Positions 1 through 32,000 of a DNA stretch of 32,000 nt are shown here, one piece after another. The DNA is taken from assembly GCA_934613415.1 (NCBI GenBank), contig CAKTSY010000002.1, positions 406,709 through 438,708 on the forward strand, in the 5' to 3' direction. Origin of the DNA: an uncultured Opitutales bacterium (GTDB lineage: Bacteria > Verrucomicrobiota > Verrucomicrobiia > Opitutales > Intestinicryptomonadaceae). Under the pieces are notes generated by a model. It did no database searches and had not been told where the DNA came from. It worked only from the letters and a program-made list of their open reading frames with translations. Both the position numbers and the translations under genes were made by a program. Each line of letters begins with the position of its first letter. Positions within the stretch are counted from its first letter, which is position 1.

Positions 1-597
1 GCCGTCGCGCTTTATTTTTGCAATTTTGGGCATCATTGCCGAAAGCGCGTTTATGCCCGACCTTGCCTTTTGCACGGTGCGCTCCTCCAAAAATTCGCCC
101 AAAGCCATCAAAAAGGCTATTTCGCCCGCAACAAATATGTAGCTGTGGCCGTGTTCGCCTTCGCCCGAATAGCCGAAAGCGCATAAAATCTGCAGCGCAA
201 GCGAGGCGAATATTGCAACCGTTACCAGCACAGGGCTTGATATTTGCCTATTTTTTAACATATTAAAAGCTTCGCTAACTATGGGCAAAGCGCAAAAATA
301 TATTGCAACCCAAGAAGGGTCTGCAAAGCCCATAAGCGGGAATTCATAGCCGTAGGCAACGCAAATAAAACTTGCAGCCAACGCCAAAAACGAAATCCAC
401 AATTGCGACTTTTCGCTTAAAAGTCCTTCGCTTTTATGTGTAGAGCAGCACGAATGCGATTCGTCTTTGTGCTTGTGGTTGCCGCAACAGCAGCACGAAT
501 GTTCGTGTTCGGCTTCGCTGTGGCAGTGTTCATGTTCCTTTGCCGCCGCGTTGTGCTTGTGGCAGCAGCAGTGTTCGCTATGATTTTCGTCTTTCAT
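1..597 (-). CDS. Heavy-metal translocating P1B-type ATPase, N-terminal part (gene continues past the left edge)
   Basis: Absent from the ORF track because it is open at the window edge. Minus-strand translation from the ATG at 597-595 gives MKDENHSEHCCCHKHNAAAKEHEHCHSEAEHEHSCCCCGNHKHKDESHSCC (a His/Cys-rich metal-binding tail). TM helices follow, then GEIAFLMALGEFLEERTVQKARSGINALSAMMPKIAKIKRDG, which is typical of CadA/ZntA/CopA-type pumps. The start lies 2 nt after the stop of the upstream CsoR-like gene. Confidence 0.85.
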   Translation of the reverse strand, partial: MKDENHSEHCCCHKHNAAAKEHEHCHSEAEHEHSCCCCGNHKHKDESHSCCSTHKSEGLLSEKSQLWISFLALAASFICVAYGYEFPLMGFADPSWVAIYFCALPIVSEAFNMLKNRQISSPVLVTVAIFASLALQILCAFGYSGEGEHGHSYIFVAGEIAFLMALGEFLEERTVQKARSGINALSAMMPKIAKIKRDG

Positions 598-598
598 A

Positions 599-871
599 CT
601 ACGATACTTTCTTTAAATGTTCTATCAATTCGTCTACAAGCTTTGTGTCTTTGTGGGCTAGGGCGTTGGATATGCAGCCTTTCATATGCGCGCTTAAAAC
701 TTCTAGCCATACGCCGTGCAACGCGCCCGATGCCGAGTTTATCTGGCGCAGAATGTCTATGCATTCAGCATCTGTATCTATCATTTTTTGAAGTCCCCTC
801 ATTTGGCCTTCAAGCCTTTTAAGGCGGGTTATAAGTTTTTTCTTTTCTTCGGGTGTTCTACAGTGCGACAT
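599..871 (-). CDS. CsoR/RcnR/InrS-family (DUF156) metal-sensing transcriptional repressor
   Basis: 90 aa, all-helical. Ligand pattern is His3/Cys4 ... Cys37 ... His62 ... Cys66, with C-x25-H-x3-C spacing as in CsoR. It sits immediately upstream of, and in an operon with, the metal ATPase. Confidence 0.85.
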   Translation of the reverse strand: MSHCRTPEEKKKLITRLKRLEGQMRGLQKMIDTDAECIDILRQINSASGALHGVWLEVLSAHMKGCISNALAHKDTKLVDELIEHLKKVS

Positions 872-911
872 AACTATTTGTTTTTTAATAACAGTTTTTT
901 CTGAAATTATT

Positions 912-937
912 TATAGGGTATGGGGGTATACCCTATA
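912..937. promoter_or_regulatory. Candidate CsoR-family operator: 10-bp perfect inverted repeat around a G5 tract
   Basis: TATAGGGTAT-GGGGGT-ATACCCTATA at 912-937, located 41-66 nt upstream of the repressor start codon (871). A G/C tract flanked by AT-rich inverted repeats is the known operator architecture of this family. Confidence 0.6.
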
Positions 938-1003
938 AAACGGAAAGTCAACAAATTTTAAAAAATTTTTTGAGGAAAAACAAAATTTCGGTTGCAACTG
1001 AAT

Positions 1004-1036
1004 GCAAAAAAACGCCCGAAATATTGTTCGGGCGTT
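1004..1036 (-). terminator. Rho-independent terminator downstream of the nucleoside hydrolase gene
   Basis: Stem AACGCCCGAA (1011-1020) / TTCGGGCGTT (1027-1036) with a 6-nt loop. On the minus strand it is followed by a T-run (plus-strand A-run 1005-1012). Confidence 0.7.
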
Positions 1037-1064
1037 AAATGTGCAAGCTTCGCTGGATTTTAAG

Positions 1065-2081
1065 TTAAGGCTCTTTGGGCGATAAAACCGCGGCGTCTAG
1101 CGCATCGGTAACAAGAGGTTCTGAGCCTTTCTTTAGTATAAGGAAGCGGTGTTTGCCGTCTTTGTTTGCCGTAAAATCGGTTCTAATTTTATCGTTTACG
1201 CAAACAGTTCCTCGTTCCGATATGTCGAAAATTTCGGGGTTAAAGACGTATAACACGCTTGTTAAGTCCCACGTTCTGGCGTTGCCGTGCACGCCTGCAT
1301 ACAGTATATAGGCTTCCTTTAAGGGGTTCTTATCGGAAAGGGCATTTAAAATTTTCTTGCCCGTAACGCCCACTTCTTCGCCCACTTCAAAGCCGCTAAA
1401 AACAATGTCTACAGGGCAGTTTTGCACGAAATAGCGTGCTGAATTGGGGTCGTTATAAACGTTAAATTCGGGATTGTTGCGCTTAGCTCTTTTAGAAAGC
1501 CCGAATTGTCCCGCCATAACCGAAAAAAACTTTACTTTTTTTGCAACAAGTTCTGTTCCGCTTAGGGGGGAAATGTCGTCGGGGGCGGACTTAAGCAGGG
1601 CTGCAACGTTTGTAGAAAAGCCAACGCTAATATATACAACGGAGTTGTCGGCACACTCAGACAATGTTTTTCTTGCAAGTTTTACGGGGTCTATTAGCTC
1701 GTATCCGTTAAATATGGTGCGCTTGTATTTGTAGGAGTTGTCGGCATTTTTTGCGTTCGCAATTTTGCCTATAAACTTTCCGTTTGGGTGCTCGTTTTTG
1801 TGTGCCGTGTTTTTTGGGGCATTTTTTGCTGCCGCTATGGGAACGTTTATGTTGTAGTGGCAGTTTTGTATGGAAACGTATACCGCAGAATAGGGGTTGT
1901 CTTTATTGATAAGAATTGCCTTTATGTCGGCAAGGCCCTTTTGCTGGTAGCCGTATAGCATATTTAAGGCCAATGCATCGTCTACGTCGTTGCCCATATC
2001 GGTGTCGAAAATTATGTTTGTTTTAGCCTGTGCAAGCGCGCAAACAAAGCACAATGCAAATGTAAAAAAAATCTCTTTCAT
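1065..2081 (-). CDS. Secreted nucleoside hydrolase (inosine-uridine preferring, IUNH family)
   Basis: N-terminal signal peptide MKEIFFTFALCFVCALAQA, then the family signature IIFDTDMGNDVDDALAL (DxDxxxDD). Confidence 0.85.
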   Translation of the reverse strand: MKEIFFTFALCFVCALAQAKTNIIFDTDMGNDVDDALALNMLYGYQQKGLADIKAILINKDNPYSAVYVSIQNCHYNINVPIAAAKNAPKNTAHKNEHPNGKFIGKIANAKNADNSYKYKRTIFNGYELIDPVKLARKTLSECADNSVVYISVGFSTNVAALLKSAPDDISPLSGTELVAKKVKFFSVMAGQFGLSKRAKRNNPEFNVYNDPNSARYFVQNCPVDIVFSGFEVGEEVGVTGKKILNALSDKNPLKEAYILYAGVHGNARTWDLTSVLYVFNPEIFDISERGTVCVNDKIRTDFTANKDGKHRFLILKKGSEPLVTDALDAAVLSPKEP

Positions 2082-2464
2082 GCAAAAAATTTTTGGCTAC
2101 TTTAAAAAGATAGTCAAATTCAATAATGCAAAAATTTGGCATACATTTTATAGTTGAAAAAAGACGAAGCAAAAAAGTTAGACAAATCTAATATTTTTTC
2201 TTGACAAGTTAGAAGCGCCTAATTTTATTTGGCGGGAAAATGAAATTCGACTCCGACAAAAAGGCAGAAAACTGTGCGGCGCAAAACAAAGGCAGCAGCA
2301 GCAGTGCCTGCGCAAATTGCAAAGGCGGCGTTGGCATTGTAAAAAGCCCTCTGGGAAAACTTGTCTCGGCAATGGGGGCTAGGGCAACATTCGGCGGCCT
2401 GAAAATTTTTTGCAAATAAAGTTAGATTAACCTAATAAATTTTTATAATACAAAACCAACAAAA

Positions 2465-3727
2465 ATGAACAGCATAAACAACAAAGTTATAGCAGCCTCG
2501 CTAGGCTCGATTTTAACTATGGCTACTTTTGCCAATGCACAAGAAGCCGTACAAACTCTGGCAAAAGAGGAAGCGCCGCAGTCGTGGTACGAACGCGACA
2601 GCCTCTTTTTGGCTTCGGCAACCGAAAGCGTTTCCGAAAAGACGGGCTTTACCCCCGCCCTTACCTGGACGGGAGAAGTTTGGGGCGACGTTTCCAATAA
2701 AAACAATATGAATTCGTTTGTAGACTCGCTCTTTACTATAGAAGTAGAGCAGGATTTGTCGGTATTGTCGGGCAAAGACAATATGGGCAGAATCGGCGTT
2801 AGCGCATTCTACTACAACCAAACCCACGGCGGCGCGTTGGAAAATGTAGACTCTTCGCAAGGCTACATAAGCAACATTGTTGCCGGCGATATGGCAAGGG
2901 TTTTCGAAATCTACTACGCCAACGAATTCGAAACAAAGGCTGGTACTTTCGGCTTTAGAATAGGCCAGCTTGCAGCCGACGAAGACTTTATGGGTATGGA
3001 TTATTCCGACACATTCTTGAATTCGTCTTTCGGCGCAATGCCCAACATTGCTCCCGGCAATTTGTTCTCGCAATACAACGTTGCAACTCTTGGTTTGGTT
3101 GTATACTACACCTACGACAATTTCGACGCAACGTTCGGCGTATATAACGGCAACATCGGCGAAGACATTTCTTCGAACAACGGTTTCGACTATAAAAATA
3201 CTTTCGACACGGTTGCATTTTGGTATCAGTTCGGCTACAACTACAAAGTTGGCGGATTGGACGGCCGCGTAATGGTTGGTGGCAACTATCACAGCGACCC
3301 GAGCAAGGCTAACTTCGAACAAGGCACAAAAAGCAACTTCTATTCGTTCTATGCAGGCATTCAGCAGGCACTGGTTAACGACGACGAAGGCAACGCAAAA
3401 TTCGGCGTATACGGCAGAGTTGGCTTCGTTCCCGATGCAGAACAATCGGACAACAACTTCTATGCCGACTTCGGCTTTAACTGGTTTGCCCCCATTCCCT
3501 GCAGAGAAAACGACGTATTTGCGGCAGGCTTTTCGGTTATAGAAAACGAAAGAACGGCCCGCGACGACTATGCGCACTACGAAGGTACTTTGGAAGTTAC
3601 ATACAGATGCCAAATTACCCCCGCAATCTCGTTCCAGCCCGATTTCCAAATTTACTTTAACCCGGCAACTCGCGACGACTGCGGCGCAGTATATGTAGCG
3701 GGCGCAAGGCTTGAAGTTGTATTCTAA
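2465..3727 (+). CDS. Outer-membrane carbohydrate-selective porin, OprB family
   Basis: Signal peptide ending ...TMATFANAQE. The motif FRIGQLAADEDF matches the conserved OprB segment (RLGQLAADDEF). Alternating beta-strand pattern and a C-terminal ...ARLEVVF ending in Phe. Confidence 0.75.
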   Translation: MNSINNKVIAASLGSILTMATFANAQEAVQTLAKEEAPQSWYERDSLFLASATESVSEKTGFTPALTWTGEVWGDVSNKNNMNSFVDSLFTIEVEQDLSVLSGKDNMGRIGVSAFYYNQTHGGALENVDSSQGYISNIVAGDMARVFEIYYANEFETKAGTFGFRIGQLAADEDFMGMDYSDTFLNSSFGAMPNIAPGNLFSQYNVATLGLVVYYTYDNFDATFGVYNGNIGEDISSNNGFDYKNTFDTVAFWYQFGYNYKVGGLDGRVMVGGNYHSDPSKANFEQGTKSNFYSFYAGIQQALVNDDEGNAKFGVYGRVGFVPDAEQSDNNFYADFGFNWFAPIPCRENDVFAAGFSVIENERTARDDYAHYEGTLEVTYRCQITPAISFQPDFQIYFNPATRDDCGAVYVAGARLEVVF

Positions 3728-3770
3728 AATTTCCTTTTTTGGTACGATTTTTATCTGTTGAACAATCTTC

Positions 3771-3802
3771 ATGCGCACTCTTTTAGGGTGCGCATTTTTT
3801 TT
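3771..3802 (+). terminator. Rho-independent terminator after the porin gene
   Basis: ATGCGCAC (3771-3778) / GTGCGCAT (3788-3795), followed by a T-run to 3802. Confidence 0.75.
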
Positions 3803-3848
3803 GTTGCGTTTGCCCGCCTAAGGCGCAAAAAATTCATTAAAAAAAGAT

Positions 3849-4238
3849 ATGTGGCAAATATATGCATTGCTTTCGGCGTTTTTTGCGGCGCTTACCGCCA
3901 TATTGGCAAAAGTCGGCGTATAAAACGTAAATTCCAATTTGGCTACGGCCGTAAGAACAACCGTTATTTTGGCCTTTACATGGGGCATTGCCCTTTGCAC
4001 CGTGCCGCTAAAATCCGGTTCGGCAATAAGCTGGCACACCATGCTTTTTTTGGTGTTGCTGGGTTTTGTAACTGGGGCATCGTGGTTGTTCTACTTTAAG
4101 GCGCTGCAGTTGGGCGATGCCTCTAAAGTTGCCCCTGTAGACAAGCTTAGCGTTGTTGTGTTGGGTGAACCTTTAAGCTGCAAAACGCTTGTAGGCGGGC
4201 TTTTAATAGTTGCAGGCCCGCTTGTTTTTGCATTGTAG
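3849..4238 (+). pseudogene. Small 4-TM EamA/DMT-family transporter interrupted by an in-frame TAA
   Basis: The ATG at 3849 gives MWQIYALLSAFFAALTAILAKVGV, then TAA at 3921-3923. The same frame continues NVNSNLATAVRTTVILAFTW...YFKALQLGDASKVAPVDKLSVV. The ORF track only shows the 3939-4238 part. The last-but-one helix also looks shortened (KLSVVVLGEPLS). Confidence 0.55.
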
Positions 4239-4253
4239 ATGCGCCGCGCGCTA

Positions 4254-5465
4254 TTATTTGCCCAACAAAGTTTCGTAAAGTTTTATATAGTCTAAAAACC
4301 TGTCTTTTTCGTCGAATTCGGCAAGTGCCTTTTTTCGGCAAGCTTCGGCGTAGTTAGATTTGCCATTTTTTAATATTTCGCCTATTGCATTCAACAAGGC
4401 GGTTAAGTTGCCTTGTTCAACTATAATCCCCGTCTTAGCGTTTATAGATTCTGGGCAACCGCCCGTGTTGTACGACACAACTGGTGTTGCGCACGAAATC
4501 GCCTCGCGATTCACCATTCCAAGAGCTTCAAGGTAGGTCGGGTTTGCAAATACATCGGCAATCGAATATAGCTTTGCCAGTTCAGCTTGGTTTTCGGTAC
4601 GTTCTATGCCTATTATATTGTGTTTTGCCAGCTCGCTTTTTTGGGATTTATTTACGCCCACTAAAACTATTTGCGCGTCGTTTAGCCTTTGGGCAAGATT
4701 TATAAAATCGTTGTAGCCTTTGCTTTGGCTCCACACATTGGCAACGCCCAAAACTATTTTTTTATCGGGCAAGGCAAACTTTGCTTTTATATTTTTTAAG
4801 TCTGTTTGCGGTGCAAAAAGTTTGGTGTTTATGCCGTTGTGTATTACAACGCTTTCGCGGTTTGAAAAAATCGACTTTTTAAGAAGATTGTCTAGCCAGT
4901 GCGAAACGGGCACCATTGTAAGATTTTTTGCATTTTGCGCAAAACGCTTTTTGCATAGAAAATTGTTTTTTGAATTGTCGAACAAAAGCGATTTTGGGTA
5001 GTCGTGCTTTTTGGGGCAGTTGTGGCAAAGAGTTTGCCACTTTTTGCAGTTGTCAAAATGCGCGCAATGCCCCGTAAACGACCAGCAATCGTGCAAAGTC
5101 CAAACAACTTGGGTGTCGATTTTTAAAAGAAATTCGAATAAGTCGGGGCAGTTTAAATAATATCCGTGCAGGTTGTGAAGGTGTATTATGTCGGGCTTTT
5201 CGGCTTTTATAAGGCTAATTAAACGCTTTGTTGCAAGTTTGGAAAACGGCGAATCGCTGTCGAAAAAGCGTGTCCAAGCAACATTTGCAAAAATTTCGGC
5301 ATTGCTTGCCAACTTTGCTTTTTTCAGCCGGCTAATTCTTTCTTTTCTGCCGAATGCCGATATTGCCTTCCAGCCGAGATTTTGGGCTGCAACGCCAATG
5401 CTTTCTACAATCTTTCCCGTAGAGCCGCAGTTGCCAACCGTATTTACCTGTAGCAAAGTTTTCAT
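4254..5465 (-). CDS. Glycosyltransferase, GT4 / group 1 family
   Basis: The likely start is the internal MKTLLQVNTVGNCGSTGKIVE (ATG at 5465). The 69-codon N-terminal extension in the ORF track looks non-coding. C-terminal motif: FANPTYLEALGMVNREAISCATPVVSYNTGGCPE. Confidence 0.8.
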   Translation of the reverse strand: MKTLLQVNTVGNCGSTGKIVESIGVAAQNLGWKAISAFGRKERISRLKKAKLASNAEIFANVAWTRFFDSDSPFSKLATKRLISLIKAEKPDIIHLHNLHGYYLNCPDLFEFLLKIDTQVVWTLHDCWSFTGHCAHFDNCKKWQTLCHNCPKKHDYPKSLLFDNSKNNFLCKKRFAQNAKNLTMVPVSHWLDNLLKKSIFSNRESVVIHNGINTKLFAPQTDLKNIKAKFALPDKKIVLGVANVWSQSKGYNDFINLAQRLNDAQIVLVGVNKSQKSELAKHNIIGIERTENQAELAKLYSIADVFANPTYLEALGMVNREAISCATPVVSYNTGGCPESINAKTGIIVEQGNLTALLNAIGEILKNGKSNYAEACRKKALAEFDEKDRFLDYIKLYETLLGK

Positions 5466-5592
5466 AATACTTATAATAAGTATGCAAAATTGCACTTTAC
5501 AATGCAAGCAATCTATGGCGCAATTATTTATTGCATTTTTAAAAATTTGCCGGTGAAATGCGAAAACTATAACACAAGCTTGCACTCTAAAT

Positions 5593-6716
5593 TTGTTTTC
5601 TATGTACAACAAAAACACCCTAGCTCGCCAAAGCAATTTCGAATTGTTGCGGCTTCTTGCCATTTTCAGCATTATTATTTCGCACGTTGCATTCCACGGG
5701 TGCGATATACGGTCTATAGATTATATGATGCCTTCGGCGAGCGCGCTGTTTGCAAAACTATGTACTCTTGGCGGCGAATTTGGCGTGGATTGCTTTATTT
5801 TGATTTCGGGATATTTCCTTTGCGGGCAACAGTTTAAGCTTTCAAGGCTGGTAAATTTGTTTGTGTTTGTATTTTTATATTCGGTTTCGTTGCTGTTGGT
5901 TTATATCGTAATAGTCAAATGGTTTAATTTGCCCCTTACATTTTCTGGCAAAGACATTCTAAAGTGCGTTTTCCGATATCTATGTGGACATATTGGTTTA
6001 TAACGGCATACGCAATATTGTATGCAATGTCAGCACTGTTAAACGCTGTTATCGACAATATAGACGAAAAGGTTTACAAGACGCTTTTGGTAGTTGGTTT
6101 TTTATATGTTTGCATAAGACCAATGCTTTTTGTTTCCGATACTTCTGCTATTGTCACTTTTGTTTTCCTATATCTGCTCGGCGCATTTGTTAAGAAACAT
6201 AAAATAAAGATGCTTGAAAAGCGACCGCTTTGCATAAATATTTGCACGCTTTTTTGTGCGGTTTCATTTACCTTGCTTGCAATATGTTTGGCCGTTGTGT
6301 TTGGTCAAAGGCTTTTGCTTAAAGCAGCATCGTATCCTATGGCAAACTACAGCTTTTTTATGGTTGTATTGTCGCTTTCAATATTTGCGGTGTTTAGCAG
6401 ATTGCAGATTAGTTCACATTCTGTAAACTATGTAGCAAAATCGGTTTTTGCGGTTTACATAATACACGAACACCCCTTGCTTAAAGAGATTATCTGGCAA
6501 TATATTTTCCCTTTAAAAGATTATATGGGTTCAAAATGGTTTCTTTTTGAATTTGTGTTTGCTTGCGCGGCTTTGTTTATTGCTTGCTTTGCGGCTGATT
6601 TGCTGCGGCGAAAGGTTGCGGAAATTTTGCGCATAAATGTTTTATATTCAAAACTTATCCAAAAAATAACCCACGTTATAGAAGCTTTTTTCGGGTTTTT
6701 AACGTCTAAAATTTGA
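5593..6716 (+). pseudogene. Acyltransferase family 3 (OafA/NolL-like membrane O-acyltransferase), frameshifted as assembled
   Basis: Two overlapping ORFs, 5593-6003 and 5964-6716, in different frames. The first carries NFELLRLLAIFSIIISHV and GVDCFILISGYF. The second carries WTYWFITAYAILY and further TM helices. The junction is between 5928 and 6000, most simply at the T4C2 run 5969-5974. Confidence 0.7.
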
Positions 6717-6825
6717 GGCTGCAAAATTTTAGAGTGAGTTTTTTAACATATTGCATATAAATAAGTTAAAAATATTTAATTTTTTTGTTGATGTGGGCAA
6801 ATCGCTTGGGTAGAAACTCTCGCGT

Positions 6826-7542
6826 ATGAAAAAAACTGTTATATTTTGTTCGGTGGTAGTTGCCCTCGCTTTGATAGCGTGTGCTGCAATTTTGGTTAAA
6901 CCTAGCATTGTTTTGCGCAATGGTAGCGGGGTAAGGGTAAAGGGAACGGCTGTTGCACGCGTGCAAAGCGACGCTATGGCGTGGTCGGGCTCGCTAGACG
7001 GTGAACTAAAACCCACAATAAAAGAGGCGGTTTGCCAGGTGGAAAAGCACGCCGCTTTGGCAAAAGAGCTTTTTGCAAAAAACAAACTGGGCAATGTGGA
7101 ATTTAGCACAACCCGTTGGTTTACAACCTACAAAAAAGTTGACGGCAAAGAGACAAACGAAATAGAAGGATATACCGCTTCAATATATCTTTCGTTTAAG
7201 CCCAAAACTTTGGAGCAGGCAAAAAAACTTTCCGAGTGTATTGGCGAATTGCTTAAAAACAACGTTTCGGCATATGACAACGGAACAAGCTACTTCTATA
7301 CAAAGCTTGAATCGCTTAAAATGCAGTTGCTTGAAAAAGCCGCCGCCAACGCAAAGGAAAGGGCGCAAAAACTGGTTTCGGGCAGCGGTTCTAAATTGGG
7401 CGGCGTAATTTCGGCCTCGCAGGGCGTATTTCAAATCACTCCCCCGCTTTCGACCAATACAAGCGATTGGGGCACCTACGATACTACTACCTGCGAGAAA
7501 GACGTAAAGTGCGTTGTAACTATGGAGTTTGCCACAAAATAA
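6826..7542 (+). CDS. SIMPL-domain (DUF541) periplasmic/membrane-anchored protein
   Basis: N-terminal anchor MKKTVIFCSVVVALALIACAAIL. Typical SIMPL features: LLEKAAANAKERAQKLVSGSGSKLGGVISASQG. Confidence 0.7.
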   Translation: MKKTVIFCSVVVALALIACAAILVKPSIVLRNGSGVRVKGTAVARVQSDAMAWSGSLDGELKPTIKEAVCQVEKHAALAKELFAKNKLGNVEFSTTRWFTTYKKVDGKETNEIEGYTASIYLSFKPKTLEQAKKLSECIGELLKNNVSAYDNGTSYFYTKLESLKMQLLEKAAANAKERAQKLVSGSGSKLGGVISASQGVFQITPPLSTNTSDWGTYDTTTCEKDVKCVVTMEFATK

Positions 7543-7564
7543 TTTAAAAAAATTGGGTACACTT

Positions 7565-7603
7565 GGCGGCATATCCGTTTTTTTTTGATATGCCGCTTTT
7601 TTT
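7565..7603 (+). terminator. Rho-independent terminator after the SIMPL gene
   Basis: GGCGGCATATC (7565-7575) / GATATGCCGC (7587-7596), followed by T7 (7597-7603). Confidence 0.7.
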
Positions 7604-7720
7604 GCGCGCCAAATTTTGGAAAAAGGCACAAAAAGGCAAGTTTTTGAAAGGAACAACTATTTACAGCTTTGAAAATTTTTTGTACCATATTGCGAAAACA
7701 AAAATTCAAGAAAACAAACT

Positions 7721-8287
7721 ATGGAGCTTAAGGAATTTTTAGATTATGTAAAACTGCAAAAACCGCTTAATACGTCCGAAATTTTTGCCTTTATGAACAA
7801 GGCAAGCGAAAGGGCGCGCAGCATTACTTTTAAGCTTAATTCGGCATACAAAACGCAAGGCGAAATTAGGGAAATTTTGTCGGAGTTGTTCGGGTATAAG
7901 GTAGAAGAAATCCTTAGGGTATTCCCTCCTTTTTACAGCGACTTTGGGCAAAATATAAAGATTGGCAAAAACGTTTTTATAAACGCGTGCTGCCAGTTTC
8001 AAGACCACGGCGGCATAAGCATTGGCGACGGCTGCCAAATTGGCCACAGCGTTGTTTTTGCAACGCTTAACCACGGCATTTTGCCCGAGCAAAGGCAATA
8101 TACAATTCCGGCTTTTATAACGCTTGGCAAAAATGTGTGGGTAGGCTCTAACAGCACAATTTTACAGGGCGTAAATATTGGCGACAACGCCATTGTGGCC
8201 GCAGGGGCAGTTGTTGTAAAAGACGTTCCAGCAAACACAATAGTTGGCGGCGTTCCTGCAAAAGAGATACGGAAAATCTGCCAATAG
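7721..8287 (+). CDS. Sugar O-acetyltransferase, Maa/LacA hexapeptide-repeat family
   Basis: 188 aa. N-terminal Mac-like region, then left-handed beta-helix hexapeptides ([59 protein letters not shown]). Confidence 0.85.
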
Positions 8288-8372
8288 TTTTTTTGCTTTT
8301 TACGAAACCTTTTTGTTTATTGGGTGTTTTATTGGGCATAAACCAATCCCAAAAAAATAAAAAGGTTTTTAT

Positions 8373-9344
8373 ATGAAGATGAAAAAATATGTATTGTTCG
8401 CGGTTGTTTCTGTCTTTGCATGCTGCGCTTTTGCAGGGCAAATCAACAAAGAGGCAAAGCAGTTTAAATATAGCACAACAATAGAAAAGGAGCGCCCGCA
8501 ACTAAACGAAGCCACAAAAAAGCTGATTGCGGCATATCGCAAAAACCCCACAAAGGAAAATTACAACGCGCTTAAAAAGCAGGTAGAGCTTAACTACGAC
8601 GCCGTTATTGCGCGCAAGCAGGCAAAGTTGCAGGAATTGAAAAAAACGGCAAAACATGCAAGCAAAATAGCCGAGATGGAGGAGATTGTAAGCGACGTTA
8701 TTAAAGACCGCCAAAACCGCATAGAGCAAAGTATGCGCCGTTTTACAGACCCCCGCTTAAGGCCTAACGCCCGCAGTGTAAGCGGCGGATTTTTGCCCGT
8801 GTTGGGCGCGGCGCAAAACGTTAACATTGCCTATACGCCCGTTACAAACGCGCAATTTGCAGAATTTGTAAAGGCGACAAACGCAAAAGCTCCAAAAGAT
8901 TGGCAAAACGGCGCAGTTGCTTCGGGTAAGGAAAATTTGCCCGTTGTAAACGTTTCGTACGAAACTGCGGTAAAATATTGCATCTGGCTTTCCGAAAAAG
9001 ACAAAGGCGCAACATACCGCTTGCCAACCGAAACGGAATGGGAATATGCCGCGGGCCACATGCCCAAAGACGCCGATTTTAACTGCGGCGTTCAAAAGTC
9101 GCTAAGCAATGTGTTTGCATACTCGAAAACGCTTTCGGCAAGCGGCGCAATAGATATGTGGGGCAACTGCTGGGAAATGACTTCTACTTGTGTAAGCAAA
9201 AACGGCAAAACGCAAATAAAGGTAAAAGGCGGCGCATTCGATTCGCCCAGAATGAGTTGCAGAACCGAATATAGAGACGAAACGCGCGATGCAAATTCGG
9301 CCTACGGCAATGTAGGGTTTAGGGTTGTGCGCCAAACCAAATAA
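8373..9344 (+). CDS. Secreted formylglycine-generating-enzyme (FGE/SUMF1) family protein with an N-terminal coiled-coil region
   Basis: Signal peptide present. The C-terminal half has TNAQFAEFV...PVVNVSYETAVKYCIWLS...YRLPTETEWEYAA...WGNCWEMT...GGAFDS...GNVGFRVV. Confidence 0.8.
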   Translation: MKMKKYVLFAVVSVFACCAFAGQINKEAKQFKYSTTIEKERPQLNEATKKLIAAYRKNPTKENYNALKKQVELNYDAVIARKQAKLQELKKTAKHASKIAEMEEIVSDVIKDRQNRIEQSMRRFTDPRLRPNARSVSGGFLPVLGAAQNVNIAYTPVTNAQFAEFVKATNAKAPKDWQNGAVASGKENLPVVNVSYETAVKYCIWLSEKDKGATYRLPTETEWEYAAGHMPKDADFNCGVQKSLSNVFAYSKTLSASGAIDMWGNCWEMTSTCVSKNGKTQIKVKGGAFDSPRMSCRTEYRDETRDANSAYGNVGFRVVRQTK

Positions 9345-9378
9345 GCTTATTACCCAAAAGCATTAAAAAACATTCAAA

Positions 9379-9408
9379 GCGTGCAAAGTTTATTTGCGCG
9401 CTTTTTTT
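9379..9408 (+). terminator. Rho-independent terminator after the FGE-family gene (overlaps the 3' end of convergent ogt)
   Basis: GCGTGCAAA (9379-9387) / TTTGCGCGC (9393-9401) with one G-U pair, followed by T7 (9402-9408). Confidence 0.6.
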
Positions 9409-9923
9409 GGCATTGTAAAGTGCGTTGTGTCTATATGCTCGGTTTTAAGCAGCTTTATTTTGTTTTCCAAGCCGCCGGCATAGCCCGTAAGGTTGCAGTT
9501 TGCACCCATCACCCTGTGGCAGGGAACTATAATAGAAATATTGTTTTTGCCGACCGCGTTGCCCACGGCCTGTGCCGACATCTTTTTTATGCCGCATTCC
9601 TTTGCGATTTCTTCGGCAAGGCGGCCGTATGTTGTTGTTTTTCCGTAGGGAATTTTCTGCAAAAGCTTCCAAACTTTTAGCTGAAACTGCGTGCCCGACA
9701 TCTTAATTGGAACCTTAAAATTCGGCTCTTTGCCCGAAAAGTAAATATCCAGCCATTTTTTTGAAAGGCTCAATATTTTCGAATTTTTTTCGGGAAGGCC
9801 TTTCAAATTGCAAGGGTAGTGTTTTTCGTCGGCAATCCAAAGCCCGCATAATGCACAGTCTTGGGCGGCTAAAAGCAGCTCGCCTAAAATGCAATCGTAC
9901 CTGCATAAAGAAATATTCAGCAT
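9390..9923 (-). CDS. ogt: Methylated-DNA--protein-cysteine methyltransferase (Ogt/MGMT)
   Basis: Active-site IVPCHRV, plus YGKTTTYGRLAEEI and GNAVGKN. I prefer the start at MLNISL (9923); the ORF-track start at 10010 is an alternative. Confidence 0.85.
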   Translation of the reverse strand: MLNISLCRYDCILGELLLAAQDCALCGLWIADEKHYPCNLKGLPEKNSKILSLSKKWLDIYFSGKEPNFKVPIKMSGTQFQLKVWKLLQKIPYGKTTTYGRLAEEIAKECGIKKMSAQAVGNAVGKNNISIIVPCHRVMGANCNLTGYAGGLENKIKLLKTEHIDTTHFTMPKKARK

Positions 9924-10171
9924 GCCCGAAATTTTTTTAATGGCAGGCACAATGGCAACAAAATTTTTATTTGTTGGTTTTACAAAAAATTTTTGTGTTA
10001 TTTCGCACAAACCCCAAACTTTTTAAGCTAAAAGCGAAAGTTTTTCGCAATTTTATGGATAGTTTTTTCCAAAAAAAAGCCACATGCAAAACTGCCAATA
10101 AAGCTGATAAATAGGCAGATTAATCGTTTTTTGTTGCAAATGGAAATTTTTAGCCCAAACTCTGGTCGTGT

Positions 10172-12550
10172 ATGAAAATATTTAAGCTTAAAAAAATGTT
10201 TGTTGCCGCAATTTTTGCGGTGCTTTGCATGGGGTGTTCCGATTTGCAAAAGGCGGATATTGCCGCCGAAAAAAAGGCGGTTGAGTCTGCATACCTATGC
10301 CCGCAAATGTACGAAACCGCAGATTTTGCCGAGTTTAAAGACGGCAAGATTTTTGCCACAAACGAAAAGTCGGCAAAAGAATACGACGTTATGTTTAAAA
10401 CAAAGCCCGTAAAATTTAAGCCGAACACGCACTATGTTTTTAATATGCTTTCCGACGTAAAATCGCTTAAGGGCAAAAGCCGTTTGCAGATTTTTATTTG
10501 GAAGATTGCGCCCAATAAAAAACCCGAATTGGTAATGGACATTTCGCAGCACGATAGCGACGGCGAATTTTTGCCGCGACGCGCCGAATTTTTTACGGGC
10601 GACGGCGACGCAAACTTTAAAATATCCTTTAACGCCGCGGGTAAAATTTCGGCAAAGGTTAAGGATATAGAAATTAAAGAGGGCAAAATAGAGACCTTTT
10701 ATGCCGCAACAAAAAACCCGAAGCCCTACAAGCTAAACCGCAAAACATTGCCTACGGGCGCAAGGGACTTTGTTGTCGATATGCCAAACAACCCGAAGGG
10801 CGCAACGGTTAACGCCGCCGATTTCGGCGTAAAAGCGGGCGAAAAAGATTTGATTACAAAACTGAACAATGCAATAGCCCACTGCAAAAAAATAGGGGCG
10901 GCAAAGCTTGTTTTAGACAGGGGCACCTATTATTTCGACGAGGAAAAGTCGGTTGAAATGAAGGGTATAAGCGACTTCGAATTCGACGGCGGCGGCTCTA
11001 CGTTTGTCTACTACAAAACAAACGGCAAAGTAAACAATATGAACATACAAAACTGCCAACGCATTAAAGTGCACAACTTTAATATGGATTGGGACTGGCA
11101 AAAGTCGCCGCTGGCAAGCATTGTAAAACTTGTTGCAATAAACGACAAAGGCAAAGACAAGTATGTGGATTTCGAATTTACCGAATACGACGACTTCCCA
11201 AAAAAAGACTGCAAAATAATAAATTTGTCGCTGTATAACGAAAAAACGCAGACGGTAGGCATGGAGGGGTCTTTCGACGTATATTACGATTTCGGCGTAG
11301 GCAACGAGGTTATAGTTCCGAAAAAGGAATGGCTAAAGGGCAATTTGCTTAGGCTGCATTTGCCCAAAATACATAAAAAATACAGGGTAGGCCAGTTCTT
11401 TAGAATGCAGCACTACTACTATACAATGGGCGGCATTCACATGAAAAACAACAGGCACCTTACGCTTGAGAATGTAAATATATGGTCGTGCTGCGGCTTT
11501 GCCTTGGCCGTTTACGACTACCAGCAGTATTGGCAGTTTAAAAACGTAAATATTGTAAAGCCCAAAAATGCCCATCGCAGAGCCATAACATGCACGGCAG
11601 ACCACTGCAACATAAGCAACACATTGGGCTTTTTTAAGATGGAAAACTGTGAAATTTCTTTCGGCGCCGACGACTGCATTAACTTTAACGACAAGTCGGC
11701 ATACGCCACCCGAAAAGACGACTACACTTTGCAGACCCGCGGCATGATGGGCTTTACAAAAAGCGCCTACAACAAGGGCGCAAATGTGGAACTAAGGCAC
11801 GACGATTTTTCGCCGGCAAACTATACGGGCAGGATTGTGGACAGAAAAGAAATAGACGCCAAAAAGGGCATATATTTGCTTTGCTTCGACAGAAAACTGC
11901 CAAAGGCGAAAAACACGGGCTTTGTTTTGTTCAACCGCAATTTCGGCACAAGGAATATGATTGTGCGCAACTGCTATTTCCACGACAACAGGGCAAGGGG
12001 CGTAATTATAGAGTGTAGCGACGTAACTTTGGAAAACTGCCGCTTTAAGCATAACGAGCACGGAGCCATGAAAATAGAGTCGGGCTACACAAACCACTTG
12101 TGGAGCGAGGGCTTTGGCGCAAACAACATAGTAATACGCAACTGCACTTTCGAAGACGGCTGCCCCGACGGCGTTGTAGACTACAAAAAGGCAAGGGATA
12201 TTTTTATAGGCTCGTATTCAAGGCGCAATTCGTTCCAATACCAAACAATGTACCCGATTGTAGACGGGCTTTTGTTCGAAAACAACACCTTTATAGACAC
12301 ATACGGTGTTATGGCAACGGTTTCGTCGGCGGGCAATGTTGTGTTTGCAAACAACACGTTTATTGCCAAAACGCCGCGCAAAAACGAAAAAGACTACAGG
12401 GGCTCTATCTTTGTGGCGTTTGCAAGCAATGTAAAGGTGGTAAACAACACTTGGGTGGAATCGCCTTTGGTGAAAACCCCCGGGGTGTTTGTAGACAAAG
12501 ACAAAGTTAAAGGCTTTGTTTTTGAGGGCAACAGGCTTGTAAAACCCTAG
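10172..12550 (+). CDS. Lipoprotein with right-handed parallel beta-helix (pectate-lyase fold); putative glycoside hydrolase or polysaccharide lyase
   Basis: Lipobox ...AVLCMGCSD. Segment VNAADFGVKAGEKDLITKLNNAIAHCKKIGAAKLVLDRGTYYF, followed by beta-helix repeats (NCYFHDNRARGVIIECSDVTLENCRFKHNEHGAMKIE, IVIRNCTFED, LLFENNTF, VVFANNTF). The exact family (for example GH110-like) cannot be set by eye. Confidence 0.7.
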   Translation: MKIFKLKKMFVAAIFAVLCMGCSDLQKADIAAEKKAVESAYLCPQMYETADFAEFKDGKIFATNEKSAKEYDVMFKTKPVKFKPNTHYVFNMLSDVKSLKGKSRLQIFIWKIAPNKKPELVMDISQHDSDGEFLPRRAEFFTGDGDANFKISFNAAGKISAKVKDIEIKEGKIETFYAATKNPKPYKLNRKTLPTGARDFVVDMPNNPKGATVNAADFGVKAGEKDLITKLNNAIAHCKKIGAAKLVLDRGTYYFDEEKSVEMKGISDFEFDGGGSTFVYYKTNGKVNNMNIQNCQRIKVHNFNMDWDWQKSPLASIVKLVAINDKGKDKYVDFEFTEYDDFPKKDCKIINLSLYNEKTQTVGMEGSFDVYYDFGVGNEVIVPKKEWLKGNLLRLHLPKIHKKYRVGQFFRMQHYYYTMGGIHMKNNRHLTLENVNIWSCCGFALAVYDYQQYWQFKNVNIVKPKNAHRRAITCTADHCNISNTLGFFKMENCEISFGADDCINFNDKSAYATRKDDYTLQTRGMMGFTKSAYNKGANVELRHDDFSPANYTGRIVDRKEIDAKKGIYLLCFDRKLPKAKNTGFVLFNRNFGTRNMIVRNCYFHDNRARGVIIECSDVTLENCRFKHNEHGAMKIESGYTNHLWSEGFGANNIVIRNCTFEDGCPDGVVDYKKARDIFIGSYSRRNSFQYQTMYPIVDGLLFENNTFIDTYGVMATVSSAGNVVFANNTFIAKTPRKNEKDYRGSIFVAFASNVKVVNNTWVESPLVKTPGVFVDKDKVKGFVFEGNRLVKP

Positions 12551-12576
12551 CATACAAAAGCGCAAAATACTATGCA

Positions 12577-12615
12577 AAGCGGCTCGGCCTTTAAAAGGGC
12601 AAAGCCGCTTTTTTG
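12577..12615 (+). terminator. Terminator hairpin between convergent genes
   Basis: AAAGCGGCT (12577-12585) / AGCCGCTTT (12603-12611), followed by a T-run to 12615. Confidence 0.55.
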
Positions 12616-12628
12616 CGTTTAGCTTGGG

Positions 12629-13147
12629 TTAGCCCATTGCTATGGTCAGCAAACTGTGGTAAAAATCGGCATACTCGCTTTCGCTTATTGGGCGTTGGGT
12701 GCTTAAAATTGCCATAGGGCACTTTGGCCCATTGCCGTAGCCTGGGTGGGCGTGCTTGTGCGGCGTTTCAAAAAAGCCGCAGCGTTTGTAAAAGCGCAGC
12801 CTTTTTGCCGAAATTTCGTCTACAACATAGTCTACTTCAAGCACAAAAATTTTGGGGCTGCCTGCCAAAACATCTTGCATAATTTTGCCGCCAATGCCGC
12901 AGTTTCGCATAGTGTCGTTTACTGCAAGGTGCTCTATATACACGCAGTTTTTAAAATCCCAAAACGACACAAACCCCAAAAGCGCGCGGTTTTGCGTATA
13001 GCAAAAAAGCGAAAATTTTTTGTCGGCTATTGCCTTTTGCAACTCGGCGTCTGTTCTTTGCTCGCAAATAGGGAAGCTTTTTTTGTAAAGCTCTAAAAAT
13101 TGCGGGTAAATTTGGTGCAGGGTGCTTTCTATCTTAATTTTTTGCAT
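12629..13147 (-). CDS. GNAT-family N-acetyltransferase
   Basis: 172 aa. Acetyl-CoA motif A: HLAVNDTMRNCGIGGKIMQDV (R-x-x-G-x-G). Confidence 0.8.
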   Translation of the reverse strand: MQKIKIESTLHQIYPQFLELYKKSFPICEQRTDAELQKAIADKKFSLFCYTQNRALLGFVSFWDFKNCVYIEHLAVNDTMRNCGIGGKIMQDVLAGSPKIFVLEVDYVVDEISAKRLRFYKRCGFFETPHKHAHPGYGNGPKCPMAILSTQRPISESEYADFYHSLLTIAMG

Positions 13148-13257
13148 GGAATGGAATATATATTCTTAATATCCGCAAAACTTGGTCAACAAGATTAAGC
13201 TAGTATGTTTGCCCAAAAAACCTTGCAAGAACTCGCATTTGCCCCTACGCTTTTTGC

Positions 13258-13926
13258 ATGAAAGCTATAATGTTTGCCTTGTCTTTTCTTGTGTATTTTT
13301 CGCTAAATGCCGCGCAATTTTTGGGGCAAAAGGGTGGCGAGTTTGAATTTTGCGAAACTTTAGAAATTGCCTATCCCGAAAATATGCCAGATTCCGAAAA
13401 GCCCGAATTTGCAAAAAAAGCCATAGCCCAAATAAATTCGCCTATTGTAAGGCAGCTTATTGTTTGGGCGGAAGGCGTAAAATGCGAAAGTTCAAAAAAT
13501 TTCACAAAAGATTACGGCAACTTGTCTGCCTGCGATATAATCGAAAAAAACTTTTCAATTTGCGTAGATAAAAAATTGCAAATCGCCACAGTGATTTTTC
13601 GCCACAAAAATAAGAACACCGCAAGTTTTATATGTTTTGACTTGGCAAGGGCTGCTGCTTTTCACTCAAAAAACGCATCTAACGAATGCCTAACAGCCCA
13701 GCTAGAGCTTACAAAAAAAGCCTACAAGCTTTTGGCAGAGCGCAAAAAACTTTTTAGCGAATTTAAACAGGCAAAGGCCGAAAACAATGCGCAAAAGGTT
13801 GCCGAGCTAGAAAAGAAATTGCGCCAAGAACCATTCTCGCGCGAAAAAACAAAACAAATAAAAGAACAATTTAAGACGTTTAAAAATGCGCCGCAATTTT
13901 GGCTGCTGCAAAATGCAAAGCCCTAG
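13258..13926 (+). CDS. Hypothetical secreted protein with a Lys/Glu-rich helical C-terminus
   Basis: Signal peptide MKAIMFALSFLVYFSLNAA. No family recognised. Its stop codon overlaps the stop of the convergent integrase fragment. Confidence 0.5.
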   Translation: MKAIMFALSFLVYFSLNAAQFLGQKGGEFEFCETLEIAYPENMPDSEKPEFAKKAIAQINSPIVRQLIVWAEGVKCESSKNFTKDYGNLSACDIIEKNFSICVDKKLQIATVIFRHKNKNTASFICFDLARAAAFHSKNASNECLTAQLELTKKAYKLLAERKKLFSEFKQAKAENNAQKVAELEKKLRQEPFSREKTKQIKEQFKTFKNAPQFWLLQNAKP

Positions 13927-14235
13927 TTAAAAAACTTTTCGGACTCAAAGCGCGAAATGTTGCGCATGTTAATGTAGCGACTGCATAAAAGCATTTGGTT
14001 GCTGTGCCCCATGTTTAGCTGTAGCCTTGGCAGGTCTTTAAAACGTTTGGCAAAAAAGCTGGCGTAGGTGTGGCGCAAAACGTCGGCCTGCCACGGCAAC
14101 GCTTTGCGGCTAAAACCGCTGTTTTGCCTTATGTTCTGCCAACGGCGTTCCCAGTTTTTCGGGCATATTTTGCCAAAACCTGTGCCACGCGTAAAAATCA
14201 CCCGCAAACCCTTTGTTTATCCCGTAATCTTCCAT
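13923..14235 (-). pseudogene. Tyrosine recombinase (phage integrase family), C-terminal fragment only
   Basis: ORF 13923-14207 reads ...CPKNWERRWQNIRQNSGF...WQADVLRHTYASFF...LNMGHSNQMLLCSRYINM, i.e. the catalytic box II region (LRHT / GHS / Y) only. A second frame, starting at an SD-preceded ATG at 14235-14233, overlaps it (MEDYGINKGFAGDFYAWHRFWQNMPEK...). About two thirds of a normal integrase is missing. Confidence 0.7.
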
Positions 14236-14305
14236 AATCTCCCCCTATATCCCGTTATTCAAACCTTCTGTCACTGATCATTGTGGAGCGGATTGGCGGC
14301 GAATG

Positions 14306-14341
14306 GGCAAAAAAAATTTCACACGGGTTCGTGTGAAATTT
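14306..14341 (-). terminator. Strong orphan terminator-like hairpin
   Basis: 12-bp perfect stem AAATTTCACACG (14314-14325) / CGTGTGAAATTT (14330-14341) with loop GGTT. The stem is followed by a T-run only on the minus strand (plus-strand A8, 14309-14316). No minus-strand gene lies upstream of it. Confidence 0.45.
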
Positions 14342-14539
14342 AAAACGCGGAGAGAGAGAGGGAATACACTGAAATTCACAAGTCGTTTATTACCAGCAAG
14401 CAAATTTTAACGGCAAGCGTCAGTTGCATTTAGTTGTTTCATTCTTATTTAAGTAATTGTTTAATGTAGTAAAAAAGAGTCTATAACTTGACGTTCAAAA
14501 AAAATCTGCTATTTTTGAGATTGCGATAAAGAAAGAGAG

Positions 14540-15493
14540 ATGGCATCTAAAGACCTAAATTTTCAGATAGAATTTTGCGCTGATTCAAAAGGATATTTTG
14601 ATAGAAAATGCCCTAAATGTGGATTGATTTTCGGAATAAAGTTAGCGGATTACAAATTACATAAAGGCAATATATTTTGCCCAATGTGTGGTTATTCGGA
14701 ATCTTACAATAATAAAATATGGTTTACAGATAGACAAATATCTGAGATGAATGATCGAATTCGCAAACAAGCTACAGAATGGATTCACGATCGATTTAAT
14801 GCTATTTTTAACAAATATCGGCATAATAGGAACGATATTATCAGTATATCGTATAAGCCAGAAAGACGTCCTATATTTAAAAATTATCCAATTTTACAAC
14901 CCAAAGAGTGGGATATAGAGATAAAATGTCAAAAATGCGGAAAGTCCTATAGTGTTATTGGGTCTGCTTTTTTCTGTCCGTTTTGTGGAGAAAACAATAT
15001 AGAAGATATCTTTGAAAAGTCACTTATTGTAATTCGCCATAAGTTAAATTTTGAAAAAATATTTTATCATGACCTAAATAATATGACAGGAAATGTCGCA
15101 ATTGATTTTTCCAGATCTATTTTGGAACATTGTATATCTGAAGTCGTTTCATGTTTTCAGAAATTTGCTGAAACAATATTAAAAAACTTCACTCAAGATC
15201 CTATACGTGTAAACGATTTTCAAATTATAAGAAGAGGGAATGAATTGTATGATAAATATACTGGGCATTCATATTTAGATTATATTTCCAAAGAAGAATT
15301 ACAATTTCTGGAGATTATGTTTAAACGTAGACACCTATTGGAACATAATATGGGAATTGTTGACGAAAAATATATGAATGGAGTCAATGATTTTTCGGTT
15401 AAAGTAGGGCAAAGACTTATTGTAAACAAACAAGAAGTATCAAGATTTATTGATATTATAGAAAAACTTGGATTGGGATTAAAAACTATATGA
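14540..15493 (+). CDS. Uncharacterised protein: two CxxC...CxxC zinc ribbons plus a helical C-terminal domain with an Rx4H (HEPN-like) motif
   Basis: 317 aa. Cysteines C24/C27/C47/C50 (CPKC...CPMC) and C130/C133/C146/C149 (CQKC...CPFC). The C-terminal ~165 aa are predicted helical, with FKRRHLLEHNMGIVDEKY (R264-x4-H269). A possible sigma70-like promoter is TTGACG (14488-14493), a 16-nt spacer, then TATTTT (14510-14515). Confidence 0.6.
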   Translation: MASKDLNFQIEFCADSKGYFDRKCPKCGLIFGIKLADYKLHKGNIFCPMCGYSESYNNKIWFTDRQISEMNDRIRKQATEWIHDRFNAIFNKYRHNRNDIISISYKPERRPIFKNYPILQPKEWDIEIKCQKCGKSYSVIGSAFFCPFCGENNIEDIFEKSLIVIRHKLNFEKIFYHDLNNMTGNVAIDFSRSILEHCISEVVSCFQKFAETILKNFTQDPIRVNDFQIIRRGNELYDKYTGHSYLDYISKEELQFLEIMFKRRHLLEHNMGIVDEKYMNGVNDFSVKVGQRLIVNKQEVSRFIDIIEKLGLGLKTI

Positions 15494-15620
15494 AGAGCAT
15501 ATAGCCAACTTTTTTACAAGTATAATTCCAGTCAATTTTATTAAAATAAAGAGAAGACTTGAAATATATCTTGTAAAGTTCTAATCTATTTAGGTTATGT
15601 AATATTGAAGGAGTTTGAGT

Positions 15621-16452
15621 ATGGCAAAAAAAGAACCAGTCGAATAGGTTAACATCACAACAAAAAGAAAATAAGGGTGTTATCGGTATTTTTGGAGATG
15701 AAGCAAAATCTCATGATAACTTAGTCAGTAGTGTATCAAGAATAGCCTTAAATAAGCTACAGAAGAAATATCCTACACTTTCTTTCCGCTACAGAACAAG
15801 CGTAAGTAAGTTGGAAATAAACAAAGCTTTACAAGAACTTGATAAGGATTTAGGGGGAACTTTGTTTGTACCAGATTCAAATATAAAACCCGACGGTGGA
15901 TTGATAGAAGTAAAAGACGATAATGGGTGTTGGCGAGTAGTTCTTGTTTCAGAGGCCAAACATCAAGGAAAAGATATAGAGAACATACAAAAAGGTATAA
16001 AAGTAGGGGTAAAAGATAACCAAGATTTTATGGTCGCAGGAAACGCGATAGAGCGTTCCCATAAGAATATATCTGAAATTGCTAATCTCATGCTTAAAGA
16101 AGCATATTTCCCTTATGTTCTCTTTTTGGAAGGTTCTAATTTTCTCACCGAAAATATTACCGTGAAAAGGCCAAATGGCGAAGAGTTGAAGATTATCTAT
16201 AATACAGGTTCTCTAAATAGATTAGATAGGCTCACATCCGCAAATTATGGAATGCCAATAAATAAGAATCTATGTAAAAACAAATTTGTAATATCAAATA
16301 ATCAAACTATTATGTTGCAAGCAGCTTCAATTTATACCGAAGGTAAAGGTGGACATTGGAATGAATCTAAAATGCTTCCAATTATGCTGGAAATAGCGGA
16401 AACTTCAATTAAGATGTTAGCCTCCGAATTGTTTAAACAACTCACAAAATAA
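15621..16452 (+). CDS. EcoRI/RsrI-family Type IIP restriction endonuclease; start codon out of frame with the body at an A7 run (as assembled)
   Basis: The body reads KPDGGLIEVKDDNGCWRVVLVSEAKHQGKD...MVAGNAIERSHKNISEIANLMLKEAYFPYVLFLEGSNFLTENI...LNRLDRLTSANYGMPINKNLC...IMLQAASIYT. It is colinear with R.EcoRI, including the PD...EAK motif and the AGNAIERSHKN recognition segment. Homology continues upstream of the ORF-track start, to codon 15622 (..QKKNQSNRLTSQQKENKGVIGIFGDEAKSH..YPTLSFRYR..). The ATG at 15621 has a GAAGGAG SD (15607-15613) but is one frame off. Confidence 0.85.
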
Positions 16453-16454
16453 AT

Positions 16455-17404
16455 ATGGCTATTCACAACAAGTCGCACAGTAATTCTGGTTTAATGGCAA
16501 TAAACCGAATGAATAAGAATAATATTAAGCATAAGTCTAGTGTTGATTTTAAATCTCCAGACCATACGAATTGTATTCTTCTCAACAAAGATTGTTTGGA
16601 ACTTCTAAGAACATTACCTAATGATTCTGTTCAATTGATATTGATTGACCCACCATATAATTTAGATTTGGCCGATTGGGATACTTATGACAACTATATG
16701 GAGTGGGCGTCGAAATGGATAAATGAATCTTATCGAGTTTTGTCAAAAAATGGAAGTATGGTTATTTTTGGAGGAACACAATTCCAAGATGATCGTAGAG
16801 GAGACTTAATTGAAATCATTTATTATTGTAGACATCATACGAAATGGCGTCTTGTAAATACGATTATTTGGTATTATAAAAATGGAATGTCCGCTCATAG
16901 ATATTTTGCAAATCGCCATGAAGAAATTGTTTGGTTCACAAAAACAGATAAGTATTACTTTGATTTAGATGCTGTTCGTCTAAAATATTCACCAAAAGAT
17001 TTGGAACTTGCATTGAAAGATAAACGATTAATCCCTGAAAATGTTATGAAGGGTAAGAATCCTACAAACGTATGGGAAATAGGGCGACTGAATGGTAATT
17101 CATTAGAACGAGTCGGCCATCCGACCCAAAAACCACTGGAGGTTATTAGAAGATTAATCAAAGCATTATCTTATCCCGATTCTGTTGTGTTAGATTTTTT
17201 TCAGGTAGCGGTACAACTGGTCGCGTATGTATCGAGGAAAAGCGAAACTGTATTATGTGTGATACCGATCCAGAATCTCAAAAATATTTTTGTAAACATA
17301 TTGAAAATATGAAAAAAACAAGTTTAGCAAATCCTTTTATTAGGGTAAATAATCTTGATGATTTCTTTTCTGATATAAAGAAACGTCAAGATTTTTATAA
17401 ATGA
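16455..17404 (+). CDS. Beta-class N6-adenine (or N4-cytosine) DNA methyltransferase, M.RsrI-like; frameshifted at a T7 run just before the SAM-binding motif (as assembled)
   Basis: SVQLILIDPPYNL (motif IV) comes first, then NRHEEIVWFTK and LERVGHPTQKP. At T7 (17195-17201) the ORF reads VLDFFQVAV... and stops at 17312. One extra T gives VLDFFSGSGTTGRVCIEEKRNCIMCDTDPES... (motif I FxGxG), ending at TGA 17402-17404. It starts 2 nt after the endonuclease stop. Confidence 0.85.
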
Positions 17405-17542
17405 TTAAATATGTTTTTAAAAGCATCGCCACTTTAAAATGTCCGAGACACTGTTGCAGGGCAGTTGCTGTTTTCGTGCCATTTGGTTTTATGTTGAACC
17501 CTGTTTTGCATATACTTATATTTTTGCGCGGGCGGATACAAG

Positions 17543-17580
17543 AAAAGGCAGATTCGCAACTTAGTGCAAATCTGCCTTTT
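17543..17580. terminator. Bidirectional terminator-like hairpin
   Basis: 12-bp perfect stem AAAAGGCAGATT (17543-17554) / AATCTGCCTTTT (17569-17580) with a 14-nt loop. The A and T runs form part of the stem ends. Confidence 0.6.
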
Positions 17581-17620
17581 ACGCTTAAAAACTGGCGGAG
17601 AGAACATTTGGCATAACACG

Positions 17621-17870
17621 CGTAGGTGTGATGAGTTGTGGGTGTTGGCGGATGGGTTGAAATGGAGTTGGCGTAAAAGCGTCTATCTTGCGAAAAATTT
17701 TGGGTCAAAAATTATGGTTGGTGTGATTTAACGCTTGGTGTTAAAATTCTCGGTCGGTTGTGGTAGATTGGGTAAATTTGGTGGAAGCAAGCCGTTCTGT
17801 TGTCTGCTTGGGAACGCGGGAGTAGTTATTCAGATTTGATTCGGTTGTTGGTGTTGAAGATACTTTGACG
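17621..17870 (+). other. About 250-nt non-coding stretch with extreme G+T skew on the plus strand (C/A-rich and G-poor on the minus strand)
   Basis: Read directly: cytosines are rare on the plus strand. GGTGTK-type words recur: GGTGTGAT at about 17625 and 17720, TTGGTGTT at about 17735 and 17848, GGTGTTGG at about 17641. Confidence 0.5.
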
Positions 17871-17934
17871 GGGGACGCTCTACACTAAACCCCTATTAGG
17901 TGGATGACATTTTTAGTGTCCACGATTTAACTCT

Positions 17935-18024
17935 AACTACCCCCCTTTTTTTCTCTCCATCTCTGGATAAAATCTCGTTCAACGTAAAATTCCATTTTCA
18001 TCAAATGATTGGGGGGGGGTAGTT
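17935..18024. repeat. Inverted repeat AACTA-C6 / G6-TAGTT, with the right arm embedded in a G9 homopolymer
   Basis: AACTACCCCCC (17935-17945) is followed by T7. The G9 run is at 18011-18019 and is followed by TAGTT (to 18024). The arms are about 68 nt apart. The repeat lies about 300 nt upstream of the serine recombinase start. Confidence 0.6.
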
Positions 18025-18319
18025 GTTGAATGGGAAGGAATGTTTGCATAATATTGTGCACTGCAATATATTGTAAATTTTGAGCGGCAAAAACGTCTCC
18101 ATATGGTCAACGATATTTTGGCAATGGAAGATTTTTGCATGGGGCTTCCTAGGCTTCTATGCATGAAAGAATCTTCATACATAAAGTCGATCTTTCTTGC
18201 GGCAATAAATCGCAGGCAAAGAAAAATATGTTCGCAAATTTTGGCGTGCGAGCCCGTAAAGCTTGTCGGCTCTCGCATAACCCGCTACGCGGTTCTCAGG
18301 CGTGTAAAAGGAGGTCGCG

Positions 18320-20269
18320 ATGGAAAATAAAAAAGTCCGCGCTGTCGGATACGCCAGAGTAAGCACGAAAAACCAGCTAGTCGGCAGGGAATTTAACAGC
18401 ATTGACACGCAAAAGGCGATTATCGTCTACTATGCCCAAACCCATTCCGAAATCGAGCTTGTGCAAATATTCAGCGATCCTGGGCGGTCGGGTAAAAATA
18501 TGAAACGCCCCGGAATGCAGGCGATGATTGAACGCATCAAACAGGGCGATATTGATTGCGTTCTGGCATACAAGCTTGACCGCGTCAGCCGCGACGGCTT
18601 GGACTACCTAACACTTGAAAGCGAACTCAGGGGGTTGAACGTCTCTATTATATATACGAACGATGCCAATCCCGACGACACCCCGATGGGGCACATTCAA
18701 CGCCATATGATGGTAGGCTTTGCTCAATTTGAGCGGGAACAGAACGCCCAACGCGTGTGCGACAAGCATCTGGAACTTTTGAAACAAGGATATCACGCGG
18801 GCGGCTATCCTCCGCTGGGGTATAACTGCGGAGAGAAAAAGTGCACGCTTGTAATCGACCCACCAGCGGCGGCTCACGTCCACGAAATGTTCGCCTTGTG
18901 TGTGAAAGGTAAAACACCTGCCGAAATCGCCGCCATTATGCTGAAAAAATACGGAACAGTTCCCGAACACAAAACGCGAAACGGCAGAATCTACGGCGGG
19001 AACAGATATTGCGAAAACTTCGTTCGTAGGGTTTTGACAAATCCCGTCTACGCGGGCTACGTAAGCCGAAAGAAAACCGAACTTTTCGAGGGACTCCACG
19101 AAGCCATCATAAGCAGAGCGGATTGGGAGACCGCCTGCAAAGTGTTGGCTCCGAAACCACAAAAGTTGCGACCGCAAATTATGGCGTGTAATTCGCACAT
19201 TCTGAAAGGCAAACTGTTTTGCGGATGCGGGGCGGCGATGACCTGCGGCGCGTCGGGCAAGCGGCACAAAGACGGCAGCCTTTACCATTACTACATTTGC
19301 TCCGCAAAAAATCGGGAGCGAACCGCCCGAATGTGCAAAACGGGCATTGCCAAAAGCGTGTTGGAGTCGGTCGTGTTTTCGGCAATCGGCTACGCGGTAA
19401 CGAGGGGAATTTCGTTGAAGGAGATTCGCGAAAGCTCGCAAAAATACGAGAGCGAACTACTCAAAGAGCAGAAAGAACTTGCCAATTTAAAGCGCGACAA
19501 AGAACGAAAATTGCGCGAAAAGGTAAAGCTTTTTGGTGAAGTTGTGGGGAACGAAGTTCTGCGCAAGATGATGGCTGACGAGCTGCAAAAGCTTTCCGAA
19601 GAGGTTGAAAAACTTGCCGCACGACTCTCCGAAATTGCCAAGGAGACGGAGCTATTCAACCACGATACCGACTTGGGCGATCTTCAAACAAAGGCGGCGC
19701 TTGCCGATATGGATTCCGTCCAAAACGAATTAACTGCGGAGGAGAAAAAGGCGTTGGCACGAGGCGCCATTGAAAAGCTGACGTTAGCAGCGAAGACACA
19801 GAGCAAATACAAGCGCAAATTTTCGCTAAAAATCGTTCCAACGCGGGAATACCTGCCCCAACTTGGGGTTCTTGACATCGACTTTGAGGTAGATACTGCA
19901 AAAGGCCGCAGCGACTGGAAGATTGTCGCTCCGTTTGAAATCGCTTCCGAAAACTACGAGCAAAACCACAAGCCGCGCGAATATAAGCCGCAAAAACGGC
20001 ATTGGCTGCATACGGTTTTTGCTTGGCAGGCTAAGATTGAAAGAGGCGCAACAATGGCGGAAATTGCCGAACTTTCGGGTGTGAGTGTTCCGATGGTTTG
20101 CCGAAAATTGAAGCTTTTGGAACGGCTAAACGCCAAAGTGATTGAGAAAATCCTTTCAAGCAAGCTTGCCGAAACCAACGAGAGATTGTCGTTTAGAACC
20201 ATGGAAATGTTGTCAAAGCTGCCCAAAAGCGGACAGTTGTTGCGGTTTGCTGAGTTAATTCAAAAGTAG
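18320..20269 (+). CDS. Large serine recombinase (phage-integrase type) with an extra C-terminal HTH region
   Basis: AAGGAGG SD 7 nt upstream of the start. N-terminal resolvase catalytic motif VGYARVSTKNQ. Recombinase domain (GYPPLGYNCGEK...). Zinc ribbon (FCGCGAAM...YHYYICSAKNRERTARMC). Long coiled coil (ELLKEQKELANLKRDKERKLREKV...). Then 90 further residues containing ATMAEIAELSGVSVPMVCRKLKLLERLNAKVIEKI. Confidence 0.9.
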   Translation: MENKKVRAVGYARVSTKNQLVGREFNSIDTQKAIIVYYAQTHSEIELVQIFSDPGRSGKNMKRPGMQAMIERIKQGDIDCVLAYKLDRVSRDGLDYLTLESELRGLNVSIIYTNDANPDDTPMGHIQRHMMVGFAQFEREQNAQRVCDKHLELLKQGYHAGGYPPLGYNCGEKKCTLVIDPPAAAHVHEMFALCVKGKTPAEIAAIMLKKYGTVPEHKTRNGRIYGGNRYCENFVRRVLTNPVYAGYVSRKKTELFEGLHEAIISRADWETACKVLAPKPQKLRPQIMACNSHILKGKLFCGCGAAMTCGASGKRHKDGSLYHYYICSAKNRERTARMCKTGIAKSVLESVVFSAIGYAVTRGISLKEIRESSQKYESELLKEQKELANLKRDKERKLREKVKLFGEVVGNEVLRKMMADELQKLSEEVEKLAARLSEIAKETELFNHDTDLGDLQTKAALADMDSVQNELTAEEKKALARGAIEKLTLAAKTQSKYKRKFSLKIVPTREYLPQLGVLDIDFEVDTAKGRSDWKIVAPFEIASENYEQNHKPREYKPQKRHWLHTVFAWQAKIERGATMAEIAELSGVSVPMVCRKLKLLERLNAKVIEKILSSKLAETNERLSFRTMEMLSKLPKSGQLLRFAELIQK

Positions 20270-20336
20270 ACTTTCGGGCGGCGGGGTATTCCCTGCCGCA
20301 TGTTTTCCCTTTTATTAGAGATATACTTTAATTTTT

Positions 20337-20422
20337 TGCGTATTTACGCATAATTTTAAATTAAAAGCTTGATTTATCCCTAACATTGCCGTTTATTTTC
20401 TAAGAAATTGCGTAAATACGCA
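20337..20422. promoter_or_regulatory. Two copies of a 14-bp palindrome TGCGTA-WW-TACGCA upstream of the ATPase gene
   Basis: TGCGTATTTACGCA at 20337-20350 and TGCGTAAATACGCA at 20409-20422. Centres are 72 bp apart. The second copy ends 20 nt before the ATG at 20443. Confidence 0.45.
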
Positions 20423-20442
20423 GAAATTTAAAGTAGATAAAA

Positions 20443-21699
20443 ATGAATATAGCGCGCCCCATATATCTTCAAAAGCTTATCGACCGCAAACAAAACGGAA
20501 TGATTAAGGTTATCACCGGAATGCGACGTTGTGGAAAATCTTTCCTTTTATTCTCCATTTTTCGCGAGCATTTAAAGCAAAGTGGCGTTGACGACGACCA
20601 CATAATAGCCGTTGACCTTGAAGACCGACGGAATAAGGATTTTCGCAATCCCGATACGCTTTTGGATTTCATCGACAAAAAGATGTCTAAAGATGGAGTC
20701 TATTATATATTGATAGACGAAGTCCAGATGGCGGGGGAATTTGAAGACGTTTTAAACAGTCTTTTGAAAAGACCGAATGCCGATGTTTATGTGACGGGCA
20801 GCAATGCGAAATTTCTTTCGAAAGACGTGATTACTGAATTTAGGGGGCGCGGCGACGAAGTGCGTATTCGCCCGTTGTCATTCGCCGAGTTTCGTTCCGC
20901 CAATCCGCAAGCGGACAGAACCGCCGCGCTGACGGAATACATGGCTTACGGCGGCTTGCCGCAAACGGTTTCGATGAAATCGCCGTCGCAGAAAGAAGAC
21001 TACTTGAAAGACTTGTTTTTGCACACCTACCTTGTGGATATAAAGGAGCGATACCGAATCAGAAACGATGAGGACTTGGAGGAATTGGTTCGAGTTGTCG
21101 CGTCGTCAATCGGCGGACTGACGAACACAACCAAGCTGCAAAACACGTTCAATTCGGAAAAGAAAAGTAAGATTTCAAACGCCACGATAAAGAATTATCT
21201 TGATATGTTGCAAGACGCCTTTCTTGTCGAAAAGTCTACACGCTACGACATAAAAGGGCGCAAGTATATCGGCACGCAATCGAAATATTTCTTCGAAGAC
21301 TTGGGTGTCCGCAACGCAGTAATAAACTTTCGACAGTCGGAGGAATCGTACCTAATGGAAAATATGATTTACAACGAATTGCGTATGCGCGGATATTCGG
21401 TCGATGTCGGGCAAGTCACCGTAAATATAAAAGATTCAAGCGGAACAAGCAAACGGAAGTATTTTGAGGTCGATTTTGTCTGCAATTCTGGCTTCAAACG
21501 CTACTACATTCAATCGGCACTGGAATTGTCCACGAAAGATAAAATCGAGCAGGAGTTGCGTTCTCTGCAAAATATAAACGACAGCTTCCAAAAAATGGTG
21601 ATTGTCGGCGGAATTGCTCCGACATACCAAAACGAAAACGGCATTATAATTATGAACGTTTTCGATTTTCTTTTGGGCGATTCAAAACTTTTTGGATAA
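20443..21699 (+). CDS. AAA-type ATPase of the AAA_14 / DUF4143 architecture
   Basis: Walker A: ITGMRRCGKSFLL. Walker B: YYILIDEVQ. The C-terminal part is typical of DUF4143-containing ATP-binding proteins (...FFEDLGVRNAV...EVDFV). Confidence 0.8.
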   Translation: MNIARPIYLQKLIDRKQNGMIKVITGMRRCGKSFLLFSIFREHLKQSGVDDDHIIAVDLEDRRNKDFRNPDTLLDFIDKKMSKDGVYYILIDEVQMAGEFEDVLNSLLKRPNADVYVTGSNAKFLSKDVITEFRGRGDEVRIRPLSFAEFRSANPQADRTAALTEYMAYGGLPQTVSMKSPSQKEDYLKDLFLHTYLVDIKERYRIRNDEDLEELVRVVASSIGGLTNTTKLQNTFNSEKKSKISNATIKNYLDMLQDAFLVEKSTRYDIKGRKYIGTQSKYFFEDLGVRNAVINFRQSEESYLMENMIYNELRMRGYSVDVGQVTVNIKDSSGTSKRKYFEVDFVCNSGFKRYYIQSALELSTKDKIEQELRSLQNINDSFQKMVIVGGIAPTYQNENGIIIMNVFDFLLGDSKLFG

Positions 21700-21710
21700 A
21701 TCTCATTGTT

Positions 21711-22589
21711 CTAATAGTTTGTAATTAAGACCTCAATAGATGCGCCTTTATTTAGGTTTTTGGAATGATAATTTGAATTTTTATAATTTGATTTCATATA
21801 ATGAACATTATATGGGCGTTCTGACAGCCAATCTTTTAATATACAATTGCATATTCCCTTGTGTTCAAGAATATTAGACAACGCAAACTTAATATTTGAA
21901 TTGTTCAATGAATCCAATATTCGCAAAAGATTGTATTCTTCTGCTTTGCCCCATCCCGTAAACCCACGTTTCCCATCGTTATATGTTCCAGATGTAATTA
22001 GATACGGCGGATCGCAATATACAAAATCGTTTTTAGACAAAGATGAAAAGTTAAATTCATCAAAATTATTACATGTGAAATAGATATTAGATGAATAAAG
22101 TTTATTTAAAAAAGACTTTAAATTTTTGCTCATTGCAGGATTGAATGAACTTCTTTCTTTGCCAAACGGAGTATTAAATTCATGTTTAGAATTAAATCGA
22201 ATTTGGTGATTAAACGAAAATGCCAAAAGAACAAACAAGTCCAATGGTGACTTTGTTCTGTTGTATTCGGACCTCAAAGCTTTAAACCCTAATTCATTTT
22301 TGTCCGAAAGTTCAAATTCAGAGATACGATTTTTTATATAGTCAAATATAGCTGGGATTTTACTATTTTTAAATTCATTATACAATGCAATTAAAAAAAT
22401 TAAATTATCATTGCATAATATTGTTTTGGCATCTACATTTATCGCCACGTTAGCTCCCCCGACAAATAAATCAACAAAAGTATCGATATTTTTGGGAAAC
22501 AATGGCAGTATTTGGGGTAACAGTTTGTATTTCCCTCCTATATAATTCAAGGGAGATTTTAAATAATCGCTTGCTGGAAATAGAAACAT
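21711..22589 (-). CDS. Dam-family (alpha-class, D12) DNA N6-adenine methyltransferase; orphan
   Basis: SPLNYIGGKYKLLPQI, FVDLFVGGANV (motif I), then FVYCDPPY (motif IV). I prefer the ATG at 22589, which has a GGTGG upstream; the ORF-track GTG at 22601 is an alternative. No endonuclease gene is adjacent. AT-rich (21/60 G+C at 22201-22260). Confidence 0.85.
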   Translation of the reverse strand: MFLFPASDYLKSPLNYIGGKYKLLPQILPLFPKNIDTFVDLFVGGANVAINVDAKTILCNDNLIFLIALYNEFKNSKIPAIFDYIKNRISEFELSDKNELGFKALRSEYNRTKSPLDLFVLLAFSFNHQIRFNSKHEFNTPFGKERSSFNPAMSKNLKSFLNKLYSSNIYFTCNNFDEFNFSSLSKNDFVYCDPPYLITSGTYNDGKRGFTGWGKAEEYNLLRILDSLNNSNIKFALSNILEHKGICNCILKDWLSERPYNVHYMKSNYKNSNYHSKNLNKGASIEVLITNY

Positions 22590-22717
22590 CGAAACACCCA
22601 CCTATTTACATCTATTTACGGTAGAAAAATTCAATAATTTCTCAAGACAAAATTACAAAAAACTATGTCTTTACCAAGGTACCATAACAAAATTCATAAT
22701 TGAAAGGCTTTCTTGAC

Positions 22718-22741
22718 AAAAAAAGCCCCGTATCGGGGACT
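22718..22741 (-). terminator. Terminator at the end of the phage-like late/lysis transcription unit
   Basis: GCCCCG (22725-22730) / CGGGG(A)C (22734-22740) with a 3-nt loop, followed on the minus strand by T7 (plus-strand A-run 22718-22724). Confidence 0.55.
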
Positions 22742-22746
22742 TTACA

Positions 22747-22953
22747 TTAAATCAGAATCTTCAGAACGGCGCAGAGGATGGCGATGAGGATGCCCACTTG
22801 CCAGACGGCAATTTTTTTGAAGGTTTCGATTTCGGTTTTGAGTTCGATTAGTTCAGCTTTCAGTCCCTTATGTCCGTTGCCGTAGACTGTGTGTTCGAGG
22901 GTTTCCAAGCGTTTTGTAATGTGCTCGATTTCCTTTTCAAAGACTTCGTTCAT
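22747..22953 (-). CDS. Small coiled-coil protein with a C-terminal TM anchor, XhlA-like lysis-associated protein
   Basis: I prefer the start MNEVFEKEIEHITKRLETLEHTV... (ATG at 22953), which overlaps the upstream stop by 4 nt (ATGA coupling). The C-terminus IAVWQVGILIAILCAVLKILI is a TM helix. Confidence 0.45.
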   Translation of the reverse strand: MNEVFEKEIEHITKRLETLEHTVYGNGHKGLKAELIELKTEIETFKKIAVWQVGILIAILCAVLKILI

Positions 22954-23417
22954 TTGCCGAGTGTAAACGCCTTTCTCGTTATGCCCGCACCTATGTAAGC
23001 GGAAATCAAGTTTGCCATAAGTTCTTTCCAAACATCAGCCAAGTAGAACCCGTTTATGTAGGCGACGGCGAACGACTCTTTTTCAGGGACAAGCCCCCAA
23101 AGCCAACCTCCCGATTGTTGGACGGTTTCAACGGCTATCGGAATGTCTCCGAAAAATGCGAAGATAAACGGGCATACCGCCAGCACGAAGAATGCCATAA
23201 AAAGCATAATGCGCCTGACGACAGCGCCCTTGTCTCCGCTTCTAACAAACGCCGAATCGTGAACCGCCGAGTCGGAAGACTGCTGTTTTTGCAGAGTGTC
23301 CAGAACCGCCGTAAACTTCTGGTTGTTCAATGCGGAAAGCTGCCCAAGCGTCGTGACGACCATTGTAGCCATCGCGCCCAGAACGCCGCTGTCCCATAAT
23401 GCCGATATTGTTCCCAT
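22950..23417 (-). CDS. Putative holin / multi-TM phage membrane protein
   Basis: I prefer the start MGTISALWDSGVLGAMATMVVTTLG (ATG at 23417), which has a GGGGGAGG SD. Hydrophobic helices include RRIMLFMAFFVLAVCPFIFAFF. Its position between the tail fibre and the XhlA-like gene fits this call. Confidence 0.45.
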   Translation of the reverse strand: MGTISALWDSGVLGAMATMVVTTLGQLSALNNQKFTAVLDTLQKQQSSDSAVHDSAFVRSGDKGAVVRRIMLFMAFFVLAVCPFIFAFFGDIPIAVETVQQSGGWLWGLVPEKESFAVAYINGFYLADVWKELMANLISAYIGAGITRKAFTLGK

Positions 23418-23419
23418 TT

Positions 23420-23680
23420 CTACGCCTCCCCCTGTGCCTTGCGGCGTTTGAGCTCTTCCGACTTCCACGATTTCAGGACATCGGCTTTCAATGCGGAATC
23501 GTTGGCGGGAAGCCCGTCGATATTTTTCGGAAGTGAGAAGGTCTGCGAGTGCATAATGTTTGAATCGCCGTCGAGCGCTTGGCAGATGTAGCGGTTGCCG
23601 CAAAAGCCCAAAACGCCGACAATTTGCGCGAAGTCGTTCGCGTCTTCGCCGAGAGTGATTTTTGTGATATATTTATCCAT
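23420..23680 (-). CDS. Hypothetical phage protein (86 aa)
   Basis: Tightly packed between the tail-fibre and holin-like genes (1-2 nt gaps). No family recognised. Confidence 0.5.
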   Translation of the reverse strand: MDKYITKITLGEDANDFAQIVGVLGFCGNRYICQALDGDSNIMHSQTFSLPKNIDGLPANDSALKADVLKSWKSEELKRRKAQGEA

Positions 23681-23681
23681 A

Positions 23682-25895
23682 TTAACTAACCTTTGTGAAA
23701 ATTAAATCGACCGAGCCGCCGCAGTTGCACGCATACATCGGCGCGACTTCCAGCGAATAGTAGAGTTCGGGAAGTCCGCGCTTGGGGTATATGTAATACG
23801 GCCTGTTGGCGGGAATCGCGGGAAGCTGCTCCTCGCAAACCGTGTCGTCGTTCGTCCTGAGTCGAAAGACGTTTTTCTGGATTTCGTCTTCGGCACTTGA
23901 CGTGTCGGGCAGCTCCGAATCGAAGCGCAGGACAATCTGCGAAAGCTCCAAGCCCGTCGGGAAGCCCTCCGCGTAGAGATACGTCGTGCTCGAAAACGAC
24001 GAAACCGCAATGTGCTTTGTATAACTTCCGTTTCCCTCGAACGGCAGCGACCACCCGTAAAACGCCAAGTCCCTGCTCGACGCGCCGTGGTTCTTCCAAA
24101 ATCCCGAATTCCCCGCGCCGTAGAAAAATCCCTCGAAGCCCTGCAAGCACGAGCAGGTAATCGAATGCAGATAAACCGCGTCGGTCGATTCCTCCTCGAG
24201 CTTGAAGTATGAGTTGTTCCCCTTATACAAATAGAGCTTGAACGCGCCCGACCATTTGAGCGTGAGTATCATTTCCACGGTTTGCCACTCGTCCTTTGGT
24301 AAAATCACGCCCGACTTGTCGATGTTGTCGGTCTTTGAAACTATCGTCCCTGCGCTTGCGGGCGCAATGCTGCCGAGCCTCAGCTGGACTTTCGTGATGT
24401 TCGGGTTTGTCGTCGGCAGGTAAATCGAAAACCTGATTTTGTGGAGCATTCCGTTGCCGCTAAAATACTTTGTGGGAAGCTCGTATTCGTGCGTCGCGTT
24501 GTAGGTGTCGGGCACGAGCGAAATTTTCAGCACATTCTTTTTGCCTCCGATTTCCGCGCCGCCTACGCCCTTCGAATGCGAACTATTGCGCGTAAACGAG
24601 CTTGCGAACGTGCTTCTGAAATAATTATAGCGCGGGTTCAGAATGCCTTTCGGTGGAAAATTGCCGTTTGCGAAATCCTCAATCGAGTAGTTGATTTTCG
24701 CGGTCTTGCCCTCGCTTGCCGTAAGCGGCAACAGGAGCGAATTCGAATACGCCATAACCTGCTTCAAGCCCTTCCAACCCAAGAACGAAGACGCGCCCGT
24801 GATGGAAAGTTCGTCGGGAATTACGCCCGAGGAGACAAGCTCGATGCCCTTGTATAGCTTGAAATTCCTGCCGTCGACGGTTAGCGCGATTCTGTCGCCG
24901 TATTCGATTGCCTTTGAAATCGCCGCCGTCCGATCGACCATTTCCGAACCGCCGCTTTCGCTTTCCTGATAGATGTAGCCGAGCTTCAGCGTATTGCCGT
25001 CTGCGGAAATTTCGGGCGTGAACATTCCGCTGTCTGCGTATGAAACGGCGTAGAGTTGCGTATAATATGCTGTCGGTTCGGGCAAATAAATTGTAAGGAA
25101 TGTCGAGCAATTTCCCGCCACGAAGTCGTCGCCGAGCGTTGCGCCGTATTCCGAGGGGACGGACAATGAAGTGTCAGACCATATTCCGCACTTCATATAC
25201 TTGAACAAGTCGCGCTTTTGCGGAACGTCGAGATTTGTTCGGGCTGCTGTCTTGTCGGCAATGTCGGAAAGATTGGAAGCCTTTTTGAGGTTCTTTGCCT
25301 CCTGCGCGTCGATTTGCGATTTGTTGTAAACTTCGCCTTTTGCGTAGACATCGAGGTTCTTTCTTGAAGCCGACTTGTCCGCCAAGTCCGAAAGGTTGGC
25401 GGATTTTTTCGAGAACACGGTGTCGGTGTAAACTTTGTCGTAGAACTGCTCCTGAAGTTCGACGGCGGGCGCGTTTTCTATGAGGTCGTTTTTTACGCGG
25501 CAGGCGGTCTGCAAAATCGTGACGATTCTGCCCGCCGTGTCGGAATATTCCACCTCCAAGAATGCGGTGATGTATTCGCTTTCCTGAACGGCGTTTTCGA
25601 TTGCCGTTGTGTTTAGCGGCAACACCACTTCCGCACCGCCGTTCGGATTCAAGGCATAGCCTGCCGCATATGTGAGTGATTTGGGATAGCCTTTAAAACG
25701 CGCAATCGCAACTCGCAGAAAATCCGTGCCGACTACAAGCGGCTTTACCTCGTAGAGCGATTCTTCGCCCTTTTGGAGAAGGAAGATTTCGAGCGGCTCG
25801 TTGTCGCCCTGCATAAATACGGGTGCGGACACGCTCCTGTCGGAAGTCAAACTCTGGACAAGCTTCTTGTTCTCAATGTCTATAAAAAGAGTCAT
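23682..25895 (-). CDS. Phage tail fibre / receptor-binding protein
   Basis: Two copies of the tail-fibre motif: SANLSDLADKSASRKNLDV (aa 165-183) and ASNLSDIADKTAARTNLDV (aa 206-224), at DNA 25224-25403. A large beta-rich C-terminal region follows. Confidence 0.7.
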   Translation of the reverse strand: MTLFIDIENKKLVQSLTSDRSVSAPVFMQGDNEPLEIFLLQKGEESLYEVKPLVVGTDFLRVAIARFKGYPKSLTYAAGYALNPNGGAEVVLPLNTTAIENAVQESEYITAFLEVEYSDTAGRIVTILQTACRVKNDLIENAPAVELQEQFYDKVYTDTVFSKKSANLSDLADKSASRKNLDVYAKGEVYNKSQIDAQEAKNLKKASNLSDIADKTAARTNLDVPQKRDLFKYMKCGIWSDTSLSVPSEYGATLGDDFVAGNCSTFLTIYLPEPTAYYTQLYAVSYADSGMFTPEISADGNTLKLGYIYQESESGGSEMVDRTAAISKAIEYGDRIALTVDGRNFKLYKGIELVSSGVIPDELSITGASSFLGWKGLKQVMAYSNSLLLPLTASEGKTAKINYSIEDFANGNFPPKGILNPRYNYFRSTFASSFTRNSSHSKGVGGAEIGGKKNVLKISLVPDTYNATHEYELPTKYFSGNGMLHKIRFSIYLPTTNPNITKVQLRLGSIAPASAGTIVSKTDNIDKSGVILPKDEWQTVEMILTLKWSGAFKLYLYKGNNSYFKLEEESTDAVYLHSITCSCLQGFEGFFYGAGNSGFWKNHGASSRDLAFYGWSLPFEGNGSYTKHIAVSSFSSTTYLYAEGFPTGLELSQIVLRFDSELPDTSSAEDEIQKNVFRLRTNDDTVCEEQLPAIPANRPYYIYPKRGLPELYYSLEVAPMYACNCGGSVDLIFTKVS

Positions 25896-25919
25896 ACAAG
25901 AAGCGGAGTTGTCAAATTA

Positions 25920-26020
25920 TCAGTTGAAAAAGCTTTTCGCTTCCGCGCGGGAAATGCCGCGCATATTGATGTAGCGCGAGCGAAGAAGCCAATAGGTAGT
26001 TAGAATTTGTCCCCGCTTTT
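25920..26020 (-). pseudogene. Short 3' remnant of a second, related tyrosine integrase gene
   Basis: The minus strand reads ...LLRSRYINMRGISRAEAKSFFN-stop (stop at 25922-25920). That is 13 of 18 identical to the C-terminus of the 13923-14207 fragment (RYINMRNISRFESEKFFN). Confidence 0.5.
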
Positions 26021-26028
26021 CTGTGCAC

Positions 26029-26063
26029 AAAAAAAACCGCCTTGCCTTGTGGTTTGGCGGTTT
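26029..26063 (-). terminator. Rho-independent terminator after the PEP-CTERM gene
   Basis: ACCGCC (26036-26041) / GGCGGT (26056-26061). On the minus strand it is followed by T8 (plus-strand A-run 26029-26036). Confidence 0.7.
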
Positions 26064-26082
26064 GAAAATTTAAAATTTTGCC

Positions 26083-27804
26083 TTACTTGCGGCGGCGATA
26101 GATTACAAAGCCCAAAGCCAACGCGCCGAAGATTGCCGCCCATTCGGCGGGTTCTGGGACGACGGTCAGCCAGTATTTGTTTGTCGCCGTGTCGAATGCC
26201 CACGAGAGTTTGGAACTGTCAACGCCCGAAATTTGCATATACGCCAACGCGTCGTCGGCAAGCGAATTGTGTTTGTTGATTGCAAGCGACTTTTCGGCGA
26301 AACCGCTGATTACGATTGTATCGCCGCCAACCAAGCCATAACCGGCGATGTCGGCAACGATGAATTCGTCGAACGTAAGAACCGAGCCGTTGCCGAGGTT
26401 GATTTCAAACTGCGCGGCTTCGCCCGTTGCGAACGCAATACCCCTCGCCGTCAGCGAAACGTTGTCGCCTATCGTAATTTTACCGTAGGAGCTTGAAGGC
26501 TTGTTGTCGTTGTACGACTTCGACACGAGGAACGCCGTCTTCTTCCAAGTGTTGTCGGCGTTGACAACCAGCAAGCCCGCGTTTGTGTCGGTATTTTTGC
26601 CGAACGCAAGGTGCGTGTCGATGTCGAGCGCATCGTTGAGTGTCATCGCATTGCCGAGCGCGAAATATTTGCCGCCCCTGATAACCAATTTGCCGCCTTT
26701 GTCGAGGACGATTTCTTCATAGTTTTTGCCGGCGGCACACGTTGCCGAATCCGTAAAGATGAGGAGAGATGCGCCGTTTTTGATTGTGAAAAGACCGCCG
26801 TTCGCGAACGTTTCGCCGACATTGCTACTATGATTGTAGAGAAGCATGGTGGAGTCCTTCGCGAGAGTGATAGGGGTGGCTATTGAACGGAAGGTTTGCG
26901 CGTTGATGGATGCTCCCTCGCCGATTGTTATCTTTGGCGTAATGCTGTCGTGTTTCGAAACATAAAAGTAGTCGTTTATATTGAGCGTACCGTTAACAAC
27001 CAAGTTGCTTGCCGTTGTTGCATCGCCGTTGTCGGGTGTGAGTTCAAGACGGGAGGTAGTGTACACGGCGTCCTTTCCGATGTTGAGCGTCGAATTTTGT
27101 ACTGTCGTTTCATTGGCGCTGAAGTTGCCGCCAATGTTTGCAACGGTGCCGTTGAACGCGGCGTTTCCCGAAGTCGTATACGTGCCGTTGAAGTTGTTTA
27201 TGCCGTTTGTGAAATAGGACGCGCCTGTAACGTTCATAACGCCGTCGACGGTGAAAACCGTATTCGCGTCATCGCTTTTGACGGTTACCGCTTCCGAACT
27301 CGTAACGGTAATGCCCCTGCCGATTTTAATCGACGCCGTGCTGCCCGAACGCCCCGTGCCTACGGGAGCGGTAAGAGTCCAACCGTTGGTAAAGTTTATC
27401 GCAGCATTTCCGCCGTTTTTAACGGAAAAATCCATCGCAAGCGGATAGGCGCTGAACCCTATTCCGTCGCCACTCGATAACGTCAGTGCCGCTCCGTCTT
27501 CGAAAAGCATATTCAGGTCGGTATAGCTTCCTCCGTCGTCACTTACCATGAAGCTTTTGAATGAATATTTCCCGTCCACAACGGTGTACGCCGGCGCGGT
27601 TGCAACGCCCGAATTGAGACCCTTCCAGAGAACCCCGTCGGAATCCGTCGGCGTTACGACATCACCCGAAGAGTTCTTGATGTCTGAGGAGAACTTCGTT
27701 GCGTTCTCTTCGTTAATGCCGCCCGACAGAAGATAGTCGGTTGCGAACGCCGAACTTGCGGCGAATGCCGCTGCCGATATAATTACAAGACAACTTGTTC
27801 TCAT
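26083..27804 (-). CDS. PEP-CTERM-anchored surface protein with a beta-helix / autotransporter-passenger-like repeat region
   Basis: Signal peptide MRTSCLVIISAAAFAASSAFA. Long Gly/Asn/Thr-rich beta-helical repeats. The C-terminus VVPEPAEWAAIFGALALGFVIYRRRK shows the PEP motif, a TM helix and a basic tail. Confidence 0.85.
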   Translation of the reverse strand: MRTSCLVIISAAAFAASSAFATDYLLSGGINEENATKFSSDIKNSSGDVVTPTDSDGVLWKGLNSGVATAPAYTVVDGKYSFKSFMVSDDGGSYTDLNMLFEDGAALTLSSGDGIGFSAYPLAMDFSVKNGGNAAINFTNGWTLTAPVGTGRSGSTASIKIGRGITVTSSEAVTVKSDDANTVFTVDGVMNVTGASYFTNGINNFNGTYTTSGNAAFNGTVANIGGNFSANETTVQNSTLNIGKDAVYTTSRLELTPDNGDATTASNLVVNGTLNINDYFYVSKHDSITPKITIGEGASINAQTFRSIATPITLAKDSTMLLYNHSSNVGETFANGGLFTIKNGASLLIFTDSATCAAGKNYEEIVLDKGGKLVIRGGKYFALGNAMTLNDALDIDTHLAFGKNTDTNAGLLVVNADNTWKKTAFLVSKSYNDNKPSSSYGKITIGDNVSLTARGIAFATGEAAQFEINLGNGSVLTFDEFIVADIAGYGLVGGDTIVISGFAEKSLAINKHNSLADDALAYMQISGVDSSKLSWAFDTATNKYWLTVVPEPAEWAAIFGALALGFVIYRRRK

Positions 27805-27984
27805 GATACCTACTTTCTATATTTTCAATAACTGGGATATAAAATTATCTGTTTATAAAGCTTTTTACAACTTTTCTGCGGTAAAAAAAGCTTGCAGTCA
27901 ACCATAAAAATTCCAACAGTTTTCAACAGTTCGTTCGGTACGGCAATCACGCTGTGCCGATTGGTTTATATGTTTATGGGGGAA

Positions 27985-28239
27985 ATGGTAAAATTTGTAA
28001 TATACGCGGGTGCGCTGCTTGCAGCCTGTATCCTTTCGGCGGAGGAAAGCGTCGGCGATACAATTTCGGCGAAGTTCGGCAATACGGTTTCGGGGGCGGC
28101 TCAGGCGAATGTATATTTCGAAGGCAACGGCAAATCGGGCGAGCTTTTGTGCATAGGACACTCGCAGACCAAACACGCTCCCGCTCCCGAACCATATGGC
28201 CGTTGCCATTGCGAAAAAGGAATATTGGTTGGGAAATGA
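27985..28239 (+). CDS. Possible small secreted protein (84 aa), divergent from the PEP-CTERM gene
   Basis: Internal start of ORF 27892-28239, with GGGGGAA immediately upstream. Begins MVKFVIYAGALLAACILSAEES (signal-peptide-like). No homology recognised, so it could be a chance ORF. Confidence 0.25.
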   Translation: MVKFVIYAGALLAACILSAEESVGDTISAKFGNTVSGAAQANVYFEGNGKSGELLCIGHSQTKHAPAPEPYGRCHCEKGILVGK

Positions 28240-28405
28240 CGATGATTTTGTAGATATTGACAAGGTGATTTCCAACATACAAAAGTATGAATCATTTCAA
28301 GATTCGGTAATATCCGACAAAACAAAATTATTTCAGACCAAATCAGTCGAAGGTTAAAACAATGAATCGAAAAAAAGCCTTTCGGGATTCCGAAAAGTTT
28401 TTCTT

Positions 28406-29353
28406 TTACCACTTTCTGATGGGGCATTTTTCGGAAGCGAGTTTAAGTTTTGCGGAGGAGCAGCCGCATTTTAGGCATTTGCCGAGTCCCATTCGGGCTG
28501 TGGGATACCAGAACTTGCAGTTATTGCAGATTGATTTTCTTCTTGTTAATTCGGCTTCGGCGGCAAGTTTGAAGCCCGATTTTGCCCAGTTGTAGGTTGC
28601 CTTTGTAAACTTTTGCACCATTTGAAATGTCGTAGGCAAAGTATCCAAAGTTTCCAAAATTGCCGATTTTTCAAACTCCAAATCGGTTCTGGTAAATTTC
28701 GCCGCCTCCGCAATGCGTCTGTCTTCAAAGCCGTTTTCTCCGCGTTCGGCGTAAAAGCATCTGCCGTTAAACAACGCAGCCTTGTAGGCGGGTTTGCCGT
28801 TTACGCAAAGGCTTTGCAACGTCCCCGCAAAGACATTGCAAACGCGCGAAAAAATCCCGCCCGATTTCGTCTGCCCCGAAATCAGCCATTCGTTCGGGTT
28901 GTCTGGATTGTATGAAACGCGGTAGAAATATTCAACATCGGGGAAAGTCAACTTTTGAATACTCCCGCCGTTTACAATGTAAAATCCGCCAGAACGCCCG
29001 CCGTAGACAATACGGTTTTTGAAAACAAACCCGACATCGGCGGAAACAAACTTTTCGGGAACGTTGCCGATTCCGTCAATCTTGTAGAGATAAAAACGCC
29101 TGTCGCTTTCGTGCCCACCCGCGATGAACGAAATTCTCCACCTGCCGTCTACAAGTTCGGCGGTGGGCGAACATTCCGTGGCGTCTTCTGGAAGCCCTGT
29201 ATAAACGCGTTCCCATTCGCCGTTTTCATAGTGGTGAAGCTTCCATTTGCCGCCGACTTTAAGACAGCAAAAAGCCTTCGGCGCATAGTATGGTGCATTA
29301 CCGCGAGCCACAAACGGCATATGCGAATTTATCCCTTTGTCGAATTCAAACAT
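28406..29353 (-). CDS. Hypothetical protein: beta-rich N-terminal domain plus a C-terminal cysteine zinc-ribbon tail
   Basis: The C-terminus ICNNCKFWYPTARMGLGKCLKCGCSSAKLKLASEKCPIRKW follows the pattern CxxC...CxxCGC...CP..KW. Only a 3-nt gap separates it from the upstream gene. Confidence 0.6.
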   Translation of the reverse strand: MFEFDKGINSHMPFVARGNAPYYAPKAFCCLKVGGKWKLHHYENGEWERVYTGLPEDATECSPTAELVDGRWRISFIAGGHESDRRFYLYKIDGIGNVPEKFVSADVGFVFKNRIVYGGRSGGFYIVNGGSIQKLTFPDVEYFYRVSYNPDNPNEWLISGQTKSGGIFSRVCNVFAGTLQSLCVNGKPAYKAALFNGRCFYAERGENGFEDRRIAEAAKFTRTDLEFEKSAILETLDTLPTTFQMVQKFTKATYNWAKSGFKLAAEAELTRRKSICNNCKFWYPTARMGLGKCLKCGCSSAKLKLASEKCPIRKW

Positions 29354-29356
29354 AAA

Positions 29357-29695
29357 TTAACTTTCGGGCCATTTGATGTTGCCGCACCAGAGGTCGTCGC
29401 AACAGACATCGGGGCAGCCCTGTTGAAGCTCCATATAGCCGTCGTAGGTATAGTTGGATTTAAATTGGCTCGGCAATCCCTCAAGTTTACCGTTTTCATC
29501 GATGCGCCCGCGATTGTATTCAACGCAGCCGCTTAACTCATACAAACGCCAAAGCGCGTTGGGCTTGCCGACGCCGTCGCCCTGATACGGGGTCAAGTCC
29601 CACGTCGGGTTGTCGCCGTTTGTGGTATAAGTTGCTATAACGCTCGGCTCGCACTGCGAACAGTCGTCGGAGCATTTGGATTTAAGCTGAATCAT
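29357..29695 (-). CDS. Small Cys-rich hypothetical protein (112 aa)
   Basis: Multiple Cys clusters (CSDDCSQCE...GCVEY...[13 protein letters not shown]). Its start overlaps the stop of the collagen-like gene by 4 nt. Confidence 0.55.
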
Positions 29696-31434
29696 TCTCC
29701 GCCTTCCCCCGACTTCACAAGGAAGTATTTTACGGTGGAAGAACCGCCGTCGCAGACTTCGCAGGGTTCGGAATAGAACGCCGCGCCAAGATTGGTTAGC
29801 GTGTTTTGGTCGGCAAGAATCGTGATTTCCGCGCTTTCGCCGTTGGGCAGAACAAACTGGATATTTGTCGGCTTCCAGCCAGTATCGACCTGCCTTGAAC
29901 CCGTCGAAAACACCTGCGTTTTGCTCATCATATTCGTCGACGGGTCGAAATAGTAAATGTCGGTCATAATGTTGCCGCCGTCGATGTGCTGCAAAACTTT
30001 GAGGGTTGCGAGATTGCCGTTTGCGTCCATCACGGCGATGTTTACGGCGGAATCAATCGTGCGCTTCACATAGTCGACGTTCTGGCGCATACTCGCCATA
30101 ATCGACTCTGCGGAGGACATTCTGCTTTCGATGTTGCCCATTCGCGATTCGAGAGAGGCGACGGCCGAAGCAAGCGCGGAAGTGTCGGCGGAATCTCCCT
30201 TTTCGCCGCGAGGTCCCTGAGGCCCCATCGGACCTTGCGCGCCCATGTCGCCCTTATCCCCTTTATCTCCCTTGTCGCCTTTCGGACCCTGTGGGCCTTG
30301 CGTTCCGCCGCCTCCTCCTGCAGGACCTTGCGGCCCCATAGGCCCCGTATCGCCTTTTTCGCCTTTCTCCCCGCGCTCCCCCTGAATCCCCTGAGGTCCT
30401 TGCGGACCAATCGGGCCTTGGTCTCCTTTTTCGCCCTTGGGAAGATTGTTGATAGCCGCCCACAGCTGCGAAATTTGCGCCTTTATGCTTTCGTCGGAAT
30501 CGGCGAGGGCTTTCAGGGATTCCACAATAGCCTTTATTTGCGATTCGATTTCGTCGACGCGTTTTTCGAGCTGCTGGCGTTTGTATAGTTCGTCGTTTGT
30601 AAGGGTATTTAGTTCGGCGATTAGCGCATTGTGCTCGTCCCACAGGGCTTTTAGGTTCGCAAGTTGATTGCGGATTTCGGTGTCGTCATACACGCCGCTA
30701 TCGACAATCTTTTCGACGATTTTATCCCCAGTTTCTCCTTTCTCGCCTTTTTCGCCGCGGTCTCCTTTGTCCCCCTTATCGCCCTTGTCGCCTTTTTCAC
30801 CCTTTTCGCCGTCCTTGCCGTCTTTCCCGTCTCTACCCGCAGGGCCTGCAATGGGCTGGCTCGGCGTTCTGCCCGCAGGCTGTTGCGGGTGTTCGCCGAC
30901 GTAAAGTGCGTAGAAAGTTTTTGCGTTTTCCTTTTCGCCTATCGAAAATTTTATGCTGTAAAAATCCTTTTCGACCGCGCCGCCGCAGTCATTCAAAATC
31001 TTTTCTGAGAAGACAAGATAGCGCAATCCGTCGGTTTCGTTCCAGATGACATCGCCGCTTTTTGGCGTTTTTTGGAAAGTTTTGAAGGCGTTTTCGATGT
31101 TGGAGCGGATTGCCGCCGAGTCGGGAAACTTGATGTCGGGCAATTCCTCGGTATCTTTTGCAATGTAGACTGCGAGCATCGACTTTTCCATTTCGGAGAA
31201 TTCGTCGCCGAAGGAAATTCGCCACGCCTTGGAATTTTTCGTTATCAGCGTATCGAGTATCGTAAGCGTGGTTCCGCCCGCGCTTCTGTTCATTGTATAG
31301 CCCACGCCGTTTTGCAGGCGCGAGGCTTCAATCATTGCGCAGATGTCGTTTAGCCTCTCCGCCGTTACCTGTTCCAAGAGCGGCAGTCCCGCGCGGAATC
31401 GCGGCAGTTTCTGGTTTCCGATGTCATTTAGCAT
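29692..31434 (-). CDS. Collagen-like (GXY repeat) fibre protein, phage tail-fibre-like
   Basis: 14 uninterrupted GXY triplets at aa 197-238. Coiled coil at aa 239-333. Then 13 + 12 GXY triplets (aa 334-415), split by GGGGGTQ. A globular C-terminal domain follows. Confidence 0.85.
30190..30435 (-). repeat. Collagen-like block 2 (13 + 12 GXY triplets)
   Basis: [82 protein letters not shown]. Confidence 0.85.
30721..30846 (-). repeat. Collagen-like block 1 (14 GXY codon triplets; GDK/GEK 9-nt tandem units)
   Basis: [42 protein letters not shown]. Confidence 0.85.
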
Positions 31435-31436
31435 TT

Positions 31437-32000
31437 TTATTTGTATATGTATTTATTCCAACCGTTCGGGCCGCTCAAAAGGTAGGTGATGGAAACTTTG
31501 TATTTGCCGTCCGCCATTTTGTTGTAGGAAATTCCCGTGCACATCCACTGGCGGTTTCCGTCGACTGCTGGCAAGCCGCTGCCGCCGCCGATTGAACCTA
31601 TTCCCCCGAGGCTCGGAATTCCCCTTGAAATGTAGCCTACCGTCGCCGAATACGACGGCACGAGGTAGCTTTTAACACCCGCCATTATTTTCCCACCCTG
31701 AGTTTTGGAATTCCAGCCGACGAATTTGCCGTCGTCGTCGAATATTCCGCAGTTGGGCTTGTCGGGGCTTCCCGCCCATCGCTCGAAATCGGGGTGGCTT
31801 TCAATCGGCTCTTCGCGCATTGTGCAGGAAACTTCGACTGTGTTTTCGGAGGAATCTTTGTCCGAATCCCAGACGAATTCAGAACCCTCGTATTGGGCGG
31901 TTATTATCGCGCCTTCGCCGTGCCGCTTAATGCCTACCGACTTGCAATACAAATCCGACCAAATCGGGTGCGGAGACTTGTTTACAATCGGGCAATGCGC
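31437..32000 (-). CDS. Hypothetical phage-like structural protein, 5' end beyond the window
   Basis: The ORF-track start (TTG at 31952) is probably not the true start. The frame stays open to position 32000 (..[23 protein letters not shown]..). A 2-nt gap separates it from the collagen-like gene. Confidence 0.55.

Follow-up and report, generated by a model that had tools for sequence, protein, structure and literature searches.

Genes for HEPN proteins embedded in restriction-modification (R-M) loci were predicted in 2013 to encode second-line suicide RNases, and a protein combining a zinc ribbon with a Swt1-like HEPN domain, Npun_R5629, was among the examples tabulated then (PMC3710099). Few R-M-embedded HEPN genes have been tested (PrrC, ApeA and HEC-08, with RAZR studied outside R-M loci), and each has a different trigger. 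Publications already cover the concept of the second-line HEPN RNase, as well as its close architectural analogues (PrrC, ApeA, RAZR/PD-T7-4, HEC-08), though not for the family described here. It is represented by a 317-residue protein encoded in the window, that is, the whole analysed stretch of 32,000 nucleotides. With about 1,600 clusters at 50% identity, as counted on the HEPN-like domain, the family is found in most bacterial phyla and beside every restriction type, and it has no database name.

RAZR (PD-T7-4), the ring-activated zinc-finger RNase, is a stand-alone abortive-infection gene widespread across phyla; its HEPN domain belongs to the Pfam family DUF4145, with the catalytic residues R146 and H154, and variability is highest in its zinc-finger domain (Zhang et al., Nature 2026, PMC13017515). 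The window protein shares with RAZR the arrangement of a Cys4 zinc ribbon at the N-terminus, a linker and, at the C-terminus, a divergent HEPN-like domain, all in one polypeptide, and the core formed by its second ribbon and this domain is close to RAZR in size and layout. The differences are that the window protein has two ribbons and a long helix, and that the ribbons are the most conserved part of its family (column entropy 1.00 and 1.47 bits vs 2.43 bits for the helix). DUF4145 yields no match to the window protein at E up to 0.1. It is also absent among the 25 most frequent of the 127 families seen in 42 members at E up to 1, and among all 22 families seen in 26 isolated C-terminal domains at E up to 10. 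No RAZR structure is among the 50 best structural matches to this domain.

PrrC of the EcoprrI type Ic R-M locus is a HEPN-type RNase encoded between hsdS and hsdR, and forms a second line of defence coupled to restriction. Relatives of the window gene occupy the same hsdS-hsdR slot, whereas the neighbour of the window gene itself is a type II pair. Moreover, PrrC occurs almost exclusively in type I loci, whereas the family considered here is also seen in type II, type III, DISARM-like and McrBC loci, and solo. At its N-terminus PrrC bears a regulatory ABC-ATPase domain, and it lacks zinc ribbons; the N-terminus of the window protein is a double zinc ribbon, and AAA_13, the ABC-ATPase family of PrrC and RloC, does not match it.

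ApeA likewise consists of one HEPN protein, whose gene is frequently found inside R-M operons. ApeA causes abortive infection via tRNA cleavage, and this anticodon nuclease is activated by deoxydinucleotides, that is, by a conserved small ligand and not by a variable phage protein. However, ApeA has another HEPN family and another N-terminal domain, forms doughnut-shaped oligomers and lacks zinc ribbons, and no ApeA profile matches the window protein. HEC-08 (DUF3644 / EC042_2821 HEPN plus zinc fingers), discovered through guilt-by-embedding, is an experimentally validated single-gene defence system, in which defence is lost once the motif histidine is mutated (Payne et al. 2024 preprint). It too combines HEPN and zinc-ribbon-like domains in one gene, but in the reversed order, with the DUF3644 HEPN domain at the N-terminus and the zinc fingers at the C-terminus, and the HEPN family is different. 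The window protein matches neither DUF3644 nor the HEC models of PADLOC.

The only PADLOC model matching the window protein, with other Vassallo PD- models included in the search, is PDC-M14A, which aligns residues 5-152 to model positions 3-150 of 152 (E = 1.3e-17, 62.5 bits). PDC-M14 is a PADLOC candidate, a two-gene cassette FAM_02625>>FAM_00494 (preprint supplement), which was also discovered inside BREX, DISARM or type I R-M loci. Unlike in this cassette, the N-terminal module of the window protein is fused to a HEPN-like domain. The second component, PDC-M14B, does not match the C-terminal domain (no PADLOC match at E up to 10), and its gene is not adjacent, as the downstream genes are the EcoRI-like R and M. 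All 120 matches listed in the N-terminal profile search are full-length family members, with no stand-alone PDC-M14A-like protein among them.

HepT toxins of the MNT-HEPN (MntA-HepT) type are proteins of about 130 residues, neutralised through AMPylation by the partner minimal nucleotidyltransferase (MNT) antitoxin. The structures most similar to the C-terminal domain are theirs (7ae6, 7bxo, 5yep), and the Rx4H motif is common to both, but the sequence identity is 11-14% and the family has no accompanying MNT gene.

Gene and its surroundings

The gene occupies positions 14540-15493 of the plus strand, starts with ATG and encodes the 317-residue protein (P0001) with two four-cysteine ribbons, exactly as described in the original prediction. 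Identical copies of the protein are seen in seven independent metagenome contigs. Upstream there is an intergenic gap of 330 nt with a hairpin at 14314-14341; hence the gene needs a promoter of its own. A promoter-like site had been suggested, and the sequence is indeed there: TTGACG, a 16-nt spacer and TATTTT, with TG before the -10 hexamer, at 14488-14515 of the plus strand, ending 24 nt 5' of the ATG. However, it was identified by consensus match only, and such matches are not commoner in the window than in shuffled sequence (20 vs 16 +/- 3, no enrichment), so that the match is weak evidence of a real promoter.

The gene was also said to lie 128 nt upstream of an R-M operon. The position holds, although we count 127 nt between the stop codon, ending at 15493, and the start of the EcoRI-like gene, whose ATG is at 15621. 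The latter gene (15621-16452, plus strand), assigned to the EcoRI restriction endonuclease family, is 65% identical over 272 residues to what we take to be the EcoRI sequence. It is frameshifted at the start: the ATG is out of frame with the body, open from 15619, and shortening of the A7 tract at 15626-15632 to A6 would restore the frame. The N6/N4 DNA methyltransferase gene (16455-17404, plus strand), also identified by family match, has its frameshift within motif I, between DFF and SGSGTT, at a T7 tract (17195-17201), and the ORF as written stops at 17312. Sequencing error as the source of the frameshifts was rejected on the basis of the lengths of both tracts, which are the same in seven independent contigs; the frameshifts are fixed. 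Since both R and M are frameshifted, a role in assisting R-M, one of two initially proposed, is unlikely in this genome.

The GC content is 0.30-0.33 over 14501-17500, which is the minimum of the window, in agreement with the earlier placement of the gene in the most AT-rich DNA. Composition and flanking genes delineate an AT-rich (30-33% GC) three-gene cassette at 14350-17500, apparently acquired horizontally. On one flank there is a tyrosine-integrase fragment (13923-14207, minus strand), on the other, a serine recombinase gene (18320-20269). An imperfect inverted repeat of 18 nt (14403-14420 and 17731-17748) brackets the cassette, but this may be due to chance. A second dip in the GC content of the window (0.31) is at 21501-22500.

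Family and conserved residues

The family of the window protein is large and hitherto unannotated. The first search produced 65 full-length relatives, the search with the N-terminal alignment profile yielded at least 957 clusters at 90% identity, and the one with the C-terminal profile, 1,586 clusters at 50% identity. The family is present in 315 of 185,579 species genomes from many phyla, one archaeon included. No model of Pfam, NCBIfam or PADLOC spans the whole protein, so the initial failure to recognise any named system stands, apart from the match of the N-terminal module to PDC-M14A. Current database labels of the relatives are "hypothetical", "UPF0148" and "ribosomal protein L37E". Two relatives carry the precomputed Pfam tag PF26408, but a search with the present Pfam version did not confirm it. 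In PHROGs only zinc knuckles matched, one of them Lar-like, and these were dismissed as generic CxxC matches.

Conservation of residues was scored on an alignment of 42 sequences, whose identity to the window protein is 29-82%. No substitutions occur in this alignment at the eight cysteines, at E196, R264, H265 and H269, or at N225, Q228, D275 and Y278. The dN/dS ratio is 0.10-0.19 in comparisons with four relatives. Since the motif is invariant family-wide and this ratio is low, we conclude that this is a real gene under purifying selection.

Zinc ribbon 1, seen in the alignment and in the AlphaFold model, comprises residues 13-56 (14576-14707, plus strand), with the cysteines C24-P-K-C27 and C47-P-M-C50. 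It has the lead-in DxxGYxDR with conserved D15, G18 and D21, and a mean column entropy of 1.47 bits. It is followed by a long helix (residues 64-96) and a linker (97-124), defined by the AlphaFold model and column entropy (together 14729-14911, plus strand). Of all segments of the protein, the helix varies most (2.43 bits), and the entropy of the linker is 2.04 bits; the model is of lower confidence around the linker (pLDDT 64-73 for residues 91-130). Zinc ribbon 2, delimited by the alignment and entropy, comprises residues 125-153 (14912-14998, plus strand), with C130-Q-K-C133 and C146-P-F-C149 and the pattern YSVIGSAFFCPxCGxN. It is the best-conserved segment (1.00 bit) and immediately precedes the HEPN-like domain. 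Variant proteins P0213 and P0220 have no ribbon 1 but retain ribbon 2 and the C-terminal domain. P0213, with a biotin-carboxylase N-terminus, is probably the product of a chimeric gene call; the extensions of all other longer variants contain no Pfam domains. The local search of the loci produced no significant proteins with just one of the two domains.

C-terminal domain

The C-terminal domain (residues 154-317, 14999-15490, plus strand) is all-helical in the AlphaFold models, with pLDDT of 87 for the full-length protein and 95.7 for the domain alone. In the models, helices 1 (154-181), 2 (184-215), 3 (251-269) and 4 (297-315) would form the four-helix bundle with an insert between helices 2 and 3 that is characteristic of the HEPN superfamily. 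Helix 2 holds the invariant E196 and Q207, and the insert (216-250) contains the invariant N225, F227 and Q228. The predicted catalytic motif R264-H265-L-L-E-H269 (15329-15346, plus strand), invariant in the 42 sequences, is at the end of helix 3; the codon of R264 is at 15329-15331 and that of H269 at 15344-15346. The surrounding segment FKRRHLLEHNMG (residues 261-272, 15320-15355) includes the range 15326-15349 initially assigned to the motif. Thus the helical domain with R264-x4-H269, as originally described, is recovered in the models, and both residues of the motif are invariant.

According to PMC3710099, HEPN domains are defined by three features, namely a motif with which helix 3 ends, an acidic residue within helix 2, and an insert between these helices. 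Here R264-H265-x3-H269 is at the C-terminal end of the helix 251-269, as this rule prescribes, and the acidic residue is the invariant E196 in the helix 184-215. The original prediction had called the domain HEPN-like and suggested AlphaFold and Foldseek as a check. The best PDB matches in Foldseek, the top seven with the full-length model and the top nine with the domain model, all belong to the HEPN superfamily (HepT toxins, the HEPN domain of sacsin, AF_0298). The probability is up to 0.99, the TM-score about 0.5 and the rmsd 6-7 A; the E-values are weak, all at least 0.09, and non-significant alone. Among Pfam families, HEPN_RiboL-PSP is the only one below E = 0.01 on the isolated domains of 26 members, where it matches two, marginally (best E = 7.4e-4); no HEPN model of Pfam matches the window protein itself. 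The sequence-profile search of PDB produced no match for the C-terminal domain and generic zinc-ribbon matches only for the full-length protein. Our best reading is that the C-terminal 165 or so residues are a HEPN domain, albeit a divergent one. The analogy with all HEPN domains in which the Rx4-6H motif is intact predicts a metal-independent endoribonuclease, with an active site that would be composed from two paired copies.

Genomic neighbourhood

Restriction or defence genes are situated at most four genes away in 44 of 79 genomic loci and include type I, III or IIG R-M, DISARM-like, McrBC and GmrSD genes. Genes of the R-M type constitute 27% of genes at positions +/-1-2 vs 2.6% at +/-6-8 (p = 8e-16). 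The association with defence and R-M genes, initially suggested from one locus, is therefore seen in this census of relatives as well. In ten loci the gene is immediately between hsdS and hsdR, in six further loci it is between M/S and R with other genes interposed, and L088 and L101 are additional loci with the hsdS-hsdR placement. The type III order mod-[gene]-res is seen in three loci. In R-M loci the start and stop codons of the gene overlap codons of the neighbours. Relatives with 82-100% identity adjoin three unrelated type II systems.

On the other hand, 35 of the 79 loci have no recognisable defence neighbour, and the distant subfamily (less than 35% identity) seldom adjoins R-M genes (5 of 25 loci). 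None of 80 loci reveals a conserved partner gene, which agrees with the initial description of the gene as a single-gene effector, and the 35 loci with no defence neighbour have no conserved partner either. An adjacent MNT antitoxin gene is absent in the window and is not conserved among the 80 loci; we identified no inhibitor or antitoxin silencing the putative toxic RNase.

The family is also present on conjugative plasmids, beside PLD and P-loop NTPase genes. It is found in none of 50,697 phage genomes and on nine of 2.9 million viral contigs, several of which again have adjoining McrBC or type I genes; on these counts we rejected a phage-encoded (anti-defence) origin.

Proposed function and alternatives

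Since the gene recurs inside R-M operons, its most likely function is that of a back-up anti-phage "suicide" RNase. We assign a probability of roughly 0.6 to the gene being a stand-alone immunity effector, an HEPN RNase of the abortive-infection type. The protein would presumably be kept inactive in healthy cells. Upon phage infection the RNase would be switched on and cut cellular RNA (tRNA, rRNA or mRNA), so that translation would stop and the infection would be aborted. Zinc ribbon 2, which is joined to the HEPN-like domain, probably contributes to binding of the RNA substrate or of a conserved ligand, and zinc ribbon 1 with the variable long helix may be a regulatory or sensing module, found on its own, too, as the small PADLOC candidate protein PDC-M14A. 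The gene seems to move by horizontal transfer. Whatever the type of the restriction operon, it seems to prefer the downstream end, the commonest site being that between hsdS and hsdR, and there it would serve as a second line of defence. If validated, it would give annotation pipelines a common and compact (about 320 residues) defence gene, and would be a tractable case for how a partnerless toxic RNase stays silent. It could also reveal whether restriction is coupled mechanistically to RNA-level abortive infection or simply shares its location.

The control of such an RNase may be seen differently. The exact PrrC slot between hsdS and hsdR in 10-16 loci, together with overlapping stop and start codons that suggest co-translation, is what would be expected if the neighbouring restriction complex bound and silenced the protein, which would fire when a phage anti-restriction protein disabled the complex; this analogy was put forward for all R-M-linked HEPN clades (PMC3710099). 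We consider it unlikely for this family, as the neighbours are mechanistically unrelated (types I, II, III, IIG, DISARM-like, McrBC), near-identical copies adjoin three different type II enzymes, and 35 of the 79 loci have no R-M neighbour. Moreover, in the window the gene is intact while R and M are both frameshifted, and the protein lacks the ABC ATPase domain of PrrC. Alternatively, the zinc-ribbon module might recognise a phage structural or recombination protein, assembly on which would activate the RNase, as in RAZR/PD-T7-4, a single-gene abortive system with the same domain order. This is improbable, given that the zinc-finger domain of RAZR is its most variable part, whereas the ribbons here are the most conserved (1.0-1.5 bits vs 2.4), and that the protein has no DUF4145 match, no PADLOC match besides PDC-M14A and no RAZR structure among the top 50 fold matches.

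Two other explanations dispense with the RNase. Zinc ribbons commonly bind nucleic acid, and the gene is co-transcribed inside R-M operons. Hence the protein might be a non-catalytic accessory factor tuning the expression or assembly of R-M or restriction alleviation, with the helical domain as a scaffold, and weak, sub-threshold Lar-like matches point the same way. However, these matches are confined to generic CxxC knuckles, the invariant R-H-x3-H with a glutamate resembles an active site rather than a scaffold, and the gene occurs in 35 loci with no R-M and on plasmids beside other genes, all of which makes a regulator very unlikely. It is also highly improbable that the Rx4H is coincidental and that the C-terminal domain, as a four-helix bundle, has some other chemistry (e.g. 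DNA cleavage or nucleotide modification), or mere binding. Helical bundles are prone to spurious structural matches, all E-values of the fold search are 0.09 or above, the rmsd is high, and there is no significant sequence match to any solved structure. On the other side are the exclusively HEPN top matches obtained with two models, the positions of the motif and of the acidic residue in helix 2, which fit the family definition (PMC3710099), the independent weak sequence match to HEPN_RiboL-PSP, and a genomic context typical of HEPN defence genes.

Returning to the abortive-infection RNase, a rather unlikely version of its trigger is that the double-zinc-ribbon module senses a generic by-product of DNA restriction or phage-induced DNA breakdown. 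The protein would then be a universal plug-in through which any restriction system (type I, II, III or IIG, DISARM, McrBC), on cleaving DNA, would cause translational shutdown. Such sensing would explain why the gene follows so many unrelated restriction operons, why the ribbons are conserved and not fast-evolving, and why the same module is seen as a separate protein, PDC-M14A, beside a different partner. Candidate by-products are DNA ends, fragments or short deoxynucleotides, cf. the deoxydinucleotides sensed by ApeA.

The gene and the domain structure of its product

The gene at 14540–15493 (+) starts with ATG and encodes a protein of 317 aa with the Cys4 knuckle pairs C24/C27/C47/C50 and C130/C133/C146/C149. 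Residues 261–272, FKRRHLLEHNMG, contain R264-x4-H269. The window is most AT-rich around this gene, the GC content being 0.30–0.33 across 14501–17500. All these features had been proposed from the DNA alone and are confirmed, the eight cysteines being invariant in an alignment of 42 sequences. The proposal that the gene has its own promoter fares less well: TTGACG-16-TATTTT is present at 14488–14515, but the window has no excess of such matches over shuffled sequence, and hence it is only a plausible promoter.

The only features that Pfam and NCBIfam identify are generic zinc ribbons, the C-terminal half having no match. In PADLOC, aa 5–152 match the entire candidate model PDC-M14A (E = 1.3e-17), and the C-terminal domain has no match. 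AlphaFold gives confident models, with pLDDT 87 over the whole protein and 95.7 when the C-terminal domain is modelled by itself. The protein features ribbon 1 (about aa 19–55), a long helix (aa 64–96), a linker of lower confidence, and ribbon 2 (aa 126–150), the latter continuing directly into a helical domain with helices 154–181, 184–215, 251–269 and 297–315 and a short-helix insert at aa 216–250.

When the models were compared with the PDB by Foldseek, HEPN proteins took the top seven positions for the full-length model and the top nine for the domain model, with probability up to 0.99 and TM-score about 0.5, though with E of only 0.09–0.5. Among them are HepT toxins (7ae6, 7bxo, 7ae2, 7ae9, 6m6u, 5yep), the sacsin HEPN domain (3o10) and AF_0298 (2hsb); HI0074 and Csm6 are lower in the list. 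HEPN domains are described as having an Rx4-6H motif where helix 3 ends and passes into the loop before helix 4, an acidic residue conserved in helix 2, and an insert of variable form that separates helices 2 and 3 (PMC3710099). All three are seen here, as R264-H265-x3-H269, E196 and residues 216–250, respectively. In a Pfam scan of 26 isolated C-terminal domains at a permissive threshold, the only family with E < 0.01 was HEPN_RiboL-PSP, found in two domains (best E = 7.4e-4). The best assignment of the C-terminal domain, resting on the modelled fold and motif geometry and not on significant sequence similarity, is a divergent HEPN domain, as originally predicted.

The family and its conservation

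The first search with the window protein yielded 65 clusters matching over almost the full length. A profile of the N-terminal half retrieved 957 clusters at 90% identity, the best 120 of which all have the same architecture of about 320–340 aa, and a profile of the C-terminal domain retrieved 1,586 clusters at 50% identity, 185 of them with E < 1e-30. Relatives are present in 315 of 185,579 species-representative genomes, from the Bacillota, Bacteroidota, Pseudomonadota, Verrucomicrobiota, Spirochaetota, Chloroflexota, Acidobacteriota and Melainabacteria to one ANME-1 archaeon, a patchy scatter typical of horizontally transferred accessory genes. In the source databases they are labelled "hypothetical" or misnamed "UPF0148 zinc finger" and "ribosomal protein L37E". 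By these searches, the family is real, large and without annotation.

In the 42 aligned sequences (29–82% identical to the window protein), the invariant positions besides the cysteines are G18, D21, T63 and Q66 in the N-terminal part and E196, Q207, N225, F227, Q228, G233, Y245, F261, R264, H265, H269, G272, D275 and Y278 in the C-terminal domain. Conservation, measured as per-segment entropy, is strongest in ribbon 2 (1.00 bit) and around the motif, next strongest in ribbon 1 (1.47 bits), and weakest in the long helix (2.43), the linker, and HEPN helices 1 and 4. The dN/dS ratio of the window gene against four relatives is 0.10–0.19.

Two variant members, P0213 and P0220, have only ribbon 2 and the HEPN domain, behind unrelated N-termini. 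Since they retain only these parts, we regard ribbon 2 plus HEPN as the putative effector core, and ribbon 1 plus the helix, the part that also exists as PDC-M14A, as a separable regulatory or sensor module. P0213 (449 aa), whose N-terminus is that of a biotin carboxylase, probably represents a chimeric gene call. In P0220 (495 aa), the different N-terminus contains a "DGRHR" stretch resembling, by eye, what we take to be a ParB-type motif. Three other members (P0228, P0263, P0299) are extended at the C-terminus by about 200 aa in which Pfam has no match.

Genomic context

In 80 loci we predicted ORFs, grouped the neighbouring genes into clusters, annotated cluster representatives with Pfam, and then applied iterative HMM searches; the counts refer to the 79 loci other than the window. 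The gene is directly inserted between hsdS and hsdR in ten loci, lies between hsdM/S and hsdR together with other genes (e.g. GmrSD) in six, and adjoins a type I system from outside in eleven. In three loci it separates type III mod and res, and in five it adjoins type III or helicase genes. Four loci have an adjoining type IIG enzyme or N6-methyltransferase; in three the gene is 3' of a DISARM-like set (helicase, MZB, PLD), and McrBC and a WYL regulator often come next; McrBC and GmrSD adjoin it in one locus each. The remaining 35 have none of these contexts.

In the R-M loci the gene has the same orientation as its neighbours, with median gaps of 11 and 15 nt and often with overlapping start and stop codons. 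As an internal control, we compared positions ±1–2 with ±6–8 of the same loci: R-M-type genes constitute 27% and 2.6%, respectively (odds ratio 13.6, p = 8e-16), the enrichment being skewed toward the upstream side. The expected association with defence genes is thus borne out, in 44 of 79 loci. So is the suggestion of a stand-alone gene, as the 35 other loci have no recurring neighbour family, the neighbours being HTH regulators, conjugation genes, AAA_13, Schlafen, HNH, one RtcB and some housekeeping genes. The type of system changes even between close relatives: the window protein adjoins an EcoRI-like type II pair, P0003 (87% identity to it) a MjaI-like pair, P0002 (82%) a NspV-like pair, whereas P0006 (69%) and P0008 (52%) occupy the hsdS–hsdR slot of type I systems. 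Since the R-M contexts are so varied and no neighbour recurs elsewhere, the family has no obligate partner, while showing a strong, type-independent affinity for restriction operons.

The gene occurs on 14 of 72,556 annotated plasmids, mostly conjugative, where it is 3' of a PLD-like or P-loop NTPase gene and labelled "hypothetical". None of 50,697 phage genomes contains it, and only nine of 2.9 million viral contigs do, several again with adjoining McrBC or type I genes.

Some loci deserve separate mention. L012, L014 and L033 (around 8000–14000) share a super-operon of three defence modules in one orientation: DISARM-like helicase, MZB (DUF1998) protein, PLD, the zinc-ribbon/HEPN gene, EVE-domain McrB, McrC and WYL/WCX regulator. 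In L054, L055, L057 and L065 (around 8940–9880), Bacteroidota conjugative elements with relaxase and T4CP upstream, the next gene after the family member always encodes the same 312-aa protein without Pfam match, which may be a lineage-specific partner. In one deltaproteobacterial locus (L067, 9029–10204) the family member is directly followed by another, divergent paralogue of 391 aa (25% identity, E = 3.5e-19), so that the two stand in tandem.

Known systems and possible mechanism

As early as 2013, a role as a second line of defence was proposed for R-M-linked HEPN RNases of at least 16 clades (PMC3710099); the "Zinc Ribbon (Npun_R5629)" fusion in the Abi2/Swt1 clade of that study may be the same family. 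Characterised examples are PrrC, ApeA, HEC-08 and RAZR. Unlike PrrC, the window protein has no ABC ATPase; it has no match to DUF4145 of RAZR, DUF3644 of HEC-08 or HEPN_Apea of ApeA, and its gene lacks the MNT partner of MNT-HEPN (HepT) systems. HEC-08 combines the two domain types in the opposite order, and its motif-histidine mutant loses defence. With PDC-M14, a two-gene "phage defence candidate" (FAM_02625>>FAM_00494) of predicted function that "guilt-by-embedding" had picked out from BREX, DISARM and type I R-M loci (10.1101/2024.01.29.577857), only the N-terminal module is shared. As the defining features of the named families are absent, we consider this a separate variant, and the original failure to recognise a named system stands. 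What is new is an unnamed, abundant family of double-zinc-ribbon HEPN proteins; the concept of HEPN proteins riding on R-M systems is not.

From the invariant catalytic-type residues and every characterised precedent we infer that the protein is most likely a metal-independent HEPN endoRNase, which would be silent before infection and upon infection would halt translation, causing abortive infection. We put the probability that the window protein is a stand-alone defence RNase of the HEPN type at about 0.6; the original prediction is supported with this and the other qualifications. As for the trigger, RAZR (PD-T7-4) binds rings of phage portal or recombinase protein through its hypervariable zinc-finger domain (PMC13017515). 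Similar sensing of a variable phage protein fits less well here, because the ribbons of the family are conserved, the opposite of the RAZR pattern; a ligand that is itself conserved would fit better, as with the deoxydinucleotides that ApeA senses. Neither the variety of neighbouring systems nor the existence of solo copies sits easily with a strict guardian of the PrrC kind, kept silent by association with its R-M complex, and such a guardian is a poor fit to this window. The defence RNase is a solid and testable candidate that fits an established pattern and does not overturn one.

The R-M pair and the surrounding island

The gene was predicted to lie directly upstream of an R-M operon. The position holds, as its stop codon is followed after 127 nt by the ATG of an EcoRI-family gene (15621–16452) and then by an N6/N4 methyltransferase gene (16455–17404), but both are frameshifted. 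The EcoRI-like frame, 65% identical over 272 aa to what we take to be the EcoRI sequence, is open from 15619, and its sole ATG (15621) is out of frame with the otherwise intact body. The break is caused by the A7 tract 15626–15632 (region 15616–15640); with A6 it would read MAKKNQSNRL... In the methyltransferase the frame shifts at the T7 tract 17195–17201, within catalytic motif I (DFF|SGSGTT), and one added T would mend it. Hence both halves of the pair are disrupted at homopolymer tracts, and the zinc-ribbon/HEPN gene is intact. Since seven independent metagenome contigs are identical in both tracts and across the entire 3.6 kb, assembly error is ruled out and the frameshifts are fixed mutations or a stable phase-off state. 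For the EcoRI-like gene, the options are fixed inactivation, a stable phase-off state, or slippage-dependent expression.

Together with the zinc-ribbon/HEPN gene, the R-M pair makes up an AT-rich cassette that has a tyrosine-integrase fragment on one side and a serine recombinase gene on the other. The integrase fragment, an ORF of 94 aa at 13923–14207 (−), matches only the C-terminal part of a tyrosine (phage-type) integrase and is apparently a remnant adjoining the insertion point. An 18-nt inverted repeat (14403–14420 and 17731–17748, 89% complementary) flanks the cassette, coinciding almost exactly with its compositional boundaries, and could represent the ends of a mobile cassette or be due to chance. 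The serine recombinase (649 aa) opens the region 18320–22601. It is followed on the 3' side by an AAA_14/DUF4143 ATPase matching the PADLOC candidate PDC-S01 (E = 1.5e-118) and then, on the opposite strand and in a second AT-rich dip, by a Dam-type (D12 class) methyltransferase, for which no endonuclease partner was found. This region is a composite mobile and defence island.

Follow-up and report, generated by a model that had tools for sequence, protein, structure and literature searches.

The stretch of DNA analysed here (32,000 nucleotides, hereafter the window) carries a Type II restriction-modification (R-M) pair of the EcoRI and RsrI kind in which the endonuclease gene (R) and the methyltransferase gene (M) are both thrown out of frame at a run of seven identical bases. 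Is such a pair a reversible switch that happens to be off, a system that has recently been inactivated, or an error of the assembly? The initial annotation set these three readings side by side. Judging from sequence comparison, we propose that a horizontally acquired EcoRI-family/M.RsrI-family operon was most probably inactivated through slippage, by one base in each gene, and that both mutations are now fixed in the lineage, a reading to which we assign a probability of about 0.86. The features on which the argument turns are collected in Table 1.

Table 1. Coordinates of the R-M pair and its neighbours in the window.
Feature	Position	Strand	Remarks
Tyrosine integrase, C-terminal fragment	13923-14207	-	
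317-aa zinc-ribbon protein	14540-15493	+	Matches PADLOC candidate PDC-M14A; directly upstream of the R-M pair
SD-like GAAGGAG	15607-15613	+	7 nt 5′ of the R start codon, as seen in the sequence itself
Residual start of the R gene	15621-15647	+	ATG at 15621, reads MAKKEPVE, TAG stop at 15645-15647
A7 run in R	15626-15632	+	+1A frameshift; A6 in the closest intact allele
EcoRI-family frame, body of R	15634-16452	+	+1 relative to the ATG; catalytic and recognition residues present
M 5′ part, M.RsrI-like beta-class N6-adenine methyltransferase	16455-17312	+	Carries DPPY and the target-recognition region
T7 run in M	17195-17201	+	-1T frameshift directly 5′ of motif I (FxGxG); T8 in the closest intact allele
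M 3′ part, -1 frame	17201-17404	+	SGSGTTG... to TGA at 17402-17404; encodes SAM-binding motif I
Large serine recombinase	18320-20269		CcrB/XisF-like
PDC-S01 AAA_14/DUF4143 ATPase	20443-21699		
Dam-family Type II methyltransferase	21711-22601	-	Second patch of about 31% GC

R lacks an uninterrupted reading frame. A7 puts its ATG out of frame, which makes the locus a pseudogene of the EcoRI family, and the homologous frame offers no canonical start before a TTG at 15811, which would give a protein of 213 amino acids, minus the 63 N-terminal residues. Removal of one A (A6) yields a protein of 276 amino acids. This repaired protein aligns with EcoRI gap-free over residues 1–275 at 64% identity (PDB 2oxv, E = 3.7e-115) and scores 430 bits against Pfam PF02963 (cut-off 22), where the match spans positions 2–257 of the 257-position model. 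Read off the ungapped EcoRI alignment, it keeps D91, E111 and K113 of the PD...EAK catalytic motif as well as the recognition residues M137, G140, N141, A142, E144 and R145 of the extended-chain segment M137–R145, and R200 and R203. The sole change among the catalytic and recognition residues checked against EcoRI is A138V. By homology and by these residues, the repaired R is a member of the EcoRI family. Taken by themselves, the conserved recognition residues lead us to infer GAATTC as the specificity of the pair.

The initial annotation had described R as colinear with the EcoRI/RsrI endonucleases, with PD..EAK and the recognition segment in place, and had noted an SD-preceded ATG cut off from the homologous frame by A7. 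Both points hold, the former for EcoRI, since the window R was compared with the EcoRI sequence only. The two endonucleases are themselves homologues, R.RsrI being about 50% identical to EcoRI (PMC4081073). Compared with R.EcoRI (Type IIP, G^AATTC; PDB 1ERI/1CKQ/2OXV), the window R differs in being frameshifted after codon 3 by the extra A, so that the full-length protein is not encoded, and in having Val for Ala138. In the window's clade this codon (window 16032–16034) reads Val (FMVAGNAIERS); it corresponds to Ala138 of EcoRI, a residue of the extended-chain recognition motif. The structure 2oxv is itself an EcoRI variant with Thr at position 138.

The methyltransferase gene starts 2 nt past the R stop codon. 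As found, it encodes 285 amino acids, the last 36 of which are nonsense that follows the frameshift. The shift falls within DFF, at its second Phe codon (residue 249), and leaves SGSGTT, and with it the SAM-binding motif I, out of frame. Adding one T (T8) gives VLDFFSGSGTTG and a protein of 316 amino acids that ends at 17404. The repaired M matches M.RsrI (PDB 1eg2) with E = 1.1e-99 over residues 5–288 and Pfam PF01555 at 200 bits. Its DPPY lies at residues 65–68 and its DFFSGSGTT at 247–255, the beta-class order, and both homology and the succession of motif IV, target-recognition domain and motif I identify it as M.RsrI-like. This agrees with the earlier description of a beta-class gene 2 nt downstream of R with DPPY before the SAM motif, as in M.RsrI. 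A terminator-like hairpin (17543–17580, + strand; 16-nt arms, 94% complementary, then TTTT) lies 3′ of the pair.

The pair resembles the RsrI system of Cereibacter (Rhodobacter) sphaeroides in combining an EcoRI-family endonuclease with a beta-class methyltransferase (DPPY before FxGxG; M.RsrI PDB 1EG2). It differs from that system in the frameshift before motif I of M and in origin: the GC content of the module is about 30%, and the intact relatives closest to it are found in Bacteroidales MAGs from rumen and gut, not in Alphaproteobacteria. It differs from the EcoRI system in that its methyltransferase is not M.EcoRI-like.

The direction of the two changes can be read from the closest intact relative, an allele found on three contigs (L012, L013 and L014) that is 95.5% identical at the nucleotide level, with exactly two gaps over the 1785-nt R and M pair. 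The R tract is A6 in L012 and L014 (ATGGCAAAAAAGAAC), the M tract is T8 in L012 (GATTTTTTTTCAGG), and the three contigs encode intact proteins of 276 and 316 amino acids (P0001, P0123). The allele of the window is thus a derived +1A/-1T double mutant. The sister allele, which comes from gut metagenomes, has the same gene order, the same 2-nt spacing between R and M and homopolymers at the same codons as the window; it differs in its A6 and T8 tracts, its intact proteins and its neighbourhood (SDH_protease, DUF2339). The lengths that A6 and T8 had been predicted to restore, 276 amino acids for R and 316 amino acids ending at 17404 for M, are confirmed both by the single-base repairs and by this intact relative.

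More distantly related intact genes also specify MAKKNQSN and LDFF(S/A)GSG, through runs that are broken up, for example GCGAAGAAAAAT, GCCAAGAAG and GATTTCTTTTCT. This result indicates that the homopolymers are incidental by-products of AT-rich codon choice (KK, DFF(S)) and not conserved contingency tracts. One intact R relative, L018, has an in-frame A9 (CAACAAAAAAAAAGT; about 1515–1530 of that locus) where L012 has AAAAAGAAA, which shows that members of this family can acquire longer A runs and tolerate them when the frame is kept.

If the two frameshifts are set aside, the R and M frames are free of premature stops. Between the window and L012, dN/dS is 0.225 for R and 0.085 for M (0.09–0.15 within the family), at a dS of about 0.1–0.18. 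The low dN/dS and the otherwise stop-free frames make the inactivation recent relative to this dS. Together with the occurrence of A7 and T7 in all contigs recovered (below), they support the second of the initial readings, that of a recently inactivated system.

In the mechanism that we propose, R would have gained one A (A6 to A7) in codons 3–4, so that translation from its only good start codon ends after 8 residues, and M would have lost one T (T8 to T7) in its DFFS codons, with motif I and the C-terminus no longer read in frame. The cell would then make neither enzyme, host GAATTC sites would presumably be unmethylated, and the dead pair would be carried along as pseudogenes in a low-GC defence/mobile island.

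R was probably lost first, or together with M, because loss of M under an active R is lethal. Polarised against the L012 branch, with L018 and L016 as outgroups, the window branch of R has 16 synonymous and 16 non-synonymous substitutions, which cluster in residues 18–103; the 5′ end of L018 is L012-like. Recombination confounds the assignment to branches, and these counts are accordingly left out of the argument on which gene decayed first. The 32-kb window has 15 GAATTC sites against 13.7 expected under a Markov model, which bears out the earlier remark that the site is not purged (e.g. at 340 and 2710). The lack of avoidance is consistent with an absence of current selection from the enzyme and is weak evidence either way.

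To see how the two tracts behave in other samples, contigs were looked up by the exact truncated M product and, independently, by the product of the neighbouring 317-aa gene; the second route is unbiased as to tract length. The truncated M product is carried by 16 contigs and the neighbour product by 19. At least eight distinct short-read contigs were retrieved from gut metagenomes; they differ in sample and in assembler and comprise Hadza SPAdes nodes, MERR22 scaffolds, MEGAHIT k141 contigs and one Logan contig seen in 4 samples. They are 100% identical over window positions 14401–17800, and two shorter ones are identical across their reach. A7 is present in all eight contigs and T7 in all seven that reach the second site, these being consensus sequences, in which variants present in a minority of a sample do not show.

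When compared with the window over longer spans, contigs outside a group of three (L002, L007 and L009) show 0–3 SNPs. This group has 24 SNPs in 13917–14073 and unrelated sequence left of 13896 (contig positions 1–166, the end of a GNAT-like gene). Given this different left flank, the same A7/T7 allele is found in at least two contexts.

The window contains 43 homopolymer runs of seven bases or more, 20 others of which lie inside intact long ORFs. It had been considered unusual for two such runs to hit both partners. Runs of this length are in fact common, and the part of the argument that stands is that the coincidence of both frameshifts with them is non-random, homopolymers being where slippage indels occur. 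The only G/C homopolymer of at least seven bases in the window is a G9 run at 18011–18019, which is intergenic, some 300 nt 5′ of the gene for the serine recombinase, and equally long in all covering contigs, the alignments being gap-free.

Do the two tracts act as paired slipped-strand switches that turn R and M reversibly ON and OFF, giving a phase-variable Type II system with M as a phasevarion-like epigenetic switch? The position of both lesions in homopolymers, each one step from a functional length, would fit such a switch, as would the low dN/dS and the lack of other damage in the genes. Slippage could in principle reverse either lesion, a switch caught in the OFF/OFF state would look alike, and phase-variable Type II/IIG methyltransferases bearing homopolymers have been documented in Helicobacter pylori (PMC3936762). 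Nonetheless, tract length is invariant in two flank contexts and in at least eight samples that are independent of one another. When about 15 billion public proteins were searched for exact matches, no ON product of R (A6 or A9) or of M (T8 or T5) turned up, compared with OFF products (those of the frameshifted tracts) on 15 contigs for R and on 14+2 for M, and with the product of the neighbouring 317-aa gene on 17. A locus with ON and OFF lengths differing among samples is thus not what the consensus contigs show.

The tracts themselves also argue against a switch. At 7 nt of A or T they fall below the published cut-offs, which are 10 or more for phase-variable A/T tracts (PMC6321876) and >8 bp for H. 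pylori (PMC3936762), and they are not kept in related alleles, intact relatives having synonymous interruptions as in GCGAAGAAAAAT and GATTTCTTTTCT. Moreover, independent switching of R and M would regularly give the lethal state with R ON and M OFF. An R-M gene frameshifted at a homopolymer within its coding sequence is a feature that the locus has in common with the phasevarions of Neisseria, Haemophilus and Moraxella and with the phase-variable Type IIG/III methyltransferases of H. pylori. In those systems, however, the tracts are longer (>8 bp, often poly-G/C) and vary among isolates and within cultures, with ON and OFF alleles both seen (PMC3936762, PMC6321876, PMC12707154), whereas here A7 and T7 are invariant across samples and an ON allele was found in none.

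Pattern scans that tolerated tracts of 4–11 nt between allele-specific flanks returned nothing from JGI metagenome contigs or IMG/VR viral contigs; the window allele is missing from these collections, so the scans are uninformative on tract variation. Overall, the paired switch of the initial annotation goes unsupported and we consider it very unlikely, although it is the alternative that fares best.

Transcripts with A7 and T7 could also be recoded. Low levels of full-length protein would then arise through transcriptional slippage on either run or, for M, through -1 ribosomal frameshifting on U UUU UUU C, leading to ...DFFSGSGTTG... RNA polymerase slippage is known at A and T runs, and the M run in frame forms an X XXY YYZ heptamer (GA-U UUU UUU-CAG) on which a -1 slip restores the M frame. 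R, on the other hand, needs a shift of +1 (or -2) instead of -1; were A AAA AAA to slip by -1, a TAA would follow after 6 codons. Runs of seven bases are also at the low end for productive slippage. A programmed frameshift would pair a slippery site in register with a stimulatory structure and would be conserved. Only the M heptamer is compatible with a -1 shift, neither tract is followed 3′ by a stimulatory structure (fold z-scores of +1.33 and -0.63 relative to shuffled sequences), and the frameshifted arrangement is conserved in no relative, the close relatives being all in frame. Recoding as the explanation of the locus comes next in probability, and at a low level.

We rejected recoding as a designed mechanism, given RNA folds downstream that are no more stable than shuffled ones and an R shift of +1. 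Any read-through at A7 or T7 would be accidental.

A slow, coupled form of switching, in which rare A7-to-A6 and T7-to-T8 revertants or slippage transcripts would provide a small subpopulation with a working GAATTC R-M system, appears more improbable still. If true, an uncultured gut bacterium would have a Type IIP system that is phase-variable at low frequency.

Finally, homopolymer miscalls over a true genome with A6, T8 and an intact ordinary R-M system have a negligible chance: homopolymer indels are a typical error of some sequencing chemistries and both lesions are single-base changes of homopolymer length, but A7 and T7 recur in at least eight contigs from varied samples and assemblers with zero differences over 3.4 kb, the 20 other long runs sit in intact ORFs, and OFF products are found on 14–17 contigs and ON products on none, so that the assembly error once proposed is refuted by the independent contigs and, with the intact ORFs, excluded.

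We return to the preferred reading, the decay of an acquired R-M operon, and its consequences for annotation. The locus is best recorded as a pseudogenised EcoRI/RsrI-type R-M pair; neither "active defence system" nor "phasevarion" would be a fitting label, and host DNA would be expected to be sensitive to EcoRI. It would offer a clean natural example of Type II decay in which both partners were lost via single-base slippage at incidental homopolymers in AT-rich codons (KK, DFFS), the dead module persisting unchanged while the mobile island spreads among human gut samples. For an EcoRI isoschizomer with an M.RsrI-type partner, the intact L012 allele is the one to clone. Beyond annotation the significance is small, this kind of Type II R-M system being well known.

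Decay is also seen elsewhere in the family. In a Prevotellaceae MAG (locus L052, 4380–4440), R has lost one nucleotide of the MVAGNAIE recognition segment (GCAGGAAAC to GCGGAAAC) and the M.RsrI-like gene is intact; this frameshifted R beside an intact M is a case of parallel decay. Other decayed R copies are frameshifted (L050), internally deleted (L053) or truncated (L054).

Across the loci examined (L019–L055), EcoRI-family endonucleases pair with two unrelated types of methyltransferase. Where R is full-length and at least 70% identical to the query, an M.RsrI-like gene follows directly downstream, with the exception of L025 (71%). For copies that are 62–68% identical (e.g. Streptococcus, Flavobacterium psychrophilum and Fibrobacter), an M.RsrI-like gene is absent within the locus, and the partner is presumably of the M.EcoRI type.

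The R-M pair occupies a patch of about 30% GC (14.5–17.4 kb) amid sequence of 43–52% GC. With the recombinase, the ATPase and the Dam-family methyltransferase, the dead pair looks like a defence island on a mobile element. In scans of the low-GC island for tRNAs, Rfam families and repeats, neither an integration-site tRNA nor an RNA family came up, and convincing direct repeats at its flanks were likewise missing. The flanking nucleoside hydrolase has distant homologues in Opitutales and Lentisphaeraceae MAGs (42–46% identity). Together with the weak PEP-CTERM match described below, these homologues may tentatively point to an uncultured gut bacterium of the PVC group as the host.

The 317-aa protein encoded upstream of R has two zinc-ribbon-like CxxC pairs and matches PDC-M14A over its N-terminal half (E = 1.3e-17), with no Pfam family above threshold; its gene is absent from the neighbourhood of the intact L012 allele. 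No obvious endonuclease was identified beside the Dam-family methyltransferase.

Further downstream, a block of about 52% GC (23682–31952, - strand) contains large minus-strand ORFs of 737, 573 and 315 amino acids without a Pfam family. The 573-aa protein (26083–27804) has a weak, sub-threshold PEP-CTERM match at its C-terminus (E = 0.004), and a 580-aa protein of the same block combines collagen triple-helix repeats with a coiled coil. The genes of this block could be cell-surface or prophage tail-fibre-like.

Follow-up and report, generated by a model that had tools for sequence, protein, structure and literature searches.

How does a gene for a PEP-CTERM protein come to lie among the fibre genes of a prophage, and what could it do for its carrier? 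PEP-CTERM proteins, the substrates of exosortases, are abundant on the surface of Gram-negative bacteria from the environment and the gut, and little is understood about them. The question is raised by a 32,000 nt stretch of DNA (the window) from an uncultured human-gut Opitutales bacterium, whose segment 25896-28405 was described in an initial annotation as a self-contained PEP-CTERM cassette inserted in the middle of a phage-like tail-fibre operon.

The flanks of this segment are genuine prophage genes, as that annotation had supposed. Host genes fill positions 1-13926 of the window, a large serine recombinase gene (18320-20269) adjoins the phage region, and the cassette lies between two genes on the minus strand: one for a 737-aa fibre-like protein (23682-25895), which forms the downstream flank, and one for a 315-aa phage protein with a Cys-rich, Zn-ribbon-like C-terminal end (28406-29353), which is the final conserved gene before a variable slot. 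In about 25 related prophage contigs, the 315-aa gene always follows a collagen-like fibre gene; the C-terminus of its product matches phrog_13558, and all full-length copies but one are 86-94% identical, the exception being the distant L024 (63%). Relatives share 88-96% identity in the 737-aa protein, whose gene can face either way with respect to the 315-aa gene.

That these flanks could instead be ordinary chromosomal genes, outside any mobile element, is an extremely improbable reading. It can draw on the 737-aa protein, whose similarity to phage tail fibres is confined to short repeats (residues ~155-227, with a ~30-aa repeat) and which matches GenBank phages only through this repeat, and on a nucleotide search with the 9.3-kb phage arm that yielded zero matches among GenBank phages. 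However, in the related contig L006, PHROG matches to a head maturation protease, a major head protein and a tape measure protein are all found directly 5′ of the same fibre genes, numerous tail-fibre PHROGs match the window's collagen-like protein, IMG/VR lists one of the relatives as a viral contig, and the serine recombinase adjoins the region. The locus thus has the characteristics of a tailed prophage, with head and tail genes contiguous with fibre genes in an element that is integrated into the host chromosome. Moreover, many contigs with the host locus break ~260-290 nt past a 222-aa host gene, which suggests a strain-variable insertion, and L051 carries, at this chromosomal site, a homologous serine recombinase that is followed by different content. 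A search for an empty integration site with the 222-aa gene found none, returning only contigs that end just past this gene, and no tRNA gene that could provide an attachment site occurs within the window.

Alignment of the related prophages indicates that the cassette is an insertion. In three of them (L008, L012 and L020), the flanking genes are contiguous without it, with 25 nt from the stop codon of the 315-aa gene to the fibre ATG; compared with another relative, L007, the variable interval corresponds to window positions 25990-28369. The homology to L007 ends at the palindromic, bidirectional terminator of the 315-aa gene (28370-28405; -12.6 kcal/mol, z = -2.3), which is terminator-like on both strands and is a breakpoint hot spot in the relatives; in L028, a terminator of this type moves with the inverted fibre block. 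The proposed insertion is therefore upheld, but its site is a hypervariable accessory slot and not the simple interior of an operon: across the relatives, its occupants include defence-gene candidates, further PEP-CTERM genes and a recombinase module. Ten relatives have the entire fibre block in inverted orientation. An active switch of the G-segment type was considered for this block and rejected, as there are no convincing inverted repeats at the block ends and the breakpoints fall at stop codons and at the palindromic terminator; the inversions are treated here as evolutionary rearrangements.

The four elements that had been listed for the segment are all present at their positions, with refinements. 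Beside the fibre gene, on the minus strand, are the last 22 codons and the stop of a Xer-like tyrosine recombinase (25920-25988), encoding LLRSRYINMRGISRAEAKSFFN before the stop. This is the integrase remnant of the initial annotation; 20 of its 22 residues are identical to residues 310-331, the C-terminus, of the intact 331-aa recombinase of L007, which in relatives lies directly upstream of the fibre gene, and the same remnant occurs in L004, L005 and L021. The right-hand capture junction contains ~22 nt of filler (25991-26012) that, in alignments, matches neither the chromosomal loci nor the recombinase gene. The cargo gene's intrinsic terminator (26026-26063, minus strand), a hairpin at 26034-26063 followed by a U8 tract at 26026-26033, was missed by a consensus scanner because its loop is 13 nt long. 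Its description as a terminator was correct, but calling it strong was an overstatement, as its fold has moderate stability (-14.7 kcal/mol over 65 nt, z = -1.5). The cargo gene (26083-27804, minus strand) encodes a 573-aa PEP-CTERM protein.

The 600 nt upstream of the cargo gene, previously taken as non-coding, are intergenic only in part. Block-wise alignment with nine phage-borne and chromosomal copies delimits a native divergent intergenic region, the putative control region, at 27805-27984, which includes a conserved palindrome (~27857-27895); the remainder consists of two gene remnants and the terminator of the 315-aa gene. The first remnant (27985-28189, plus strand) is the 5′ ~67 codons of a gene for a secreted GDSL-like protein, the divergent neighbour of the cargo in the donor chromosome, and shares 75% identity over 67 aa with the N-terminus (residues 1-67) of the 246-aa chromosomal protein. 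What had appeared to be a small divergent secreted ORF is this truncated pseudogene fragment, brought along from the donor. The second remnant (28190-28369, plus strand; ORF 28196-28357) preserves the final 53 codons of an accessory gene of the PD-(D/E)XK type (356-371 aa); over 52 aa, it shares 88% identity with residues 319-370 of the intact copy in L014, which matches PF14281 and PADLOC PDC-S26. Judging by this remnant, the PD-(D/E)XK-type gene is an earlier occupant of the slot.

The source of the remaining DNA is legible. The window from ~26013 to 28189 (2.2 kb) has 75-80% DNA identity to a conserved chromosomal locus; the homology comprises the gene and 385 nt upstream, stops at 28189 in all three loci compared, and fades at ~26013. 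Chromosomal orthologues (P0002-P0017; loci L001-L003 and L039-L043) have 72-75% full-length amino acid identity to the 573-aa protein, and all eight homologues whose contigs were read occupy the same non-phage locus, composed of three WbsX glycosyltransferase genes, a 246-250-aa gene, the PEP-CTERM gene, PNPOx and GGGtGRT. The orthologue family and the phage copy have in common a signal peptide, a beta-helix and a near-invariant PEP-CTERM tail, as well as the upstream region and the position of the terminator, whose stem sequence differs. Unlike the cassette, the orthologues stand beside the WbsX genes and a complete divergent GDSL-like gene, with no phage genes nearby, and their genomic surroundings have 55-56% GC, compared with 43% in the window's host flank. 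Because the first ~67 codons of the divergent neighbour, complete in the chromosomes and truncated in the phage, lie inside the cassette, the cassette was captured from a chromosome; the alignments show both the chromosomal origin and the chromosome-to-phage direction of transfer. As a test of co-residence in one genome, the record accessions of prophage carriers and chromosomal-orthologue carriers were compared, and no overlap was found.

The cargo proved to have the signal peptide, beta-helix and PEP-CTERM architecture originally assigned to it. Since exosortase substrates cross the inner membrane, an N-terminal signal peptide is expected, and the N-terminus (MRTSCLVIISAAAFAASSAFA, followed by TDY) is a putative Sec signal by inspection and hydropathy (mean of 2.08 over residues 5-21). 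The protein scores 17.9 bits against TIGR02595 (PEP-CTERM), just over the curated cut-off of 16, and has no match to Pfam PF07589 at E <= 0.01. Its tail, VPEPAEWAAIFGALALGFVIYRRRK, combines the PEP motif, a hydrophobic helix and a terminal basic cluster, with a mean hydropathy of 1.7 over residues 553-569. The tail residues VPEPAEWAA.FGA.AL...RRR are invariant in 12 homologues, down to 36% identity; the predicted PEP-CTERM sorting signal of this family is under constraint. An AlphaFold2 model (pLDDT 86, pTM 0.84) consists of nearly all beta strands, and its best PDB matches in Foldseek are the autotransporter passenger beta-helices of Hbp, Ag43 and TibA. In Verrucomicrobia, such as Akkermansia, PEP-CTERM proteins co-occur with EpsH-type exosortases (PMC4960237); a heuristic, low-power scan of 625 kb of related-locus sequence found no exosortase candidate.

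The gene's position between fibre-like genes, and on the same strand, could also be read as that of an accessory virion or tail-fibre component, expressed together with the late genes; beta-helices are common in tailspikes, and two weak Foldseek matches of the model are tailspikes (E > 1). Yet a Sec signal and a C-terminal membrane anchor and sorting tail would be unexpected in a virion protein, the 573-aa protein has no PHROG match, its orthologues are chromosomal genes without phage neighbours, the gene is absent from related phages, and terminators insulate it on both sides. Such a role is very unlikely.

The structure of the locus instead supports the interpretation of the cassette as a moron. 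It is inserted between genes that are adjacent in related phages, and it would form a self-contained unit, as first proposed, with its own terminator, a retained and conserved native upstream region, and the terminator of the 315-aa gene upstream. No sigma-70 consensus was found on the cargo gene's strand of the 27805-27984 region, and it is the conservation of this region that points to a promoter within it. Composition gives no indication of foreign DNA of the kind expected for a moron: the suggested comparison with the flanks showed no difference, with a GC content of 0.508 in the cassette versus 0.516-0.520 in the flanking phage genes, and a GC3 of 0.64 versus 0.54-0.68. As a separate matter, two terminators now separate the 315-aa gene from the fibre gene, and fibre expression, hence phage viability, may be impaired.

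Further, the phage-borne copies bear signs of having been retained. Every pairwise comparison among them yields a dN/dS of 0.13-0.37 at a dS of 0.02-0.05, and these ratios, which rest on few substitutions, show purifying selection on the cargo. The cargo ORF is intact in five contigs; in L004 and L005 it is intact though the fibre gene has a +1 frameshift, and a 42-codon deletion in the L021 copy keeps the reading frame. In L031, which has host-gene neighbours, the cargo is intact at 98.8% DNA identity together with ~290 nt of upstream DNA, and the 315-aa gene is truncated and the fibre gene fragmented. These observations bear on the possibility that the cassette is a neutral by-product, a recombination scar in a decaying prophage that is intact only because it is recent. 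An accidental product of recombination would be flanked, as this one is, by two gene remnants and 22 nt of filler; moreover, the recombinase once present at the site is destroyed, several carriers are damaged (the frameshifted L004 and L005, and the remnant L031), and the little divergence among phage copies leaves a short time for selection to show. Against this stand the low dN/dS in all comparisons, the frame-preserving deletion, the survival of the gene and its upstream DNA in L031 where adjacent phage genes were deleted, and the recurrence of PEP-CTERM genes at the slot in other lineages, which together make a neutral origin improbable.

Six other PEP-CTERM genes (266 to 1564 aa) are located in the same accessory region of related prophages; five of them lie directly against the 315-aa gene's terminator, convergent with that gene, and the sixth is that of L028, at the distal end of the inverted block. 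Their placement shows, by predicted gene content, that PEP-CTERM cargo has recurred at the slot. The searches agree with the initial statement that no phage-borne PEP-CTERM cargo is known: protein searches with the cargo and with a conserved pentapeptide-repeat C-terminus found none in 50,697 GenBank phage records, and none appeared in the searchable literature that mentions both PEP-CTERM and prophage.

The slot and the adjoining prophage arm also carry defence candidates, namely genes matching PDC-S26 (PD-(D/E)XK), PDC-S01 (AAA/DUF4143) and PDC-M14A, an EcoRI-type restriction-modification pair, Dam and a PDC-M30/M41 pair. A more specific version of the moron interpretation would hold that the cargo is an anti-phage or superinfection-exclusion factor that masks, replaces or decoys a receptor. 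It fits with this wealth of candidate defence genes, with the displacement of one of them, the PD-(D/E)XK gene, by the cassette, and with the allelic divergence of the phage copy (~75% identity) from a conserved surface protein; in addition, phase-variable surface structures of gut Bacteroides are reported to alter phage susceptibility (bioRxiv 10.1101/521070). However, the 573-aa protein has no PADLOC match, its chromosomal orthologues adjoin glycosyltransferase genes and not defence genes, nothing links the protein to any phage receptor, and the neighbouring defence genes are the sole support, so that exclusion is a possible but rather doubtful function.

The recombinase remnant leads to a second kind of slot occupant. 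In relatives, the Xer-like recombinase belongs to a module that invariably combines it with PEP-CTERM cargo and a pair of inverted core sites that co-vary, and that is also found in phage-free chromosomal loci, at no fewer than three sites; one of these may be the window's own left flank, where the module would later have been replaced by a restriction-modification island. The core sites are two 19-bp palindromes, 165-178 bp apart (start to start), one of which abuts the recombinase ATG, and they enclose a segment of ~150-160 bp that separates the recombinase gene from the cargo. Their central triplets vary between lineages and are reverse-complementary between partner sites in six of six variants. 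The cargo is divergent and usually ends in a PEP-CTERM protein; most are pentapeptide-repeat proteins, hypervariable in their N-terminal part and almost identical over the C-terminal ~200 aa. The arrangement of a recombinase gene beside a short segment flanked by inverted repeats is that of an inverton. A flipped segment was seen in none of 16 contigs with both sites, a contig-level count of low power; the flipped-state pattern was also absent from a viral contig collection, which has just one relevant contig, and no promoter was identified in the 150-160-bp segment. An integron was considered and rejected (TIGR02249, 40.5 bits versus a cut-off of 265; two sites per module, none bounding the far end of the cargo). 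In the window itself, there is no functional tyrosine recombinase with a complete PF00589 domain, only the 22 codons, and the paired core sites are absent too. Tentatively, these codons could be the trace of an undescribed exosortase-substrate module, either a site-specific inversion switch or a cassette-exchange platform, that varies the PEP-CTERM surface coat and that phages would carry to reprogramme the lysogen surface; should the module act as a switch, PEP-CTERM surface proteins would have a new system of phase variation.

Overall, the evidence makes a single history quite probable, one that joins chromosomal capture into a prophage slot with moron behaviour and the surface display of a diverged adhesin-like protein. 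A 2.2-kb piece of an Opitutales chromosome (~26013-28189) would have entered a temperate tailed prophage by illegitimate recombination, in the accessory slot that separates its 315-aa gene from its 737-aa fibre-like gene, bringing the start of the GDSL-like gene, the divergent control region, the complete 573-aa gene and its terminator. The capture would have destroyed two prior occupants, reducing the PD-(D/E)XK candidate defence gene to 53 codons and the Xer-like recombinase to 22. In the lysogen, the cargo would be transcribed independently from its native upstream region, insulated from the late genes by terminators on both sides; its product would be exported by Sec, and a host exosortase would recognise the PEP-CTERM tail. 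The lysogen would then have on its surface an additional, divergent form (~75% identical) of a conserved beta-helix protein that resembles adhesins; the presumed benefit would lie in a remodelled surface, whether to adhere and aggregate or to withstand other phages. Judged by the genes that it carries, this family of phages probably alters the surface of its hosts.

With temperate phages that acquire, retain and swap genes of this kind, exosortase substrates would join the known cargo of lysogenic conversion. The case is unusually clean, as the donor locus, the junctions, the transfer direction and the signs of selection can all be read from sequence, and it suggests that phages drive surface variation among the Verrucomicrobiota of the gut, for which, to our knowledge, there is almost no phage biology.

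Four known systems bear comparison. The P2/P4 hot spots are accessory and defence-gene hot spots of temperate phages; like the slot, such hot spots are fixed sites where unrelated genes, often defence candidates, interchange among close relatives, but exosortase substrates and a recombinase module are further occupants of the slot, and the adjacent fibre block occurs in both orientations. The morons of lambdoid and HK97-like prophages, such as lom and bor of lambda in definitions of the Juhala/Hendrix type, are likewise extra genes between genes that are adjacent in relatives, with their own control region and terminator, a location proximal to the tail-fibre genes or the integration site, and an envelope or surface protein as product, presumably useful to the lysogen. 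The cassette differs from them in its predicted dependence on a host sorting enzyme, the exosortase, in its identifiable chromosomal source, including a truncated neighbour, and in a composition like that of its phage flanks; the comparison is one of sequence, and expression in the lysogen is predicted here.

The recombinase module resembles the Xer1/Vpma system of Mycoplasma agalactiae, a site-specific inversion switch beside surface-protein genes (PMC2268961), and the invertible promoters of Bacteroides fragilis (PMC4747536). In each, a local Xer-like or other tyrosine recombinase lies beside variable surface-protein genes, and the module has, like known inversion switches, two short inverted sites whose centres match as recombining partners must. 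Unlike those switches, it has a flipped state in 0 of 16 contigs, no identified segment promoter and PEP-CTERM cargo, it is both chromosomal and prophage-borne, and in the window it is dead.

Finally, SasX of Staphylococcus is a sortase-anchored protein thought to promote colonisation. Its gene and the cassette are both prophage-carried surface-protein genes whose products are displayed through a host-encoded C-terminal sorting enzyme, as predicted here for the cassette. The sasX gene is believed to be prophage-transferred, and there are papers that mention sasX, prophage and LPXTG together. SasX relies on LPXTG and sortase, whereas the cassette's host is Gram-negative and its sorting would proceed by PEP-CTERM and exosortase; and, unlike SasX, the cassette belongs to a phage lineage whose accessory region has seven or more alternative genes for cargo of this type.

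The interval at 25896-28405, described in the initial annotation as a self-contained PEP-CTERM surface-protein cassette, contains every element named there. Its main component, the cargo, is a 573-aa ORF (26083-27804, minus strand) whose product has a typical Sec-type N-terminus and passes the NCBIfam PEP-CTERM model (17.9 bits, cut-off 16), while Pfam PF07589 finds no match in it. The structure model (pLDDT 86) consists mostly of beta strands, and its best structural matches, with weak scores, are autotransporter passenger domains (Hbp, Ag43 and TibA); together, these features agree with the annotated signal-peptide, beta-helix, PEP-CTERM protein. Downstream of the cargo, a predicted hairpin (26034-26063) and the U8 tract behind it plausibly form a terminator. 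In contrast to the initial description, it is not particularly strong, and a consensus terminator scan did not pick it up. Further downstream, the integrase remnant (25920-25988) encodes LLRSRYINMRGISRAEAKSFFN*, which agrees at 20 of 22 positions with the C-terminal end of a 331-aa tyrosine recombinase that is intact in relatives. The 600 nt upstream of the cargo do contain a divergent ORF, as was suspected, in the form of the first ~67 codons of a donor neighbour gene; the region is not wholly non-coding, as it also holds the 3′-terminal 53 codons of a 356-371-aa PD-(D/E)XK-type gene (28190-28369, 180 nt) that is whole at the same position in four related prophages (L009, L014, L019 and L029).

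The cassette originates from a bacterial chromosome. A collection of 5.8 billion proteins holds 18 relatives of the 573-aa protein, with an identity of 99% in one, 34% in another and 67-75% in the remainder. All eight whose contigs were read (72-75% identical) occupy one conserved, phage-free chromosomal locus, ordered as three WbsX glycosyltransferase genes, a divergent 246-250-aa GDSL-like gene, the PEP-CTERM gene, PNPOx and GGGtGRT. The window shares 75-80% DNA identity with these loci from the cargo's stop codon and terminator through 28189, where the match stops in all three loci compared, and the matching DNA takes in 385 nt upstream of the cargo, comprising the intergenic region and the start of the divergent gene. 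At the right junction, donor homology fades at ~26013, followed by ~22 nt of filler and then the recombinase remnant. Because the neighbour gene is whole in the chromosomes and cut in the phage, the transfer proceeded from chromosome to phage. The GC content of the cassette (0.51), the orthologue loci (0.55-0.56) and the window's host flank (0.43), together with the ~75% identity, hint at a donor other than the present host, with local variation in composition barring a firm conclusion. Conservation of the cargo's intergenic region falls in blocks, and a consensus scan identified no sigma-70-type promoter on the cargo gene's strand. A palindrome in this region (GCAAGCTTTTTTT ... AAAAAGCTT, ~27857-27895), kept in phage-borne and chromosomal copies with an 11-nt loop insertion in the phage copies, may be a regulatory element.

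Structurally, the best-supported reading of the cassette is a moron. On this reading, a chromosomal transcription unit was captured via illegitimate recombination and is insulated by the terminator of the 315-aa gene upstream (28406-29353, minus strand) and by its own terminator downstream. The cargo would then be expressed in the lysogen, which would gain an extra, diverged surface beta-helix protein that would depend on a host exosortase. The cassette's base composition is indistinct from that of its phage flanks, and the two terminators may exert a polar effect on the fibre gene.

The alternative that the fibre-like flanks are ordinary, non-phage genes is disfavoured; in related contigs, a head maturation protease, a major head protein and a tape measure precede the same gene run, which places these flanks in a phage, as had been proposed. 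In the window, this run (22.7-32 kb, minus strand) includes a 171-aa gene, a 580-aa collagen-repeat protein matching many tail-fibre PHROGs, a 112-aa gene, the 315-aa gene, a 737-aa fibre-like protein with short phage-fibre repeats (23682-25895) and three small genes (86, 217 and 94 aa). A search with the 315-aa protein returned one IMG/VR viral contig, three Opitutales bacterium genomes and 21 human-gut metagenome contigs. The fibre-like protein has two forms, of 737 aa in the window and 766 aa in the related prophage L007 (10001-12301); their difference maps to the region of ~30-aa 'NLSDLADK...NL' fibre repeats, which are its sole similarity to cultured-phage proteins.

Host genes occupy positions 1-13926 of the window, followed by a low-GC (0.33) island (14172-17594) and a large serine recombinase (18320-20269), which leads into the phage genes together with an AAA/DUF4143 gene and a Dam methylase. 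The arm between the 315-aa gene and the prophage end is dense in candidate defence genes: the island carries a PDC-M14A-like gene (14540-15493, plus strand) and an EcoRI-type restriction-modification pair (15811-17312, plus strand), the AAA/DUF4143 gene (20443-21699, plus strand) matches PDC-S01 with 394 bits, and the Dam gene lies at 21711-22601 (minus strand). In related prophages, there is a PDC-M30/M41 pair (L007, 13292-14969) and a PD-(D/E)XK gene with a PDC-S26 match (L014, 10998-12113). A 60-nt hairpin-containing sequence upstream of the serine recombinase (17543-17602) recurs with 98% identity in L031 (9521-9580), ~340 nt ahead of the prophage remnant there; a repeat element or a portion of an attachment region would both be conceivable. 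Other contigs from the window's host locus frequently end ~260-290 nt past a 222-aa host gene.

The junction between the 315-aa and fibre-like genes was classified in 25 distinct contigs extending beyond the 315-aa gene. Aligning related prophages had been suggested as a check for contiguous fibre genes, and L008, L012 and L020 provide them: the fibre gene lies 25 nt downstream of the 315-aa gene, with cassette and recombinase both absent. The window's arrangement recurs in L005, L021, partially in L010, and in L004, which is without the 315-aa end. In ten contigs (L009, L013, L014, L016, L018, L019, L022, L028, L029 and L030), the block of fibre, 86-aa, 217-aa and 94-aa genes is inverted relative to its orientation in the window, L008, L012 and L020, so that the 94-aa and 315-aa genes are convergent; an intact PD-(D/E)XK gene is interposed in four of them. 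In five contigs, the 315-aa gene faces a different, convergently oriented PEP-CTERM gene (L007, a 1564-aa pentapeptide-repeat protein; L011, 266 aa; L025, 425 aa; L026; and L027), and L028 has a sixth, of 614 aa, at the far end of its inverted block. The tail is almost identical among these six proteins (VPEPxTxAAIFGALALAFAAYRRRK). L015 and L023 contain other cargo, and L024, whose 315-aa gene is 63% identical and whose downstream flank is short, was left unclassified. Overall, these contents indicate that the junction is a hypervariable accessory slot with recurrent PEP-CTERM cargo.

The breakpoints of the fibre block fall at stop codons and within a ~36-nt palindromic terminator; a search of the block's ends gave no convincing inverted repeats. 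Half of this palindrome lies downstream of the window's 94-aa gene (~22702-22717), which suggests that the window's block was formerly in the inverted arrangement. A 196-aa serine recombinase, looked for in two relatives with the fibre gene directly after the 315-aa gene, converges on the block's end in both (L008, 14152-14742; L020, 7270-7860; minus strand), and, at 274.5 bits, exceeds the threshold of 272 set for the NCBIfam model 'master DNA invertase Mpi family'.

That the cassette is a neutral scar is disfavoured. All five phage-borne copies retain an uninterrupted cargo reading frame, with pairwise dN/dS values of 0.13-0.37; a 42-codon deletion in L021 keeps the frame, and the sorting tail is invariant among homologues with identities as low as 36%. 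In L004 (~2930) and L005 (~3605), a common +1 frameshift disrupts the fibre gene, and the cargo is intact. L031 (9918-12800) is a prophage remnant amid host genes that has lost its phage genes; what is left is the 5′ 139 codons of the 315-aa gene, short fibre-gene fragments and an intact cargo; the cargo and ~290 nt of upstream DNA are 98.8% identical to the window. L010 (4694-5471) has a sugar transporter gene and an ion-channel gene next to its surviving stretch, which consists of the 315-aa gene's 3′ end and the cassette start. A role for the cargo as a virion component is disfavoured as well. The context favours two possible roles for the cargo. One is adhesion, aggregation or a surface coat, for which the glycosyltransferase genes adjoining the chromosomal orthologue and the predicted adhesin-like fold speak; the other is an exclusion factor, in line with the candidate defence genes that share the slot.

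The 331-aa recombinase behind the remnant is Xer-like; XerA, XerC and integron-integrase models match it well below their cut-offs, and it matches the PDB XerA entry 5hxy with E = 6e-9. Two 19-bp palindromic sites in inverted orientation, ATCGTATT-NNN-AATACGAT, invariably lie upstream of its gene, 165-178 bp apart (start to start), one adjoining the recombinase ATG and the distal one marking the start of the divergent cargo. Site pairs occur at L007 8797-8982, L044 7150-7346, L051 5180-5365 and L052 5771-5967, and also in L011, L013-L016, L018, L023, L025, L028, L030 and L047-L049. The central triplets have six variants (ACA/TGT, ATA/TAT, AAG/CTT, TAA/TTA, TAG/CTA and GAT/ATC), reverse-complementary between partner sites in each, and in distant copies the site arms co-vary (CG to GG/CC). 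This is exactly the pattern that inverted partner sites of a tyrosine recombinase would show. A flipped inter-site segment was found in none of 16 contigs, all having a single orientation, so inversion is at most a candidate activity; the sites may instead act as operators.

The module consists of the recombinase, its sites and a pentapeptide-repeat PEP-CTERM gene, usually with a small variable gene before the latter. In L007 (7847-8821, minus strand) and L028 (15412-16338, plus strand), a 308-324-aa gene between the distal site and the PEP-CTERM gene has a weak, sub-threshold CAP12/Pycsar TIR domain match (E = 0.001) and no PADLOC match. The module is also free-standing in chromosomes without phage genes: MgtE and a prepilin-like gene flank it in L044-L048, RpiB and a GH97 gene do so in L052, and in L051 it occupies the site of the window's left flank. 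In L044 and L048, shared flanks are 98-99% identical and identity ends at the distal site's outer edge. After the 222-aa host gene, L051 carries an intact recombinase, the two sites, a pair of pentapeptide-repeat genes (with a PEP-CTERM tail in the one examined) and a serine recombinase that shares 94% identity with that of the window. The window ORF at 13923-14207 (minus strand), abutting the 222-aa host gene, is a C-terminal remnant of the L051-type recombinase (80% identical), and the rest of the chromosomal module has been supplanted by the restriction-modification island. The pentapeptide-repeat PEP-CTERM family (proteins P0019-P0138; L044-L048, L051 and L052) has 835 matches at E < 1e-10. 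The N-terminal repeats differ greatly between members (34-50% identity), and closer members are near-identical over the C-terminal ~200 aa with the sorting tail. A member adjoins the Xer-like recombinase in every chromosomal locus inspected.

The statement that no phage-borne PEP-CTERM cargo had been described holds for tailed phages in the searchable full-text papers where PEP-CTERM and prophage occur together, and a search of 50,697 GenBank phage records gave no homologue of the cargo. The nearest literature case comes from Dehalococcoides, where an integrative element that shares features with filamentous or budding viruses encodes a PEP-CTERM domain protein. The moron is an already known kind of element, and possible novelty lies with the recombinase module. 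In function, the closest analogue of the prophage-borne PEP-CTERM cargo would be SasX of staphylococci, a prophage-borne substrate of a host sorting enzyme.
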